DNA of 64,000 nt, taken from a virus. Shown piece by piece: positions 1 through 64,000 of this stretch. Location: IMG/VR virus record IMGVR_UViG_3300037493_003174, positions 1 through 64,000 of that record. One strand, written 5' to 3'. The notes beneath the pieces were generated by a model. The model ran no database searches. It saw only the letters and a list, made by a program, of their open reading frames with translations, and was not told where the DNA came from. The translations under genes were made by a program, and so were the position numbers. Within the stretch, counting starts at the first letter, position 1; every line of letters starts with the position of its first letter.

Positions 1-825
1 GTTGATGCTTACACAGGATGTTGTCCAGCAGATTCAATTTCTCCAATTGCAGTTGACTCAACTACAGTAATGATTTTATGGGCAAATGGTTTAACTACCA
101 ATCCAATTGTTGGTCCTTTTGTACAGATTGTTGTACAAGCTGAAGACGGAACATTATGGTATGCTCCAGGAACTAATGCTGCTTTCTTAGCTGCTAATGG
201 TGCTGATACTTGGAATAACTATGTATCTACAGGACACGTAGATGGTGCATGTGCAGGTTTGATCTTGAATGGTGCTTATGTTGATACTAAATTTGGTGAT
301 TGTACATTCCAATTATCTGATTTCTATGAAAAAGAAGCAGTTAAATTATATGCATCAGAAGTAGATTATAATGGTGAGCCATGTACATTTACAACTCTTT
401 GTGTAGTAACAGAATGTCAAGGTTTACAAGTTCAAGGTTTAGGAGAAACAGTTGTAAGAGATTTGGCTATGTCAGAATCTTACAGACAAAACTTCTTAGC
501 AACAGACTTACGTATCCGTGAGATTACTCAAGGAAACCAAATCATCAGTTCAGTTGATAGAAATGCTTTGTATTACAGATACATGTTACAACACAATGTA
601 CCACGTTTCAATAATCCATCTAGTACATTTGATAATGATCAGTACATGTTAGAGATATTTTCTTTAGCACCGCTTACAACATTCCTAGAGGATACTGCTG
701 GATGGTTAGATTCTTGTGGTGTATGTGAAATTGAATTCTTTGGTTGTGATACAGTATGTGATGTTCCAATTGCATTTCCTGCTGTGCCACCATACAATCC
801 ATACAATGTAGTTTCTTGTTACTAA
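1..825 (+). CDS. Virion structural protein, probably capsid auxiliary/decoration type; 5'-truncated
   Basis: The frame is open from base 1 (VDAYTGCCPADS...) into the listed ORF. It lies at the head of the structural cluster and is followed by a strong terminator, as expected for a highly expressed head gene. Confidence 0.5.
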   Translation, partial: VDAYTGCCPADSISPIAVDSTTVMILWANGLTTNPIVGPFVQIVVQAEDGTLWYAPGTNAAFLAANGADTWNNYVSTGHVDGACAGLILNGAYVDTKFGDCTFQLSDFYEKEAVKLYASEVDYNGEPCTFTTLCVVTECQGLQVQGLGETVVRDLAMSESYRQNFLATDLRIREITQGNQIISSVDRNALYYRYMLQHNVPRFNNPSSTFDNDQYMLEIFSLAPLTTFLEDTAGWLDSCGVCEIEFFGCDTVCDVPIAFPAVPPYNPYNVVSCY

Positions 826-847
826 GAATATTTAATTACTAACTAAT

Positions 848-885
848 AAAGGGGGAGAAGAGTTCTAAACTCCTCCCCTTTTTTT
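848..885 (+). terminator. Rho-independent terminator
   Basis: GGGGAG..GAGTT-CTA-AACTC.CTCCCC stem followed by T7. Confidence 0.8.
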
Positions 886-896
886 AATATAATATT

Positions 897-1463
897 ATGG
901 CAAATCATGTCTTAAGCTTAGAGGTTCCTTTTGTAATGAATGCCTGTGTTATGAAAATATTTGACACAAGTGTTTATACTGTGAATCCTTTAATACCAGT
1001 TACTTGCCCTACTCTTAATATAACAGTACCAGGCTTTAGTTACTCTAATCAAATTGAGGGAACTGTAATGACTGATTTTGTTAATACTGGTCATATTACA
1101 ATAACGGCATGTGACCTGCAATTACAAACTACACAATGTGGTACTCAATATGTAAATATTCCAGATGGGATTTACATAATCAAATACAGTGTATCTCCTA
1201 ATGATCAAGTATTTGTAGAGTATAATCATATGAGGATTACACAAGCAATGAATAAGTATTACAAAGTTCTTTGTGATGTTGATGCAAATGCATGTGATCC
1301 ACCCTTAAAAATTAAACAAAGATTAGAAGAATTACGTTTAATTAAAATGTATCTTGATGCTTCAATATCTAAAGTTGAGTTTTGTCATGAGCCTCAGAAA
1401 GGAATGAGCTTATATAACTATGCTTTAAAATTGTTAAACAAGATGACTTGTACAAATTGTTAA
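897..1463 (+). CDS. Hypothetical structural protein (beta-rich, PDGIY motif)
   Basis: 188-aa ORF in the structural operon with an Ig-like PDGIYxIxYxV motif and a helical C-terminus. Confidence 0.45.
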   Translation: MANHVLSLEVPFVMNACVMKIFDTSVYTVNPLIPVTCPTLNITVPGFSYSNQIEGTVMTDFVNTGHITITACDLQLQTTQCGTQYVNIPDGIYIIKYSVSPNDQVFVEYNHMRITQAMNKYYKVLCDVDANACDPPLKIKQRLEELRLIKMYLDASISKVEFCHEPQKGMSLYNYALKLLNKMTCTNC

Positions 1464-1483
1464 AATATTAAAACCAACTAATT

Positions 1484-1723
1484 ATGGCAAAATGTCCAAA
1501 CTGTGGTAACTCAATGAGTTGCGGATGTCAAAAAAGAACATTACCAAATGGATCACAAGGCTGCACAAGTTGTTTAGGAAAAGTTGCAGGAGCAACAAAA
1601 GCTCCAGTACCTGTTATAAAACAAGCAAGAAAAATTCCTGTAACAACTCAAAGCAAAAGACCCGTATCATTAAATGTATGGGGAAGAGAAAGATATAAAG
1701 ACTTAACTAAGTTTACAAAATAA
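1484..1723 (+). CDS. Small Cys-rich basic protein (putative Zn-binding)
   Basis: CPNC..CGC..CTSC followed by a basic tail; A-rich start context AAACCAACTAATTATG. Confidence 0.55.
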   Translation: MAKCPNCGNSMSCGCQKRTLPNGSQGCTSCLGKVAGATKAPVPVIKQARKIPVTTQSKRPVSLNVWGRERYKDLTKFTK

Positions 1724-1730
1724 AAAAGTA

Positions 1731-4343
1731 ATGAATGCTGTTGGTACACCATATTATAGTATTGTTCCTTGCTGTCCTGATTTTGGAACAGAGGACACTT
1801 TCTTTAACTTTCCAGTAACTGATGGACTAGTCCCAGATGGAGTTTATGTTTATAACAGTTCTACACCAGCACTTGTTAATGGTATACAATTTTTTGAAGG
1901 ACAGTGTTATACTATCACTCGTGTTGGTACAATCTTTTCCGTGTATCCAAACGCACCATCAATTTCTGAATTTACTTTTGCTGATGTATGTGGAAATGCA
2001 GATTTGTGCGACCCTTGTATACTACCAGTACAGTGTTACACTTTGTATCCATGTGTTTCAGGATTACCTGTTTTAGTATCAAGCAGTACTACATTAGCTC
2101 CCCTAGTAGGCGCATTTACAGGTTTAGTAGATAATGAAGGTTGTTATTTTGTAGTTGAAAATGTTCTGGGAGACTGTACTAATGCTAAAAATATTGTAGC
2201 TGATCCATTAGTAGATTGTAATTGTGAACTTAATTGTTACAGTATTACTGGTAATCCAATATCAGTTACTTATGTAAATGAAGACTTAGAGCTAGTAGTA
2301 ACTAGTGGAAGCACAAGAGTTTGTTCTTATATAGAACCTGGAGTTATTGGAAGTGTTGATGGTAGTGTATATAACTTTGGTCCTTGTGTTGATGGTTTAT
2401 GTCCTGACATTTGTTTTGAATTTACAAATTGTTTGACAGGAGAAATATTAATTGTATCTAATACTACAACAATTTTTGGATACTATACAAATAATAATGT
2501 AGTTACTCTACAAGGTTATGATGGTTGTTGGTCAATAGATATTTCTGATCAGCCATGTGACTGCGCAGTAAATGTGACAGTACTTCAAATATTTGATGAC
2601 TGTCCAACTTGTCTACCAATTATAGCATACAAGTTTACTAACTGTAACAATCAGTCTATTATTAAATACAGTCTAGATGATTACTCTGCTTATGTAGGTC
2701 AAACAGTAAAACTTGAATGTGGTGAATGTTGGTTTGTTGATTTGATTAACTATATGCCACCAGCAATACAACCAATAGTTATCATAACAACATTTGAATC
2801 TTGTCTTGCTTGTAGTAGAACATATTATGAATTATCAGATTGTTCAGGTGTAGAAAATTCAATTTATACTTTTACAGATTTGTCTGTCCTTGTAGGGTAT
2901 GTTATAAAAATTGAGTCTTGTGATACATGTTGGGAAGTTAGTCTTTTAGAATTTCCAACTATAGAACAATCTAGTATGGCTATAGCTGTTTTAATGACAG
3001 CTTCATATGTTGATTGTCCAGCATGTAATTTTCAATTTCCGTGTAGATGTTCAATTGCTTGGCCAGATCTTAATGGAGTATTATCTTATCTAGATTGTGA
3101 TAGTAAGCCTGTTGTATCTACAGGGTTAGATCCGGATGTACCTAGTGAAAAACTATGTGTAAGAGAATGGATTACTGCAAGAGAACCTATTTACTATGGA
3201 GATTGTATAGCATCAGATGGTCCTCTTATATGTATTAGTTATGTAATAACTATTGCACCCTTGATTCAACCACAAACGTTATACTATAAAGATTGTGAAG
3301 GAGTAGTTCAAACGCAACCTTTTACAAATAGTAAAATTATTAGGTATTTTTTTATGTGCGGGATACCTAATCAAACAAGTAGTGATATTTATATTACAGG
3401 AGATAAGCCAGTTACATTTGAAGCAGGAGCTCCTTGTGGAAATGTACCTGTATTAGTGTGCCCGCCAACAATCTACCCTACAAGATTTATCAAACCTGGT
3501 TATCAAACACCTACTTGTGACATAGAGAAGTATGAAAAAATATCATGTAATGCAGCAGAGATCTTATACAAGACAGTGCTTAGAGCAAGATATGGAATTT
3601 CAAATTGTTGTGATGGTCCAGATGATAGATGGCTTATCAAAAAAGAACTAATTGATTTGCAAGCAGCAATGGATCCAAACTATGTTTGTACATCAGTGCA
3701 ATCATGTTGTAACAATACATCTTCTTGTGGCTGTGGTTGTAATGTTACTTCACAAACAACTTGTCCGCTTCCTCCACTTCCTCCACCACCACCGCTTGTA
3801 TCATATAATTGTGTAGAAACACCAACTTGTGTACAGTATCAATGTACTATTGATCTAGATGGAGATGATCTTATAACTTTATTTTATATAAATTGTGAAG
3901 GTCAGAGAGCTCTGCAATCTTGGCAAAACGCAAAGGCTATAATTTCTGTTTTCATATGTTCAATCCCTAATGCAACAAATGAGGATATATATGTAACAGG
4001 TTCTCCGGACTTTACAATTACTCAAACAGATATTATATGTAAATCAACAGTTGATTGTGTGGAAGTACAAGGAACAAGTGGAACTTATCAAACATTGCTA
4101 GAATGTGAAACTAATTGTTCTCCACCACCTGTTGTATGTCATGAATATAAAATAGGTATAGTAACATATCTAGGAACATCATTTTCATATATTGATTGTT
4201 TAGGTCAAGTACAGATACAATTTGTACTTGGTTCAGATGCGGGACAACAAATTGGTATATGCGGAATTGCTGGACAAACTATCCCAACTCCTCTTAATGT
4301 AATTAGTTTTGTAGTTACGGAAACTAATGCAATTTGTACATAA
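1731..4343 (+). CDS. Cys-rich repeat structural protein
   Basis: 870 aa with ~65-aa repeats (Y/FxxxxC...GxxVxLxxxxxCW...CxxC), a second repeat type (YxxCEG...CxIPNxTxxDIYxTG) and poly-Pro linkers. Confidence 0.6.
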   Translation: MNAVGTPYYSIVPCCPDFGTEDTFFNFPVTDGLVPDGVYVYNSSTPALVNGIQFFEGQCYTITRVGTIFSVYPNAPSISEFTFADVCGNADLCDPCILPVQCYTLYPCVSGLPVLVSSSTTLAPLVGAFTGLVDNEGCYFVVENVLGDCTNAKNIVADPLVDCNCELNCYSITGNPISVTYVNEDLELVVTSGSTRVCSYIEPGVIGSVDGSVYNFGPCVDGLCPDICFEFTNCLTGEILIVSNTTTIFGYYTNNNVVTLQGYDGCWSIDISDQPCDCAVNVTVLQIFDDCPTCLPIIAYKFTNCNNQSIIKYSLDDYSAYVGQTVKLECGECWFVDLINYMPPAIQPIVIITTFESCLACSRTYYELSDCSGVENSIYTFTDLSVLVGYVIKIESCDTCWEVSLLEFPTIEQSSMAIAVLMTASYVDCPACNFQFPCRCSIAWPDLNGVLSYLDCDSKPVVSTGLDPDVPSEKLCVREWITAREPIYYGDCIASDGPLICISYVITIAPLIQPQTLYYKDCEGVVQTQPFTNSKIIRYFFMCGIPNQTSSDIYITGDKPVTFEAGAPCGNVPVLVCPPTIYPTRFIKPGYQTPTCDIEKYEKISCNAAEILYKTVLRARYGISNCCDGPDDRWLIKKELIDLQAAMDPNYVCTSVQSCCNNTSSCGCGCNVTSQTTCPLPPLPPPPPLVSYNCVETPTCVQYQCTIDLDGDDLITLFYINCEGQRALQSWQNAKAIISVFICSIPNATNEDIYVTGSPDFTITQTDIICKSTVDCVEVQGTSGTYQTLLECETNCSPPPVVCHEYKIGIVTYLGTSFSYIDCLGQVQIQFVLGSDAGQQIGICGIAGQTIPTPLNVISFVVTETNAICT

Positions 4344-4390
4344 TCTAGGATAAGTCAATAAAAATTGTTATATTATATTATAAGAAAAAT

Positions 4391-6127
4391 ATGAAACCTT
4401 TAAATTTAGATAATAGACCATGTAGTCCAATTTCAAGTAACTGTGTTATTTGGCAGGGCGGTGATATTTCATGCATTAACTTGTGTAGTGGAGATACAGT
4501 ATCTGATGTAGTATTTAAACTAGCTACAGAACTGTGTATAATCATGGATCAGTTAAATGTAAGTAACTATGACTTGTCATGTTTAGCAATAAACGCTTGT
4601 CCTCCTGTTGATTTTCATGCATTGATTCAATTATTGATTAATAAAGTTTGTGAAGCAAATGGAATTGTAGTAGATGCAACAAAAGCATCTGGTTGTCCAG
4701 ACTGTGTTGTATCAGTAGCCCCAGCTTTTGTTAAAGATACTCAAACTACTATGCAATTAGTAGACTATGTACAAGATGTTGCAAATAAAGTTTCTTCTAA
4801 TTTAGGTCAAATAGATGCAATTAATAATGAACTTGTTGTAGTTAATAATACATTAATAGATTTACAATATCAAATTAATAATTTTCCTGTTTATACTTTA
4901 CCAAATATTCCAGCTGATTGTATTTTACCAGCCGGTACTTATCCATTAGATCAAGTTCTTGATGCATTAATGAATGATGACATACTTGGATACTGTAGTT
5001 TATTAACTGCAACAGGTACACCTGCACAGATAGTAAGTGCTGTATTATCTCAATGTATTTTAGATGGTGACCCGTCATTGGCTTCACTTGCTGCTGGTGA
5101 TTCTCCAGTACAATCATTTTCTACCTACTACGCAGGCTCATGGGTTAATAACCCTTCTTTAACTACAACAAGTACAATAGCAAATGCAATTAAAAATATT
5201 TGGATTTCAATCTGTGATATTTATAGTTATGTTACTTCATTAGGTTTTATAGTAGCAGATACAAATACAGTTAACTTAACATATACTGCTGGATTATTAA
5301 CGGCTGCTGTACAAGATACAGGATGGCATGATCTAGAAGGGTTTGCTTATATGTCTGGATTTACAAGTGCTAATCCTCAGTGTAGAAGAATAGGAAATGA
5401 AATTATCTTTAGAGGTGTTATTCAAATACCTATGGGTAATGCATTAGATGGTGCAGGCGGAACAGTATGGCCTGTAAATTCTCCAGATGAGTATAATAGT
5501 TTACCATATGGTAAAGTATTAGATGTAGATACATCAGCAAGTCCAGATGCATGTTTAATGTATTCTTCTGGAGTTCCAGTAGTACCTTCTACTACTCCAG
5601 GAGTTAATAAAAATGAAGGTGTTTCAATATATTTTAGACAAGGTTTAAGAGTTATACCTTCAACTGTATTACCTCTTACTATAGATTTAGATAGATCATA
5701 TACAAATGGAAATAGACAGTTTATAAATAGAGCTATTAGTGTTAATGCAGGAACTAATGGGGTTTCTCTTGCAACACATGTAGGAGTATCAGTTAGTAGT
5801 ACAGGACAGTTAGTAGTTACAGCACCTTATGCTGTAGAAAATTATATTGGCACAGGTTTACAAGACAGTTCAATACTAAGAAGTGTTGTTAGTAATATTA
5901 TCCTTGGAGATAGTATTCCATTATACACAAACACAGCACCTAGTAATTCAAATTTTCTTGCAGCAGGTGTAGATAATGTAGATATAACGGGATCTGCTAT
6001 TACATGGCCTTTTACAGTAAACTGTGTTAATGCATATGAGTTAGGTGGCTTTACTGTAAGACTTGATGGATTGAGAGGTTATATAGATCCATGCGAAACT
6101 TTAATTGCTACACCACCACCTTGTTAA
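4391..6127 (+). CDS. Putative fibre/adhesin structural protein
   Basis: Cys-rich N-terminus (SSNCVIWQG), a coiled coil, then DTGWxDLEGFAY...PQCRRIGNEIIFRG, a DTGW/RRxG motif typical of phage fibre domains. Confidence 0.55.
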   Translation: MKPLNLDNRPCSPISSNCVIWQGGDISCINLCSGDTVSDVVFKLATELCIIMDQLNVSNYDLSCLAINACPPVDFHALIQLLINKVCEANGIVVDATKASGCPDCVVSVAPAFVKDTQTTMQLVDYVQDVANKVSSNLGQIDAINNELVVVNNTLIDLQYQINNFPVYTLPNIPADCILPAGTYPLDQVLDALMNDDILGYCSLLTATGTPAQIVSAVLSQCILDGDPSLASLAAGDSPVQSFSTYYAGSWVNNPSLTTTSTIANAIKNIWISICDIYSYVTSLGFIVADTNTVNLTYTAGLLTAAVQDTGWHDLEGFAYMSGFTSANPQCRRIGNEIIFRGVIQIPMGNALDGAGGTVWPVNSPDEYNSLPYGKVLDVDTSASPDACLMYSSGVPVVPSTTPGVNKNEGVSIYFRQGLRVIPSTVLPLTIDLDRSYTNGNRQFINRAISVNAGTNGVSLATHVGVSVSSTGQLVVTAPYAVENYIGTGLQDSSILRSVVSNIILGDSIPLYTNTAPSNSNFLAAGVDNVDITGSAITWPFTVNCVNAYELGGFTVRLDGLRGYIDPCETLIATPPPC

Positions 6128-6138
6128 AATAAAAAACT

Positions 6139-7353
6139 ATGGCAACAACATGCACAATCTGCGGATGCAGTAAACCAAAATGCGGATGTCAAGACACAAT
6201 GTTGACATCACCAGCACCATGTCCTACACCAGTAGGATGTCTTAATCCTGAGCCATGCTCTGAAGTATTAGATGCCCAATGTATTATATACACAGGTGAT
6301 GATATCATTTGTACACCAGATGTTGTAGTAAATGCAAATGATTCTGTTGCACTTGCATTAAATAATATAGTAGATTATTTTTGTTCTCAAAGTCCTACCC
6401 CTGTAGAAGATACTGGTTGGATAGACTTAGAAGGATTTGCATATTATCAATCAGGAATGGCTACACAAAAGCCACAAGTACGTAGAATGGGTAAACAGAT
6501 TCACTTTAGAGGTGATTTATACTTACCATTATCTGATGGTACAGTTATTCCTATTCCGTTGACTACTCCTGATACATATAGAACTCTGTTATATAAGACT
6601 CCTTATATAGGAGCTGGTGGATTAATTAATGATGGTACAGATAGATTATTATTTAATAGTTCAGGTTCTGCAGCTCAATCTGTAATTCCAACAAGTGTGT
6701 TGCCTGCATTAACTAATCTAGATGGAACTTATAAACTATCTAAACTTATTGCTACACGTCAATTTAGAATACGGGAACCACAAAGTGATACTGGATCAGG
6801 AACATTAACTTTAACTGCACCTATTATATTAGAAATTCTTCCTAATAAAACTTTACGCATAACACCAGTAGAAGTGATAGAATCTAATAGTGTTGACACT
6901 ATTAGTTTTGATGGTAACTCCGCCTTTAGAAACATTACAAGTAGTTTCAGTGGTAGAAGTATTATGACAAATTTAAAAAATTGGGTTAGTGCAAGAACTG
7001 GTTTACATAGTAGAGCGGGAAATATACAAACAGATGGGGTATTAATAATTGGTAGATTATACACTATGCTTGACTCTTATATAGGTGATGACTTTACAAA
7101 TGTAGGAGCAATTACAACGGGCTCTGGTCAATCATTTATTGCTACAGGAACAACACCTACTAGTTGGACGTTAGGTACTCAATTAATGGTAGTAGAGTTA
7201 TCAGATATAGAGGCAAGTTATCCTCCAAACGGTAATAATTTAGTAGCTTCATTCCCCGTACCACTAGATGGAAGTTACTTGGATGCTGGTAGTCATACAG
7301 ATATTGGTGGATTTAAAATTAGTTTAGATGGGCTTATAGCTTATTTAACATAA
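6139..7353 (+). CDS. Putative fibre/adhesin protein, paralog of the upstream gene
   Basis: Shares DAQCIIYTG, DTGWIDLEGFAY...PQVRRMGKQIHFRG and the C-terminal GGFxxxLDGL with 4391..6127. Confidence 0.55.
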   Translation: MATTCTICGCSKPKCGCQDTMLTSPAPCPTPVGCLNPEPCSEVLDAQCIIYTGDDIICTPDVVVNANDSVALALNNIVDYFCSQSPTPVEDTGWIDLEGFAYYQSGMATQKPQVRRMGKQIHFRGDLYLPLSDGTVIPIPLTTPDTYRTLLYKTPYIGAGGLINDGTDRLLFNSSGSAAQSVIPTSVLPALTNLDGTYKLSKLIATRQFRIREPQSDTGSGTLTLTAPIILEILPNKTLRITPVEVIESNSVDTISFDGNSAFRNITSSFSGRSIMTNLKNWVSARTGLHSRAGNIQTDGVLIIGRLYTMLDSYIGDDFTNVGAITTGSGQSFIATGTTPTSWTLGTQLMVVELSDIEASYPPNGNNLVASFPVPLDGSYLDAGSHTDIGGFKISLDGLIAYLT

Positions 7354-7394
7354 CATAAGAAGTTGCAGGTTTGTTGGTTTCTTGTAACAACAAC

Positions 7395-7429
7395 GGCAAA
7401 GCCCTCACACTTGTGGGGGTTTTGTTTTT
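7395..7429 (+). terminator. Rho-independent terminator
   Basis: GGCAAAGCCCTCACA-CT-TGTGGGGGTTTTGTT stem plus T tract. Confidence 0.75.
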
Positions 7430-7457
7430 ATACCTATATTTGCTAAAGTCATTTATT

Positions 7458-7468
7458 TTTAGTATATT
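7458..7468 (+). promoter_or_regulatory. Putative phage late promoter motif TTTAGTATATT
   Basis: The same motif occurs in the intergenic gaps at 20237 and 45381. Confidence 0.5.
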
Positions 7469-7471
7469 ATT

Positions 7472-8053
7472 ATGAGGGAATTTAATAATCCTGATGTTAA
7501 AGGAGCAAGGTTTAGACCGGATGTATTGAATGTGTTTAATCCAAAACTTGTAAAAGATTTTAAAAAAAAGTATCCTAAGTATAAAAACTTGGATTATAAG
7601 TTGTTGAAAGAAATCATGAGAAAATTCAACAATGCACTATTTCAAGGAGTTATAGATACTAGAGATGGTATACAATTACCAGAATCATTAGGATGGATTT
7701 TTATTGGGACATGTCAACAAAGTAAGAAAGAAAACATTGACTTTGCAAAGTCTAGAAAATATGGAGTAACAGTTACTAATAAGAATTGGGAAACAGATGG
7801 TAAATTAGCAAAGATCTTTTTTACTAATTATGCTCCAAAACATAGAATGCGCAATAGGGAATACTGGGGGTTTACAGCATGTAGAGAATTTAAAAGAACT
7901 GTAGCTAAAACTTATCCAGAAAACTGGAACACATACATTGTTGTAGATGCAACTCAAAGATTAAAGTTAGCATACAGCAAAGCAGTATACAAAGAAATTA
8001 AACTTAAGGAGACCATAAAGGCCCTTGAAAACTATAATGAGTTTGACCTATGA
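7472..8053 (+). CDS. IHF/HU-like DNA-binding protein (crAss-like)
   Basis: Basic protein with a helical N-terminus followed by GIQLPESLGWIFI, resembling the HU beta-arm entry. It precedes the tail ring genes as in crAss-like phages. Confidence 0.55.
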   Translation: MREFNNPDVKGARFRPDVLNVFNPKLVKDFKKKYPKYKNLDYKLLKEIMRKFNNALFQGVIDTRDGIQLPESLGWIFIGTCQQSKKENIDFAKSRKYGVTVTNKNWETDGKLAKIFFTNYAPKHRMRNREYWGFTACREFKRTVAKTYPENWNTYIVVDATQRLKLAYSKAVYKEIKLKETIKALENYNEFDL

Positions 8054-8712
8054 CAACAGTTGGTGAAGCAATATCAAGAGTAAGAAATACTTTAAAAGCA
8101 GTGAAAGAGGATCCTTTTTTAACAGATAGGGTTATTTACTTTTCACTTATTAAGTATGCAAAGACTTTGATAAAAAGAGAAGACAATCAATTTAGACTAA
8201 TGAAGATGAGCTCTATATTTAGGGTGTTACCTTATATAGAACTTATTGATGTAGATAAAGTTGAGGCAGGGTGTATAGGAATATATTCTGAATGTTATTT
8301 TAAAAGATCTAAGGAAAAACTTCCAACTATACTTAATGGTATGTTTGGACCTATTATCCGTACTGCATCTTCTATAGATGGATCTATTGAACTATTTAGA
8401 ACAGAACCAGGTACTTGGATATCAATTACTAAATCTAGTACCTTCAAGTATAATAAAAGACCTTACTTTTGGTATCTTGATGGTTATCTATATTGTCCAA
8501 ACATTGATTGGGATGCAATAAGAGTTGAGGCAATTTTTGAAGGCACCTTAGATACATGTAATTCAGAAGAGTGTCAAATATTTCAAAATACAGATTTTGC
8601 TATTCCGGAATATTTATTCTCTGAAGTTGAACAGTTTGTCATAAAAGAATTAACCATGACTATGTCAGTTCCAACAGATGGTCCAGATGATAGTCAAAAT
8701 GCTCTTAGATAA
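8050..8712 (+). CDS. Putative tail tubular/ring protein
   Basis: Size, position between the IHF-like and stabilization genes, and YFWYLDGYLY motif; translationally coupled (ATGA). Confidence 0.5.
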   Translation: MTTVGEAISRVRNTLKAVKEDPFLTDRVIYFSLIKYAKTLIKREDNQFRLMKMSSIFRVLPYIELIDVDKVEAGCIGIYSECYFKRSKEKLPTILNGMFGPIIRTASSIDGSIELFRTEPGTWISITKSSTFKYNKRPYFWYLDGYLYCPNIDWDAIRVEAIFEGTLDTCNSEECQIFQNTDFAIPEYLFSEVEQFVIKELTMTMSVPTDGPDDSQNALR

Positions 8713-9755
8713 TGGATTTTAATTACACACTTAAGTATCGCACATTTGATTCTTTACTAGAAGATGTCAGTATTGACTTAAATACTCTGGCCTTAGAGAA
8801 TATGATTGAGCCTCAGCAGCTTATCAAAGTAGCGCGCAGATTAAACTATGATCTTGGTTTAAGAATAAATCAAACTAAAGAAGCTGTATTAGAGGTTTGT
8901 CATGGAAGAGTTAAGCTCCCTGATGATTTCTATGTATGGAATTATGGAATGGTGTGTGGTGAATATACTGTTATGACTGGTTATGGTGGACAAGTTTCTG
9001 GAACTAATATTCAAGAGGTTCCTTATAGAGAGTTTCCAGCTACAGTTGATCAGTGTGCGCCTCCTACAGTTAATTGTAGAACCTGTAATTCTAATCCTTG
9101 TAATCATACTGCAGCATGTGATCTTAATCATCCTATAGTAGATCCAATACCAACTGAGTATGATCCAAATAATCCTTATGGTAATACATGCATTGCTCCA
9201 AGAGTATTTATGAACTGTAAAGGAGAGAAATGGGAACTGATACAAGAACTTAATCCAGTTCAATCAAGAGTTTACACATCTTTGGTTCCTTTAAGAATGA
9301 AGAAGAGTCAGAATATAGATTGTGAATGTCCAAATCTTTATTACAATACAGCTAATGAAGGTTGGCTAAAGGATAATTACTTATACACAACTTTTCAAAC
9401 TGGTCATGTTTACATAAACTACCAGGGAGAGATGACTGATGAGAATAATAATTTAATGGTTCCTAATCATGAATTAATCAATGACTATTATGAATATGCA
9501 TTGAAGAAAAGAATAATAGAAAACTTAGCTCTTAACGGAGAAGACATGGCTCAAAAGCTACAACTTATTATTCCAGAATTTAGAGCAGCAAGAAATGCAG
9601 CACTAAGTTTAGTTAATACACCAAACTTTAAAGAAATGGAAAAAGTATGGTGGACAAACAGAAAAGCACAGTATGCAAAATACTATGATATGTTTAAAAG
9701 TTATAGTCCAAATGATCCATACTTTAGAAGAACAGGAACTTCAAGACTGATGTAA
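8712..9755 (+). CDS. Putative tail tubular/ring protein (P22 gp4-like) with Cys-rich insertion
   Basis: VKLPDDF and terminal YYEYALK motifs; directly upstream of the stabilization protein; TAATG coupling. Confidence 0.5.
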   Translation: MDFNYTLKYRTFDSLLEDVSIDLNTLALENMIEPQQLIKVARRLNYDLGLRINQTKEAVLEVCHGRVKLPDDFYVWNYGMVCGEYTVMTGYGGQVSGTNIQEVPYREFPATVDQCAPPTVNCRTCNSNPCNHTAACDLNHPIVDPIPTEYDPNNPYGNTCIAPRVFMNCKGEKWELIQELNPVQSRVYTSLVPLRMKKSQNIDCECPNLYYNTANEGWLKDNYLYTTFQTGHVYINYQGEMTDENNNLMVPNHELINDYYEYALKKRIIENLALNGEDMAQKLQLIIPEFRAARNAALSLVNTPNFKEMEKVWWTNRKAQYAKYYDMFKSYSPNDPYFRRTGTSRLM

Positions 9756-12700
9756 TGGCAAAAGGTTTACAGAATACAACTCAGAATGTTACCCGTAGTT
9801 TTTCTAAGGGGATGAACAAAGATGCCGATCCTTCTTTTGTAGGAGATGGGATGTGGACACATGCAAGAAATGCAACAAACAACACAGATGAGGGTAACAT
9901 TGGAACTCTTTCTAATGAGCAGTCTAATGTTCTTTGTGCAACTGCAGGATTAACAATGCCCGCTACTGCAGTAGACAAATATATCATTGGTACTATACAA
10001 CTATATTCAGATAAGTGGATAGTATTTACAGCAGGTCATGACTCAACTGGTATTCCAGTTATGTCAGAGATTGGTTTACTTGAAACTGATAACTGTATTT
10101 ATAGACCTATTGTTCAAGATGCCTGTCTTAAGTTTGATAAAAGATATTTAATAAGTGGAGCTTCAAGAGAGAAAGAAGATTGTACTTGGCAAGTATATTT
10201 TGCAGATGGTCTAAATCCAGATAGAGTTTTAAATGTAGGAGATCCTCAAACATGGCCAACGGCTAACTATTATTGGATAGGTCAATCTAATATAAACTAT
10301 TACTCAAATGGTACAAATGTACTTTTATGGCCAGGCGTAAAGTGGAAACAAATATGTACTGATGAAACAGGTGTATCAGAAACACAACCTGATGTTTGGC
10401 CTTCTGGTCATCCAATAGGTTGTATTACATGTGTTGATATTAATCAGTTAGATTGTGAGAAGATTAGATTAGCAAGACTAATGAAGACACCTTGTCTTAA
10501 TTTAATATTTGGTAATCAAGGTGGCACATTAAGAAATGGAACTTATTTTGCAACTATAGCATATAGTATCAAAGGTCAAAAAGTTACAGACTATTTTTCT
10601 CAAAGTAATAATCAACAAATTTGGACTTCCCAGGATTTACAAGGTTCACTTGTGCTTGAGCTAGAAGCTGACAGTGTAAACTTTGATGAGTTTATCTTGG
10701 TCATTGTACAAAATATAAACCAAGGAACTGTTGCAAAACAGATTGGTATATATTCTACTAGAACAACTATTATTGCTTTAGATCAAATAAAGGAAGATTT
10801 AATAACTGTACCATTAGAGCAACTTCCAATTCAGACACCAGTTTTTGAAAAATCTGATCAGATTGCTGAAGTAAATAATTACTTGCTTAGAGTTGGCCCA
10901 ACTTCTAAATTTGATTTTAACTATCAACCTTTAGCTAATCTTATTAGAGCTAGGTGGGCTTCAGTTGAGTATCCATCAGATTACTATGTTAAAAATGGAA
11001 ACAAAGCAAGTTATTTAAGAGATGAAGTTTATTGTTTCTTCATTAGATGGGTATATGATACAGGTGATAAATCTGCTTCTTATCATATTCCAGGAAGAGC
11101 CCCTGGATTATATAATGGAATACCAGAAGACGGAATAAGTTTTAATGAAAATGCATTAAGTGCAAGTGATAATGTATTTGAAGTATTTAACACAGCTTCA
11201 ATTGGAACAATACCTAGTGGTCTATCAACTACAACAGATGATGGAGGTACAGTAATTGCAGTTGGAAACATGGGCTATTGGGAATCTACTGAAAAATATC
11301 CAGATAATACACCGGAAATTTGGAATACAAGCTTTCAATGCTGGACAGGATTTTATAATCAACCAAGTAATGTTTATGATTTATGTGGTGATAACATAAG
11401 ACATCACAAGTTTCCAGACAACTGTTTAGATCCAAGTGCAAATAAACTTACTAATCATTTTAAACCTACAGTAAGTAATCAACCTAATGAATTAAAAATT
11501 AGATTGCTAGGAGTTTATTTTGAAAATATTGCATATCCAAAAGATAATGAAGGAAATGATATTCCAGGAATTATTGGATATGAAATCTTAAGAGGTTCAA
11601 GAGAAGGTAATAAGTCTATCATTGCAAAAGGTATGCTTAACAATTTTAGAACATATGATATTGTTGGACAAGTAAATAATCCAGCTGCTCCAAGAAAAGG
11701 TATCTATGCAAATTATCCATTTAATACTATTAAACCTTTTTATAATACAGGTACAGGTACTGATCATAACAGAGGTCTTATTGATCCCTATATAAGAATT
11801 CCAGATCCTAATGATCCTCAAAATAGTGTGCTTGATCAAAACGTTCCCTTAGATTTTGTTAGTTTTCATTCTCCAGATACAAGTTTTAGAACTCCCTTTT
11901 TATCTGCAACAGAACTTAAAATTTATGGATACTTAAGAGGAGCCTCAACTCAAAGATTTATTGAACCAAATCAACATCCTAAGTTTAAATTATTTTCTGA
12001 TCTTGCTATTGCACCAATGTTTGTAGTTGGAATTGCTGAAGCTATTGTATCTGTGATAGGTAAAAGAACATTTAGTGATCCCTCTGTGCAATCTTATACT
12101 GAACAAATGAGGGGTACTGCTGGTGTTGGTGCAATCAATCTTACATTAGGTCCAACAGGTGTAGGACAACTTACTTCAGGAACAAGTATAGCGGGTGCAG
12201 GTGGAAGAATTGATGATTCAGCAGCACAAAACACAGCTTTAGGACTTATACGTAATCTACCTGGAGGTATTACATCATGGAACCAATTTTGGAATACATA
12301 TTATTCATCAGGTAATGCAATTATTGATGTACCCTTAATGATTGCTGGAGGTTTTCCATTAACTACAGTGGGTATTGCTACAACAGCACTTAGGACTGTA
12401 CTAAACAACAATGCAAATAATGCAGGTATCCCCTTAGCAAACCAAACAGGAACTATTGAGTTACCTAACTTTGCATATTTACCTGCAGCATTAAGAATTG
12501 CTTCTGGAGTAAGTCAACTATTATTCTATTTTTCTGAAGGAGCTAATCTTGCTGCTGATATTATTAGAGCTATTATTCCTTATACACAATATGCATTACA
12601 AATGATTGCTCATGGGTTCTACTCAGATATGAGATCACCTGATGCTTCAAAATTATTTAGATTTAATATTGAAGATAGCTCTTACATAAGAGATAATATT

Positions 12701-15355
12701 ATGCAGATGCCGGGTTATTATAATGCAGCAGGTACTTTCCAATCTTACAGTATTAATAACCTTAAAAGATCTGACGCAGTTGTAATAAGAACAGATGCTG
12801 GTCCAAATTATGCAGGCCCCTATAGTAATGGTGTTATTGGTCCAAACTATATTCTTGAATCTTTAAGCTATGTAGATCAATCATTAACTACTCTTGGACA
12901 TATACAGCAAAATGGTTTGGTTAATGCAGTTACATTAAATTCCTATTTTCCTAATCCAAATGTAGGTCCAAATTTTGAGTATAAAGATGCTAATTTTGCT
13001 TTGCCTATTGCTAGTCATTATGCAGCAATGAAAGTAAGAATCCAAAATCAATATGGTCAACTACAAGCTATAAAACAAATTGTAATAACTCCATGTGAGC
13101 AAAAGTTTAATTACAATACTTTAGAACCATGGGGTCCTTATAATCAATGTGGATCATGTAATCTTGCAGTTGTTATTAAAAAGATTAATATTACTCCAAT
13201 ATTTTTTGGTGGAGATGTTTATATAAATAGATACACAGAAAAAAATTCAATGTTCTTTTTTTATGATTGGTTATATGGTCAGCCTGATGGATTTGAATAT
13301 AACTATGCAATTCATCAGATGATTCCTGAACCAAGATTTTATGTTAACTCTAAAAAGTATGAAGTATCAGATCTTAATCCTGCTAACTTAAATGCAGTAA
13401 CACCCGGAACAGGAGCCTTTCCAACAAGATTTTATAGAATGGATCATGGGCCAACAAATACAAATCCAGGATATGACTATACGGATGATACAGCAGGAGA
13501 TTATCCAGGTGTGTTTAGACCAAAAGATTCATACTTCTATTTAGCTGTTTCTTCTGTAAGAGATTTCTTTGTTGAGTCAGATGTGATAGTAGACTATAGA
13601 GAAGCTGGAGACTATGAATGGGAAAAACATTATGACCCATACCGGTATACTCAACTTAGTAGAATGTTTGATATGAATCCTGATATTATTACAAGAGGTA
13701 ACTGGTATAGATATGATTATTCATTAAGTGTAAGTAAACTATATAATCAGTATTTCTCTTCTGGTAATTTACAAAATAGATACTATAATCCAAATGTATC
13801 TCAACTATGTTATACATATCTTCCAGATAGAATTTATTATTCATTGCAACAACAAGATGAATCATTTAAAGATAGTTGGTTTATATTTTTACCAAATAAC
13901 TATAGAGAATTTAAGTCTCAGATATCTGGTGTTAAGTCTATAAATAAAAGTGGTTTATTTATTACATTTAAAAATGACAGCCCCCAAATGTTCCAAGGTG
14001 TTGATACACTTCAGACAGATTTAGGAACTAAGATAACTATTGGTGATGGTGGTTTATTTTCTCAACCCGCTCAATCTGTTTCAAATGCCGATAGACCATA
14101 TGAGTATGGATCATCTCAAAGTAGACTTGGAGTTATCTCTACCCCAGCAGGCTTATTCTATGCATCACAAAATCAAGGTAAGTTGTTTAGTTATGGAGGA
14201 GGGTTAAAAGAAATATCTCAAGTTGGATTAAAATGGTGGTATTCAATGTTCTTAAGATGTAAACTTATAACTCAGTTTCCTGATTATCCATGGCAAGATA
14301 ATCCAGTAGCTGGTGTAGGTGTACAGGCTGTATATGATAATGAAAATTCTAGACTTTACTTTAGTAAAAAAGATTATATTGTTAAAGATGGAATTGATTT
14401 AGATAGAGTAGATTATGTACCATTAGTAGTTGACTGCCGTCAAATAAGTAATGGTAAAGGCTATAGAAAAGGACAAGGAGATTTCTTTACCTTAGATGGT
14501 AATGGAAGATATTTATTAGGTGATCCTGCTATATTTGAAAGTGCCTCTTGGACAGCAAGTTATGATCCTAAGAATGAGATGTGGATTTCATTTCATGACT
14601 GGCATCCTGATTTAGTAATGCCAAGTAAAACTATTTTCTTAACAACAAAGAAAAATAGTTTTTGGAAACATAACTATGTATGTGATTCTTATTGTAAGTT
14701 CTATGGAATAGAATATCCTTTTGAGATTGAAACTCCTATTGTTACTGGTCAATCACCAACAGTAATTAAGTCATTTGAATACATTATTGAAGCATATAAA
14801 CATGCAGCAAACTGTGTTGATCAATTTCAAGTATTAGACTATAACTTTGATACAGCAATTGTTCATAATGCAGAGCAAGTATCTGGATACTTAAATTTAA
14901 ATATATTTCCTAAAAACAATATTACATTGAGTTTAGAATATCCTAAGTTTAATCCATCTATTCCCATGATCATTAGGGATACAGTAGTTGGTCTGCCTGG
15001 ATTTGATATCTTGTTCTCAAAAGAAGAAAACAAATATAGATTTAATCAGTTCTGGGATGTAACAAGAGACAGAGGAGAATTTCCTATTGGTTCTGGTTAT
15101 CCTCCACAGGGCCCATTAGTTCCAGGAACAACTGAGTTGCTTGGTAATTATCCTCAAGAGATTGCATGGATTACATTACCTGATGGATACCGTAGAGAAT
15201 TAAATCTTATAAATTTAGATTACAACAAAGCTCAATTACAAAGAAAAAAGTTCAGACATTATTTAAACTATATAACTTTAAGAAAAGAAATTTCTGGTAA
15301 TATTAACATGGTTGTTAAAGTACTAAACAGTAAGAATCAATCTTCTTTAAGATAA
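9755..15355 (+). CDS. Tail stabilization/muzzle protein (P22 gp10-like, crAss-type)
   Basis: 1866 aa; N-terminal FSKGMNKD..NATN..GTLSNE, VYFADGLNPDR, FFGGDVYINRY and C-terminal WISFHDW motifs are characteristic of crAss-like muzzle proteins. Confidence 0.75.
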   Translation: MAKGLQNTTQNVTRSFSKGMNKDADPSFVGDGMWTHARNATNNTDEGNIGTLSNEQSNVLCATAGLTMPATAVDKYIIGTIQLYSDKWIVFTAGHDSTGIPVMSEIGLLETDNCIYRPIVQDACLKFDKRYLISGASREKEDCTWQVYFADGLNPDRVLNVGDPQTWPTANYYWIGQSNINYYSNGTNVLLWPGVKWKQICTDETGVSETQPDVWPSGHPIGCITCVDINQLDCEKIRLARLMKTPCLNLIFGNQGGTLRNGTYFATIAYSIKGQKVTDYFSQSNNQQIWTSQDLQGSLVLELEADSVNFDEFILVIVQNINQGTVAKQIGIYSTRTTIIALDQIKEDLITVPLEQLPIQTPVFEKSDQIAEVNNYLLRVGPTSKFDFNYQPLANLIRARWASVEYPSDYYVKNGNKASYLRDEVYCFFIRWVYDTGDKSASYHIPGRAPGLYNGIPEDGISFNENALSASDNVFEVFNTASIGTIPSGLSTTTDDGGTVIAVGNMGYWESTEKYPDNTPEIWNTSFQCWTGFYNQPSNVYDLCGDNIRHHKFPDNCLDPSANKLTNHFKPTVSNQPNELKIRLLGVYFENIAYPKDNEGNDIPGIIGYEILRGSREGNKSIIAKGMLNNFRTYDIVGQVNNPAAPRKGIYANYPFNTIKPFYNTGTGTDHNRGLIDPYIRIPDPNDPQNSVLDQNVPLDFVSFHSPDTSFRTPFLSATELKIYGYLRGASTQRFIEPNQHPKFKLFSDLAIAPMFVVGIAEAIVSVIGKRTFSDPSVQSYTEQMRGTAGVGAINLTLGPTGVGQLTSGTSIAGAGGRIDDSAAQNTALGLIRNLPGGITSWNQFWNTYYSSGNAIIDVPLMIAGGFPLTTVGIATTALRTVLNNNANNAGIPLANQTGTIELPNFAYLPAALRIASGVSQLLFYFSEGANLAADIIRAIIPYTQYALQMIAHGFYSDMRSPDASKLFRFNIEDSSYIRDNIMQMPGYYNAAGTFQSYSINNLKRSDAVVIRTDAGPNYAGPYSNGVIGPNYILESLSYVDQSLTTLGHIQQNGLVNAVTLNSYFPNPNVGPNFEYKDANFALPIASHYAAMKVRIQNQYGQLQAIKQIVITPCEQKFNYNTLEPWGPYNQCGSCNLAVVIKKINITPIFFGGDVYINRYTEKNSMFFFYDWLYGQPDGFEYNYAIHQMIPEPRFYVNSKKYEVSDLNPANLNAVTPGTGAFPTRFYRMDHGPTNTNPGYDYTDDTAGDYPGVFRPKDSYFYLAVSSVRDFFVESDVIVDYREAGDYEWEKHYDPYRYTQLSRMFDMNPDIITRGNWYRYDYSLSVSKLYNQYFSSGNLQNRYYNPNVSQLCYTYLPDRIYYSLQQQDESFKDSWFIFLPNNYREFKSQISGVKSINKSGLFITFKNDSPQMFQGVDTLQTDLGTKITIGDGGLFSQPAQSVSNADRPYEYGSSQSRLGVISTPAGLFYASQNQGKLFSYGGGLKEISQVGLKWWYSMFLRCKLITQFPDYPWQDNPVAGVGVQAVYDNENSRLYFSKKDYIVKDGIDLDRVDYVPLVVDCRQISNGKGYRKGQGDFFTLDGNGRYLLGDPAIFESASWTASYDPKNEMWISFHDWHPDLVMPSKTIFLTTKKNSFWKHNYVCDSYCKFYGIEYPFEIETPIVTGQSPTVIKSFEYIIEAYKHAANCVDQFQVLDYNFDTAIVHNAEQVSGYLNLNIFPKNNITLSLEYPKFNPSIPMIIRDTVVGLPGFDILFSKEENKYRFNQFWDVTRDRGEFPIGSGYPPQGPLVPGTTELLGNYPQEIAWITLPDGYRRELNLINLDYNKAQLQRKKFRHYLNYITLRKEISGNINMVVKVLNSKNQSSLR

Positions 15356-18300
15356 TGAATAAGAAATCCAAATCTAAGATTATTGTTGATCCAAGAGGCC
15401 AGTGGGCACATCCTGGAAAACTAACAAGAATACCTGGTAATGATATTACTATGCAAGGTGTTCCATATCCAGTTATGGCATATCCTGATTTTGGTTCACC
15501 TGTAATGATGCATCCAGAAGAAGAATATAATTTTCCGGGTGCTAAGTATGTTGATGAATATCCAGAAATGAAGTCAGGTAGGAATACAGATAAGCATGTC
15601 ATAGTAAAACAATCTACTATAAAAGGAGCAGACAAAGGTTTATTTTCTAATCAAAGCTTTAAAAAAAATCAACTTATAGGTTTAGCGCATAGAGATGGTC
15701 AACCAGTAGGAGAGATTGGAAAGATGCATAATCACTCTGATAAACCTAACATGTATAGTGTTAAGAAAGGTAATGAAAGACATGTCTATGCAAAAAGAGA
15801 TATTAAAGCTGGGGAAGAGTTAACAACTGATTACAAGCTTCAACCAGAACTTGAGCAACCTGATGATTTTAAAAAAGGTGGGCAATCACCTAAAATAAGA
15901 ATACCAACAAGCCCTAAAGGAATTAAGTCAAAAGCTTATTCAAGAAGTCTTGAAGCAACAAATAGATTATTTGCTCTTAATCCTTTGTTTGAAGTACCTA
16001 AATCTAGAAAAAGAAAAATCTTTGATCCTAATGCTAGTTTCTATGAAAATGGTGGTATAGTATCATTTGACTATGATGATACTCTCACAAGTGATGCAGG
16101 GATGCAAATGGCTATGAATATACCTAATGATCAGAAGTATATAGTATCTGCTAGAGGAGAAGTTACTCCAGGTATGATTGATAGAGCCCGTAATGCGGGT
16201 ATTTCAGAAGATAGAATCTTTGCTATGGGTTCAGATGAAGCTAAGGTAGCTAAAGTAAAAGAACTTGGTATTGATAGACATATTGATAATAAACAATCAG
16301 TAGTAGATCAGCTAGGTACTAATGGTCAGTTATTTAAAGCGGGGGGTCAATCATCTTCTAATGACTATATTGAAATGGAACTAAGCCCAGAAGAGATACA
16401 AGTATATAGAGATGGTGGTTATACAGTAGAAGAACTTGATGATTATAAAAAAGGTGGTGCTTTACTTACTAAGAAAGTAACTTGTAAAAAATGTGGTTGG
16501 ACGTGGGATGCTGCAGATGGTGGTAATGATATGACTACATGTCATAAGTGTGGTGGCCAAGGATTAATACATGCTCAAAAGGGGGGGCAATCAAATTTTT
16601 ATACTGTATCTGGTAGTGAAGGTGTTTACAAAAAAGTTAATGGTAAATGGGAAGTAGATTGGAATAAATCTGGAAAGTTTCAACCATTATCAAAAGGTGA
16701 TGTTGAAAAAAGAACAGCAGTTTTAAATAAACAAGCTAAACTTTTATATGATTCAGATTACAATGATCTTGCAAACTCAAGAGACTATAAAGCTGTACCA
16801 AAAACAGTAATACAAAAAGCTCCAACAGTAGAACAGAAAAAAGTACAAGCAACTTTTAATAAAGACTTTAAAGTTACAGACAAAAGTAAACTTGAAAAAG
16901 TTCAAGATAAAATTAAAACAGATCAAGAAAACTTAATTAAATGGGGTCAAGAAAATAATGTACCTGTAGATCAAAAACAATTAGATGATGTAGAAAATTG
17001 GGGAATGAATGTTTATGGTAAAGTGGGTAATCAAGCAAACCCTGATACAATAAAACAAGTTACTCCAGAAGAAGCACAAGAGTTCTGGGATAAAGCAGGT
17101 GATATAGCTGCAAATCCTATGACAGCCGCAGGGTTTTTTATGCGTGGTCAAGATATTCCAGACTATATGCAGAGAGATATGGATCGTGGTACATTTGGTT
17201 ATTATGCAAATGGTCAGTTACATACTGAAAGAAATCCATTAGACTTTGCTCTTGCTGACATGACTGGATTAAGTATGATTAATGATGCAAGAAGTGCTTA
17301 CAAAGGTATAAAAGATAAAAATGTAAGTGAAGCTGGCTTAGGTTTACTAGGATTTATACCAGGTGTGAGTGAAGCAAGAAAAGCAGGAAAAGTTATTAAT
17401 GCTGCAGATGCTGTAAATGATACGCGTAAAGCTATAAATTTTTCAGGTCCCATGGTACATTCTTATGGAGATAGAGCAGAAGTATTAGGTGCTTTATCTC
17501 AAAGAGGTAAAAACTGGGACAAGTTAGGAGCTAAAGGAGAAGATCTTTTACATAAAGACATGGTAAATTATCATGGAACATATTCTGGAAGACCCATTGT
17601 TGAAGTTAAAATGCCTGATGGTTCTTCTGAAATGTTTTATAAATCTTCTGGATGGGCAAAAAAAGCAGGAGCTGCAGACAATGGTACCACAGAAGGTATG
17701 TGGCAAGTTTATGGTGGACATGCAGATGACTCCAATAATTGGTTTATGAAAGATGATAATGTACATGTTCCAGGCTTAAGTTATAAAGATTACTATGGAA
17801 GTAATACATTCCGTGGTATGGCAGAGAATATGGATAAAACATTAATGCAAAAATATGGTTTGCAATCTACAAATGAACTTGATGATGTATTAAATTTTCA
17901 AAACAGATATGGAGCTGTTGATACCTATACTCCAAAAAGAAAAACTGGTGGTTTTATTGAACTTGATCTTGATGAGGAAGAAATAGAATACTATAGAAAA
18001 GGTGGGTTTACTATAGAGGAAGTTAAGTTTCAAGATGGTGGTATGCCAACTGTTCCAACTATGCAAGAAAGTCAGACTCAGGTTGTCACTCCTATGTTAG
18101 TACCTGACATGATGCCTACAGGAGATCTTGTTGCACCTCCAGTTGTTACTGAACCTATAGTGGCTACAACAGTTCAACAACCAGCTACCCTAGTGAACAC
18201 TCCAGTAATAGATCAACCAACACCTACTAAGAAAGAAGTAGAGAAAGTAGCAATGCCAAAGATTGAACAATCAGGTGATGTTAAAGCAATTCAAAAGAAA

Positions 18301-20211
18301 CTAGTAACTGCAGGATATAATATTGGAGCTACAGGTCCAAGTAAAGATGGTGTAGATGGTATCCTGGGTAATAAGACTCAAATGGCATTAGATGCTTTTA
18401 ATTCTGGTATTCCTCCTTCTAAAGTAAAAACAATTGAACCAAAGAAAGAATCACAAAGTACTAAGTATGTGATTAACAAAAATCTTGGAACAGGTTACTT
18501 ACCATATCTCGATAGAGGAGAAGGAGAAGAAATTTGTGTTAAAGGTAAAGGATGTTCATTTAATGTAAGTGTTAAGATGAGTAACTTACTTGGTGAAATA
18601 GCTGATGGGGATATATGGGCAAATGATGCTTGGTTTAATAAGTCTGATGTTCTTAATAAAGGTGGAGATCTTATTTATGAAACCACAGAAAGAGACATCA
18701 GTAAGATGCCCAAGGTTCCTAAAGATGTTTATGCAAAATTACAAGTTGGTGATTATGTACAGCTCAATAGGATAAATACAAAAACAAGTGGAGAGTTTGC
18801 TGCAGAAAAACAAGGAGGTTTAGAAAATGAAAATGTTGAACACCTTGGATTTGTAGTTGGTAAAGATAAAGATGGTACGCCACTAATTTGGCATGGTTCT
18901 GAAAAAGGAAAAGCTTTTATTAAAAGACTTGATGAGCCAATAAGTCTTGATGATCATGACAAAAGTATATTCACTTATCAAGTTGCATCTATTGTAAGAT
19001 CACCTAGTCTTAAAAATGCTGACTTATCTGGATTACAGAAAACAGTCTATTACAGTACAATTGATCCTAAACAAAAACTAATAGCTAGTAAAACAGCAAC
19101 TGAACGTCAAAGACAAGCAACAGGTGTTATTAATAATAATGTTAGAAATCTTAAAAACTTAGGTTACACTCAAGAAGATGCAAATTTTGTAGGACAGATT
19201 CTTGTAGGAGGAATCATGCAAAATGAAACTCAGGGTGGAGAATCAAATAAAAGAATTCCTAAACAAATTGCAGCTACTCTTTATAAAGATGTTCTTGGTC
19301 AAGGAGAGTTTGAAGGAGATGAAGCAAGTATTGGTTATTACCAAATGAAACCTACTTTAAACTTTGTCAGTAAAGATGGGTCATTAAATGCACTTGGTAA
19401 AAAATTAGAAAAACTTGGAGTTGATCCTAAAGATATTGGAACTTTTGATATTGAAGCACAAACTAAAGCAGGTGCAATTATTCTTTTAGATAATTATGAA
19501 CAACTTAAAAAAGATAAAGATTTTAATATTAAGACTGGTCTATATAAAGGAAAGATACCAGCATCTTATATTTTAGCTAAGTCTTGGCAAGCAGGAACTG
19601 ATTGGTATAAGAGAGAAAAATATCAAAAATATCTTAATAACTTTGATATAGATTATAGTAATAATGTATTAAAAAATGCTCTTAATACTATGAGCAATAC
19701 AACTACAAGTAATCAATTACAAAAAGAATATAATACAGTAAAGAAAGGAATTACATCAAGAGAACAAGCTAATGCAGATATTCAAAGAGCTCAAAGTCTT
19801 AAAGAATTAGTAGAAAAAAATAACAGAGAAGCTGAGTATCAAAAGAATAATCCAAATTATGCTTATTCAAAAAAGGTACCTACTGAGTCTACTGCTGTTT
19901 ATAATTCTTATAAAGATACATTTAAAACACCTGAGTATACTACGAAACCTATAATAGAAAGTACAGTTTATAAATATCCTGAAAGACCTGGAGTAACTTA
20001 TAAAAAAGATTCAAAAGGTAAATGGTATGTTAACAGTGGAAAAGCAACAGGCAACAAGTACGTTCCTATACAAGATCCATCTGGGAGTAGAACAAAAGCT
20101 TTAGTAAAGGGTGCGGTTAAAGCTAAAGAAGGGGGTATGATTGTAAATCTTACACAAGCTGAAATTGATAGATATATTAAGGATGGTTATGTAATAGAAC
20201 AAATAGATTAA
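15355..20211 (+). CDS. Multidomain virion cargo (poly)protein: SET, HAD-like, Zn ribbon, toxin-like, PG-binding, NlpC/P60-like and lysozyme-like domains
   Basis: SET: GLF..NHSxxPN..ELTTDY. HAD: SFDYDDTL..SAR..K..HIDN. Zn ribbon: CKKC..CHKC. PG-binding: VKAIQKKL..GVDGILGNKT. NlpC: GCSFNV..HLG..IWH. Lysozyme-like: MQNET..IGYYQMK. Confidence 0.65.
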   Translation: MNKKSKSKIIVDPRGQWAHPGKLTRIPGNDITMQGVPYPVMAYPDFGSPVMMHPEEEYNFPGAKYVDEYPEMKSGRNTDKHVIVKQSTIKGADKGLFSNQSFKKNQLIGLAHRDGQPVGEIGKMHNHSDKPNMYSVKKGNERHVYAKRDIKAGEELTTDYKLQPELEQPDDFKKGGQSPKIRIPTSPKGIKSKAYSRSLEATNRLFALNPLFEVPKSRKRKIFDPNASFYENGGIVSFDYDDTLTSDAGMQMAMNIPNDQKYIVSARGEVTPGMIDRARNAGISEDRIFAMGSDEAKVAKVKELGIDRHIDNKQSVVDQLGTNGQLFKAGGQSSSNDYIEMELSPEEIQVYRDGGYTVEELDDYKKGGALLTKKVTCKKCGWTWDAADGGNDMTTCHKCGGQGLIHAQKGGQSNFYTVSGSEGVYKKVNGKWEVDWNKSGKFQPLSKGDVEKRTAVLNKQAKLLYDSDYNDLANSRDYKAVPKTVIQKAPTVEQKKVQATFNKDFKVTDKSKLEKVQDKIKTDQENLIKWGQENNVPVDQKQLDDVENWGMNVYGKVGNQANPDTIKQVTPEEAQEFWDKAGDIAANPMTAAGFFMRGQDIPDYMQRDMDRGTFGYYANGQLHTERNPLDFALADMTGLSMINDARSAYKGIKDKNVSEAGLGLLGFIPGVSEARKAGKVINAADAVNDTRKAINFSGPMVHSYGDRAEVLGALSQRGKNWDKLGAKGEDLLHKDMVNYHGTYSGRPIVEVKMPDGSSEMFYKSSGWAKKAGAADNGTTEGMWQVYGGHADDSNNWFMKDDNVHVPGLSYKDYYGSNTFRGMAENMDKTLMQKYGLQSTNELDDVLNFQNRYGAVDTYTPKRKTGGFIELDLDEEEIEYYRKGGFTIEEVKFQDGGMPTVPTMQESQTQVVTPMLVPDMMPTGDLVAPPVVTEPIVATTVQQPATLVNTPVIDQPTPTKKEVEKVAMPKIEQSGDVKAIQKKLVTAGYNIGATGPSKDGVDGILGNKTQMALDAFNSGIPPSKVKTIEPKKESQSTKYVINKNLGTGYLPYLDRGEGEEICVKGKGCSFNVSVKMSNLLGEIADGDIWANDAWFNKSDVLNKGGDLIYETTERDISKMPKVPKDVYAKLQVGDYVQLNRINTKTSGEFAAEKQGGLENENVEHLGFVVGKDKDGTPLIWHGSEKGKAFIKRLDEPISLDDHDKSIFTYQVASIVRSPSLKNADLSGLQKTVYYSTIDPKQKLIASKTATERQRQATGVINNNVRNLKNLGYTQEDANFVGQILVGGIMQNETQGGESNKRIPKQIAATLYKDVLGQGEFEGDEASIGYYQMKPTLNFVSKDGSLNALGKKLEKLGVDPKDIGTFDIEAQTKAGAIILLDNYEQLKKDKDFNIKTGLYKGKIPASYILAKSWQAGTDWYKREKYQKYLNNFDIDYSNNVLKNALNTMSNTTTSNQLQKEYNTVKKGITSREQANADIQRAQSLKELVEKNNREAEYQKNNPNYAYSKKVPTESTAVYNSYKDTFKTPEYTTKPIIESTVYKYPERPGVTYKKDSKGKWYVNSGKATGNKYVPIQDPSGSRTKALVKGAVKAKEGGMIVNLTQAEIDRYIKDGYVIEQID

Positions 20212-20225
20212 ACTTATTAAGTTTA
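20209..20225. promoter_or_regulatory. Palindromic operator-like site TAAACTT-N3-AAGTTTA
   Basis: Perfect 7-bp inverted repeat; a second copy lies at 26278-26296. Confidence 0.5.
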
Positions 20226-20236
20226 TCCAATAAATT

Positions 20237-20251
20237 AAAATTTAGTATATT
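20237..20251 (+). promoter_or_regulatory. Putative phage late promoter AAAATTTAGTATATT
   Basis: 15-bp exact match to 45381-45395; both are intergenic and 16 nt before an ATG. Confidence 0.6.
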
Positions 20252-20267
20252 AACTATATAAGATAAT

Positions 20268-23200
20268 ATGAAAAAAAGAGTTAGAATCTATAAGAGCCCA
20301 ACAGGTGAAGGACAGTTTTTAAATAAGACTGCACAATTTTTACGTAAAGCTCAGATGGGTGGTGCACCTACTGCAGAAGAATTATCATATCCGGGTGCTA
20401 CTCAAGGTCAAACACAACAAGTAGATGATAATCAACTTGCTTCATTAGTACTACAAGATATTAGTAACTCAAGACCAAAAGAAGAGATAGTAGTTAAGTT
20501 GGTGAATATGTATGGTAAAGATCCAATGGAAGCAACTACTTTGGTAAATCAAATGTATACTTATCTTGAAGAACAATCAGAAGCACAGAAAGAAGAAGAT
20601 TCTGAAGAATCATCAGATGAAGAAATTACAGGTGGAGATCCAGAAGATGCTCAGGAGGAAACAGTAATGAATCCTGTTCAAGAAATTGAAGAAGACTTCT
20701 ATGGTGATGACATGAATAATGATATGGCAAATCAAGTTGCTAATGAAGATGATGAAGTAGAAGATGATGATACTGATGTTGCTTCTCAAGTAGTAATGAT
20801 GAGAGGCGGCTACATGAGAGCACAAGATGGAGCAGAAATAGAAAGTGAATATCCAATTGTATTTCCAGGAGTTGAAGCATACTTACCTGCAAACATGTCT
20901 GACATGATGGGTGGTAGTTATGATGTAGCAACTGGAGAAGCTTGGCAAAGACCAGAGTTTACTGCACCTGAAACTTCAGATGATGCTGGTATCTCATATG
21001 GTTATATGGATCAAGGTGCAGAGGAAGCAATGGTAGAAGATGCCCCTGAAGGAATACCAACAGAAGAAAGTGAGTATAGAAAAGGTGGAGCTTACAAAAA
21101 AGGTAAGAGTGCTTATGTAAATTCTGTACTTAAGTTAGTTAAGAAACAAATAGGTGGAGATCAAGAAAATAATAATCCTAATGACCTTACTAAAAAAGAA
21201 GATCAATCAGATCCAATTGGAAATGATTTAAGAAGAGGTATCTTAAGTAATTATATTGGAACCCTTAAGAATCAAGGTCAGATGGCTGTTGCTAAAGAAG
21301 AAGCAGAACAACAGTATGATCAAATGATGCAACAGCAACAAATGATGCAACAGGGTATGCCTCAAGCTCCAATGAATTATTCTGAAAATGGTGAAATGCT
21401 TGATGAAGCTCAGTTTGGTGGATTGTTTAATAGAAGAAGAAATCAAGAAGGTCAAGAGAGAAGAGGCTTGTTCAATAGAAAACCAAGGATTCCACAAGGA
21501 TTTGGTTATGGCTATCCTCCAATAGAATCAGTAGATGTATACAAGAGAGGTATATTTGGTAGACCAAAAGAATACTCAGTTAACTTTGGACAAATGCCAT
21601 CTGTTATGCCAGGTTATGGTATGCAAGGTAGTGGACCAGGTTTCTATGGTTATGGTTATACAGGTACTAAAAAGACTCCTGCAAGAAAAATTGTAGAAGA
21701 TAATGCTATTTATGTAAATAGTCAAGCTAATAAAGATGTAGCTGTAGTTACTCCGGGTAATGAAGCAACTAATAAAGATGTTAAGGTTGAAGAAAAAGTT
21801 GAAGTAAAAGCTGATGGTACAACAGAAACAGTTGCAACTACTGAAGTTAAAACTCCTGGGACTGAAACTCCGGTTACTGTAAACAGTTCTAAAACTGCAA
21901 AAGAAAAACAAGTTACTAAAGATCAAGTAAAAGGTCAAAAAGAAGTTAATGTTCAGAAACGTGCTGATGGTATTTACACTTATCCAAATAAGACTGCAAT
22001 TTATAAGAAACAAAATAACCAGTGGTATATTGATATAACTGGTGTAGGAAATGCATTTCAAAAAGTTTCTTCTGGAGATGTAGAGGGTAGAGTAAATGCA
22101 TTAGAAAAAAATGCTGTAACATATGTTCAACCAAAAGCTAAAGTAGTACCCATTCCTATTGGAAATAGGCCTGACTTAATGAAAGATGCAACAGGAGTAG
22201 CTTCTCAAGTAAGACAGGTTGCAGTTCCAACTTATGATTTTAAAAAACCAAAACCAAAAGTTAACGCTTTTGATATGGATAAAATTATGGCTCCAATAAA
22301 AGATCCATTCATGTTCCCAAGACAAACAGTGATTGATCCAAAAGGATCACAACTTTTTGGATTACAAGATGGAGGTATCATACAAGATCCTTTTTCTGAT
22401 GAGTATGGTAATCTTCAAAGATTTGTTTATGGAGGAGATGATGATCTATCACTTGCAAATATGGATCAGTCTGATATTGATTACACAGGATCAGAAGATG
22501 TAACAGATCCATACTTTCAAAAAGGAGGTTTGCTTAAAAACTTGTTTCCTGCTAACTTAAATAGAAATTACAGTACAGAATATAGAGGTGCACGTAATGC
22601 TGCAGGAGAAGTTGTTCCTGGTTATTTTGGTAAGAATTCACAACTTAAATCAGTAGATGTTCAAAAAACAGGTTTATTAAGTGGAAGACCTAAGAAGTAT
22701 TCAGTTACTTTTAGTAATCAAAGTTCTGATCCAACTAAACCAATGATTAGTTTAGATAGACCAGGTACAGAAAGTGTTATACCTAAAAAAGCTCCTATGG
22801 CTTTATCTCAAAGAGAAATGGATAGAGGTGATAGACAAGCAGGAAGACAGAGACCATTAACTGCTGGTAAAAAATATGAAAAATATTTTGAAGAACCTGT
22901 ATTGAATGAGGAAGAACAAGCAAAAGCTTTTGATAATCAATTAAAATATCAAGCTAATGTAGATGCTTATCATAAGGAAAGATCAGATAATACTGCAATG
23001 ATTAATAAAATGTTTAATCAAAAAGGAGAACAGCCTGGAATAACACAAAATCAAATGCAAGAGTTTCAGCAGATGATTGGTAATCAAACAGGAATACCTA
23101 GTTATGCTGAATCTCCATATCCAACTCAAGTAATGCGTCCTGAAGGTGAGTTTCCTGAAGGATATGTACAAAGGAATCCAATGTATGGTGCAGCATCAGA

Positions 23201-23969
23201 TAGCTATGAAAGTTACTTAGACTTTATAAATAGTGGTATGCCTTTAGGACAAGGTATGACAAGAAATGAGATGACAAGAGAGCAGTACATGGGAGAGTAT
23301 GGTCATTATAATGATGGTGGTGCTTTAAGAAAGTTTATACCTACTGCTCAGTATGGTGGTGATAGCCCTGTAGTATATACTAATAATCCAGCAATGGATG
23401 GGATGACAGATGTTGATATGTTATCTCTTAACCCTGGTATTCAAGATTTAGATCAATCATCTTTAACAAGTTTTATGAATGTTGATAGTCCTACAAGAGA
23501 TCAATCACAAGACCCAAAACAATATACTGTAGATCCAAATCAAGCTTCAAGACAACAAACTGAAAAAGTTTATGAACCTGAAGGAGATGTAACATATGAC
23601 TTTAAAACAAAAACTAATGTTGATCCACAAGCAGCTTTACTTACAGGTAATGCAGCTGCTAAAGGAGTTTTAGGATTTGTTGATAGAATGCAAAATAAAA
23701 AGAACGAGGCAAAAATGTATAAAAATCTTACTTCTGATAATTTATATGCAAGTGATCCTAGTAGAGACCGTGGTGATTATGAATCAAACTCTGGTTTATA
23801 TAGACCAGATGACATGGGTGAAACTTGGAATAGTAGATCTGCACAAATGGGTGGTCAAAATAGTTATCTTAATGAAGATCCTGACTATGTAGAAGGAGAT
23901 GAAGTTGATATGACAGATGAAGAATTAGCAAACTTTATTGCTAACGGTGGTGAAGTTGAATATTTATAA
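20268..23969 (+). CDS. Low-complexity virion cargo protein with multiple xxxGG motifs
   Basis: 1233 aa; acidic and Q/M-rich; about 12 GG motifs; internal repeats. Confidence 0.55.
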   Translation: MKKRVRIYKSPTGEGQFLNKTAQFLRKAQMGGAPTAEELSYPGATQGQTQQVDDNQLASLVLQDISNSRPKEEIVVKLVNMYGKDPMEATTLVNQMYTYLEEQSEAQKEEDSEESSDEEITGGDPEDAQEETVMNPVQEIEEDFYGDDMNNDMANQVANEDDEVEDDDTDVASQVVMMRGGYMRAQDGAEIESEYPIVFPGVEAYLPANMSDMMGGSYDVATGEAWQRPEFTAPETSDDAGISYGYMDQGAEEAMVEDAPEGIPTEESEYRKGGAYKKGKSAYVNSVLKLVKKQIGGDQENNNPNDLTKKEDQSDPIGNDLRRGILSNYIGTLKNQGQMAVAKEEAEQQYDQMMQQQQMMQQGMPQAPMNYSENGEMLDEAQFGGLFNRRRNQEGQERRGLFNRKPRIPQGFGYGYPPIESVDVYKRGIFGRPKEYSVNFGQMPSVMPGYGMQGSGPGFYGYGYTGTKKTPARKIVEDNAIYVNSQANKDVAVVTPGNEATNKDVKVEEKVEVKADGTTETVATTEVKTPGTETPVTVNSSKTAKEKQVTKDQVKGQKEVNVQKRADGIYTYPNKTAIYKKQNNQWYIDITGVGNAFQKVSSGDVEGRVNALEKNAVTYVQPKAKVVPIPIGNRPDLMKDATGVASQVRQVAVPTYDFKKPKPKVNAFDMDKIMAPIKDPFMFPRQTVIDPKGSQLFGLQDGGIIQDPFSDEYGNLQRFVYGGDDDLSLANMDQSDIDYTGSEDVTDPYFQKGGLLKNLFPANLNRNYSTEYRGARNAAGEVVPGYFGKNSQLKSVDVQKTGLLSGRPKKYSVTFSNQSSDPTKPMISLDRPGTESVIPKKAPMALSQREMDRGDRQAGRQRPLTAGKKYEKYFEEPVLNEEEQAKAFDNQLKYQANVDAYHKERSDNTAMINKMFNQKGEQPGITQNQMQEFQQMIGNQTGIPSYAESPYPTQVMRPEGEFPEGYVQRNPMYGAASDSYESYLDFINSGMPLGQGMTRNEMTREQYMGEYGHYNDGGALRKFIPTAQYGGDSPVVYTNNPAMDGMTDVDMLSLNPGIQDLDQSSLTSFMNVDSPTRDQSQDPKQYTVDPNQASRQQTEKVYEPEGDVTYDFKTKTNVDPQAALLTGNAAAKGVLGFVDRMQNKKNEAKMYKNLTSDNLYASDPSRDRGDYESNSGLYRPDDMGETWNSRSAQMGGQNSYLNEDPDYVEGDEVDMTDEELANFIANGGEVEYL

Positions 23970-23977
23970 TTTAAGCT

Positions 23978-26281
23978 ATGTTAAGAAGAGTAAGAATTAA
24001 ATCTGTACCAAAAGCTAGAACAGGGTATCAAGTTAATGGTGGTTTAGCTAATGATGTACCATCATTTGGTGGTGCTGATTACAATGCATATATTGGTGAA
24101 CAACCATCTGAGGTAAAGAGAACACTATCTGCGGTTCCAAGAAAAGAAGCTAATCTAGAAGCTGAAGGTGGAGAAACTGTAATAGGAAATATTGATGGTA
24201 GTATGATGCCCTCTTTTTTTACAATTACTGGTCCACGCCACAGTAGTGGAGGTGTTCCATTAAACTTACCAGATGACAGTTTTATTTTTAGTGATACTAA
24301 GTCAATGAAGATTTCAGACCCAACTATTCTAAAAATGTTTAATGCTAATCCTAAGAAAGGTGGATACACTCCGGCTGACTTATCTAAGAAATATGATCTT
24401 AACAGGTATAGAAAAATACTTCAAGATCCTAATTCAGATAAGATGGATAGAAAGACTGCTGAGATGATGATTAAGAATTACACCATGAAACTTGGTGCTT
24501 TAGCATTAGCTCAAGAGTCTAAGAAAGGATTTCCTCAAGGTATACCTGAATTATCAAAACCTTATATGGAGTCTAATGGAATTACTGAAGAAGACTTACT
24601 ACCACAAAAACCACAACCACAACAGCAGATGCCGTCACAAGAAATGATGGAGGCTCCTGAAATGGAAGGTATGGAAGAGATGCCAATGGAAATGCCAAAT
24701 GGGGAACAGATAGCTCAACCTCAGTCTATGGAGCAAGATATGGCTGCTCAGGAAATGATGCAACAACAAGCTCCTATGGCTTATAGTGGTCAACCAATGG
24801 CTATGTATGGGATGTCAATGGGAGGTTATGAGTTTCCTTATGAGTCAAATGAAATGGCTTATGGAGGATTGACTAAAGCACAAACTGGAGTTATCACACC
24901 TTATGAAGAAGCAAGAACAAAACAAGGAAATGTAACTCCAACGGGTACATCAAATAAGTTTAGTTCACGTAAACAATCATTAAATGATTATTTAAAACAA
25001 TGGGAAGATAGTATTCCTGGTATTGGTAAAATGACAGAAGGCCAAGCACAAAAAGCTATTTATGAATGGACTTTAAAAAACAATCCTGAAAGCATTAAGA
25101 ATATGTGGACAACACATGGTCTTACAGCTAAAGGTATGAAGAATGCAAAATTAAAAGCATTGAGTAAAGATGGGTCAGGTAAATTTACTGAAGAACAATT
25201 AAAAGATCCTAAACTGTTAGAACAGTTGCAAGATGCATATGTAGATAATTATTTTGGTGTAAGACAATTAGATCCTGTAAAAGCAGAAGAAGTAAAAGAT
25301 GGGCCTGTATCAACAGAATGTCCATGTCTTGATGATAAAGGTGTAGCTATTGCAGGAAAGTTTGCTCAGAAGAATGAGAAAGATGAGTGTATGCCTGAAA
25401 CATGTACACCAAAAGAAAGCTGTGAATGTGATAGAGCAGATGGTACGGTATATGATCCAGGTATGAATACTGATGGTAGTTGTAAAGAATGTGAAGAAAT
25501 TATCACAGAAGAAGGAGATGTACTTAAACCGCCAGCAGAAAAAAGAGAACCAGAATGGTGGTTACAAGATACTGTAAATACTATGGGTGCATTTGGTGAT
25601 ATGATGAGTGCTAAGAAATATATGCCTTGGGAAGCAAGAGTTGATCTTGAAGAACCAAGACCTACATTCTTAGATCCTACAAGAGAACTAGCTGCACAAT
25701 CTGAACAAGCTAATATTGCAGCTCAAGCAGCTTCTTCATTTGCGGGTCCTCAAGCATTGAATGCAAGACTATCTCAGATACAAGGTCAAGGAGCTAGATC
25801 AGCTGCAGATACACTTAGTAGAATTAATAATCAAAATGTTAATATTGCTAATCAGTTTGAAGCAAATCAAGTTGGTGTAAGAAACCAAGAAAATCAAATG
25901 AATCAGCAAATGGCAACTAGAGTATATGACAAAAATGTTATTGCTAATCAACAGTTTGATAATGCTAAAAGACAAGGGGCTGCAAATATGAGACAGGCTT
26001 ACAATACTGCAGTAACAAATAGAATGAAGACAGATGCATTAAATCAAATGTATCCTAACTATCAAACTAGACCGGGTGTTGGAGGACGTGTAGAATATAC
26101 ACCAACTGACAAAGCTGTTGATCCAGGAGCAAAGCAAGCAACAATGGGAGAAGAATTAAAAGAATTAATGTCTCAAGGATTTAGTAAAGAGTCTGCTGAA
26201 AAATACCTTTTAAATAAATATAAAAAGAAAGGTGGTAGTACAACAGGATACGTATATACTGATTGGCCAATCTTCTTATAA
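23978..26281 (+). CDS. Virion cargo protein (EAEGGE/GPxHxxGG domain, Q/M-rich linker, coiled coil)
   Basis: 767 aa; NLEAEGGET..GPRHSSGGV..FIFSD; N/Q-rich helical C-terminus. Confidence 0.55.
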   Translation: MLRRVRIKSVPKARTGYQVNGGLANDVPSFGGADYNAYIGEQPSEVKRTLSAVPRKEANLEAEGGETVIGNIDGSMMPSFFTITGPRHSSGGVPLNLPDDSFIFSDTKSMKISDPTILKMFNANPKKGGYTPADLSKKYDLNRYRKILQDPNSDKMDRKTAEMMIKNYTMKLGALALAQESKKGFPQGIPELSKPYMESNGITEEDLLPQKPQPQQQMPSQEMMEAPEMEGMEEMPMEMPNGEQIAQPQSMEQDMAAQEMMQQQAPMAYSGQPMAMYGMSMGGYEFPYESNEMAYGGLTKAQTGVITPYEEARTKQGNVTPTGTSNKFSSRKQSLNDYLKQWEDSIPGIGKMTEGQAQKAIYEWTLKNNPESIKNMWTTHGLTAKGMKNAKLKALSKDGSGKFTEEQLKDPKLLEQLQDAYVDNYFGVRQLDPVKAEEVKDGPVSTECPCLDDKGVAIAGKFAQKNEKDECMPETCTPKESCECDRADGTVYDPGMNTDGSCKECEEIITEEGDVLKPPAEKREPEWWLQDTVNTMGAFGDMMSAKKYMPWEARVDLEEPRPTFLDPTRELAAQSEQANIAAQAASSFAGPQALNARLSQIQGQGARSAADTLSRINNQNVNIANQFEANQVGVRNQENQMNQQMATRVYDKNVIANQQFDNAKRQGAANMRQAYNTAVTNRMKTDALNQMYPNYQTRPGVGGRVEYTPTDKAVDPGAKQATMGEELKELMSQGFSKESAEKYLLNKYKKKGGSTTGYVYTDWPIFL

Positions 26282-26296
26282 ACTTAATAAGTTTAT
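26278..26296. promoter_or_regulatory. Palindromic operator-like site ATAAACTT-N3-AAGTTTAT
   Basis: 8-bp inverted repeat followed by a third TAAACTT half site. Confidence 0.5.
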
Positions 26297-26340
26297 TAAA
26301 CTTAAAAAATGTTGATACTTTTATAAAGAATTAGAATAAC

Positions 26341-29307
26341 ATGGCAACGTACTTACAAGGAGTTACAGATTATATACCACAGTTTCAACCGTTTCAACCG
26401 GACCTGAACTTCTATGGTAATATAATGCAAACTAAGCAAACCCAGTATGATACAAACTGGAAGTCTTTAAATAAAATGTATGGTCAGTATTATAATGCTG
26501 AGCTTACCCGTGATGGAAACATTTCAAAAAAAGATAGTTATTTAAAAGAAATTGAGTTTAACTTAAAAAGAGTATCACAGCTGGATTTGTCTCTAGAACA
26601 GAATGTAACTCAGGCAACTCAAATCTTTAAACCATTCTATGAAGACAAGTCCTTAATGAAAGATATGGCTTGGACAAAGAATTACAACAACCAAAGCAAT
26701 AGAGCAGAAATCTTTAAGGTTTCATCTGATGAAAAAGATAGAACTCAGTATTGGGAAACAGGTGTTAGAGAAATGCAATATTTAAAAGATGAGTTTAAAC
26801 TTGCTACAGATAGTGAAGCAATGAACTTTTCTAATGTAGAGTATACTCCTTATGTTAATGCTGTTGAGAAAGCTCAGGATGTTGCTAAAGAAGCTGGTCT
26901 TTCTGTTGAGTCAGTTGACTTTAGTAAAGATGGTAGATGGATTATAAAGACTAAGAATGGTCAACAACTTGTTGAACCCTTACAAAAGTTATTTGAAGCA
27001 CGCCTTGGTAGTGATCCTGCTATTCAAGCTGTATATAAAACACAGTCTTTTGTAAATAGAAAAGATTATGCATATTCTAATGCAGCACAATTTAAAGGAG
27101 ACAAGAATGCAGCAGAGATGAAATATCTTGAAAACAGTTTTAATGTTTTAAAAGAAAAAAGTACTGCAAGATATAAAGGTCTTCAAGAAAATTCTAAAAG
27201 CTATGATAATAAAATTGCTGATATTGAGAAGCAAATAAAAGATGGAAAAGCATCTCCAGAAGCTACACAAGCTTTAGAGCAGTATAAGATGAACAAAGAG
27301 ATCAATGATAAAGTTTTAGCCCGCGCAGAACAGGAACAAAAAGATCTTAATGGTGGTCAGTCAAGTACACCAACTACATCAAATGGTTTTGTTAATCCTT
27401 ATGGAGATCTTAAATCATTAAGATGGAAAGTTGATAATGGTATGGCTTCTTTGCTTATGCAAAAAGATTTAGATGAGGCAGCAAACATATTTGCATTTAA
27501 AGATGCAAAACAAGATATGGATGCTAATCCATATGCTGTACTTGCTGATAAACATAAGTATAGCATGCAACAAATTGCAACTAGAAATGCTGGTCTTGCA
27601 AATGCAGCAAGAATCCGTAATGAAGGTGAAAGAAAAACCATGCTTGACAAAGCTAGACTTACTGCTGGAACACATTATCAAGATGAACAGACAGGAGAGA
27701 TCAAACCAATTGAAGCTCTTGATCAAGTGTTTACAAGACAGAATGCAAGTGGAACGGCAACTCCAGAATTAGATATGAGAAAGGTGAGCAAGCAGATAGT
27801 TTCAATACAAACTAAATCTGTTGCTATTCCTTATTTAAAAAATGTAACCACACTTCTTGATCAGCTTGTAGCTAGCAAAAGTATGACAGAAAAACAAGCT
27901 TCTCAAATACTTGGTTATAACAAGAGTCCAAATATTAATAGAAAAACATTTAGTGATAAGCTAAATAAGTATGGAGTAACTTGGGTTACTAGTGAAGTTG
28001 GTGTAGAAGGTTTAAATAAGATAAAACGAAACATGTCTACATGGTTAAGTCAAAATAATCAGTTGTCAGGTTTAGATGGAACAGCTTATAATAGTTTTAA
28101 AAAATCATCATTAATGTTTGATGACTATACAAATTACTTAAAGGCTGATCAAGAGTGGAAAGCAAAGTCTTCAAAAGAAGTAGAAGGTGAATTAAGAAGA
28201 TTAGGTTATAAGAATGTAGATTACTTATATGATAATAATGGTAAGCAAAGAACTAAAGTAGAATACTTTGATGCACTAGCAAAAGCAGGTAAGATAAGTA
28301 AATCAGATGCTAAAGATTCTAAATCATATAAATCAGAAAACAGAACCTGGTTACAAAAACTTGGACCAGGTAACTGGATTGATATGGCTGTTGAAGCATA
28401 TAATGCACCAGATATTGATTATGATGAAATGGTTGGTGCTGCTAATAAAGTATATAGTACTGGAAAAGTAAAAGCTCAAGTTGTTGGTTTAGACAAACTA
28501 GGATCAATGTCAGGTTCAGGTACTTTTGCTCCTAATTCAAGTTCAATATTTGTAAATCCAAAAGGTCATACATCATCAAATATAAGATTTGGAGAAATAC
28601 TTTCAGATATGAGTAATGTTGATTGGGGTGCTAATAATAAAAACAAAGTAACATTTGGAGGTACTAGCGCAAATTCATATAATACAGCTTCTGGAAAAAA
28701 TAATACTGGTGTTGCTTTACTTGATCAAATTAGAGCAGAGTTAACTAGACCAGGTAAAACTAAGATGGGTAACTTTAGAGTTGACGTATCACCAATTGCA
28801 GCTGGAAGTATTAACAAATCTGCAGTTATTATTTATCCAGATGCAACATGGTTAAAAGGACAAGTATATACTAAAAATAAAGAAGGTGTAAAAACTAAAC
28901 CTGGATTAATTAGTGCAACTGAGTATGATCAAATTATGAAAAATGGTGTGTCATATGTAACTGATTCAGGAAATATGACAAACTCAGTTTATATGAGTGC
29001 TTATCAAACACCTTTAGAATCTTATGTTGATTACTTAGATACTAAAGGTCAAGCTTATGTTTATACTGATCCTTTAAGTTCTAACTATTCATTTAGTATT
29101 GAAAAAAACAAACTAGGCACAGGAGATTATATAACAACTTTTAAATATCCTGTTTGGAATAATAGTACAAAAAAATATGATTTTGAAACTGCAAGAGACA
29201 ATGTAACCAACTATGGTCAGGGTATGGAACAAGCAAGATTTCAAGCTATGGATTTGATAGAAAAGTATAAACAAATTAATAAAAGTTCATATAATGGCAA
29301 CAGATAA
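26341..29307 (+). CDS. Putative virion cargo/ejection protein
   Basis: 988 aa; helical coiled-coil N-half; N-terminal YIPQFQPFQP; immediately precedes the three giant genes. Confidence 0.5.
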   Translation: MATYLQGVTDYIPQFQPFQPDLNFYGNIMQTKQTQYDTNWKSLNKMYGQYYNAELTRDGNISKKDSYLKEIEFNLKRVSQLDLSLEQNVTQATQIFKPFYEDKSLMKDMAWTKNYNNQSNRAEIFKVSSDEKDRTQYWETGVREMQYLKDEFKLATDSEAMNFSNVEYTPYVNAVEKAQDVAKEAGLSVESVDFSKDGRWIIKTKNGQQLVEPLQKLFEARLGSDPAIQAVYKTQSFVNRKDYAYSNAAQFKGDKNAAEMKYLENSFNVLKEKSTARYKGLQENSKSYDNKIADIEKQIKDGKASPEATQALEQYKMNKEINDKVLARAEQEQKDLNGGQSSTPTTSNGFVNPYGDLKSLRWKVDNGMASLLMQKDLDEAANIFAFKDAKQDMDANPYAVLADKHKYSMQQIATRNAGLANAARIRNEGERKTMLDKARLTAGTHYQDEQTGEIKPIEALDQVFTRQNASGTATPELDMRKVSKQIVSIQTKSVAIPYLKNVTTLLDQLVASKSMTEKQASQILGYNKSPNINRKTFSDKLNKYGVTWVTSEVGVEGLNKIKRNMSTWLSQNNQLSGLDGTAYNSFKKSSLMFDDYTNYLKADQEWKAKSSKEVEGELRRLGYKNVDYLYDNNGKQRTKVEYFDALAKAGKISKSDAKDSKSYKSENRTWLQKLGPGNWIDMAVEAYNAPDIDYDEMVGAANKVYSTGKVKAQVVGLDKLGSMSGSGTFAPNSSSIFVNPKGHTSSNIRFGEILSDMSNVDWGANNKNKVTFGGTSANSYNTASGKNNTGVALLDQIRAELTRPGKTKMGNFRVDVSPIAAGSINKSAVIIYPDATWLKGQVYTKNKEGVKTKPGLISATEYDQIMKNGVSYVTDSGNMTNSVYMSAYQTPLESYVDYLDTKGQAYVYTDPLSSNYSFSIEKNKLGTGDYITTFKYPVWNNSTKKYDFETARDNVTNYGQGMEQARFQAMDLIEKYKQINKSSYNGNR

Positions 29308-32300
29308 TAATGTACCATTCAGTTCTTTAGATTCACTAGGTCCGGAATATGGAAGTATTAATACTCCAACAATTGATGCTAAAGGATTAGCAGCATTTGA
29401 AGGAGATAGGATTGATATGCCTAAAATAAATTTTGAGGCATCTGAAAGTTTTACACCAACTTTACCTGATGTACAAAATCTAAATAATCCGGCTGCTCAA
29501 GTTAGAAAAAATGTTGTAGGAATCTCTCCTAGTAAACCAGGTGTAAATAAAAATGCTAGTGTAGATGATTTAAAAAAGTCTATGAAAGATTATGCATTGG
29601 CTACTATAAGAGCAACTGCAGATAAAAATCAATATGGAAAGATCTATTCATATAATGCTGGACCAGATGGTAATGCATTTTATAAAAGATATCAAGCTTA
29701 TGGTCAAGAAAAGTTTGATGCAATTGGGTTTTCTCCATTAAGAGATAATGAAGCATTGTTTAATGCTAGAACCACTCAGTGGGATGATTTTAGTAGAATG
29801 ATGACAAACTCATTTGTCCCGCTCTTTACAAGAGGTTTTGTATCAGGACCAAAGTCATTAGGCAGAATGCTTACTGGTGATTTTACTGGAACAGATTTAG
29901 AAGATGCGGCAGCTTATGAAGAAGCTGCTGCTATTGGTCAATCAAGTAAAGGAGGCTTTGGTGGCTTTGCTACTAATGCTCTTATGAATTTTTCATATTC
30001 AGCTGGTATTATTACTGAAGCTATAGTGGAAGAAGTTGGTTTAGCATTAGCTACTGTAGGTACAGCAGGAGGAGCAGCTCCTATTCTTGGTGTTAGAACA
30101 GGTATAAACATTGGAAGAATAGGAAAAGCACTATATAAAGGAGTTAATTTTGCTGGAGATGGTATAAAAGCTATTAATAAAACTCTAGATGCAGTAGGTA
30201 GTGTAAAAGGAGCTAGAGAATTTTGGAATGCTAGTAAAGGTTTTGCTAAGACAGTGAATCCATTAAGTAATACTTTTGATGCATACAACTTAGCAAATAA
30301 AGCAGACAATCTTAATAATCTTGGAAGAGCATATAAAACTGCTGGTGGTTTTTATAGAGATGTAAGAAACATCAATATGGCATTATCAGAAGCAAGACTT
30401 GAAGCAGGTATGGTAGAGAATGGTATTTATGATAATCTCTACAATGAATACTATGCAAAAAACAATGAAGCTCCATCAGATGATGTACAATATGATATGA
30501 TGAAACAAGCCAAGAAAGGATCATTAAATACCCTTTACTGGAACACAGGTCTTATCTATGGATCAAACTTAATTACATTTCCAAACATTGTTGGTCCTAA
30601 AGGTGGATTAAGAAACTTTTCTAAAGCAACTATTAAAGAACTATCAGAAGTATCTGGTGGTAAGTTTGGTAAATTAGGTAAGGTTGTATATGATCAAGGT
30701 AAAAAGAAGTTTGCCTTTGAGAAAAATAATTTTAAAAATTATGTAAAAGGCTGGGCAAAGGATCCAATACATAAATCATTAGGTAATACAGTTGGATATT
30801 TCAAAGCTAACTTTACTGAAGGTATTCAAGAAAACTTACAGGAAGTTATTGGTGGTGCTAATGAAAGATATTATACAGATACATTTAAAAGTGGAGCAGT
30901 TCAATCACATAATTATAGTAAGTCAGTATCACAATATGATTACTTTTCTGATGAGTTAGGAAAACAATTCTCTGCACAAGGATTTGAAACATTTGCTTCA
31001 GGTTTTGTAATGGGAACATTTGCATCTCCTTTAAATAAAAGTTTTGAATATCTTGGTGTTGGCTTTAATAGAATGTTCAATAAAGAAGATTATCAAAAAC
31101 TAAAAGATAAGAAACTTGAGATAACAAAAGATTTAGTTAATAATCTAAATGGAATTGATGTTAAAGATTTCTTAGATGCTAAAATATTTAACTATGGTCA
31201 ACAGGATATTATATCTAAAGTAAAAGAATCCGGAAGTAAAAAAGAAGCAATGGATGCTGATCATGAGGGTTTATTAAATCAAATGGATTTACTTATTAGA
31301 AATGGTAGTTTAGAATCATATCAAGAAAAGCTAAGAGATCTACAACAACTAACTCCAGAAGAGTTTGAAGATGCTGTTCCTACTATACCTAAAGGTGAAG
31401 GTGCTAAGTATCAAACTAAGATTAATGATACCATTGATAAAATGGATAAGATTAATAGTAGATATAAAACCTACAAAGAGAAGTTTGAGAATCCTATTGA
31501 TCCAGATAATCTTCCTCCAAAAGGAACTCCTGAATATGAGAATGCTGTGACTTTGCATAATGCATGGGAAGATTCTATTAAGAATGCTGTGTTCTTCAAT
31601 GAAACATTTGAAGATACAATGAAAAGAAAAAGAGATATTTTACAAAAGTTTAATACTCAAAAGCCTTTACAAAGTTTAACTCAAAGAGACTCAGAAGTTA
31701 TATTTGATAATGATAAACTACGTAATGAAGTTGGTTTACTTAAAAATGAAATTGAATCTCTTAAGCAATTAAAAGATCCTGCATCTAAAGAAGAATTAAA
31801 AAAGAAAGAAAGCAAGCTTGCTGCAATGCAAAAACTTGGTGAATCTACAGTTAGCTTTACAAACTTCTTTAATAGATATGAAAGATCTGCAGAAATTAGA
31901 GAGGTTCTTCAGAAAGAAAAAGGTGATGTACCTGTAACTGATGAAGAAGTAGAAGCTGTAATGGATGAATACTTTGGAGAGTTTAGTGAAGAAAATAAGA
32001 TTAAACAGACATCTGAATATGAAGCAGCTTTTAAAGATTACCTTAAAACTGTTGCAAATGTAAATAAGGATTACTTGTTTGATGAGAAGGTTGATGAAGC
32101 CTTTGAATTACTTACAGATCATCATAAATTAGATTCTGAAGCTAGATCACTTATTAAAGGAGTTAACTTACTACATGACCCGGCAGGATTTCTTGATCTT
32201 GTAGAAAGAAACCAGAAATGGATGAAAGATCTTTATGCAAGAAGAGGTGAGTACTATCAGAAAATGATAACAGATCAGTTTGACATTGTAGTAGATAATG

Positions 32301-34714
32301 CTCTCTTAAATGCATTAGCTAATAAAAGTGTATACATTAGTATGGATGACTTTGCTGCTTGGAAAAATGAAGGTATTCCACCGTCAGAGTTTTATGATCA
32401 TGCAAGAAAGTTAGTTATACCTGAAGGAACAGAAGCCTATGATGTATATTATATGCTTTTTGATCAAGCGGCTCAATTAAAAGCAGAGAAAAGTGGAACA
32501 GTACCATCATCATTAGATGCCGTTCTTAATGCAGATTTAGAAAAACTTGAATCACAAAAAGAAGCAGAGCTTAAGAATGTTCCAATGATTGAAACAAAAG
32601 TTTCTAAAGGTAAGTTAGAACCAAATTCTTCTGGTCAAATTACTGCTAAGATGGTACAGGAACAACTTCAACCAAATACATATGCTGAAGCAAGTTATGG
32701 AGATGAAGACAATTTTATATTGTTCATGGATGAAGCTGGTAATCTTAGAGAGAATGATGCTGAGGGAGCTGTTGTTGAAGTTAATAAGGTACCTGTTGCA
32801 TTTACTTCTGTAGAAACTTATGTGATTGCAGAAAGACCTAATCCAGAATATGCCCAGGAGATTGAAAAAAGATATGAAGATCTTAAAGAAGACAGGATCA
32901 ATCAGTATACTGCGCAAGTAGAAGAGGTTGAGAAAAAAGAAAAAGAACAAAAGACTACAGAGATAGAACCAATTACTTCAGCTACTTCATTAGAAGATAT
33001 TATCAGACGTTCTCCTGCTTTGTATAACAAGCTTAATAAAGAATTTACTGAAAGAGTTATTAAGAAAATGGATTCAGAGGAGTATGTAAATATGAATTCT
33101 GAGCAAGAAAGAAACTTGTTTGAAAAGTTTCTTCAATCTGATCCAATTGCAAAAGGGCTTATTGATACTTACAACAAAGAGCAAAAGCTTGATGAAGCTA
33201 CTAAAGAAACTGGTGAGAAAGAAGAATTTGAATTCATGTATCAAGGTAAGATGGTTAAGACGGCAGATCTTAAAACCATTCAAGACCTTGAGAAAATGAA
33301 AAGAAGATTTGACAAGATGATTAAGGATATTAATGAGAGTGAAGATGCTACTACTGAAGATATGACTAACAAGTCTAAGTATAGTATTATCTCTAAAGAC
33401 CTTGAAAAACTTATCAATACAAGAACTAAGAATGATGCTAAAGTATCAGATGAAATTACTGCTGATGAATATAATGACTTTGTTGATAATGGTATAGTTA
33501 AAGCTGGCCGTATCACTAAGATTGCAGAAAAAGTTAAGAATGGTACAGACCTTACTCAACAAGAGAAAGAAATGTTCCAAGATAAAACTACTGAGATCAA
33601 TGAAGAGCTCCGTAAGATGAATGAGAAAGATGCTGCTAAAGCTAAACCATCTGACATAGAAAAGGAACTATTTTCAGAAACTGATAGTAAAGGAAGAATT
33701 AATACTGTTTTTTCTACTACAAAAGAAAAAGATGGATTAATTAAAACAACATTTACTTTTAATAGATCAGATAAAGACCCATCTCAAAGAAACAATATGA
33801 TAACAGGTATTCCTGTAGAAAAAGCATTAGGTAATAAGTATACTATTGATGAGGAATACGTACCTGAAGGAGCCAAAGTAGTTGGAGTTTCTGAAATTAG
33901 AATAGATAAAACAGGTGCAGGAGCAACAGTTACTTTTGAAATAGATGGAGAAAAATCTCAAGGTGAAGTTAAATTAAATACTAATACTACTTATGATGCA
34001 GAACTAGCTGCTTTAGAAAGTACTTCTGCTGCTGATACAATTCCAGAAGATCCACAGTCTAGTGATGATGTTGATTCACCAACACAAGATAGTGATTCTA
34101 GAAAAGTAGAAGTAATTGATGATGCTAAGAGATATTCAATTGATGACTTTAAAGCAGATGTTGCAAAAGTTAAAACAATGGATGAGCTACAACAAATTGT
34201 TTCAGACTTACACATTAAAGTTTCTGAAGAAGCTGTTGCATTTGAAGATTTACAAGTTATGTCTGAACTAGCTAAACAAAAAGCTGCAGAAATAAGAGCT
34301 GGAGATGTAAAAATTGATCCAATTGGTTTAACAGAAGGTACTCAAGTTATAGCAAAAGAGATTATCTTTGATAATGCAAATATGTTTGCAATGGCTAATG
34401 ATACTCTTGTAGTCAAGTCAGTTGATAAAACAAAGAAAACTATTACAGTTACTCCTATGGGAAGTACAGAAGAAATGACTGTAGGCTTTGATAAGTTAAA
34501 TGAAATGTTTATATTAAAAGATACAGTAATGGACACAACAGAACAAGTTACAGAACCTGTTACTAAAGAAGAACAGGAAATGGTTACTCAGTCATCAGAT
34601 TTAGCTGATACTATACTAAACAGTCCTGATCAGTTAACAGAACTTGAGAAAACTGTTTCTAAGAAAACAGTTAGTGAATTAGATGCTGAGTTATTAGAAG
34701 ACTTGAAATGTTAA
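29294..34714 (+). CDS. Giant virion protein 1 (ejected; membrane-interacting segments)
   Basis: 1806 aa; Gly/Ala-rich hydrophobic helices (VGLALATVGTAGGAAPILG); EARLEAG and EGIQENLQ motifs; first of the crAss-like trio of giant genes. Confidence 0.6.
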   Translation: MATDNNVPFSSLDSLGPEYGSINTPTIDAKGLAAFEGDRIDMPKINFEASESFTPTLPDVQNLNNPAAQVRKNVVGISPSKPGVNKNASVDDLKKSMKDYALATIRATADKNQYGKIYSYNAGPDGNAFYKRYQAYGQEKFDAIGFSPLRDNEALFNARTTQWDDFSRMMTNSFVPLFTRGFVSGPKSLGRMLTGDFTGTDLEDAAAYEEAAAIGQSSKGGFGGFATNALMNFSYSAGIITEAIVEEVGLALATVGTAGGAAPILGVRTGINIGRIGKALYKGVNFAGDGIKAINKTLDAVGSVKGAREFWNASKGFAKTVNPLSNTFDAYNLANKADNLNNLGRAYKTAGGFYRDVRNINMALSEARLEAGMVENGIYDNLYNEYYAKNNEAPSDDVQYDMMKQAKKGSLNTLYWNTGLIYGSNLITFPNIVGPKGGLRNFSKATIKELSEVSGGKFGKLGKVVYDQGKKKFAFEKNNFKNYVKGWAKDPIHKSLGNTVGYFKANFTEGIQENLQEVIGGANERYYTDTFKSGAVQSHNYSKSVSQYDYFSDELGKQFSAQGFETFASGFVMGTFASPLNKSFEYLGVGFNRMFNKEDYQKLKDKKLEITKDLVNNLNGIDVKDFLDAKIFNYGQQDIISKVKESGSKKEAMDADHEGLLNQMDLLIRNGSLESYQEKLRDLQQLTPEEFEDAVPTIPKGEGAKYQTKINDTIDKMDKINSRYKTYKEKFENPIDPDNLPPKGTPEYENAVTLHNAWEDSIKNAVFFNETFEDTMKRKRDILQKFNTQKPLQSLTQRDSEVIFDNDKLRNEVGLLKNEIESLKQLKDPASKEELKKKESKLAAMQKLGESTVSFTNFFNRYERSAEIREVLQKEKGDVPVTDEEVEAVMDEYFGEFSEENKIKQTSEYEAAFKDYLKTVANVNKDYLFDEKVDEAFELLTDHHKLDSEARSLIKGVNLLHDPAGFLDLVERNQKWMKDLYARRGEYYQKMITDQFDIVVDNALLNALANKSVYISMDDFAAWKNEGIPPSEFYDHARKLVIPEGTEAYDVYYMLFDQAAQLKAEKSGTVPSSLDAVLNADLEKLESQKEAELKNVPMIETKVSKGKLEPNSSGQITAKMVQEQLQPNTYAEASYGDEDNFILFMDEAGNLRENDAEGAVVEVNKVPVAFTSVETYVIAERPNPEYAQEIEKRYEDLKEDRINQYTAQVEEVEKKEKEQKTTEIEPITSATSLEDIIRRSPALYNKLNKEFTERVIKKMDSEEYVNMNSEQERNLFEKFLQSDPIAKGLIDTYNKEQKLDEATKETGEKEEFEFMYQGKMVKTADLKTIQDLEKMKRRFDKMIKDINESEDATTEDMTNKSKYSIISKDLEKLINTRTKNDAKVSDEITADEYNDFVDNGIVKAGRITKIAEKVKNGTDLTQQEKEMFQDKTTEINEELRKMNEKDAAKAKPSDIEKELFSETDSKGRINTVFSTTKEKDGLIKTTFTFNRSDKDPSQRNNMITGIPVEKALGNKYTIDEEYVPEGAKVVGVSEIRIDKTGAGATVTFEIDGEKSQGEVKLNTNTTYDAELAALESTSAADTIPEDPQSSDDVDSPTQDSDSRKVEVIDDAKRYSIDDFKADVAKVKTMDELQQIVSDLHIKVSEEAVAFEDLQVMSELAKQKAAEIRAGDVKIDPIGLTEGTQVIAKEIIFDNANMFAMANDTLVVKSVDKTKKTITVTPMGSTEEMTVGFDKLNEMFILKDTVMDTTEQVTEPVTKEEQEMVTQSSDLADTILNSPDQLTELEKTVSKKTVSELDAELLEDLKC

Positions 34715-34717
34715 GCT

Positions 34718-37700
34718 ATGAAAATACAATGTGCTTTATCTGAATCTCAGATTAAAAAATTATATTCTAATGTGTATGGAAATATGGTTGAACAAGGAGA
34801 CGCGTTTAACCCTGAGCAATACATGAAGGATTTGTTCAATAAGATTGCAAAAAACTCTGATGTAGATACTGCAGCTAAGTTTATGCAACAAGTTCCATCT
34901 ATGATTGGAACAGCATCCTTCCGTCCGGCTCTGGAAGATTTTGAAATTAAAACAGATTCACTAAAACCACTTATCAAAAAGTTTAAGAAGTCTGAGAATG
35001 GTATTGATAATACTGTTAAATTTTTTAGACCACAACTGGATCCAGATGTTGAGAAAGAACTTATTGAAAAGAAAGCATTAAGTGCATTTCATATTGCTGA
35101 GAAGACTAGTGATACAGTTCCTGCTGATCCATTTAACTATCAGACATACTCATCTTTGTCAACTACTTTTCAGGAATTTATCTCTAAGAATCCTAATGAA
35201 GATATTCAAACAGAAACTTTTGATCCAGGAAGAAGAACAATTTATTCTACTCTTGCCGCAATTAGAGAAGAAGCAAATAACAATACTCCATTAAGAGAAC
35301 TTGTATATCAAGATACTATACTTAAGTTAAAGCCTGTAAGGTTATCTGAAGTAGATGAGAATCTATTGGATAAGACAACAAAGAGATTGGTCAATAGGGC
35401 AGCTTATTTGAAGGGGTCAGGTCAGGCACAATCTTATGTAACAACACCAGATAATATATTCCTAATGGTTATCTCTGATAAAGATGGTATTCCATTACAG
35501 TTTAATGAACAAGGAGATATTGTTGCTGAAGGTGGTCAACTTGTTTACCAATTCTTGAGAGAGGTTAGAAAGGATGGGAATAAGTTTAAGGTTACAGATA
35601 TCTACGGAAGGTCAGAACAAATTATTGATCCGGCTATTCTAGCTGAGAAATCAGGTATTACATTAGAAGAAGCTCAAGTAAGACAACAGGATGAGTTTAA
35701 AGAGCTCTATGAGTTTAGAGAAAAGCTTATTAAAGGTGACTCACCTTTAGTTGACATTGTAGGAGTTAGCCAGGGAATAAGTGAGATTAAACCAAATGCA
35801 TTAAACTTATCCAATATCAGTATTATACTAGAAGATAATGACCATGCAATAAGAACATTGTCTGTTGTTAAATCACCACGTTCTGGTTTTGAAAAAGGAG
35901 AAGGAGTTATTACTATAAAAGGTGTTGAATATAAAGTTGACCGTCCAAACTTAACTGCAGAACTTACTAAAAAGATTGCTACAGTCTTGACTAACAAGGA
36001 GTTAACAAACAAAGAAAAGTATGATTATGTATCTCAACTCTTAGCAGACAAGGCATCAAATGATACAAGAAAGCATGAACTTGAGTATCTTGAAAAAACA
36101 GATAAACTAATGTTCTCATATTCTCCAACAACTTTTGCTGAAGGATATAGTAAGTTTATTGATGTAGATCTTAACTCACCAGAAGCATTCCAACAAATTA
36201 CTGATGCGTTAACAAATGCTTCAGGAAAAGATGGTAAGTACTTTAGTGCTAAAATGACTTATAGTGATAATGCAATTGAGAAAGGTTATCAAGATTATGA
36301 TTTGGCAACTAACACATTGTCAGATGATTACCAAGATTACTTTGCTTTAATTAAAGGTCTTCCAAATACTAAAATCTTTGCAGATATATCTATTGATAGT
36401 AGATCATTCAATAGTTACATGGGATTTGCAATTCCAAATCAGTTCACAGAACAACTGGCAAAAGCTCAAGAGTCAACTGAGACAGTAAACAAAGATGACT
36501 TCTTTGAGTCTATGGTAGATGAAAGTCTTACTCCAGGAGAAGAGATGTTCAATACTCTAATGAAAGAAGCAATTTCAACAGAGGCCAGAGGATGGAAAAC
36601 TATTGTTGATCAGGAAACAGGTAAGCTTCACAAGGACAATTACTACATGTCAACTTATTTAACTAACCAGTTAAAAAATAATGCTAGACGGTTTACAAAA
36701 GAAACCATGCAAGAAGTACTTGATAATTATTCAACTTTCAGAAGGCCAAGTAAAACTGAGATGGAAATCATCCAGAAGGAATTTGATAAAGCATTTGCTC
36801 CTCAAGTAACTAAAGCTAAATCAATTGAAGAAGTTCAAAATGAGATTAATAGTTATATTGATCCAAAGAATGTCCCAACTCCAGAAAGCAATGGTCCGGG
36901 TGATGCATTCTTCCTAAGAAAAGGAGACCTTCCATCTGATGTATCTACTGAGCAGGTAGAAGATGCTAAACAATGGTGGGCAAACTCTCCATTAAACAAA
37001 CACATTGGACTTAAACAAGTAGCAAACATTGTTAATTCTAATGCTTATGCAAGATTCATTGCTTATGGTGCTGCATTAAATGGCAACCTAGGTATGATTG
37101 AAGTTGCAGCAACTGGGAATATGGTTGATGTTTATCATGAAGCTTGGCATGGCTTCTCTCAATTATATCTTACTAAAGCAGAAAAGAAGGCTCTATACAA
37201 TGAAGTACTTAGAAGAACAGGTAAAAGCTTAAGCTTCTTTGAAATTGAAGAATTACTTGCTGAGGAGTTTAGAGATTATGCAAAGAATCAAAAGACAGTA
37301 AAAGATGCACCAAAAAGAAATAGTCTTTTTAGAAAAATACTTGATTTCTTAAAAGCATTATTTGGAAAAGGTTCAGTTACAAATCTATCTGAGATAAGTA
37401 CAGTAAAAGAATTATTTGATAATTTATATTTAGGTAAGAATCTGAATAACTACACACCACTTATAGACAATGTTATGTTTGACTTGCTCTACAGAAACAG
37501 TGGTATAGTTAAACCAGGTACTGAGACAGATCAAGTATTAAATAGACAAGACTCCAACTTATTGAAAGATAGTATGGATTCTATTATCTCTGATATCATT
37601 GACAATGAAGTAAGTAAAAGAGATAATAAGGGAGCAACTTTAAGTATTCTTTTGGATAAAAGAAACCGTGAGCCTCTTTATAATATGATTAAGCAAAATC

Positions 37701-40700
37701 TAGAAGCAAAGTTAAAGACTTATGAAACACAATTAGAGGAAACTCCAGAGAATGAAGAGAATGAATATAAAAGGGACATACTACAAAACAGAATTAGAAT
37801 TATACAAACTGGTCTTGAAAACTATGGGGATACAAAATCCGGACTTGTACAATACCATGTGGAGAATAGTTCTTATGACCTTGTAAGACAAAAGTATACT
37901 GCATTAGAACTTGATGAAGAAGGTAATCTTGTTGAACCTGAGAATGCTACTGATACTGAAAGATATGGTGATCAGAAAGTAAATGATAAGTCACTTATTC
38001 AATTAGCTGGTAAGGAGACTCTTTATATTCTAAAGAGTTTGTATCAAGCAAAGATTAATAAGAAGACAGGTCAAGTAGAGTATGAATACAATGAACTAGG
38101 ATTCAAGAAGCTTGCTGACTTTAGAAGTACTTGGAATAATACAGTAAGAGCAATTGGTGGTATTCAAGATCCACAGCAAATGTATGATAAACTCATGCAA
38201 GAAAGTGAAACTGTACCAGAGTTTAAACAACTAGTGCAATCAAAACTTCCTAACCCAAAAGTATTTACTAACAATGCATTTGAGTTTCAAGCAACAACAT
38301 CTTTCTGGCAAGACTTTAGTAAAACTAGAGTGCCCTATATTCAGCTTACTGTGTTTAAAAATCAAATAGGTGAAAAAATTGAGTACAATAATTTTACTGG
38401 AGCAGAAATAAAAATTCCTATTTATGAGTATGATGCACAAGTAACTGAAGCTTCTAATGAAGTTGGGAATATTGTAAGAATGTTTAAAGAGAACTTTAGA
38501 GCAAATCAGAACAATCCATATGTAGAAAGAGTTGGTAGAGATAATACACCAATGCTTAATCTTGGAAAAGTAGTTGATAGTTTTTCATCTCAAGGTAAAT
38601 TAGATGTAAATCAATCTTACGGTTTTGCAAGAGCACTTGGATTCAACTTGAGTGATTTAAGTATAATTAAGAATACGCTTAAGAAAGATAACAAAACAAT
38701 TGAAGAATTTGGTCTTCCCTACATATTTGATATTATTAAAAAATTGCATGAGAAAGAACAACTTCCAAATACCAATAGTACTACAAGAAGTTTGATCAGT
38801 AAGTTTAGAGAAAATCCAATTGAAACTTTATCAAAAGGAATCCCTGCTAATATTATTAGTACTTCAGAAATTATACAGAAAAATAAAGTAATTGCAATTG
38901 CAAGTCTTGAAGCAAGATATGGTACTAGAACTTCTAATTCTATGGTACTTAATGCTGAAAAGAATCTTGTCTCTGAATTTATTGATAATCATACAATTAG
39001 CAAACAGGTATATGCATTAAACAATGCAAAGAAACTTTCTGATCTTTGGACTACTGATGAATTTAAGCATATGTCTTATATGGATCCTGCTATTAACTCT
39101 TACACAAATAGATTAGGAATAATTAGATCATTGTATGACTTAAAGTCTCCTGAGCAATCAAGAAGAACAACAAGATCATTCTTGTTATTTGCAAACTCTG
39201 GAACTCAAGTTGAGAATGAAGATGGATTTAATACAACTAGTTTAGATGTAAATAGTAAGATGATTCAGGAAATGCATACTATGTTGAAAGACGGTGTGCA
39301 AGAATTTATGAGACATGCTTCTAAGTCATCTTCATTTGGTGCTAGAATTGAAGGAGGAGTTATTGGTCTACCAGGTAAAGAAGGTGGAGACAATAAGCTT
39401 TGGGTTGACCTTGACATGTTTGGTAAAGGAACTGCATTTGATTATGCATTAAAGTCTCATTTACTTCCTTACATGGAAGCAGAGGCTGAAAGAATCTACA
39501 GATTCAAGATTAACAAAGATGAGTTTAAGAAATATGCTGGCTATAATAGAGTGCTCAGTAGTGGAAAGATGGCTGGTGAAGAATTTACAGCCTTTGATGA
39601 TGTTATCTCAGATTCATTAAAGAAACAAATCTATGATGCTATTGACTCTGCAGTTAAGAACAAGACTCTATTTAATTTATCTAGTTTCTTAAAACAAGAT
39701 ACTACAGGTGCACTTGGTGTATTAAGAGGAGATGTAAAGAAATATTTTGATGAGCAAACTAAAGAAAATCTTGAGATGCTTCAGGAATCAAAGTATATTT
39801 CTCAAGATCTTAAAGATAGAATGAAAATATTTAATCTATCAGATGATCAAGTAGAACAAAAGCTTGTTGAAACATTTACATATAACTCTTGGATACATAA
39901 CTTTGAAATGGGTATTCTTTTCTATGGTGACTTTGCTCAATACAACCACTACAAAGAAGAGATGCACAAAAGAAATACTGGAGCTACATCCGGGGGCCGT
40001 GGGTTTAGATCTGACATAGCAGCAAGAAACTTTGTTAATGGTTACTTAGCTACTACATCTTATGCTAAAAAACAAGGCATTTCTGCTATTGCATATAATG
40101 GTACATTCAATACTGCAATTATTCAAGATGTAATTAGAGATTCAGAATATCTTGGACAAATTGAGAAAGGTCTTAGAAAAGACTATGAAAAAAGATATAA
40201 GAATGCAGGTGTTCCAAATGCTGAAAAGGTAATTAATGAAAGATTAAAGATAGAACTTAGTAAGTATAAAGGAATGGAAGAAGGAGATGGGCAAGGCTTT
40301 ATCACCTTTGATGCATATCGGACACTAAGACACCTTGAAAATGCTTGGTCTAATGAGCAAGAAATATTATTTCAAAGAATTGCTAAAGGAGACAATGTAA
40401 CTACAAGTGAGATTAAAGAACTCTTCCCTGTATACAAAGTACAACACTTTGGTAACTTAGCTAATACTGGTCTTCCAATAAATGCAATGCACAAGTTTGC
40501 ATTAGCTCCGTTAATTCCTAGTGTTATTGCTGGTTCAGATCTTGAGAATCTTCATAGACAAATGATGACTAAGAATATTCAGTATGTTACATTTCAAACC
40601 GGTTCTAAAGTAGGTAGTGTTACATCTGAAGTAAATGATAAAGGTGAAGCAGTAGCTGATAAAATTTATGATGATAAAGATCAAAAGTCTTTAAAAAGAG

Positions 40701-43700
40701 ATATTGCATTTACTCCAAATGTTATTTACCTTGAGAATCTTAAGAATGTAACTAATGTACCTAACAAGTTTAAAAACAAAACTGTGTTCTCAACTCAGTT
40801 AAGAAAATTGATCTTGGGAGGTATGTATAGAAATGGTAAGATTATCAATCCTAAAAACTCAGTTGCAGTAAAATCATATGAAGCTGCAGTTGATGCTTAT
40901 AGTAATATCCTAAAGCTTGAATTACTTCATGAAATTGGATATGAATATAATCCAAAAACTAAAAAGTATACTGGAAACATACAAGACTTCTTAGAGGTTG
41001 TTCAAAGAGAACTTGAAAGAAAAGATCTTCCTGAGCATTTAATACAAATGGTAGGGCTCAATAGAGATAAGTCTATTAAGACTGATTTGTCTCTGCACCT
41101 TAAAGCTGATGATATTGAAAAGATTCTTGTTTCTCTTGTAGAAAAAAGATTGATCAAACAAAAAGTAAAAGGTGAAGCATTAGTTCAAGTTGCTAGTTCT
41201 ATGTCCAATGGAATGTGGGATAACAAACTTAAGAAAGCTACTAATGCAGATATATTAAAGTACATGGGTACTAATAATTTGCCTTTCTATAATAATGATA
41301 CAGCTGATGGTAAGACTGCAGCAATGAAAGTTGCTGTTGCACTTCAAGGAGACTTTGCTAACTTGCTTAAACTTAACCACTTAGATGGTGAAGTAATTGG
41401 TACAAGACAAAGACTTAATGAAATGATTAAGGATGACAAGTGGATGGATTTAGATAACAACCGTAAAGCAGTAACAATATCTGCAGTACGTATCCCAGTT
41501 CAGGGTATTAACTCAATGGAATTCATGGAAATCTATGACTTCTTAGATCCAGCTGCAGGAAATATTATTATTCCACCATCAGAAATTGTTGCTAAGTCAG
41601 GAGCCGATTATGATGTTGATAAGTTGACAACATTTATGCCTAGCATAGATAGTAATGGTCAATATGTTGAAACAGGATTGACTAATGATGAAGTTCTTAA
41701 AAAAGTAAATGAATTATCTGGAAATGAAAGAGGAAGTAAAGTTGCCAGAGCTTTAATTAAGAAACAGAAAGCAGCTTTAGAAAACAGATTAATTAATACA
41801 ATCAAAAGCATTCTTGAGTTGCCAGATAATTATGCAGCATTAGTAAGACCAAATGATACATACTTACTTAAAGATGAGATAGCTGATGTAATTCAAGATG
41901 ATGTTATTGAGTATAACAGATTTAAGAATGTAAACAGTAAGGATTACAGAGTTAATAAGAAAGGTGAAAAAGTAATTAGCCCAACAAGAATTCTTGAGTC
42001 ACGCTACAACTTACACAAACATGATGTAAACACAATTGCTAAGAGAGTATTAGGTATGATCGCTATAGAAAATGCATTACACCCAATCTTTAATTCAATT
42101 GGTGTATCTATGCCTGCAACATATAAAGATTCAATCTTTGATGATTCACTTGGAAGATATGTTGATGGAAAAAATGACTATGATGTAAGACTAATGTTGC
42201 CTCATAATAAAACTGATGACGGTAGAGTTTCTCTTTCAGGTACAGATACTGTAGATGGTATGGACAACATTGGTGAATTATTTTCACAAATGATGAATGG
42301 TGCTGTGGATGTTGAGAAAGATGCATGGATATTCTTTATCCAGGGTAACTATGAGATTACTCCAATGATTACTTTCTTACTAAAAGCTGGTGTGCCTAAA
42401 GAAACTGCAATTCTATTTGCCTCAAATCCAATTGTTAGAGAGTATGCAAAACAACAAAGAATAATTAAAAGTGCATACTCAAAAGTTACAGGAACAATTG
42501 CTGAAAATTTTATTCCAACTATGGGTAAATATCAAGCTGCAGTAAATGCTTTAGCAAAGTTTGGAATTAAAGATGGAGCACAGAAAGTAAGTCAGAAAAA
42601 ATATTATAATGCTGTTACTAAAGCAACTGGTGCTTCAGGTATTTTAAATTCTAAAGGTGAGTTTGATCTTGAATTAATGAAAAAAATCATTAAGAATCCA
42701 AATGAACCATCTTTGAGAAATCATATGGAAGCAATGTTCCTTCACTTTATTGAGCTTGAAAAATCTAGCCGTGGATTCACTACACTTAAGTTCTTATCTA
42801 ATCCAGATACTAAGACTTCTAAAACTTTACAAGAAGTAATAAGAAGAAATATGTCATTAGAGGATGCTAAAGCAATGTCAAAAATTGAAGAAGGCACAGT
42901 AGATAAATTAAAAGAAACTGTACTTGGTACTTTCTTTGACAATAAACTAATTAGTGATCTTATTGTTCCATTATTTCCACTTAGAAATAATGATACTGTA
43001 ACTAACTTTATTTTGAAAACAAGTGCTGAAAGAGCAGGTGCAGTTGCAAAAAGATTTGGAAAAGGTCAGGACGGAACTAGAAGTTTTATTACTCAGTTCA
43101 AAAATGCTATTCCAAACTACATCTTCCAGAATTATATGTCCAACTTTGTTGATGAGAATGGTAAACTAACAAGTATGCCTAAGAACTTTAATAAGATGGA
43201 TGTTGTTAGTAAAGTTGGAGTAAAGAATGGGGCAGAGATCATTAATGGGAAATTGTTTGTAGATGACGCAAGGCTTAGAAAAGAGTATCAAGAAGGTTTG
43301 TATTATAGGAACAATACCATGCCTGGTAATTATTCTGAAAGTGGATTAAGAGGACTTGGAGCTTTAGTAATCTTTGAATCAGAAGCTGCCTATTTCAGAT
43401 ATGTATTTGAAAGAGAGAATCAAAGAAATTTATATTCACTTGAGTCTTTATTAAAAAACAAAGACTTTAAAAAAATGCGTGAGTTAACTGCCAATGATAA
43501 AGAAGCTTATGAAGCTTACATAAATCAAAGAGCATTAATTAATGCATTCAATAGAGTAGCAATCATGGGTCTTGAGGGCCAGTCATATACAGACATGGTC
43601 TTAGATATGATAGAAGAATTCTCTCAACTTAAAGGAAGATACCCAATCTTAAGTCAGTTTACTATACCAAACATTAAGACTGGAGAAAGAGTTTTGACTT

Positions 43701-45382
43701 TGAATGATAAAGCTATGTTGAAAGATCCTCAGTTAGCAGAGATTTACTTTGAAAATCTGAAAGATTTGGCTGATGAGAATGTAAAGAAAGTTACAGATAC
43801 TGAAGATAACAAAAGAATCAGTAAACTTTTTGGCCTGCTCCCTATAATGAGCATGTATCAACATGGTATAGGGTACAGTAAGTATGGATTTAATGAAGCA
43901 CTTCCATATGAAGGCTTTATTGGTGTAATGCAAACTGCATCTGAGATCTTTATGAAGAGTCAGTTAAACAATGATACTCTTGGAAACATCTTTGAGTTAA
44001 TGCTTGATTCACCTAATAGAGACTTTACTAATTTTGTAAGAGATCCTAAGACATATATTGCTCCTAAACCAGTTGTTCAACCTGTAGAAGAAGAAGTAAT
44101 CATGGATGCTAATACTCCAATGATTGAAGACATGCTTGCTATGGCTCAGAGTGCTGAAGAAGTTCCTACTCAGAGTGATATAAAAATTCCTAAAGTTGGA
44201 GACATTGTTACAATAAGTTTTTATATAAAAGGTGAAGATGTTGATGTAAAAGCAAAAATAGTGAAATTAGAAAACTATCTTGAAGCAAACATTTATAATA
44301 AAGGCTTTGAAGTAGATTTAGAAAATATCAAAACTGGTAAAAAATATGAAATATATGTAGATCCTGATGGAATTATTTCTCAATTTCAAGGTGAAAAAGG
44401 TTTAAGAATTGGAACTGATAACTATATAAAAGAATTTGATATAGATTTACAAACTAAAACAACAACTACTACTCAACCATCTACTAGTGTTAAAGAAGTT
44501 ATTCCAACTTATGGAGCTGTGCAAGTTGCAACTAATCCTACAAAAGAGTTTGACAAGTATTTAACTGATGCAATTTCAGATAATATTAAAAATAATGCCT
44601 ATGTTGAAAACGGTAGTAGCTCAGCTAATTTAATGTTTAGCTATGGATGGCAATGGAAAGGTAACAACTCTAAACAAGTTATTGGAGATAAACTTATTGT
44701 ACAACCGGCTCAAGTAGATTTTAGTGGTAAAGGAAATCCTGTTGCCGTTAAGTCTAAATATTTTTATGATTCTAAGTATAATGATGGTGCTACAGTGCCA
44801 AATATATCAGAACTAGATTTTTTAAAGAAACATATTGAAAAGAATTTAGGTATTGACATGTCTGATTATGACATTGCTTTAAATAATATTTATACGCAGG
44901 GAACTAATTTATTCAGACATACTGATATTGATGAATCTAATACTGCAAAAAACTATCCAGTTGTTGTTTATGTTTTAGGAAATGAACATAAAGTAAGAAT
45001 AGATGACAATGGTGGAGGTGCTGTAAGAGGTATGGGAGAAATGGTTAATCCAAAAACTTTAACATTAAAGAATGGAGATATTTATACATTTGGTATGAAT
45101 GGTAAAGGTAGATTTGAAGCTGTACATGATGTTATTAGAACAAATAAAACAGATGATACTTTTCCACCAATAACTTTACCTGATGGAAGAACCATAAATA
45201 AGTATACAGTTACTTTTACATTCAGAAGAGCCGCTGATTTAGAACCAGGTATGCCAACTACACCCGCTAAGATTACACCTACTCAACAATCTACAGATAC
45301 TCCTATAACAGAAACAATTACAAACAAAAATACACCTGAAGGTTTACCGGGAATTGATAGAACATCATCTGATTGTCAATAA
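34718..45382 (+). CDS. Virion-packaged DNA-dependent RNA polymerase (crAss-like two-barrel RNAP) with zincin motif and C-terminal AlkB-like domain
   Basis: EEGDGQGFI, STQLRKLI, RIPVQGINSM (~41489) and the catalytic-type SGADYDVDK (DxDxD at 41606-41620); HEAWH at 37136-37150; HTD..H..R near the C-terminus. Confidence 0.85.
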   Translation: MKIQCALSESQIKKLYSNVYGNMVEQGDAFNPEQYMKDLFNKIAKNSDVDTAAKFMQQVPSMIGTASFRPALEDFEIKTDSLKPLIKKFKKSENGIDNTVKFFRPQLDPDVEKELIEKKALSAFHIAEKTSDTVPADPFNYQTYSSLSTTFQEFISKNPNEDIQTETFDPGRRTIYSTLAAIREEANNNTPLRELVYQDTILKLKPVRLSEVDENLLDKTTKRLVNRAAYLKGSGQAQSYVTTPDNIFLMVISDKDGIPLQFNEQGDIVAEGGQLVYQFLREVRKDGNKFKVTDIYGRSEQIIDPAILAEKSGITLEEAQVRQQDEFKELYEFREKLIKGDSPLVDIVGVSQGISEIKPNALNLSNISIILEDNDHAIRTLSVVKSPRSGFEKGEGVITIKGVEYKVDRPNLTAELTKKIATVLTNKELTNKEKYDYVSQLLADKASNDTRKHELEYLEKTDKLMFSYSPTTFAEGYSKFIDVDLNSPEAFQQITDALTNASGKDGKYFSAKMTYSDNAIEKGYQDYDLATNTLSDDYQDYFALIKGLPNTKIFADISIDSRSFNSYMGFAIPNQFTEQLAKAQESTETVNKDDFFESMVDESLTPGEEMFNTLMKEAISTEARGWKTIVDQETGKLHKDNYYMSTYLTNQLKNNARRFTKETMQEVLDNYSTFRRPSKTEMEIIQKEFDKAFAPQVTKAKSIEEVQNEINSYIDPKNVPTPESNGPGDAFFLRKGDLPSDVSTEQVEDAKQWWANSPLNKHIGLKQVANIVNSNAYARFIAYGAALNGNLGMIEVAATGNMVDVYHEAWHGFSQLYLTKAEKKALYNEVLRRTGKSLSFFEIEELLAEEFRDYAKNQKTVKDAPKRNSLFRKILDFLKALFGKGSVTNLSEISTVKELFDNLYLGKNLNNYTPLIDNVMFDLLYRNSGIVKPGTETDQVLNRQDSNLLKDSMDSIISDIIDNEVSKRDNKGATLSILLDKRNREPLYNMIKQNLEAKLKTYETQLEETPENEENEYKRDILQNRIRIIQTGLENYGDTKSGLVQYHVENSSYDLVRQKYTALELDEEGNLVEPENATDTERYGDQKVNDKSLIQLAGKETLYILKSLYQAKINKKTGQVEYEYNELGFKKLADFRSTWNNTVRAIGGIQDPQQMYDKLMQESETVPEFKQLVQSKLPNPKVFTNNAFEFQATTSFWQDFSKTRVPYIQLTVFKNQIGEKIEYNNFTGAEIKIPIYEYDAQVTEASNEVGNIVRMFKENFRANQNNPYVERVGRDNTPMLNLGKVVDSFSSQGKLDVNQSYGFARALGFNLSDLSIIKNTLKKDNKTIEEFGLPYIFDIIKKLHEKEQLPNTNSTTRSLISKFRENPIETLSKGIPANIISTSEIIQKNKVIAIASLEARYGTRTSNSMVLNAEKNLVSEFIDNHTISKQVYALNNAKKLSDLWTTDEFKHMSYMDPAINSYTNRLGIIRSLYDLKSPEQSRRTTRSFLLFANSGTQVENEDGFNTTSLDVNSKMIQEMHTMLKDGVQEFMRHASKSSSFGARIEGGVIGLPGKEGGDNKLWVDLDMFGKGTAFDYALKSHLLPYMEAEAERIYRFKINKDEFKKYAGYNRVLSSGKMAGEEFTAFDDVISDSLKKQIYDAIDSAVKNKTLFNLSSFLKQDTTGALGVLRGDVKKYFDEQTKENLEMLQESKYISQDLKDRMKIFNLSDDQVEQKLVETFTYNSWIHNFEMGILFYGDFAQYNHYKEEMHKRNTGATSGGRGFRSDIAARNFVNGYLATTSYAKKQGISAIAYNGTFNTAIIQDVIRDSEYLGQIEKGLRKDYEKRYKNAGVPNAEKVINERLKIELSKYKGMEEGDGQGFITFDAYRTLRHLENAWSNEQEILFQRIAKGDNVTTSEIKELFPVYKVQHFGNLANTGLPINAMHKFALAPLIPSVIAGSDLENLHRQMMTKNIQYVTFQTGSKVGSVTSEVNDKGEAVADKIYDDKDQKSLKRDIAFTPNVIYLENLKNVTNVPNKFKNKTVFSTQLRKLILGGMYRNGKIINPKNSVAVKSYEAAVDAYSNILKLELLHEIGYEYNPKTKKYTGNIQDFLEVVQRELERKDLPEHLIQMVGLNRDKSIKTDLSLHLKADDIEKILVSLVEKRLIKQKVKGEALVQVASSMSNGMWDNKLKKATNADILKYMGTNNLPFYNNDTADGKTAAMKVAVALQGDFANLLKLNHLDGEVIGTRQRLNEMIKDDKWMDLDNNRKAVTISAVRIPVQGINSMEFMEIYDFLDPAAGNIIIPPSEIVAKSGADYDVDKLTTFMPSIDSNGQYVETGLTNDEVLKKVNELSGNERGSKVARALIKKQKAALENRLINTIKSILELPDNYAALVRPNDTYLLKDEIADVIQDDVIEYNRFKNVNSKDYRVNKKGEKVISPTRILESRYNLHKHDVNTIAKRVLGMIAIENALHPIFNSIGVSMPATYKDSIFDDSLGRYVDGKNDYDVRLMLPHNKTDDGRVSLSGTDTVDGMDNIGELFSQMMNGAVDVEKDAWIFFIQGNYEITPMITFLLKAGVPKETAILFASNPIVREYAKQQRIIKSAYSKVTGTIAENFIPTMGKYQAAVNALAKFGIKDGAQKVSQKKYYNAVTKATGASGILNSKGEFDLELMKKIIKNPNEPSLRNHMEAMFLHFIELEKSSRGFTTLKFLSNPDTKTSKTLQEVIRRNMSLEDAKAMSKIEEGTVDKLKETVLGTFFDNKLISDLIVPLFPLRNNDTVTNFILKTSAERAGAVAKRFGKGQDGTRSFITQFKNAIPNYIFQNYMSNFVDENGKLTSMPKNFNKMDVVSKVGVKNGAEIINGKLFVDDARLRKEYQEGLYYRNNTMPGNYSESGLRGLGALVIFESEAAYFRYVFERENQRNLYSLESLLKNKDFKKMRELTANDKEAYEAYINQRALINAFNRVAIMGLEGQSYTDMVLDMIEEFSQLKGRYPILSQFTIPNIKTGERVLTLNDKAMLKDPQLAEIYFENLKDLADENVKKVTDTEDNKRISKLFGLLPIMSMYQHGIGYSKYGFNEALPYEGFIGVMQTASEIFMKSQLNNDTLGNIFELMLDSPNRDFTNFVRDPKTYIAPKPVVQPVEEEVIMDANTPMIEDMLAMAQSAEEVPTQSDIKIPKVGDIVTISFYIKGEDVDVKAKIVKLENYLEANIYNKGFEVDLENIKTGKKYEIYVDPDGIISQFQGEKGLRIGTDNYIKEFDIDLQTKTTTTTQPSTSVKEVIPTYGAVQVATNPTKEFDKYLTDAISDNIKNNAYVENGSSSANLMFSYGWQWKGNNSKQVIGDKLIVQPAQVDFSGKGNPVAVKSKYFYDSKYNDGATVPNISELDFLKKHIEKNLGIDMSDYDIALNNIYTQGTNLFRHTDIDESNTAKNYPVVVYVLGNEHKVRIDDNGGGAVRGMGEMVNPKTLTLKNGDIYTFGMNGKGRFEAVHDVIRTNKTDDTFPPITLPDGRTINKYTVTFTFRRAADLEPGMPTTPAKITPTQQSTDTPITETITNKNTPEGLPGIDRTSSDCQ

Positions 45383-45395
45383 AATTTAGTATATT
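45381..45395 (+). promoter_or_regulatory. Putative phage late promoter AAAATTTAGTATATT
   Basis: Identical to 20237-20251. Confidence 0.6.
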
Positions 45396-45411
45396 TAATT
45401 AAAGAAAAGAT

Positions 45412-48400
45412 ATGCCTTGTCCAAATAAAATAAGATCAAATTTATTTAATGAAGTTCTTGCAAAAGCTACGCCTGCTAAAAGTATGTCTATAGAAGGTGC
45501 AAGAGAATTAGCAAGAACTCTTAATAGAGAGTATGGTGCTAGTGTAGTGACTGTAGAACTAGGTGATGTTATAGAAGTAAATGTATCTATACCAGAATCA
45601 CTTGTTAATACATACTATGCAAGTGAGTTGGCTATTGAGATGAGAGAACTTGCACAAGCTGAAAAAGAAGCAAGAGCAATGCAGAGAGAAGATGCTGAAC
45701 GCGCAGGTGTTGAGTATACTGATGATTATCTTAAAGATGAAGACTTAGCAGAAATATTTACTGAAGAACAAGTACAAGCTGCAAGAGATCAAGAGATAGC
45801 AATGAAGTTAGGTCAGAAGTTTAAAAATGCTTTTGGTATTGACTACAAAATAGTTTCTCCATCTGAGGCTGCCATTATTCTAAAAGATAGTCCAACTCCA
45901 TTTACTGTAGGCACTGCAGGTTTCTTTTATGGTAACCAGGTATATTTTGTTAAGGGTTATTTCAACTCAAATTCAGTAATGCATGAATTTAGTCACCCTT
46001 TAATTAAAGGTATACAGTATCAGAATCCAAAATTATTTGAAAACTTATATGCTCAGTTAGCTACATCAGCAAATGGTCAAGCAGCAATTCAGTATGTAAA
46101 AGATCAGTATCCTGAATTAGAAGAAGGAACAATTAGATTTAAAGAGGAAGCTATTGTTACTGCAATGGAAATGGATGCTCAAATGAAATTGAACAACATC
46201 AAATCAGATGACAGTTTATTTAACAAATTTATTCAGAACTTACTCTATGCATTAAAGAAAGTTCTTAAAGCTCTAACAAATAAAGTAAATCTTCAGAAGC
46301 TTGATACAACTACAACTCTTGATCAGTTAGTTGATATGATGATTAATGAAGACTTTGTTATTCAGGATCTCAACTTCCAACAAAGTTTATTTGCAGAGTT
46401 CAAAAAAGAAACAGATCAGTTCTTAAAAGAATTAGAAGAAGTTACACCAAAGGACTTAATTAAAACTATTGACAAGTTCCATAATGAAATGTCATTCCAG
46501 TTGGGCCAGTTAAGAAACTCACCAAAGAAATTAAAAACTGAGTTAGGTAAAGATGGTATTGATCTTATTAAAAACATCAGAGACTATGTTAAAGGATATA
46601 AAACATCCGGAGAAGTTAGTGATGAAGAACTTGAAGTACTTATTGAAGCTCTACAAAAAGATGAAAGAGATTTAAGATTGAGATCTCTTGCCTTTATTAA
46701 CAGTTTAGCTGAGCTTAATGTATTTGCTAGAAGAATAGAAAAGATCATGAATGATCTAAGAACTTCTAAAGCATACCAGACTGAAGAAGGAAACCAAAAA
46801 ATCCAGTATTACAAACAGTTCATGGAAAGACAGGTTAAATTCTTAAGAGATGTTAGCAAGCAGATTGGTCTTGATCCGTCAAATGAGTTGAGTAAAAAGA
46901 TTTATTCTATCAAAGGTTTGATGGAAAATAATATTGAGAAAGCAAAAGACATGACATTTGATTATGTTAAAGATTTCTTATTGGATCAGACTCAAGTTAT
47001 GCAAAGAAATGTTAAAGGGAACTTAGTAGAGAAAATTAATGATCTTTTAAAAATTGATGGTTATAATGAAGCAGATAGTCAAAAAATTGTACAAGAGCTT
47101 CTTGATAAACTAGATATTGATAAGCAAAGAAATATTACTGAAGAAACTCTGGGTCTTCCAAATAAAACTCCTAGGTTTAAGTATTACAAAAAAGCAATTC
47201 AAAATTATAATGCTAATAAGATTTTAGAAGATACAGTTGATGATTACCTAAGAGGTCATGTTAAAGACCTTGGAATGGCTGGTGCTATGCTAAATCCTCT
47301 AGGGAATATTAATGACTTGTTTGGATCCTTTGTTCAATACATGCGTAAGAAAATTGCTGATGCTGAAGTACAAAGTCAGCAAGAACAAATGAGATTTGTA
47401 CAAAGTCTTGTACCTGATTTGAATGCCCTAGGGTATAATCCAAATGATACTTCACAACTTGCAGACTTAGTTTTGTTTGTTGATAAAGAAGGTATAGTAG
47501 ATGAGGAAGGAAACTATGAAGAGTATGAAGTATATTCATATATTGATAAGTTCAAGAACTGGAGAGCAGATAAAGCTAAACTTCAGGCAGATTTAAAAAA
47601 GGCTAAGATTAAAGGAGATAGAGAAGCCATTAAGGAAGCTATGCAGGCTATGAGAGATTTTGAAAGAGATCACATGGTCCGTAGATACAAAGATAAAGTA
47701 TTTGATGTACAGAATATCTGGTTACAGGCTAATGTTATCTATGACCCAAGTTCTAAAAAAGATATTGTTATCTCTTCTGACATTGCATTAGATGCATTTA
47801 CTGAAAAGAAAGAAGCAATTGCTGAGTTAAGTACTTATAACTCTAGTGACTTTACAACTCTTGAGGATTTATTAGAATTTACTCCATCCGCGGCAGCTAA
47901 AATAAGATACAATGAGCTATTTAATCTTTATGACAATGATGGTAATTTTAAGCAAGGTGAAGAGTTACAAAGAGTTCTTGTAAGAAGACATCATAGAGAG
48001 CAATCTAGAAAGTTCAATGAGTCTGTATCTAATGTTGAAAGATTCCAAAAAGACTTTGACAATTTTGTTAATCAAGAATTGGCAGGGTTAGGTATAACTT
48101 ATGATAGTGATCCTGCAAGATATGAAGCTGAAGTAAAAAAGTTCCTAGATAAAAACACTAGAATAGCTTATGATGATAGTTACTTCCAAGATAGAAACAG
48201 GATCCTTGATAATATTCAGAAGATAAATGATAAAGCAAAAGGAGCTGACATATCTATTAGACTAGCTGCATTATATGAACAACGCTCTCATATAGTTAAT
48301 AAGGTTACTGATAAAGATGGGGAGCCAAATGGAACTGAACTACCTCTTGATTCACTTAAAAGATTAAAATCTCTTGAAGAAGAAATAGTAGATCTTCAAG

Positions 48401-51255
48401 ATCAGTTTGATAAAAAGACTGGTTTATCTAAAGATGACTCAAGAAAACTTAGATACTATGAAGAGTTTATTATTGGAAAAGGTTTAGCATCAAAGATGAC
48501 TCCTGAGCAGAAAAAAGAATATGTAAATTTATCTTCTAAAGCTAAAGCATTTGGTTTATCAGATACAGAAATTGCATATTTAAGAAATCAGTTTAGACAG
48601 TTGGCAGAAATGACCAATACCTTTGCTACTGATTATTATGTACAAGCCTTTAATACAGCACTTGGTACTAGCGATGTAGCACCAATTACTATTGACACAG
48701 CAGATGAGTGGATTAATGGTGATATGGTATTGGCAGCAAAGACTGGTAACTCAAGATTTTCAGAGTGGTTTGATAGAAATCATTATATGAAAAGAGCATA
48801 CAATCCTAAGACTGAGCAGTATGAAGACATGTACATTAGAACTAAAGCTTGGAGTGTAAGTAGACCATCTGATGAAAAGTACATGAAGAAAACTACTATT
48901 ATAGATCCATCAACAGGAAAAGAAATTCCAATCAATGGTGTACCCGTAGCTAAGTATTCATATACTAGAATTAAAGATGAGTATAGAACTGGATATAACC
49001 CAGTAACTAAGAAAGTAGAACTTGAAGTTGGTGTTCATATTGATAACCGTGGTAATTTTTTACCAAAAGAAGTTGCATTGAATGCTCCTAACTCAAAGTA
49101 CATGAATGAAAAGTACTATGAAATTAAGAGTAAAGGTGGACCACAATTTCATTTACTAGAAACTCTTAAAAAAGAAAGAATTAAAGCTCAAGAAAATTCA
49201 CCTTATGCCTCTAGATTATATTTAGACTTTCCAAGATTTAGAATCACTGAAAATTTAGAGTACAAACAATCTGGAAACTTAACAAAAGATATAAAGGATA
49301 AGAAGAGTGCAATAGTTGATTCAGCAAAAGCCTTAGTAAAACAAGTAGCTGATGATGCAGAAAGAGGAGCTAATTATATTGATAAATTCTTATTTGTTCC
49401 AACTGACTTACAAGGAAATCCAATTTCTAAAGTTCCAGTAAGAGGTTTATATAAACTTGACGTTAATGTAGTTTCTAAAAATGTATTAAAGTCTGAGTTA
49501 AATTACATGAACTCATTAGATATCCAGAAGGTATTAATAGAAGCAGAACCAACTGTAAAAGCATTGGTAGATGTACTTGGAGATCCTGAAAATGCTCTAG
49601 ATAAATTAAATATGGCCAGCTCTACTCTATCTAAAGCGCAAGATAAAGCTGCAGTATTCTTAAAGAGAGAAACAAACAACAGACTTCAAGTTGCAATAGA
49701 TGTTATGGATAGAACTTTCTATGGTCAGACTGTAAGTGAGTTTCAACAAGAAAATCCTGTCTTCTCAAAGTTTGTAAGAGGTTCTCTAGGTGCTGCATCA
49801 TTTGCATTCTATAACTTAAATCCAGTATCTACAATAAAGAATAAGTTAGGAATGAACTTTCAGAAAATGATTTTTACATCTGGAGGTAAGTTTATAAGCT
49901 TTCCATCTATTGCAAGAGGTAAAGTAAAAGCAACAAAAGTACTATTTGAATATGCTACTAAAGATGCTTATGCAAGAGGAGTTAAAGGTTTAGATATGCA
50001 GATAGCAGATGCATTTAATATGGCTCCAGGTAAAGCTAAACAAGAAATTGGTAAATCAGCTACAAATACAACTGTCAAAGAATTATTAGATGGAGCATGG
50101 ATGTACTCTGATAGAAAGCTTACTGAATTCCAGGGCTCATTAGAGTTAGGATATAGCATGCTTGACTGGCAAATGATAGATCAAATTCAACCAAATGGTG
50201 AGGTAACACAAATTAGATATGTAGATGCGTTTGAAACAGATGCTGATGGCATTGCAAAACTTAAAGCAGGAATCAATCCTGAATGGGGTATGAACTATGT
50301 TGATCATGTTGTAGAGGCTGGAGATACATTAGCTTCACTTGCTAAAAAATACAACATGACTGTTGAGGAGTTAGCAGCCAAAAATAAAATTGATGCAAAA
50401 GCTAGTCTTGAAGAAGATCAATCAATTATTATCTCAAGAAATGAGAAATTTAATATGATAAAACTTAGAATTGCTAGTGCAAACAAAAAGTTAAATGGTA
50501 CAGTAGAAGCAATTGAATCACCAACTGCTGAGAAGAATTTACTTTATGATGTATTTACTTTCTCAAGAAAGTTTGGTACAGGTATGTTCTTATCTAGATT
50601 CCAGACAGATTTGTCTAAAGAAAATAGATTTGGAGAAGTTTGGGATTGGGATTTGAATGAAACAACAAGAGGTAAATATATTACTTTCTTAAGTGGTTTA
50701 AATAACTTAATACGTGATGGTAAAAATTACTATCCAACTATGACTGATGATGAAAAGTCAGCATTTAGAGAAGTTATTTTTGAAGGTGTATCTTTATTCC
50801 TAATGGGTCTTGCAGTATCATTACTGTTTGGTTTTGATGGGGATGATGAAGACAGATTTAAAAAACTAAAAGAACGTGAAGAAAAATATGGTACAGCAGG
50901 TTGGTTAGCTAATCACATGTTGTATCAGTTAATCATGGTTCAAAAAGAAAATAGCACAATGATACCTTTACCTGGTATGGGTGCTGGTGACTGGTTAGAC
51001 TTTACTAAAACAAGTACTATAGCTATGGGACCAACATTAGAACTTTATCTTAAGATTACAAAAGATATGTACTATATTCTAACAGGAAATGATAAAGCAG
51101 TTTATAAACAAGAGGTTGGGCCATATGAATGGCAAGATGAAGGTCACTATAAATTATGGAATCACGTAGGATCAATCTTTGGATTATCTGGTAAAAACTT
51201 AAGTCCTTACTGGGCAATTAAGAAGAATGAAATATTTACTAATTTAAAAGGTTAA
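45412..51255 (+). CDS. Giant virion protein 3 with zincin-like HExxH, LysM domain and C-terminal TM helix
   Basis: GFFYGNQVY..MHEFSHP..EEAIV; HVVEAGDTLASLAKKYNMTVEELAAKN (LysM, ~50305-50433); GVSLFLMGLAVSLLFGF. Confidence 0.7.
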   Translation: MPCPNKIRSNLFNEVLAKATPAKSMSIEGARELARTLNREYGASVVTVELGDVIEVNVSIPESLVNTYYASELAIEMRELAQAEKEARAMQREDAERAGVEYTDDYLKDEDLAEIFTEEQVQAARDQEIAMKLGQKFKNAFGIDYKIVSPSEAAIILKDSPTPFTVGTAGFFYGNQVYFVKGYFNSNSVMHEFSHPLIKGIQYQNPKLFENLYAQLATSANGQAAIQYVKDQYPELEEGTIRFKEEAIVTAMEMDAQMKLNNIKSDDSLFNKFIQNLLYALKKVLKALTNKVNLQKLDTTTTLDQLVDMMINEDFVIQDLNFQQSLFAEFKKETDQFLKELEEVTPKDLIKTIDKFHNEMSFQLGQLRNSPKKLKTELGKDGIDLIKNIRDYVKGYKTSGEVSDEELEVLIEALQKDERDLRLRSLAFINSLAELNVFARRIEKIMNDLRTSKAYQTEEGNQKIQYYKQFMERQVKFLRDVSKQIGLDPSNELSKKIYSIKGLMENNIEKAKDMTFDYVKDFLLDQTQVMQRNVKGNLVEKINDLLKIDGYNEADSQKIVQELLDKLDIDKQRNITEETLGLPNKTPRFKYYKKAIQNYNANKILEDTVDDYLRGHVKDLGMAGAMLNPLGNINDLFGSFVQYMRKKIADAEVQSQQEQMRFVQSLVPDLNALGYNPNDTSQLADLVLFVDKEGIVDEEGNYEEYEVYSYIDKFKNWRADKAKLQADLKKAKIKGDREAIKEAMQAMRDFERDHMVRRYKDKVFDVQNIWLQANVIYDPSSKKDIVISSDIALDAFTEKKEAIAELSTYNSSDFTTLEDLLEFTPSAAAKIRYNELFNLYDNDGNFKQGEELQRVLVRRHHREQSRKFNESVSNVERFQKDFDNFVNQELAGLGITYDSDPARYEAEVKKFLDKNTRIAYDDSYFQDRNRILDNIQKINDKAKGADISIRLAALYEQRSHIVNKVTDKDGEPNGTELPLDSLKRLKSLEEEIVDLQDQFDKKTGLSKDDSRKLRYYEEFIIGKGLASKMTPEQKKEYVNLSSKAKAFGLSDTEIAYLRNQFRQLAEMTNTFATDYYVQAFNTALGTSDVAPITIDTADEWINGDMVLAAKTGNSRFSEWFDRNHYMKRAYNPKTEQYEDMYIRTKAWSVSRPSDEKYMKKTTIIDPSTGKEIPINGVPVAKYSYTRIKDEYRTGYNPVTKKVELEVGVHIDNRGNFLPKEVALNAPNSKYMNEKYYEIKSKGGPQFHLLETLKKERIKAQENSPYASRLYLDFPRFRITENLEYKQSGNLTKDIKDKKSAIVDSAKALVKQVADDAERGANYIDKFLFVPTDLQGNPISKVPVRGLYKLDVNVVSKNVLKSELNYMNSLDIQKVLIEAEPTVKALVDVLGDPENALDKLNMASSTLSKAQDKAAVFLKRETNNRLQVAIDVMDRTFYGQTVSEFQQENPVFSKFVRGSLGAASFAFYNLNPVSTIKNKLGMNFQKMIFTSGGKFISFPSIARGKVKATKVLFEYATKDAYARGVKGLDMQIADAFNMAPGKAKQEIGKSATNTTVKELLDGAWMYSDRKLTEFQGSLELGYSMLDWQMIDQIQPNGEVTQIRYVDAFETDADGIAKLKAGINPEWGMNYVDHVVEAGDTLASLAKKYNMTVEELAAKNKIDAKASLEEDQSIIISRNEKFNMIKLRIASANKKLNGTVEAIESPTAEKNLLYDVFTFSRKFGTGMFLSRFQTDLSKENRFGEVWDWDLNETTRGKYITFLSGLNNLIRDGKNYYPTMTDDEKSAFREVIFEGVSLFLMGLAVSLLFGFDGDDEDRFKKLKEREEKYGTAGWLANHMLYQLIMVQKENSTMIPLPGMGAGDWLDFTKTSTIAMGPTLELYLKITKDMYYILTGNDKAVYKQEVGPYEWQDEGHYKLWNHVGSIFGLSGKNLSPYWAIKKNEIFTNLKG

Positions 51256-51257
51256 CA

Positions 51258-51401
51258 ATGGCAAAGGCAACAACAACAGCTTCAGCAAGAACTTATTCTA
51301 AGCCTAAGATTTCCCGTCCTGGGGTACATGCTAAAACTAAAATTAGCAAGTCTGCAAATTCAAAAAACTATAAGAAGTCTTATAGAGGACAGGGTAGGTA
51401 A
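51258..51401 (+). CDS. Small basic protein (47 aa, ends KKSYRGQGR); not in the ORF track
   Basis: MAKATTTASARTYSKPKISRPGVHAKTKISKSANSKNYKKSYRGQGR, starting 2 nt after the previous stop. Confidence 0.7.
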   Translation: MAKATTTASARTYSKPKISRPGVHAKTKISKSANSKNYKKSYRGQGR

Positions 51402-51433
51402 GAAAAAAAAAGGGGGACTATTACAGTCCCCCT
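51402..51433 (-). terminator. Terminator at the convergence of the two modules
   Basis: AGGGGGACT-ATTAC-AGTCCCCCT stem preceded by an A tract (U tract on the - strand). Confidence 0.8.
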
Positions 51434-51801
51434 AGCTCTATGTCAAGTAATTGACAAAATAATCTTTTTGTTTCAGCTTCTACAGCTTCTTTTGGCCATT
51501 TTTGAATAGTGTCTCCAGAATGAATAGTATCAAATCCAAATACCCACCAATCTTTTGGTGCACGTTTACCATCTCCAAAATCATTATAAGTAATACCACC
51601 ATTAACATTCAAAGTCTGAACTAAATTTATTAGTTTTGTAACATCATCTCCATGCATAAAGTCTAAATTACCTAGATGCAAAGGATGTGTTGGAGGTATT
51701 GCAACATAACCACTACCCCAACCTCTTTCAAAAAATATATCAGCACTTACAGTTGTAGTCATATACTTACGTTTGTTATTTTCAATTACAAACCAAATCA
51801 T
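51421..51801 (-). CDS. Phage hypothetical protein
   Basis: GYVAIPPTHPLH..VNGGITY..WVFGFDTIHSGD pattern of a widespread small phage protein; the start may be internal (MTTTV). Confidence 0.6.
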   Translation of the reverse strand: MIWFVIENNKRKYMTTTVSADIFFERGWGSGYVAIPPTHPLHLGNLDFMHGDDVTKLINLVQTLNVNGGITYNDFGDGKRAPKDWWVFGFDTIHSGDTIQKWPKEAVEAETKRLFCQLLDIELGGL

Positions 51802-51989
51802 TCTTCATCAATTTCTTCACAACAATCACATTCTTCTTCATCATGAACTCCATATTGATTATCAAACCATTCTCTGGCTTCTTGTTTACTTGGATACTCA
51901 TGTGAACCTGATTCAATAATTGATTCTGCACCTGCTAGGTATGCTTCAATCATTGATTTACGGAAGGCAATTGGATGCACGTTAGTCAA
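51798..51989 (-). CDS. Small acidic hypothetical protein
   Basis: 63 aa; overlaps both neighbours in operon fashion. Confidence 0.55.
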   Translation of the reverse strand: MTNVHPIAFRKSMIEAYLAGAESIIESGSHEYPSKQEAREWFDNQYGVHDEEECDCCEEIDEE

Positions 51990-52368
51990 CTTTAATAAAT
52001 TTTGTTAAGTCAGGTTTGAAGTATCCGGGCCCTTTAAGAATCTTTCCATCTTCTCTCAAGATTGGTTTACCATCTTCACCAAGCTTACTCATGTTACTTG
52101 ATTGAATCTCATCAAATACATCTTCTATTATATGTTGCATACCATGTCTAAGTATTGTACCACATAAGATGTATAACTGATCTCCTAGAGCATCAGCTAT
52201 GTCTATTAGAGATTTTTCATCACAAGCATCCAAATACTCATCATTTTCTTCTTGCATTAAAGCATGTCTGAGTTCATACTCATCTGCTTTTAACTTTCTT
52301 GGACTAGTACCATCATTTTGTCCAAATGCTTTGTGGAATGCGGCCACTGCTAATAATTGTTTTTTCAT
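51982..52368 (-). CDS. MazG-like/PRA-PH family nucleoside triphosphate pyrophosphohydrolase
   Basis: FHKAF..LMQEENDEY..IADALGDQLYI..SNMSK..REDGKILKGP. Confidence 0.85.
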   Translation of the reverse strand: MKKQLLAVAAFHKAFGQNDGTSPRKLKADEYELRHALMQEENDEYLDACDEKSLIDIADALGDQLYILCGTILRHGMQHIIEDVFDEIQSSNMSKLGEDGKPILREDGKILKGPGYFKPDLTKFIKVD

Positions 52369-52380
52369 AGGTGTAAAGAT

Positions 52381-52413
52381 AAAAAAAAAGGAGAAACAAT
52401 GTGTCTCTCCTTT
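52381..52413 (-). terminator. Rho-independent terminator
   Basis: AAAGGAGA..TCTCCTTT stem with an A9 tract. Confidence 0.65.
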
Positions 52414-52451
52414 AATTGATAACTATTGTATTCCCTGTAACTACAGGCTCA

Positions 52452-54041
52452 TTAGAAGAAGTCTGGGGTGTTATCAACTCCATCATCTTCTAGATCATTA
52501 GATCCAAAATCTAAATCAAAATCAGAAGAGTTATCTTCTTTAACTTCAGCTACAGCTTCTTTAAGATCTAAGTCAGCTTCTTGTTGTTCTTCTAAAGGTA
52601 CAACATATAAAGCTTCTTCAGCTTCAAATAATGCATGTTCTTCTGGTGTTGGTTCCAAAGTAGGAGCAGCAATTGGAATAAGAATTTGATCCATGATCAT
52701 GTCCTCTTCTTCATCACTAACAAAGTCTTCTACCACAACAGGAACTATAAAAGTATTACCTGCAACATCAGTATAAGTTACTATTTCATCATTAACAAAA
52801 GCTGACTTGTCTTCAGTAACTTCTAGAATGATTTCTTCTGACTGGTGCAAATCTATATCAAAATCAGACCCTTCTTGCACCACTATAGGTTCTACTTCTT
52901 TTAAAGTAAAATTACCTGCTACATCAGGAGCTACCCAAGTAACTTGAGACATATCAACATCTGAAGCATCAATTTCTGGTGCATTCATCAGAGCATCCAT
53001 AATTTCTTCAGGTGCTTTAACTCCAGATAATTGAGCCATAGCAAAAGTATCTTCTTCAAGTTCATTTTGAAGTTCAAGTTCTCTAGCATTCATAAAAGTA
53101 GTTTCAGCTAAATGAAGTTCAGCTGCTAATTCTTCAGGTTCACCTTCAATCTCAGCTACTCTTTGTGCATACTCTTCATCAGATTCAATATGGATTTGAA
53201 TTTCTTCAACTTCAGCAATCTGATCAAGTAAGTTAGTCTGATTAGGAATAACATATAAAGGATCTACTTCTTCTTCTACTGGTGCACTAATAGCTATAAC
53301 TGGTGCAATAACTGGTTGAGGTGGTGCATTAAAGTTACCCACAGTACTAATAAAGTAATGTAAGATTCTTTGATCTTCCATCCAGGTACGCGGGTGAGAA
53401 TGCTGTAAGGCAATAGTCACATAATTGTAGAAAGCCCAAAGACTGTTACTATCTTCATATACATGACTTGGTCTATCCATTTGACTACGGATGATACTTG
53501 CCTGCTCAGTAGTAAGAATCTGATATTCAGCAAAAAGGATACCCAATAACTGAGCTTGCTTTCTTTTATTCAAACTAATACCAGTCATTATAGCTTTGTC
53601 AGCTACAAGTTGATTATAATACATGTGAGCATTAGCTACTTGGTCATCAATAGTTGCTGTAGTTTCTACATCTGCAGTACCTACATGTTTTCTTGTCCAA
53701 GTTCCAATATCTCCGGATGTCATAACAGTTCCTGTCTGGTTGATATAAGCACCAATCAAACATTTAAACTTAACTTGTTTGTTGTAACTATTAGTCCAAG
53801 CAAACATCATTGATAGATCAGGATCATTGTTGTATTGTAACTTATAAATCCCTTGAGCAATTTGCCCGTCAGCAGTACATCTGTACTCTTCTTCTGTAAT
53901 CACAAAGCCAGCATTTGCTAAAGCTTGAAATGAATGATCAATAACAAACTGGTGAGTAATTACAGTGTAACTAGCAGCATGTTGTGGTAAAGGCACACTA
54001 ATTAAGTGAGCTCTTGTACATTCTTGAATTTTCTTTGGCAT
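52452..54041 (-). CDS. DUF932-like protein with long acidic C-terminal tail
   Basis: YTVITHQFVI..WTNSYNK..RKHVG..SLWAFYNYVTIAL resembles DUF932; the distal ~290 aa are D/E-rich. Confidence 0.55.
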   Translation of the reverse strand: MPKKIQECTRAHLISVPLPQHAASYTVITHQFVIDHSFQALANAGFVITEEEYRCTADGQIAQGIYKLQYNNDPDLSMMFAWTNSYNKQVKFKCLIGAYINQTGTVMTSGDIGTWTRKHVGTADVETTATIDDQVANAHMYYNQLVADKAIMTGISLNKRKQAQLLGILFAEYQILTTEQASIIRSQMDRPSHVYEDSNSLWAFYNYVTIALQHSHPRTWMEDQRILHYFISTVGNFNAPPQPVIAPVIAISAPVEEEVDPLYVIPNQTNLLDQIAEVEEIQIHIESDEEYAQRVAEIEGEPEELAAELHLAETTFMNARELELQNELEEDTFAMAQLSGVKAPEEIMDALMNAPEIDASDVDMSQVTWVAPDVAGNFTLKEVEPIVVQEGSDFDIDLHQSEEIILEVTEDKSAFVNDEIVTYTDVAGNTFIVPVVVEDFVSDEEEDMIMDQILIPIAAPTLEPTPEEHALFEAEEALYVVPLEEQQEADLDLKEAVAEVKEDNSSDFDLDFGSNDLEDDGVDNTPDFF

Positions 54042-54042
54042 A

Positions 54043-56121
54043 TTAAAATAAACTTAATTGGTTTCTATTAGGCTCTAAAGAGTTAATCTCTTTCCTAATT
54101 TTTTGTAAATAAAAATCATAATTAATGTTGTAATCAGAAAAAGGTCTTTCTTCATGATCAATATAAACTGTTTGCATCCACGGACCAGATTCAATCTGAA
54201 TTTCCCTGCCATCTAGCAAGTTAGTTTTAATAATCTTTGACCCAGCGTTAGATATAAAATATCTAAGTGTATTTTGTATAGGTATTGCTGTATAGGAACC
54301 TCCTATTTTTGGTGCTATATACATAAATATTCCATTAGTAGTTCCACCATTATTAGCTTCTTTATAATCAGAATCACTTCTTACCCAGTTATCATCTGAC
54401 CAAGATTGTTCATAGCCATTTGCTAATAAATAATCTTTTTGTTGTTGAAGAGTATACTTAAGATATTCAGGATCTATTTCTGGTTTAATTAAATGTTCTA
54501 CAAATTTCCAATCTCCTTTAATCTTGACACCACCACAAAAATCAAATATATTTGTGTTAGCTTTAACAAAGTCTTCTGGTTTTATACCTTCTACAAAATA
54601 TGCATGCAAAGCTTTAGGTATAATTAAGAAGCTCTTGTTTTTATGAAGAGCTAAATTATCAAACTCAAATCTACCTTTACATTTAGACTTTCCATCTTCA
54701 GTAACAGCAATATAATTATTCACATCACCAAGAATAATCTTAGAATATGTATCATGCTCAAGCTGGAGATTAGTAATCTTTTCCCAACGTGCACAGATAT
54801 CCATGTACTGAGCAACATATTTTCTTGGAATTAGTGTCTCAACACCATCTGTATTTTGCATAAGTGGAATAGCTCCAGGAATCTCTTCACAAATCATTTC
54901 ATACAACATTGACAAAGTAAGCTGCCCATTAATTGTAATTCTCATTGTAAATTCAGGATCATATAGGAAACTATTTTCATCATTACTTAACCCATAGGTT
55001 GAGTTTAAAATAATCTTGTACACATAATTCTTGGGATCTTTCTTAGGAATCTTCTTTCTTTCTTCAAAAAACCATTCATACAGATTACAAAACTCTTCTT
55101 GTGGCAAATGACCCGGAGCCCACCCATTTCTAATTGCTAGATTTGGATAGAATGATGTAACATCACTTGTCATAATGACCATGTCAGAATCAGATTCATA
55201 AAGTCTACTATCTCTTGCTCCATGAATACCACCTAGACCATAATCAGTCTTTACTCCGTGATACTGTACAGAATACTTAAACCCTCCCTTAGTTTCACCA
55301 GGATAGATAATTACTTCTTGAAATTTCTTAAGTAAGTTTTCAAAAGTAGCAGTACTAAACTTTATATAAGGCAAGATAATGTCTTTTACAACAATCCTTT
55401 CTCTATAAGTCCTCATCTGTTTGAGATCATATTTCTTAATCCCAGTTTCTTTACTTAAGAAATGAAGAAACAATTCTTTAGATATCCTTGGCTCAGAAGC
55501 AGAGAACAAATCAATATTATATTCTTCAGTTAAAGTCTTTCTTAAAGAAATTTGTTCTTTACTCAAGAACATAATTTGCTTAGTAGACTTAACATCATTA
55601 ATACAATACTTGATGATCTCAGGAATCTGATCAGCTCTAATGTCAGAACTATGATGGATAGGCATGTCAATGATATTCTTCCAATCCATGCTAAACTGAA
55701 TCCACTTTAATGAACTTCTCTTAGCCGGATTATCCCAGTGATTAAGCTTAAATACATCTACCTGTCTGATCTGGAGATCTCTTGGACTAAATTCTAGAAA
55801 CTCTCCTTCATTTTGTCTTCTAATAATATCCTGAACCTTACCATAGATAAACTCAGCAATTTCATCACCATCCATTTCCATCAACTGTTCCTTGTTCCGT
55901 AGAACATGTTCAGTTACCTGACTATCAAATCCAAGTCCGTTATAGCTTACATGCCATTCATTCATAGCAATATTCCTTTCAAGGAAACCTACCAATTCAA
56001 TAATCTGATTTTTACTTTTGTGGATTACAAAAATTTCTTGTTCTTCAGATTGAACTTCCTCAAACACTGCTAAAAAACAGTTGCTTAAAGTTTCATAATC
56101 CATCACGTAATGTTTTCTCAT
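54043..56121 (-). CDS. polB: DNA polymerase family B
   Basis: ExoI DYET, ExoII YNGLGFD, ExoIII YCINDV; polymerase motifs DVTSFYPN, KIILNSTYG and NTDG. Confidence 0.92.
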   Translation of the reverse strand: MRKHYVMDYETLSNCFLAVFEEVQSEEQEIFVIHKSKNQIIELVGFLERNIAMNEWHVSYNGLGFDSQVTEHVLRNKEQLMEMDGDEIAEFIYGKVQDIIRRQNEGEFLEFSPRDLQIRQVDVFKLNHWDNPAKRSSLKWIQFSMDWKNIIDMPIHHSSDIRADQIPEIIKYCINDVKSTKQIMFLSKEQISLRKTLTEEYNIDLFSASEPRISKELFLHFLSKETGIKKYDLKQMRTYRERIVVKDIILPYIKFSTATFENLLKKFQEVIIYPGETKGGFKYSVQYHGVKTDYGLGGIHGARDSRLYESDSDMVIMTSDVTSFYPNLAIRNGWAPGHLPQEEFCNLYEWFFEERKKIPKKDPKNYVYKIILNSTYGLSNDENSFLYDPEFTMRITINGQLTLSMLYEMICEEIPGAIPLMQNTDGVETLIPRKYVAQYMDICARWEKITNLQLEHDTYSKIILGDVNNYIAVTEDGKSKCKGRFEFDNLALHKNKSFLIIPKALHAYFVEGIKPEDFVKANTNIFDFCGGVKIKGDWKFVEHLIKPEIDPEYLKYTLQQQKDYLLANGYEQSWSDDNWVRSDSDYKEANNGGTTNGIFMYIAPKIGGSYTAIPIQNTLRYFISNAGSKIIKTNLLDGREIQIESGPWMQTVYIDHEERPFSDYNINYDFYLQKIRKEINSLEPNRNQLSLF

Positions 56122-56160
56122 AGACTAGTTCAGTTAAGCTGTTCCCCCTTTTAATTAATA

Positions 56161-56192
56161 AAAAAGAGGGAGTGCCTGTAGCTCACTCCCTC
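56161..56192 (-). terminator. Rho-independent terminator
   Basis: GAGGGAGTG-loop-CACTCCCTC stem with an A tract. Confidence 0.75.
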
Positions 56193-56214
56193 TCTGTGTA
56201 AAACAAAAGACTAA

Positions 56215-56616
56215 TTACTTAGTCTCCTTCTTTACCTTTTCTGCCAAGGTAGTAGCAGTAAAGAATTTTTTATAGTCAAATGTTTTAGCATTAATTGCAA
56301 ACAAGTTAACTAACTCATGCACTGCTGCCATATCTTCAACATAAAACTCTTGGAAAGTTTCAATCTTTGCTCTCTCTTCTCTAACTTGTCTACCATTAGG
56401 TCTTTGAACTTTAGTTGCCATTGGATCACCATTGTCATCTAATCTAGGCAACATGTGCAAAGTTGTCTTAGTAATTTTAGAGATTATCACAAATACTTTA
56501 GTATCTGGATCCATAATACATTCTACGTAAGGACATATGTCTGAAGTAGGAATCATTCTGAAAGTTTGCTTGTCATTCCAAGTTGCTTGGACAAGCATCA
56601 TAGTGTTTTCACTCAT
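56215..56616 (-). CDS. Hypothetical protein
   Basis: 133-aa ORF with its own putative promoter and terminator. Confidence 0.6.
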   Translation of the reverse strand: MSENTMMLVQATWNDKQTFRMIPTSDICPYVECIMDPDTKVFVIISKITKTTLHMLPRLDDNGDPMATKVQRPNGRQVREERAKIETFQEFYVEDMAAVHELVNLFAINAKTFDYKKFFTATTLAEKVKKETK

Positions 56617-56637
56617 TTTATTGGTTTTTAATTTCTA

Positions 56638-56645
56638 CAAAGTTA
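56638..56645 (-). promoter_or_regulatory. Bacteroidota sigma-A type -7 element (TAACTTTG)
   Basis: Matches the TAnnTTTG consensus about 20 nt upstream of the ATG at 56616. Confidence 0.45.
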
Positions 56646-57209
56646 ACCTAGAATTTTTAATTTCTGCAAATCTGCAACCTCAATCAACAAATTTTCTCTT
56701 TCCATATGAGGTTTATCACAGAGCTCACCAACAAATTTAAGTAATTCTACTTCAACATTTAGGATTTTTGCATACTGTTCAAAGAATTTCTCAGGAAACA
56801 AATAGCTATTGACATATATGTGATTTGCACTATTGTCATCAAAATAATTCAGAATCTTGCGCTTTAATACTTGGTTCATTCTGCTGTATTTACCATCAAC
56901 AAAATAAAACCAATCTTCACTGAAATCAGAAAAGTCAAATATAAATATACTAGTAGAACTATCTACTTTAATATAATCTACAAGTCTATTGTTCTTGAGT
57001 AGAATATTCTTCTCAAACTCAATATACTCTGGATCATTCTTAGTATGATATACACAGACTAATTTCATATCCTCGGTGGTATAGTTCTCATCCCAAGAAA
57101 CATAAGTTTCTGTTGGAACGGCACATGACCCCCTTTTTATTTCCAAGAGCGGATATAAGAATATCTTGGACTTTTGAAAGTATTTCCTATAAAGCGCATT
57201 CAATGCCAT
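56643..57209 (-). CDS. Hypothetical replication-module protein
   Basis: 188 aa; KSKIFLYPLL..GKYSRM; adjacent to the nuclease gene. Confidence 0.55.
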   Translation of the reverse strand: MALNALYRKYFQKSKIFLYPLLEIKRGSCAVPTETYVSWDENYTTEDMKLVCVYHTKNDPEYIEFEKNILLKNNRLVDYIKVDSSTSIFIFDFSDFSEDWFYFVDGKYSRMNQVLKRKILNYFDDNSANHIYVNSYLFPEKFFEQYAKILNVEVELLKFVGELCDKPHMERENLLIEVADLQKLKILG

Positions 57210-57213
57210 AAGT

Positions 57214-58233
57214 TTACAATTTTACATTACCAATTGCAAGCTCATAAGGCAAGTCATATCTTCTGTTTTCATAGTGCCACTTGATCTGAGGTACTATGTC
57301 TGTTTCAAATTTTTCTTGCCATAAAGCAAGCGTTTCTAAAGATACTTGATAAGGGTATACTTGGTTATACTTGTCTACAACAATAAATGTTACTTGCACT
57401 GTCCAGTTATGAGCATCTTCACTAGCAACGTACTTCTGAAGAGCAAGCTTAACATAAATCACTGCCTGAATCCAATACCGGTAATATTCTACAGCATCTT
57501 TAAAATCCTGTATAGGTTTACCAGTTGTCTTCAAATCATTGACAAATAAAGTCTTAGATGCATTGTCTACTACAATATTATCCAAGACACCTTTAATACC
57601 AAATGGTAAATCTCCAATACTTCCGGACAGTAGCAACTCATTGTGCACTTCAGTATCTGGATCTCTATCATCTAAATCAAGCTGTAATAGAGACATTACA
57701 TCTCTGTTTTGTTTTAGTATTTGAACAGACTGTCTGCAGCCATCCAGAATTATCTGATCAATTACTGTTTTTTCAGAACTTACTTTCAGAAACTTAAAAT
57801 ATTCTTTGTTTTCTTCTGTCAGGATTTTTTCTATCCTCTGTTGATCAGTCTTTAATGCTTGGTGCAGATTCATTGCAAGAAGTTGTGTAAGAATCTCTGG
57901 CATGTAATCTTCTAGTAATAAAGTATTATTTCCAAGAGTCATATGATACTTGAAAATATTATCTACTACTGTTTTGTTATTTCCACTAGGGAGTTTACCT
58001 GGTAGCACTACAAAATCATTTTCAAACTTACTTGGTTCTAATAAAAGACAATGCAGAACACGCCCTGCTACCAGATGCGCGTCTGTACTATCCTCTCTTT
58101 GATTAAGAATGTAATGATTATAAAATGCTATAGGAGAAAATAATAGCTTGTTAATTCCACTATAACTAAAGTAAAACTTTTGCTTGTAGAATAATTCTAG
58201 TTCATCAGAACCAGTCAAAGTCATCTGACTCAT
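57214..58233 (-). CDS. PD-(D/E)XK exonuclease (RecE/Cas4-like superfamily)
   Basis: FSYSGI..GRVLHCLLL..KGVLDNI..VNDLKTT..YWIQAVIY. Confidence 0.8.
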   Translation of the reverse strand: MSQMTLTGSDELELFYKQKFYFSYSGINKLLFSPIAFYNHYILNQREDSTDAHLVAGRVLHCLLLEPSKFENDFVVLPGKLPSGNNKTVVDNIFKYHMTLGNNTLLLEDYMPEILTQLLAMNLHQALKTDQQRIEKILTEENKEYFKFLKVSSEKTVIDQIILDGCRQSVQILKQNRDVMSLLQLDLDDRDPDTEVHNELLLSGSIGDLPFGIKGVLDNIVVDNASKTLFVNDLKTTGKPIQDFKDAVEYYRYWIQAVIYVKLALQKYVASEDAHNWTVQVTFIVVDKYNQVYPYQVSLETLALWQEKFETDIVPQIKWHYENRRYDLPYELAIGNVKL

Positions 58234-59560
58234 TTGCTTGTGTTATTTGATTGTTATTTGATTGGGTATCTAAAGCTAATGGAGTTTCTATAACTTCTTT
58301 AATTATTTCTTCATCATTAGAATCATTAGAATCTAAAATGTTCTTAAGCTCAGTTAAATGTTCCTTAGCTTCTAAAGCAATTAACTCTTCCTTAAGTTCA
58401 TTACGTTCAATTCTAGTAAATGCTTCTGAGATATCTTCATCAGAAATCTCAAGCACCTCTTCTTCAACTTCAGGAAGAGTTTCCTCAAATTCAGATTGCA
58501 TTTGATATGAATAATTAACATTCATTTCTGCAAGAAGTTCTGGAGCTAAAGTAATGTGCTTCATTTTAAAGGTTGAAGTATCTCCTTTTTGTGCAACATC
58601 ATCACCAATATAACTTAACAAAGTGTTTAGTTTATCAGAAGTAAGTTGACCCTTTTCTTTAAGAACACTGATTGAGTGATCAGAACCAATCTGAGGATTA
58701 GAATGAGTAAGTCCTAACCAACCCAATAAAGATTTAAAGTTAACATGAGTTTTAGTGTGGCTATTATAAAATACATCTCCATGATAATAGAAAAGAATTA
58801 TCAAATGAACTAGACTTGCACTGTATTTACAGTTTGCCATAATTTCCATAGCCAATACTGTATTGTCATTATCAGAACTCTCTAGCATTATCTTTAGTTG
58901 GTTATAAACAGTATGATCAATAACGGCAGCTTCATCACCATTTAACTGGTCAATGATTGTTGACTCATCATATACAGAAGCTTGATTTGCAAGATCAACA
59001 ATTACTTTGAAATCCTCAAGAACAGAAGTTATTTTTTCTTGTTTTGGTTCACGGTTGTATTTATAAACATACTTCATGATAAGTCTAGAAGTTGGTCTAT
59101 CAACAAATACACACTTTTCTGTATAAAATTCTAGTGCATCAACAATCTTTTGATAATGGTGATCATCCAAAGAATCTTGAAAATTACTAAATTCTGTCAA
59201 TGCTATAAAATCAGATGTTTTAATTTTGAAGGCCCAAGTTGATGTTACAACTTTATTTAAGGTATTATTATTTGCAATAAACACATTTGCTTTTGCGGGA
59301 TCTCTTACTGTTCTTATACCAGATTCATCACAAAGATTTTTAAATTTATTTCTTGGAACATGTACACCGGGTAAGAAAAATACCTTATCTCCATTTGTTG
59401 GAACATAATCTGATTTAGAAATAGGCAAGATAAGATCTTTATCATTACCAATTTCTCCAAGAAGAACAGATATACTATAACTAGTTTCACTTCCCATGTC
59501 ACTAAAGTCATCACACCAGTAACCTAAGTCTGAGCTAAAGTTTAAAATTGTTTTACTCAT
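58205..59560 (-). CDS. Hypothetical protein with possible BRCT-like domain and acidic tail
   Basis: KVFFLPG..PRNKFK..GIRTVRDPAKANVFI. Start placed at MSKT (59560) because the listed start lies inside a terminator hairpin. Confidence 0.5.
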   Translation of the reverse strand: MSKTILNFSSDLGYWCDDFSDMGSETSYSISVLLGEIGNDKDLILPISKSDYVPTNGDKVFFLPGVHVPRNKFKNLCDESGIRTVRDPAKANVFIANNNTLNKVVTSTWAFKIKTSDFIALTEFSNFQDSLDDHHYQKIVDALEFYTEKCVFVDRPTSRLIMKYVYKYNREPKQEKITSVLEDFKVIVDLANQASVYDESTIIDQLNGDEAAVIDHTVYNQLKIMLESSDNDNTVLAMEIMANCKYSASLVHLIILFYYHGDVFYNSHTKTHVNFKSLLGWLGLTHSNPQIGSDHSISVLKEKGQLTSDKLNTLLSYIGDDVAQKGDTSTFKMKHITLAPELLAEMNVNYSYQMQSEFEETLPEVEEEVLEISDEDISEAFTRIERNELKEELIALEAKEHLTELKNILDSNDSNDEEIIKEVIETPLALDTQSNNNQITQANESDDFDWF

Positions 59561-59571
59561 ATTTAAAAAAT

Positions 59572-59599
59572 AAAAGAAAGGGGTCATTACACCCCTCTC
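59572..59599 (-). terminator. Putative terminator
   Basis: AGGGGT-CATTAC-ACCCCT stem with an A-rich flank. Confidence 0.55.
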
Positions 59600-59655
59600 A
59601 AGTTTGTATTGAGTTGAAAAATGGTTTATTAATTTGGAAAAGCTTGAGGCTTCAC

Positions 59656-60846
59656 TTACTTAACAGCCATCTTTACAACATTAGCATTTAGCATTAGCTT
59701 ACTAAATTTAAGCTTGTTTCCATTAACAATCTCCTTGATCATTAAGTATCTCACATCATCATTAAATGCAGCACAATCTGTTGTTAGTTTAATCAAACGG
59801 TTAGCAATTGAATCAGTTACTGTATTACTCTCAGCATGTAGCAAAGAATAATTTATCACACGTGTAGCAATTACACTTGAGATATCAGCTCTAAAGTCAT
59901 CATCTTCACCAACAGCATTCTTCAAGGCTCCCATCACATATGCTTCATCTTTAGTCAAGATATCTTCCGGGGAAATAATCTTGTCTAATTTATTATTAAT
60001 GAACATAGTAAACATGGAACTAAAGTCTACTCCTACTGAGCCTTCACCAATCATTTGAATAAGAGGCAACTTATCCTCAAACTTAGGAATAGAACTAATC
60101 CCGTTGAAGAAAGTTGTAATTGCTCTTGGATTCACGCTTTGGTTTACTAGCTCAGGGTGCATTAGCATAAAGTTAATACATCTACCATCAATAGCAGTTG
60201 TCTCAGCCCACTTTGCCCATACATCTTTATCAAATTTTAGACCCACAGAAATAAATCTTGTCTTTTGAGCTACATCCAAGCTAGTCACATTATAGTCACC
60301 ATTGTCTGGATTAGTAGTCAAGATTACATGCCAGTTCTTTGGAAGTTTCCATGATACATATTCTTGTCTGTCTAAGATCTCCATGGTAGCTTGCATAAAT
60401 CTATGGTCAGCTCTAGTATAATCATCAAGAATCAAGAAGCCACCTTCACCTTTACCCTGAATCCATTCAGGAGCAGCATGTGACATACGTTTTGCAACAA
60501 CTTTGTATCCTTTCTTTACAGCTGCATCAATCTGAGCTTCATTTATCCAGGTAGTTTTACCTTCAGCATTTTGTATTTCAAATTCCTTTACAGGAAAACC
60601 CACTAAGTCACCTAATTCTTCTAACTGAGATAGATTAAGCTTTACAACTTGCATGCTCATCTCTTTACCCAACTGCATAATAGCTGAAGTTTTACCAAGT
60701 CCGGCATCACCTTCAATATTAATTGCTACAGGAACTTTTCCTTCTTTCTGAATATGTTGGTTATTATTAACCATGTGTTTGATGAAATCTTTTAACTCAT
60801 CAACATTTAACAAAACTTGTGAATTCTCTACTTTTTTTCTTGACAT
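59656..60846 (-). CDS. MoxR-like AAA+ ATPase
   Basis: Walker A GDAGLGKT, DLVGFP, Walker B LILDDYTRA, sensor TTNP, arginine finger AQKTRF, NPR. Confidence 0.85.
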   Translation of the reverse strand: MSRKKVENSQVLLNVDELKDFIKHMVNNNQHIQKEGKVPVAINIEGDAGLGKTSAIMQLGKEMSMQVVKLNLSQLEELGDLVGFPVKEFEIQNAEGKTTWINEAQIDAAVKKGYKVVAKRMSHAAPEWIQGKGEGGFLILDDYTRADHRFMQATMEILDRQEYVSWKLPKNWHVILTTNPDNGDYNVTSLDVAQKTRFISVGLKFDKDVWAKWAETTAIDGRCINFMLMHPELVNQSVNPRAITTFFNGISSIPKFEDKLPLIQMIGEGSVGVDFSSMFTMFINNKLDKIISPEDILTKDEAYVMGALKNAVGEDDDFRADISSVIATRVINYSLLHAESNTVTDSIANRLIKLTTDCAAFNDDVRYLMIKEIVNGNKLKFSKLMLNANVVKMAVK

Positions 60847-60857
60847 TGCTTTAATTT

Positions 60858-64000: not shown

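Follow-up and report, generated by a model that had tools for sequence, protein, structure and literature searches.

The window, the whole stretch of 64,000 nucleotides analysed here, comprises positions 1-64,000 of the IMG/VR record IMGVR_UViG_3300037493_003174, a crAss-like phage whose full record spans 82 kb and is about 69% complete. Three adjacent genes in it encode the cargo proteins P1, P2 and P3 (Table 1). The P1 gene lies between a muzzle-like structural gene with a CrAss_Ring_1 gene on one side and genes for giant virion proteins on the other; the muzzle-like protein is a PHROG virion structural protein, and the tail ring protein CrAss_Ring_1 is encoded within the window. Searches of a phage collection returned no DNA match, no match to the P3 protein and no cultured member. 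The muzzle-like protein had only distant relatives there (24-28% identity), in Leptolyngbya, Cellulophaga (phi17:2 and phi4:1) and Flavobacterium phages and in one human-gut phage.

Table 1. Features of the cargo locus, with positions counted from the first letter of the window.
Feature	Position	Strand	Description
P1	15355..20211	+	1618-aa mosaic (polyvalent) cargo protein, 17 GG
Linker-type motifs, N-terminal half of P1	15868..16587	+	AF2 pLDDT <50 segments, between folded domains
FKKGG	15868-15882	+	P1 linker-type motif
YENGG	16042-16056	+	P1 linker-type motif
FKAGG	16333-16347	+	P1 linker-type motif; before acidic micro-domain copy 1
Acidic micro-domain copy 1	16369..16440	+	P1 residues 339-362, IEMELSPEEIQVYRDGGYTVEELD; HMM E=3e-12
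YKKGG	16444-16458	+	P1 linker-type motif; after acidic micro-domain copy 1
AQKGG	16573-16587	+	P1 linker-type motif
RKTGG	17938-17952	+	P1; before acidic micro-domain copy 2
Acidic micro-domain copy 2	17950..18027	+	P1 residues 866-891; HMM E=2e-12
FQDGG	18028-18042	+	P1; after acidic micro-domain copy 2
AKEGG	20122-20136	+	P1; its GG opens acidic micro-domain copy 3 (residues 1-2 of that copy)
Acidic micro-domain copy 3	20131..20208	+	P1 residues 1593-1618, exact C-terminus; HMM E=5e-14
P2	20268..23969	+	1233-aa cargo protein, mostly disordered, 14 GG
Basic N-terminal tag of P2	20268..20363	+	MKKRVRIYK...FLRKAQMGG
AQMGG (twice in P2)	starts 20349 and 23841	+	First is the end of the basic tag
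Helix-GG islands of P2	20796..23360	+	Nine pentapeptides (next nine rows), 15 nt each from start
MMRGG	start 20796	+	GG in 26-30 of 30 P2 homologs
YRKGG	start 21075	+	GG in 6/30 P2 homologs, first alignment
KQIGG	start 21144	+	GG in 26-30 of 30 P2 homologs
AQFGG	start 21408	+	GG in 26-30 of 30 P2 homologs
LQDGG	start 22362	+	GG in 26-30 of 30 P2 homologs
FVYGG	start 22422	+	GG in 26-30 of 30 P2 homologs
FQKGG	start 22515	+	GG in 22/30 P2 homologs
YNDGG	start 23307	+	GG in 26-30 of 30 P2 homologs
AQYGG	start 23346	+	GG in 6/30 P2 homologs, first alignment
Acidic micro-domain of P2	23892..23966	+	Residues 1209-1233, exact C-terminus, ...MTDEELANFIANGGEVEYL; HMM E=1e-11; SAQMGG (23841-23855) upstream
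P3	23978..26281	+	767-aa cargo protein, 9 GG
Basic N-terminal tag of P3	23978..24043	+	MLRRVRIKSVPKARTGYQVNGG
DUF2201_N putative metallopeptidase	60858-62162	-	Candidate protease

All 26 of the GG pentapeptides named in the initial annotation were recovered in place, and 14 further GG dipeptides bring the count in P1-P3 to 40. The motifs are in clear excess in these proteins, both against composition-matched shuffles (1000 per protein) and against the remaining proteome. From the shuffles, 27.8 GG dipeptides were expected (p about 0.01), and the pattern [FYWAM]xxGG was found 21 times against 5.2 expected; the narrower [FYA][KRQ]xGG, which was picked post hoc on data already inspected, was found 14 times against 0.7 expected, an effect that is large nonetheless. 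Neither of these two pattern counts was reached in any of the 1000 shuffles. The other 62 ORFs (22,620 aa) contain 51 GG where 74.8 were expected and no [FYA][KRQ]xGG, against 2.0 expected. The pattern recurs in independent relatives. When motif density was measured over 80 related loci, the cargo ORFs between the muzzle-like gene and P3 carried 2.22 motifs per 1000 aa, P3 0.78, the muzzle-like protein 0.07 and three downstream proteins 0.0-0.23; flanking virion proteins overall had 0.07-0.23, against 2.2 in the cargo genes.

Even in homologs that share only about 31% identity, few columns are as well conserved as the GG pairs, which represent about one third of the invariant columns. The family logo for the helix-GG islands of P2 is [AKF]-Q-[YMF]-G-G; of 1617 GG, 52% have Q at -2. 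Codons at the GG pairs match general glycine codon usage, indicating that the signal is at the protein level. Several kinds of motif can be distinguished: some punctuate linkers, others form the turn of an acidic helix-GG-strand tag of 24 aa or close a basic N-terminal tag, others again cap helices in P2, and a few GGs lie within folded domains. In the linker-type motifs ([FYA]-[QKR]-x-GG or [AK]-Q-[YMF]-GG) conservation is concentrated in the residues that precede the GG. The motifs are non-random; they are specific to this trio of cargo genes and are retained over a large clade.

P1 is composed of an N-terminal domain and SET, a HAD-like domain, a Zn ribbon, a helical/beta region, a PG-binding domain and a C-terminal block. 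Pfam identified SET (E=1.7e-9) and PG_binding_1 (E=1.1e-3), and the fold of the SET domain resembles vSET (3kma, TM 0.66). The conserved C-terminal block, residues 941-1618, had no family match and no PDB sequence match of its own, and cell-wall-hydrolase families are present in relatives; P1 itself has no detectable MPTase domain. Among 340 P1 homologs the domain sets vary and include VanY, GH24, SLT, Amidase_2 and also LysM, homology splits into blocks, and architectures are mosaic; the domain units between motifs are separate ORFs in some relatives and parts of a single ORF in others. In the AF2 model the motif GGs at residues 175, 233, 330, 367, 410, 865 and 895 all have pLDDT <50 and lie between folded blocks. 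A motif GG lies no more than 10 aa away from 56% of the 389 internal HSP ends, where uniformly spread positions would give 12%. Breakpoints accumulate most strongly in seven clusters, all 1-6 aa from a motif, and at the linker motifs of the N-terminal half the largest clusters are only 1-4 aa away. Because homolog architectures break at the motifs, these are domain-shuffling junctions at the protein level, a role that the initial annotation had raised.

P2 is predicted to be about 70% disordered (AF2 mean pLDDT 44, with 870 of 1200 residues below 50), and neither P2 nor P3 had a match in Pfam and PHROG scans. Ten of its 14 GGs are retained in at least 26 of 30 homologs, and several directly follow predicted helices. 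Large insertions in P2 homologs occur within 20 aa of a GG at 4 of 10 sites (n=10 only), compared with 28% expected. P3, for which homology extends over 1909 representative clusters at E<=1e-3, is conserved in an N-terminal block (residues ~40-200) and in a C-terminal block, with a variable region between them; its EAEGG and HSSGG are inside the N-terminal block and are invariant there.

These differences between the proteins bear on what had been claimed for the motifs. That they delimit domains is well supported in P1 by linkers and breakpoints, weakly so in the mostly disordered P2, and does not apply to some P3 GGs. The description of the proteins as beads-on-a-string cargo suits the polyvalent domains of P1 and fails for P2, which combines ~70% disorder with conserved helix-GG islands. 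Similarly, the proposed location in linkers was seen by AF2 at the domain borders of P1, while several of the listed motifs are instead the turn of the acidic tag or the end of the basic tag.

The acidic tag is about 24 aa long and consists of a strand, a helix EEIxxY(R/K)x, GG and a strand YxVEE; P1 and P2 both terminate with it, and it is also found inside P1. AF2 placed a helix at residues 345-353 of copy 1, followed by GG and a strand at 356-360, and in copy 2 a helix at 874-882 and a strand at 885-888. The GG of this tag is a predicted helix-to-strand turn, with conservation on both of its flanks. Of 120 P2 homologs, 116 carry the tag at their C-terminus, and P1 homologs contain 226 copies, 78 of them C-terminal. 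The basic tag, with the consensus M-x-(K/R)(K/R)V(R/K)I...PKAQxGG, opens P2 and P3, and its invariant residues in P2 are M1, K2, K3, V5, Y8, G31 and G32. The N-termini of P2 and P3 are basic segments of 22-32 aa with a GG at the end, the leader-like acidic helix-GG element being C-terminal or internal instead. In two single-chain folds, the tags reached a pLDDT of only 45-58.

The two tags are paired at gene boundaries. Across 80 loci, which gave 263 non-redundant pairs of adjacent genes, an ORF with an acidic tail was followed by an ORF with a basic head in 78 of 80 cases. The pairs divided into 78 with both tags, 2 with the acidic tag only, 16 with the basic tag only and 167 with neither (Fisher p = 8e-48, a statistic that ignores shared ancestry, most of the 78 pairs being orthologous copies of three junction types). 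Both acidic-only pairs have the cap variant MAKRKVIVYK, and six of the 16 basic-only pairs clearly have a degenerate acidic tag at the end. At tagged junctions the 25 aa that end one ORF have a charge of -5.0 and the 12 aa that open the next have +4.1, compared with +0.6 and -0.1 elsewhere, and tail and head charge were inversely correlated (Spearman rho = -0.54). In L024 and L076, which have P1 in the form of two ORFs and serve as independent cases, a third cognate pair is formed, ...LGYTIEKI* followed by MAKYRITS..., and the same junction is present in L073. Exceptions were also noted: in L016 and some other loci P1 lacks the C-terminal acidic tag, yet the next gene has the basic tag, and in L017 and L066 the C-terminus is a basic-looking variant and a basic head still follows. 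Furthermore, internal copies of the acidic tag in P1 and of the basic tag in P3 middle regions indicate that the tags are not strictly end-specific.

Five clusters contain natural P2-P3 fusions, in which P2 ...QYGG (query residues ~1197-1210) is joined to residue 11-12 of P3. The first 11-12 residues of P3 are missing from these proteins, and none of the five clusters had a match to the acidic tag; natural fusions of P2 and P3 thus lack both tags. Tag pairing at gene boundaries and its loss on fusion are new here.

Tags that complement each other on successive C- and N-termini and disappear when the proteins are fused are the pattern of docking tags, and from the co-occurrence of the tags, their charge complementarity and their loss in fusions we infer that tail and head interact. 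We favour, with slightly less than even confidence, a reading of the sequences in which the GG motifs would be conserved modules for junction and docking, not primarily protease sites, within a modular set of cargo proteins that are ejected. The acidic tail of each cargo protein would dock onto the basic head of the next, and an ordered non-covalent chain P1 -> P2 -> P3 would replace the covalent link of the fused forms. The remaining aromatic/Gln-x-GG units would cap short helices and could serve as hinges or wall-binding segments, so that the largely unfolded chain stays packed and ready for threading through the tail. The initial annotation had supposed that the cargo is either cut at GG sites or loaded into the capsid through the motif, and the loading or docking half of this fits the data better than the cutting half. 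More tentatively, and on balance doubtfully, the cargo proteins of the whole clade might form one ordered non-covalent 'polyprotein' through head-to-tail tags, with helix-GG units bending the chain or pinning it to the wall of the capsid or tail and the gene order P1, P2, P3 corresponding to the order in which the effectors exit. It counts against docking that the linker-type motifs, with their disorder and N-terminal-side conservation, look like protease sites too.

The main rival to docking is GG-directed processing, which we consider unlikely, in which a phage or host protease would cut after aromatic/Gln-x-GG, free the P1 effectors, remove the tags and break P2 into peptides. Disorder between domains surrounds the linker-type motifs, whose conservation is mostly N-terminal of the GG, some relatives encode the units between motifs in ORFs of their own where others have them in one ORF, and the joint of the P2-P3 fusions is exactly at the QYGG site, all of which would be consistent with cleavage. 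Candidate enzymes include the DUF2201_N putative metallopeptidase (Table 1) and two virion proteins, of 3554 aa and 1947 aa, that carry HExxH motifs, and processing of polyvalent proteins and of giant crAss-like virion proteins has been proposed, although not demonstrated (PMC5512222; bioRxiv 10.1101/2020.03.07.982082). However, none of the C5, C39, C48 and S78 families was detected in this genome: C5 (PF00770) and C48 (PF02902) had no match at E<=1 in the 82-kb record, ~69% complete, and C39 (PF03412) and S78 (HK97-type) were found neither here nor in five relatives that are 96-100% complete, the search having covered these four families here and C39 and S78 only in the relatives. Furthermore, the GG in the middle of the acidic tag has conserved residues on either side and is a predicted turn in a small fold, natural C-termini lie 5-6 residues past the GG and not at it, and cuts at all conserved sites would yield eleven P2 pieces, some of ~20-30 aa. 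The crAss001 virion study describes no cargo cleavage, 'cleav' and 'proteol' being absent from its text (PMC10172136), and docking is the simpler account of the loss of both tags in fusions.

Less probable still is that the GGs are passive punctuation, helix caps or hinges that leave a disordered Gly-rich cargo flexible for packing and threading, with no specific partner or enzyme, and that the tags serve stability or the context of translation start. The ~70% disorder of P2 and the position of several GGs right after short predicted helices agree with this, as does crAss001 gp45, which is Gly-rich and has 21 GG against 13.3 expected with the specific motif almost absent, suggesting that a generic GG excess may be common to such cargo. 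It leaves unexplained the invariant flanks (the prevalence of Q at -2 and an aromatic residue at -1 or -3, down to ~31% identity), the strict tail-head pairing of the tags and the charge co-variation. Finally, homology blocks end at the motifs and at three sites the GG precedes the same two codons, caatca (QS), as might be expected of DNA-level recombination junctions or of a chance effect of composition. We regard this last explanation as highly improbable, since composition-keeping shuffles never match the observed motif counts and the motif is depleted in the rest of the genome; a DNA-level recombination signal was rejected because the GG codons are those of general glycine usage and no common nucleotide word is present.

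The structure of crAss001 raised the question of how several megadaltons of particle protein are stored and released in order through a narrow tail (PMC10172136), and the locus offers a sequence-level handle on crassvirus cargo storage and release order. The motif system is confined to cargo genes and conserved over a family of ~1,900 representative clusters, and the rule that acidic tail precedes basic head, lost on fusion, predicts which cargo proteins touch and in what order. If the cargo does form such a head-to-tail chain, the gene order P1, P2, P3 would set the exit order of cell-wall enzymes and other effectors. The motifs also provide defined sites for virion proteomics on the processing of phage polyvalent proteins, and together with the tags can be used as markers to find and delimit cargo genes and domain cassettes in metagenomes.

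Delivery with the DNA and possible processing were proposed for polyvalent proteins as a class (Iyer et al. 2017, PMC5512222). P1 resembles them in being phage-encoded, in its late virion context, in its many unrelated effector domains, of which SET and PG_binding_1 were identified by Pfam, and in its mosaic relatives. In contrast, no conserved GG punctuation and no acidic or basic end tags are described in that paper, where crAss-like phages go unmentioned and the strings 'crass' and 'linker' are both absent (PMC5512222). In crAss001, the cargo proteins C1 (gp45) and C2 (gp46) are stored in capsid and tail and have been proposed to unfold partially at ejection, short helical segments of gp45 bind the portal and the inner tail-barrel wall, and ejection order is expected to depend on cargo-cargo interactions; P22 and T7 ejection proteins are also discussed there (Bayfield et al. 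2023, PMC10172136). The C1 and C2 genes likewise lie between the muzzle gene and giant RNA-polymerase-associated genes, although crAss001 has two cargo genes and the present locus three. P2 and P3 have no detectable sequence or profile similarity to gp45 (BLASTP E of at least 1, hhalign probability 0.4%) and were rejected as its homologs on these values. The C-terminus of P2 and gp45 residues 202-214 are identical at 8 of 13 positions, a likeness that is not significant (E = 1.0) and no more than a lead. With its generic GG excess, gp45 has one [FYA][KRQ]xGG and gp46 none, and neither tag is evident in the two sequences by eye.

GG-directed cleavage matures virion polyproteins in adenovirus (adenain) and ASFV (pS273R), and C39 peptidases cut double-glycine leaders. 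In the site of adenain-type (C5) and Ulp-like (C48) enzymes, (M/I/L)-x-G-G and then any residue x, specificity comes solely from the N-terminal side. The motifs here similarly have conserved residues before the Gly-Gly pair, but these are Q/K/R at -2 and an aromatic residue at -1 or -3, and none of the cognate protease families searched for was detected. The acidic tag, L-T-x-E-E-I-x-x-Y-x-x-G-G, may be likened to the double-glycine leader pattern, an amphipathic one (L-S-x-x-E-L-x-x-I-x-G-G), with one more residue before the GG; unlike such leaders, it is conserved past the GG and is C-terminal or internal. T4 internal proteins carry an N-terminal capsid-targeting peptide that the prohead protease removes at an L-x-E site, and neither such a protease nor such a site is evident here. 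More generally, T4 internal proteins and the ejection proteins of P22 and T7 are brought into the head by terminal signals or protein contacts and exit before the DNA. In polyketide and nonribosomal peptide synthases (PKS/NRPS), short complementary C- and N-terminal docking domains order the subunits, and plain linkers replace them where modules are fused. Those proteins and their biology are unrelated to the present ones, and the contact between tags is here a predicted one; what the two share is the placing of matching tags on successive termini and their loss on fusion.

Three neighbouring cargo genes encode P1, P2 and P3, proteins that the initial annotation had described as punctuated by Gly-Gly motifs, and every pentapeptide that it listed was found where it had been placed. 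The three proteins contain 40 GG pairs in total compared with 27.8 expected from 1000 shuffles (p about 0.01); [FYWAM]xxGG occurred 21 times (5.2 expected) and [FYA][KRQ]xGG 14 times (0.7 expected), counts that none of the 1000 shuffles equalled. Across the rest of the genome (22,620 aa), GG pairs fell below expectation (51 vs 74.8) and [FYA][KRQ]xGG was absent, so that the enrichment proposed for these genes was borne out. The pattern recurred in 80 related loci taken from viral contigs: cargo ORFs lying between the muzzle-like gene and P3 contained 2.22 motifs per 1000 aa and P3 itself 0.78, against 0.07 for the muzzle-like protein and 0.0-0.23 for the three downstream proteins. The shuffles and this distribution essentially exclude an artefact of composition as the cause of the motifs. 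Codon choice at the GG pairs matched general glycine usage, which locates the signal in the amino-acid sequence rather than in the nucleotides; a signal for DNA recombination is thus also essentially excluded.

The motifs were conserved in families comprising at least 224 homologs of P2, at least 340 of P1 and 1909 representative clusters of P3 at 50% identity. Of the 14 GG pairs in P2, 10 were retained in at least 26 of 30 aligned homologs, the most distant of which share about 31% identity, and about a third of the invariant columns were GG pairs. Family logos read [AKF]-Q-[YMF]-G-G for P2, where 52% of 1617 GG have Gln at -2, and [YF]-[QKR]-[KDE]-G-G for P1, where Glu occupies -7 and Ile -6.

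The GG motifs are of several kinds. An AF2 model of P1 residues 1-960 contained folded blocks at 8-164 (an N-terminal domain plus SET, whose fold was confirmed), 241-306, 373-400 and further on, and the motif GGs at 175, 233, 330, 367, 410, 865 and 895 all fell between folded blocks, at pLDDT <50. The earlier view of the motifs as domain delimiters therefore holds for P1, but only weakly for P2, which is about 70% disordered (mean pLDDT 44) and in which the GGs at 31, 180, 296, 722 and 1017 come within a few residues after a short predicted helix, forming helix-GG islands. The suggestion that the motifs serve as domain-shuffling junctions was likewise supported in P1: in alignments to 119 homologs, 389 ends were internal and 56% of these came no further than 10 aa from a motif GG (12% if positions were uniform), and the seven biggest breakpoint clusters were 1-6 aa from a motif. 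The shortest P1 relatives have 448 aa and the longest exceed 2300 aa, and they exchange SET, VanY, GH24, SLT, Amidase_2 and other domains. These swaps, together with the breakpoints, make P1 a mosaic example of the polyvalent proteins defined in PMC5512222, with the motifs marking cassette borders. The GGs within folded or conserved domains, among them the one in the P1 Zn ribbon, positions in the conserved C-terminal block of P1, and EAEGG and HSSGG inside the P3 N-terminal block, are not part of the motif system.

P2 also contains, as an internal duplication, two copies of a module about 25 aa long (PIESVDVYKRGIFGRPKEYSVNFG and LKSVDVQKTGLLSGRPKKYSVTFS); both are predicted beta-hairpins conserved in homologs, and each lies some 35-40 aa downstream of a Q-x-GG motif. 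In three members of the P3 family (P0160, P0164 and P0190), the domain order is permuted within one polypeptide, the C-terminal block coming ahead of the N-terminal one.

Two further elements were found at the protein ends. The first is an acidic micro-domain of about 24 aa (consensus GGIELELTDEEIEEYRKGGYIVEEL), in which the GG forms the turn leading from a predicted helix into a predicted strand (AF2) and conservation extends to both flanks. P1 carries three copies, two internal and one at the exact C-terminus, and P2 a single copy at its exact C-terminus; the element was C-terminal in 116 of 120 P2 homologs and present in 113 of 120 P1-family proteins (226 copies, 78 C-terminal and 148 internal), usually preceded by xxGG and followed by xxYxxGG or SVPSLxxxxxGG. 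The second is a basic N-terminal tag common to P2 and P3, M-x-(K/R)(K/R)-V-(R/K)-I...P-K-A-Q-x-G-G, which some P3 homologs also carry internally, in their variable middle region and usually right behind a GG. Both tags had low confidence in single-chain folds. Residues 202-214 of gp45 of crAss001 (L005), MLANFSAYGGPLEF, resemble the P2 C-terminal tag ELANFIANGGEVEY with 8 of 13 identical, a match that is not significant (E = 1.0); they directly precede helix 214-245, the tail-barrel binder in the published structure.

The two tags occurred together at gene junctions. Among 263 non-redundant adjacent ORF pairs from the 80 loci (each ORF at least 150 aa, gap at most 150 nt), 78 had both an acidic tail upstream and a basic head downstream and 167 had neither; only the tail was present in 2, both with the cap variant MAKRKVIVYK, and only the head in 16, in six of which the upstream ORF clearly ends in a degenerate acidic tag (Fisher p = 8e-48, shared ancestry uncorrected). 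At tagged junctions the mean charge was -5.0 over the last 25 residues and +4.1 over the next 12, compared with +0.6 and -0.1 at other junctions, and tail and head charges co-varied (Spearman -0.54). Three junction types obeyed this rule: P1 to P2, P2 to P3, and the junction created where P1 is split into two ORFs, which yields a third cognate pair (...LGYTIEKI-stop, then MAKYRITS...). In natural P2-P3 fusions, found in five representative clusters, P2 stops near ...QYGG (query residues about 1197-1210) and P3 resumes directly at residue 11-12, without the 37-aa acidic tail and without the basic head.

The cargo genes lie in a long run of virion genes on the plus strand, with ORFs of 988, 1806, 3554 and 1947 aa downstream of P3. 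The CrAss_Ring_1 match of the tail ring protein 1 ORF ties this divergent phage to the crassvirus tail architecture. Distant relatives of the muzzle-like protein were found in Cellulophaga, Flavobacterium and Leptolyngbya phages and in one human-gut phage. Three upstream virion ORFs are very Cys-rich; P2 and the 988-aa protein contain no Cys, and each of the three giant proteins contains 1-2. Several related loci (L009, L012, L028 and L030) have a small additional ORF between P3 and the next conserved gene, starting MATYLQS..GIYKITN or MAK.L.LGN; the MATYLQS type seems to duplicate the start of the gene that follows it (MATYLQ...) and is a possible homing-endonuclease-like insertion.

Features of the cargo region and its surroundings, in window coordinates
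Feature	Position	Strand	Remarks
Virion ORF	1731-4343	+	67 Cys/870 aa
Virion ORF	4391-6127	+	19 Cys/578 aa
Virion ORF	6139-7353	+	11 Cys/404 aa
Tail ring protein 1 ORF	8712-9755	+	Pfam PF24228 CrAss_Ring_1, E=3.4e-7, exceeds curated cut-off
Muzzle-like ORF	9755-15355	+	1866 aa; PHROG virion structural protein matches; in muzzle-protein position
P1	15355-20211	+	1618 aa
P2	20268-23969	+	1233 aa
P2 duplicated module, copy 1	21516-21590		residues about 417-441
P2 duplicated module, copy 2	22644-22715		residues about 793-816
P3	23978-26281	+	767 aa
3554-aa protein	34718-45382	+	C-terminal 2OG-Fe(II) oxygenase match (under curated cut-off); HEAWH motif, residue 807
1947-aa protein	45412-51255	+	LysM domain; HEFSH motif, residue 191
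396-aa ORF	59656-60846	-	faint STAND-NTPase match; adjoins DUF2201_N gene
DUF2201_N putative metallopeptidase	60858-62162	-	HELLH motif; fused to VWA-like DUF2201 domain

The pairing of the tags, their charge complementarity and their joint loss on fusion lead us to read the GG motifs, tentatively, as modules that mark junctions and would dock the ejected proteins into an ordered chain. The acidic tail of one cargo protein would dock onto the basic head of the next, and the tags would substitute for a covalent link between the cargo proteins. Docking domains of modular synthases show such behaviour, and their likeness to the tail and head tags is by analogy only.

GG-directed cleavage of the cargo proteins, which the initial annotation had also put forward, is the main alternative and a less likely reading. 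Although the linker-type motifs are disordered, conserved N-terminal to the GG and match sites where relatives carry separate genes, the acidic-tag GG is a predicted structured turn with both flanks conserved, natural C-termini lie a few residues past a GG and none at the GG itself, and cuts at every conserved site would leave P2 in eleven pieces. Candidate metallopeptidases are the DUF2201_N protein, a candidate protease encoded beyond the virion block, and the HExxH-containing 3554-aa and 1947-aa proteins; however, none of the cognate families C5, C39, C48 and S78 was found in the 82,341-bp virus record to which the window belongs (estimated completeness about 69%), nor were C39 and S78 found in five nearly complete relatives. 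Polyvalent proteins and giant crAss-like ones have been proposed to undergo processing (PMC5512222; bioRxiv 10.1101/2020.03.07.982082), but the crAss001 study makes no mention of cleavage (PMC10172136). Passive punctuation, with the motifs acting as hinges or helix caps with no partner, is somewhat less likely still and would leave both the invariant flanking residues and the tail-head tag pairing unexplained.

Full-text literature searches found no description of the GG motifs and tags, and the phage collection contained no cultured representative of the clade and no cultured phage matching the cargo region by DNA or by P3 protein. The frame of modular ejected or polyvalent cargo proteins is known; here it comes with a conserved grammar of motifs and tags, and what is new is the pairing rule at junctions, the evidence from fusions and the statistics across the whole family. 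The cargo region of crAss001 has the same gene order: the muzzle gene, then gp45 and gp46, then the giants associated with RNA polymerase. In its structure, short helical pieces of gp45 are anchored at the portal and along the wall of the tail barrel, and its authors expected the order of ejection to hinge on cargo-cargo interactions (PMC10172136); docking between successive cargo proteins would fit this structure.

Follow-up and report, generated by a model that had tools for sequence, protein, structure and literature searches.

The window, i.e., the whole stretch of 64,000 nucleotides that was analyzed (positions 1 to 64,000 of IMG/VR virus record IMGVR_UViG_3300037493_003174), derives from an uncultured aquatic crAss-like phage that carries, near the end of its giant RNA polymerase (RNAP), a complete enzyme of the AlkB type, members of which remove alkyl groups from the bases of DNA or RNA. 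The carrier of this module is a single uninterrupted open reading frame (ORF) encoding 3554 aa, with the following overall layout:

34718..45382, plus strand: ORF of the crAss-type virion RNAP, with a body (aa 1-~3145), a cargo region (aa ~3145-3526), and a tail (aa 3527-3554)
41609..41623, plus strand: DYDVD (aa 2298-2302), the DxDxD catalytic motif of two-barrel RNAPs, matching column for column 1361-DFDID-1365 of phi14:2 gp66
44192..44452, plus strand: small module of ~87 aa (aa 3159-3245) in the cargo region, upstream of the AlkB cassette and past the end of close-relative homology
44489..45247, plus strand: AlkB-like Fe(II)/2-oxoglutarate (2OG) dioxygenase module (aa 3258-3510), including the N-terminal nucleotide-recognition-lid region, assigned by PF13532, an AF2 model, and a structural match to AlkB
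45296..45382, plus strand: conserved C-terminal tail (aa 3527-3554, ending in NTPEGLPGIDRTSSDCQ) and stop codon, kept across relatives

The metagenomes that hold the sequence originate from sediment, freshwater, wastewater, and seawater. Judged by homology, the carrier is a crAss-type RNAP: BLASTP aligned it with gp66 of Cellulophaga phage phi14:2 (E 5e-24, 607 columns, 23% identity over the core), placing the DxDxD motifs in register (GADYDVDK over GSDFDIDK), and tblastn with the polymerase core returned matches in Crassvirales-type records only, phi14:2 g066 among them. The 2180-aa gp66, a crAss-type virion RNAP, shares with the carrier the catalytic core and a gene position amid genes for giant virion proteins, but it is without an AlkB module or a comparable cargo region, and the window protein is 1374 aa longer. 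The gp66 protein is packaged in the virion, enters the host by translocation, and uses ssDNA or denatured DNA as its template; crassvirus RNAP proteins travel in the capsid as cargo and are partly unfolded when they are ejected (PMC10172136). The classification of the carrier as a virion-type RNAP in an earlier note, which was made from the sequence alone, agrees with the gp66 homology and the aligned DxDxD motif; by analogy with gp66 and the RNAP-associated proteins of PhicrAss001, the window RNAP would likewise be present in the virion and enter the host.

The same note had proposed that an AlkB-like 2OG-Fe(II) dioxygenase is fused to the polymerase C-terminus. The in-frame fusion was confirmed, but the module does not form the extreme C-terminus, as it is followed by a stretch of 44 aa that includes the 28-aa conserved tail. 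The assignment of the enzyme itself is supported by a PF13532 match, an AlkB-fold model, and an intact HxD...H triad. In the profile comparison that had been suggested, PF13532 (2OG-FeII_Oxy_2) matched the 360-aa C-terminal piece with 31.8 bits (E 2.1e-7) and a six-frame search of the genome with 33.1 bits, which exceeds the gathering cut-off of 31.2 bits by a small margin, while within the whole 3554-aa protein the score was just 27.7 bits, i.e., under the cut-off. Structure prediction yielded an AF2 model of the module (pLDDT 91, pTM 0.91), according to which aa 3258-3510 are predicted to adopt the full AlkB structure, with both the double-stranded beta-helix core, the absence of which would have spoken against the assignment, and the AlkB-type N-terminal lid. 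Foldseek searches with this model retrieved AlkB or ALKBH proteins as top matches, the best of which were all Escherichia coli AlkB (E 2.8e-10), and VIA-align superimposed it on residues 12-215 of E. coli AlkB with a Z score of 22.0 and an rmsd of 2.3 A (197 of the 207 AlkB residues aligned), compared with Z scores of only ~16 for ABH2, ABH3, and ALKBH5. In 241 homologues, conservation extends along the entire module. A family profile detected 252 representatives among 1.8 billion proteins at E <= 0.001, forming a subfamily sharply apart from canonical AlkBs. Assignment to AlkB proper (equivalog) was rejected, with scores of 25.4 bits for TIGR00568 (alkb; cut-off 231) and 13.5 bits for NF011930 (cut-off 267), and the module is a distant AlkB subfamily rather than an AlkB orthologue.

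The catalytic residues were mapped by aligning the family profile with E. coli AlkB in hhalign (E 8e-6), and the elements that could be located in this way are:

44885..44893, plus strand: N3390-I-Y3392, NxY 2OG-binding motif (AlkB N120/Y122), invariant in the 241 homologues
44918..44935, plus strand: H3401-T-D3403-I-D3405-E3406, HxD metal ligands and the D135/E136 equivalents
45104..45106, plus strand: K3463, candidate substitute anchor for the 2OG C5 carboxylate
45125..45127, plus strand: H3470, distal metal-ligand His (AlkB H187), invariant
45206..45226, plus strand: T3497-V-T-F-T-F-R3503, in place of AlkB R204-x5-R210, with R3503 invariant

The columns pair N120, Y122, H131, D133, D135, E136, R183, H187, and R210 of AlkB with N3390, Y3392, H3401, D3403, D3405, E3406, R3465, H3470, and R3503, respectively. 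The AlkB motifs thus lie where they had been placed before, i.e., NNIYT at aa 3389 (nt 44882), HTDIDE at aa 3401 (nt 44918), AVHDV at aa 3468 (His3470 at nt 45125), and TFTFRR at aa 3499 (nt 45212). The HxD...H facial triad consists of H3401, D3403, and H3470, and the residue-by-residue equivalence to H131, D133, and H187 suggests that the metal ligands are co-located. The equivalents of W69, Y76, N120, Y122, H131, D133, E136, R183, H187, and R210 are invariant in the 241 homologues, which speaks for selection acting on base binding as well as catalysis; these include the NxY residues and R3503, the equivalent of R210, which is described as an AlkB-specific conserved Arg (PMC8508711). Within the HxDxDE motif, H, D, and E3406 are invariant and position 3405 is occupied by D, T, or S. 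In AlkB, D135 and E136 contact the base, and D135 favors positively charged bases of the 1mA/3mC type (PMC8508711); its equivalent is retained in the window (HTDIDE versus HQDKDE in AlkB).

A departure from AlkB concerns R204, which forms a salt bridge with the 2OG C5 carboxylate (PMC7467159). In the hhalign columns this residue aligns with Thr3497, in agreement with the replacement noted earlier at the first Arg of RxxxxxR, and the equivalent of N206 is Thr (T3499) as well, so that cofactor binding may differ. Thr occupies position 3497 in a single monophyletic clade of 129 sequences, while 91 other members of the subfamily have Arg there; the Arg-to-Thr change arose once. Position 3463 is basic in 119 of the 129 Thr-forms versus 24 of the 91 Arg-forms, and Lys3463 is the candidate for what is probably a local compensation of the lost R204-type Arg, although this statistic reflects a single evolutionary event. 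It may be argued instead that the Thr-form clade is a re-purposed or altered enzyme without canonical 2OG use, which employs another 2-oxo acid or another binding mode, acts on a non-nucleic-acid substrate such as protein, or is a silent nucleic-acid-binding module that helps the polymerase to hold its ssDNA template. The two Thr residues at 2OG-contacting positions, the sharp separation of the subfamily from canonical AlkBs, and an insertion of ~34 aa with variable length between the W69 and Y76 equivalents are in line with this proposal. However, some catalytic residues should have been lost from a dead or re-targeted domain, whereas in the Thr-form clade, which extends down to ~40% identity, all metal ligands, NxY, R3503, and the Trp and Tyr that stack on the base are invariant, and Arg-form relatives with a canonical RxxxxxR share the same architecture, which makes the proposal quite unlikely.

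The DNA around the module displays a specific border structure. The cassette spans 44466..45294 between two in-frame direct repeats of 16 nt (TTQPST/PTQQST) and precedes the 28-aa conserved tail:

44469..44484, plus strand: upstream joint, the 16-nt word CTACTCAACCATCTAC, encoding in frame TTQPST (aa 3251-3256), a copy of direct repeat D5
45279..45294, plus strand: downstream joint, CTACTCAACAATCTAC, encoding in frame PTQQST (aa 3521-3526), identical to the upstream copy at 15 of 16 positions

The upstream word recurs in the same frame at module borders of 15 related viral loci. Nucleotide similarity to one related locus (L003) starts at 44466, similarity to this locus and another (L004) stops at 45294, and in a contig of run X2 the match to the window resumes precisely at 45295. 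The closest relatives are homologous up to aa ~3140-3168, and a PHROG search with the ~87-aa module that follows yielded no match. The C-terminal tail is 59-92% identical in all relatives, whatever cassette is present, and also ends proteins P0104 and P0106. In a survey of C-termini of related RNAPs, as had been recommended, the AlkB module is absent from the five closest polymerases, the bodies of which are 84-91% identical, whereas polymerases that are merely 64-67% identical contain AlkB copies with 92-93% identity. Moreover, none of the 96 database phages sharing the RNAP core contains the module. The RNAP core was detectable in 130 of the 149 giant AlkB-bearing proteins, in 122 of which the AlkB module is located C-terminal to the core. 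The AlkB module is therefore a repeat-bounded swappable cassette rather than a fixed trait of the polymerase lineage, and it is exchanged horizontally between polymerase lineages; its patchy distribution implies that it is dispensable for polymerase function.

Besides AlkB, the sister cassettes include NADAR, ART-PolyVal, an SLOG-like module, an HExxH module, and zeta-toxin-like kinases. Relatives of the carrier combine AlkB, NADAR, DUF7831, ART-PolyVal, SF1 helicase, zeta-toxin/AAA_33, RNase H, and HExxH modules in various ways (in P0005 a NADAR domain adjoins the AlkB module), and the linkers around each module are low-complexity stretches of Thr, Pro, Gln, and Ser. These giant proteins, with unrelated effector and enzymatic domains and an architecture that varies among relatives, resemble the polyvalent proteins of phages and conjugative elements (Iyer, Burroughs, Anand, de Souza, Aravind 2017, PMC5512222), which are likewise multidomain, delivered with DNA, and equipped with variable effector enzymes, and of which the ART-PolyVal, NADAR, zeta-toxin kinase, SLOG, and SF1 helicase domains co-occur in relatives of the carrier. 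They differ in that the scaffold here is a virion RNAP and that modules are swapped at a fixed in-frame DNA joint; the terms AlkB, dioxygenase, and crAss have no occurrences in PMC5512222, and a description of an AlkB cassette on a crAss-like polymerase was not found in the literature searched. The neighboring NADAR cassettes could reverse DNA ADP-ribosylation. In parallel to these, the AlkB cassette may be an injected counter-defense enzyme that erases base alkylation or methylation imposed by undescribed host immunity on incoming phage DNA or early RNA, with the Thr-form clade having re-wired its 2OG binding (Lys for Arg) or changed its co-substrate, a combination that we regard as rather unlikely.

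We consider it moderately probable that aa 3258-3510 constitute a predicted catalytically competent AlkB-family Fe(II)/2OG dioxygenase, which is carried as exchangeable cargo on a crAss-type virion RNAP and would act as a base dealkylase delivered with the polymerase; the packaging, activity, and substrate of the RNAP-AlkB protein are inferred. The whole polypeptide would be packaged and driven into the host before the DNA or together with it, as are phi14:2 gp66 and the PhicrAss001 cargo proteins, after which it would refold and take up Fe(II) and 2OG of the host. The AlkB module, tethered to the polymerase, may then oxidatively strip N-alkyl adducts of the 1-methyladenine/3-methylcytosine type from the ssDNA template on which this class of polymerases works or from nascent early transcripts, which would keep the incoming genome transcribable, regardless of whether the adducts form spontaneously or are the work of the host. 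Against this explanation it should be noted that AlkB needs O2, yet the likely source sample is sediment, and that DNA and RNA targets, of phage as well as host, are alike compatible with the data.

Delivery of the module can be questioned, as it might act late in the infected cell prior to packaging (e.g., by cleaning progeny DNA) or be cut off at the TQPST linkers. The Thr/Pro/Gln/Ser linkers beside the modules could be protease sites, the polymerase contains a HEAWH zincin-like motif at aa 807, and proteolytic activation of gp66 has been suggested as a possibility. Nevertheless, the conservation in all relatives of a tail that is C-terminal to the cassettes is simplest if the whole chain is handled as one unit, and the polyvalent proteins provide a precedent for the delivery of fused enzymes (PMC5512222); this alternative is considered very unlikely.

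The target of a delivered enzyme could also be the nucleic acids of the host, e.g., when injected AlkB strips protective methylation such as N6-methyladenine off the host DNA and thereby causes host restriction enzymes to attack the chromosome, or demethylates host tRNA or rRNA (m1A/m1G) and reprograms translation. The same was proposed by Iyer et al. for sporadic jumbo-phage AlkB genes (PMC7824862), ART-PolyVal and zeta-toxin-like kinases among the sister cassettes are host-modifying enzymes, and the fold matches include PDB structures of E. coli AlkB bound to m6A DNA (4nid and others). Such a role is nonetheless judged unlikely, given that the module is tethered to a polymerase working on phage DNA, that the ~6 copies per virion estimated for each RNAP protein of PhicrAss001 (PMC10172136) would be a small number for genome-wide erasure, and that the retained D135/E136 pair in AlkB favors cationic 1mA/3mC lesions. 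Moreover, a search for the DNA-methyltransferase families PF02086, PF01555, and PF00145 returned 0 matches in the 82-kb record (69% complete) and so gave no hint of a methyl-mark contest.

The preferred explanation, a base dealkylase delivered with the polymerase, can also be compared with two further known systems. With the DNA oxidative demethylase of E. coli (PDB 3KHC, 3I3Q, 2FD8) the module shares the whole fold, nucleotide-recognition lid included, the HxD...H triad, NxY, R210, the W69/Y76/Y78 equivalents, and HxDxDE, at an identity of ~21%; it differs in having Thr for R204 and N206, ~55 extra residues in two loops, and a position within a 3554-aa phage polymerase, while AlkB is a free-standing repair protein under SOS/Ada regulation. 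The replicases of plant RNA viruses (Flexiviridae and others), which had been cited as a precedent and indeed carry fused AlkB domains that repair RNA (van den Born et al. 2008, PMC2553587), likewise have the domain covalently joined to a viral polymerase, with a proposed role in keeping viral nucleic acid without methyl adducts. These replicases are RNA-dependent enzymes of eukaryotic ssRNA viruses that are made inside the cell, whereas the carrier belongs to a tailed dsDNA phage and, as a two-barrel RNAP, is DNA-dependent; it is probably pre-packed in the virion.

If the enzyme is active and delivered, crAss-like infection would have base repair or de-modification of nucleic acids among its earliest biochemical acts, and an AlkB tethered to the polymerase of a DNA phage would correspond to the AlkB domains of plant RNA-virus replicases. 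A natural AlkB clade that thrives without the canonical C5-carboxylate Arg is a test case for cofactor binding in 2OG oxygenases, and the repeat-bounded in-frame cassette represents a concrete route by which phages can reshuffle their injected toolkit. Finally, the co-occurrence of AlkB and NADAR suggests that hosts among the Bacteroidota may attack incoming DNA by base modification more often than has been recognized.

The stretch for which an AlkB-like domain had been claimed lies without interruption within a single ORF (34718..45382, + strand), which encodes a crAss-type virion RNA polymerase (RNAP) of 3554 aa. The window has a G+C content of 33% and belongs to a linear IMG/VR record of 82,341 nt with an estimated completeness of 69%. 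On the + strand, virion structural genes and genes for giant proteins form a block, which is followed in the window by the replication genes:

Replication block, - strand: DNA polymerase, exonuclease, and ATPase

Two further giant ORFs were noted in this region. A 1618-aa ORF in the virion and cargo block (15355-20211) has a match to the SET domain, a protein lysine methyltransferase (PF00856, E 1.7e-9, aa 114-161). Directly downstream of the polymerase, a 1947-aa ORF (45412-51255) displays LysM and transglycosylase-like matches around aa 1631-1673 (phrog_1274, phrog_4602), suggestive of a cell-wall-binding or -degrading part, and this giant protein is probably ejected.

The RNAP core (aa 1401-2900) matched 96 records in a tblastn search of 50,697 phage records, which by name are Bacteroides, Flavobacterium and Cellulophaga phages, crAssphage, and uncultured phages. 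Among them was g066 of Cellulophaga phage phi14:2, annotated as 'Catalytic RNA polymerase subunit' (E 2e-18), and pairwise BLASTP aligned its product gp66 with the window polymerase across 607 columns (E 5e-24). No match to the whole 3554-aa protein was found in the PDB by phmmer, and PHROGs holds no family for either the polymerase or the AlkB module. The N-terminal third of the polymerase contains a zincin-like HEAWH (HExxH) motif at 37136-37150 (aa 807-811). gp66 performs early-gene transcription and accepts single-stranded or denatured DNA as template in vitro (10.1101/2020.03.07.982082), and the RNAP-associated proteins of PhicrAss001 are capsid cargo, for which ejection in a partly unfolded state and refolding inside the host have been proposed (PMC10172136). 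On basis of homology to these proteins, we infer that the window polymerase is packaged in the virion and injected.

The motifs that the earlier note had read from the sequence are present where it placed them, i.e., NNIYT at aa 3389 (nt 44882), HTDIDE at aa 3401 (nt 44918), AVHDV with His3470 at nt 45125, and TFTFRR at aa 3499 (nt 45212). Moreover, the proposed relationship with 2OG-FeII_Oxy_2 was borne out by HMMER, in which PF13532 matched the C-terminal 360 aa at E 2.1e-7 and 31.8 bits (cut-off 31.2); the score was 33.1 bits in a genome search and 27.7 bits within the full-length protein. A phmmer search of the PDB with the C-terminal piece retrieved only OsALKBH1 (E 0.41), and this match was raised to E 4.2e-5 with the profile of A1, a family alignment of 22 sequences. 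The module stays far beneath the thresholds of the AlkB equivalog models (25.4 vs 231 bits for TIGR00568), and it is a distant subfamily rather than an AlkB orthologue.

An AlphaFold2 model based on A1 (pLDDT 91, pTM 0.91) contains the DSBH fold. E. coli AlkB accounted for all of the best Foldseek matches of this model (E 2.8e-10), with ABH2, ALKBH3, OsALKBH1, ALKBH1, and ALKBH5 next. VIA-align superposed 197 of 207 residues on AlkB 12-215 (Z 22.0, rmsd 2.3 Å), which represents the entire enzyme including its nucleotide-recognition lid, while OsALKBH1 was matched at Z 21.3 and ABH2, ABH3, and ALKBH5 at Z of approximately 16. It follows from this residue-level superposition that the predicted metal ligands H3401, D3403, and H3470 should be co-located in the model. 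The equivalences below were derived by aligning A1 with E. coli AlkB in hhalign (E 8e-6).

Residue equivalences between E. coli AlkB and the window module (hhalign)
AlkB Y76: window Y3348
AlkB N120: window N3390
AlkB Y122: window Y3392
AlkB H131: window H3401
AlkB D133: window D3403
AlkB D135: window D3405
AlkB E136: window E3406
AlkB R183: window R3465
AlkB H187: window H3470
AlkB R204: window T3497
AlkB N206: window T3499
AlkB R210: window R3503

Except for the equivalents of D135, R204, and N206, these positions are invariant across 241 homologous modules, and the invariant W3313 is the likely equivalent of W69.

The replacement of the first Arg of the RxxxxxR motif, which the earlier note had remarked on, was thereby located at Thr3497. 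In AlkB, R204 forms a salt bridge to the C5 carboxylate of 2OG (PMC7467159), and R210, the Arg that sets the AlkB family apart (PMC8508711), is kept as R3503. Among 220 full-length modules, position 3497 is Arg in 91 (Arg-forms) and Thr in 129 (Thr-forms), and the latter are monophyletic in a maximum-likelihood tree, with one Arg-to-Thr change on a single branch. The loss of both R204 and N206 could mean that the chemistry of the enzyme is altered. Within the Thr-form clade, however, divergence to approximately 40% identity has spared all other catalytic and base-binding residues; the Thr-form is therefore under purifying selection and presumably active. A basic residue (Lys or Arg) at position 3463, which is Lys3463 in the window and lies seven residues ahead of the distal His, is found in 119 of the 129 Thr-forms versus 24 of the 91 Arg-forms. 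This would fit the idea of a charge relocation that makes up for Thr3497, but despite its strong-looking association the pattern carries no statistical weight, because the Arg-to-Thr change was one event.

A search of 1.84 billion representatives with the family profile yielded just 252 proteins at E <= 0.001, many of which are 3000-6000 aa long, and did not reach canonical AlkBs. A size-restricted search (139-443 aa) found 16 short proteins, most of which are on contigs of 1-5 kb and look like fragments rather than free-standing forms. After profile iteration, an RNAP core was recognizable in 130 of 149 giant AlkB-bearing proteins, with the AlkB module C-terminal to the core in 122 and N-terminal in 8; the remaining 19 had no detectable RNAP core. 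In a minority the module is close to the N-terminus (P0016, P0080, P0086, P0158, P0161, P0067, and others), and the cassette may also be carried by neighbouring helicase-type cargo proteins. No match was found among the 50,697 phage records for the gene by megablast or for the AlkB piece by tblastn, and the module is absent from all 96 deposited phages in which the RNAP core was matched. Many of these 96 have Bacteroides as host by name or are of human faecal origin, and an enzyme that requires O2 would perhaps be of no use in anoxic habitats.

The C-termini of related polymerases refine the position of the fused module that the earlier note had placed at the C-terminus: it is not the extreme end of the protein, as a conserved tail follows the cargo region. 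Comparison with the nearest polymerases delimited a conserved body (aa 1-~3145), a variable cargo region, and the tail (aa 3527-3554). The features concerned are:

44469-44484, + strand: upstream joint, 16-nt direct repeat CTACTCAACCATCTAC, encoding TTQPST
45279-45294, + strand: downstream joint, 16-nt direct repeat CTACTCAACAATCTAC, encoding PTQQST
45296-45379, + strand: 28-aa C-terminal tail (aa 3527-3554), ending in NTPEGLPGIDRTSSDCQ, with Cys 1-2 residues from the end

The tail is kept in all polymerase relatives regardless of the preceding cassettes and is also found at the end of short fragments, P0104 and P0106 among them. It may act as a signal for packaging, anchoring, or processing.

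The five closest bodies (P0240-P0244, 84-91% identical over ~3140 aa) lack AlkB and have instead a HEAAH-containing module of ~130 aa, in some cases together with two small modules. In P0241-P0244 this module, with a conserved LLHEAAHNY (HExxH), occupies the AlkB slot (~aa 3160-3290), and the two additional small modules are found in P0240 and P0242. Cargo is nearly absent from P0245 and P0246, whereas a SLOG-like module is present in P0248 and P0252, accompanied in P0252 by ART-PolyVal. Conversely, AlkB modules 92-93% identical to that of the window are found in five proteins whose bodies are just 64-67% identical; the histories of body and module disagree. Only about one-seventh of the best 120 RNAP-core relatives have the module, which is a cassette and not a lineage trait.

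The limits of the cassette were defined by the related locus L003, which is 89.9% identical to the window over exactly 44466-45294 and otherwise shares just a 73-nt match (43096-43168). The two 16-nt copies are 810 nt (270 codons) apart, and the word is absent elsewhere in the 64-kb window. It recurs, in identical frame throughout, at the module borders of 15 related viral loci, including some whose AlkB is merely 38-41% identical. A tandem 24-nt repeat (44145-44192, 79% identical, encoding QSAEEVPT/QSDIKIPK) is located at the boundary of body and cargo, and a third, weaker copy (44481-44504) lies immediately past the upstream joint; these may be remains of former joints.

An assembly chimera at the joint was rejected, because the same in-frame architecture is found in many independent assemblies from four sources and the repeat is much shorter than a read. 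Metagenome contigs, compared at an 85% likeness threshold in complex and noisy samples, are supporting data only. Several part from the window just past 44494, and one freshwater-sediment contig links 43956 to 45295 via 246 differing letters, and is an allele whose different cargo stops precisely at the downstream joint. Depth in two sequencing runs (X2 and X3) peaks across the joint at 146 and 128, with other bins at <=74. None of the contigs among the matches listed bridges the body-to-cassette junction, a gap that is uninformative since the repeat at the joint interrupts unitigs.

The sequence probably comes from a sediment metagenome run. Between 0.23 and 0.52 of the sampled words also occur in other metagenomes, described as sediment, freshwater-sediment, wastewater, seawater, freshwater, and aquatic; no RNA run is among those listed. 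A wastewater run (X5) contains near-identical pieces, including 151 nt in the AlkB module without differences, and the same phage strain with its AlkB module is present beyond the likely source sample. The X5 pieces at 44660-44810 and 43769-44460 have 0-2 differences, and the run is from a different study.

AlkB enzymes as such are known, as is their fusion to polymerases of plant RNA viruses (PMC2553587). Injected proteins of the polyvalent type are known as well (PMC5512222), and their description does not mention AlkB or dioxygenases. Literature searches pairing crAss-like or Crassvirales with AlkB or dioxygenase returned nothing relevant in the library covered. The present analysis adds that the Thr-for-Arg change arose once, in a clade still under constraint, and it adds the discordance of body and module identity for this lineage, and the exact cassette limits (44466-45294).

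The analysis establishes an intact AlkB-type active site on an RNAP polypeptide that is maintained by selection and exchanged between phages. In the mechanism judged most likely, the polymerase with its AlkB module would be packaged and ejected into the host, where the module would refold, be loaded with host Fe(II) and 2OG, and strip N-alkyl adducts, either spontaneous or host-inflicted, from the single-stranded DNA template or from early transcripts as they are made. AlkB favours single-stranded substrates and, via D135, cationic 1mA/3mC lesions (PMC8508711); HxDxDE is retained in the window module, and single-stranded templates are the substrate of gp66-type polymerases (10.1101/2020.03.07.982082). 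Alternatively, the module could function solely before packaging, or act on methyl marks of host DNA or RNA, as proposed for jumbo-phage AlkBs (PMC7824862). As to phage-encoded methyl marks, the three DNA-methyltransferase families searched (PF02086, PF01555, PF00145) had no matches in the 82-kb record (69% complete). As to repair after injection, the neighbouring cassettes of relatives include NADAR, which adjoins AlkB in P0005, along with further effector domains that are typical for polyvalent proteins. This suggests that a toolkit for repair and counter-defence is injected.
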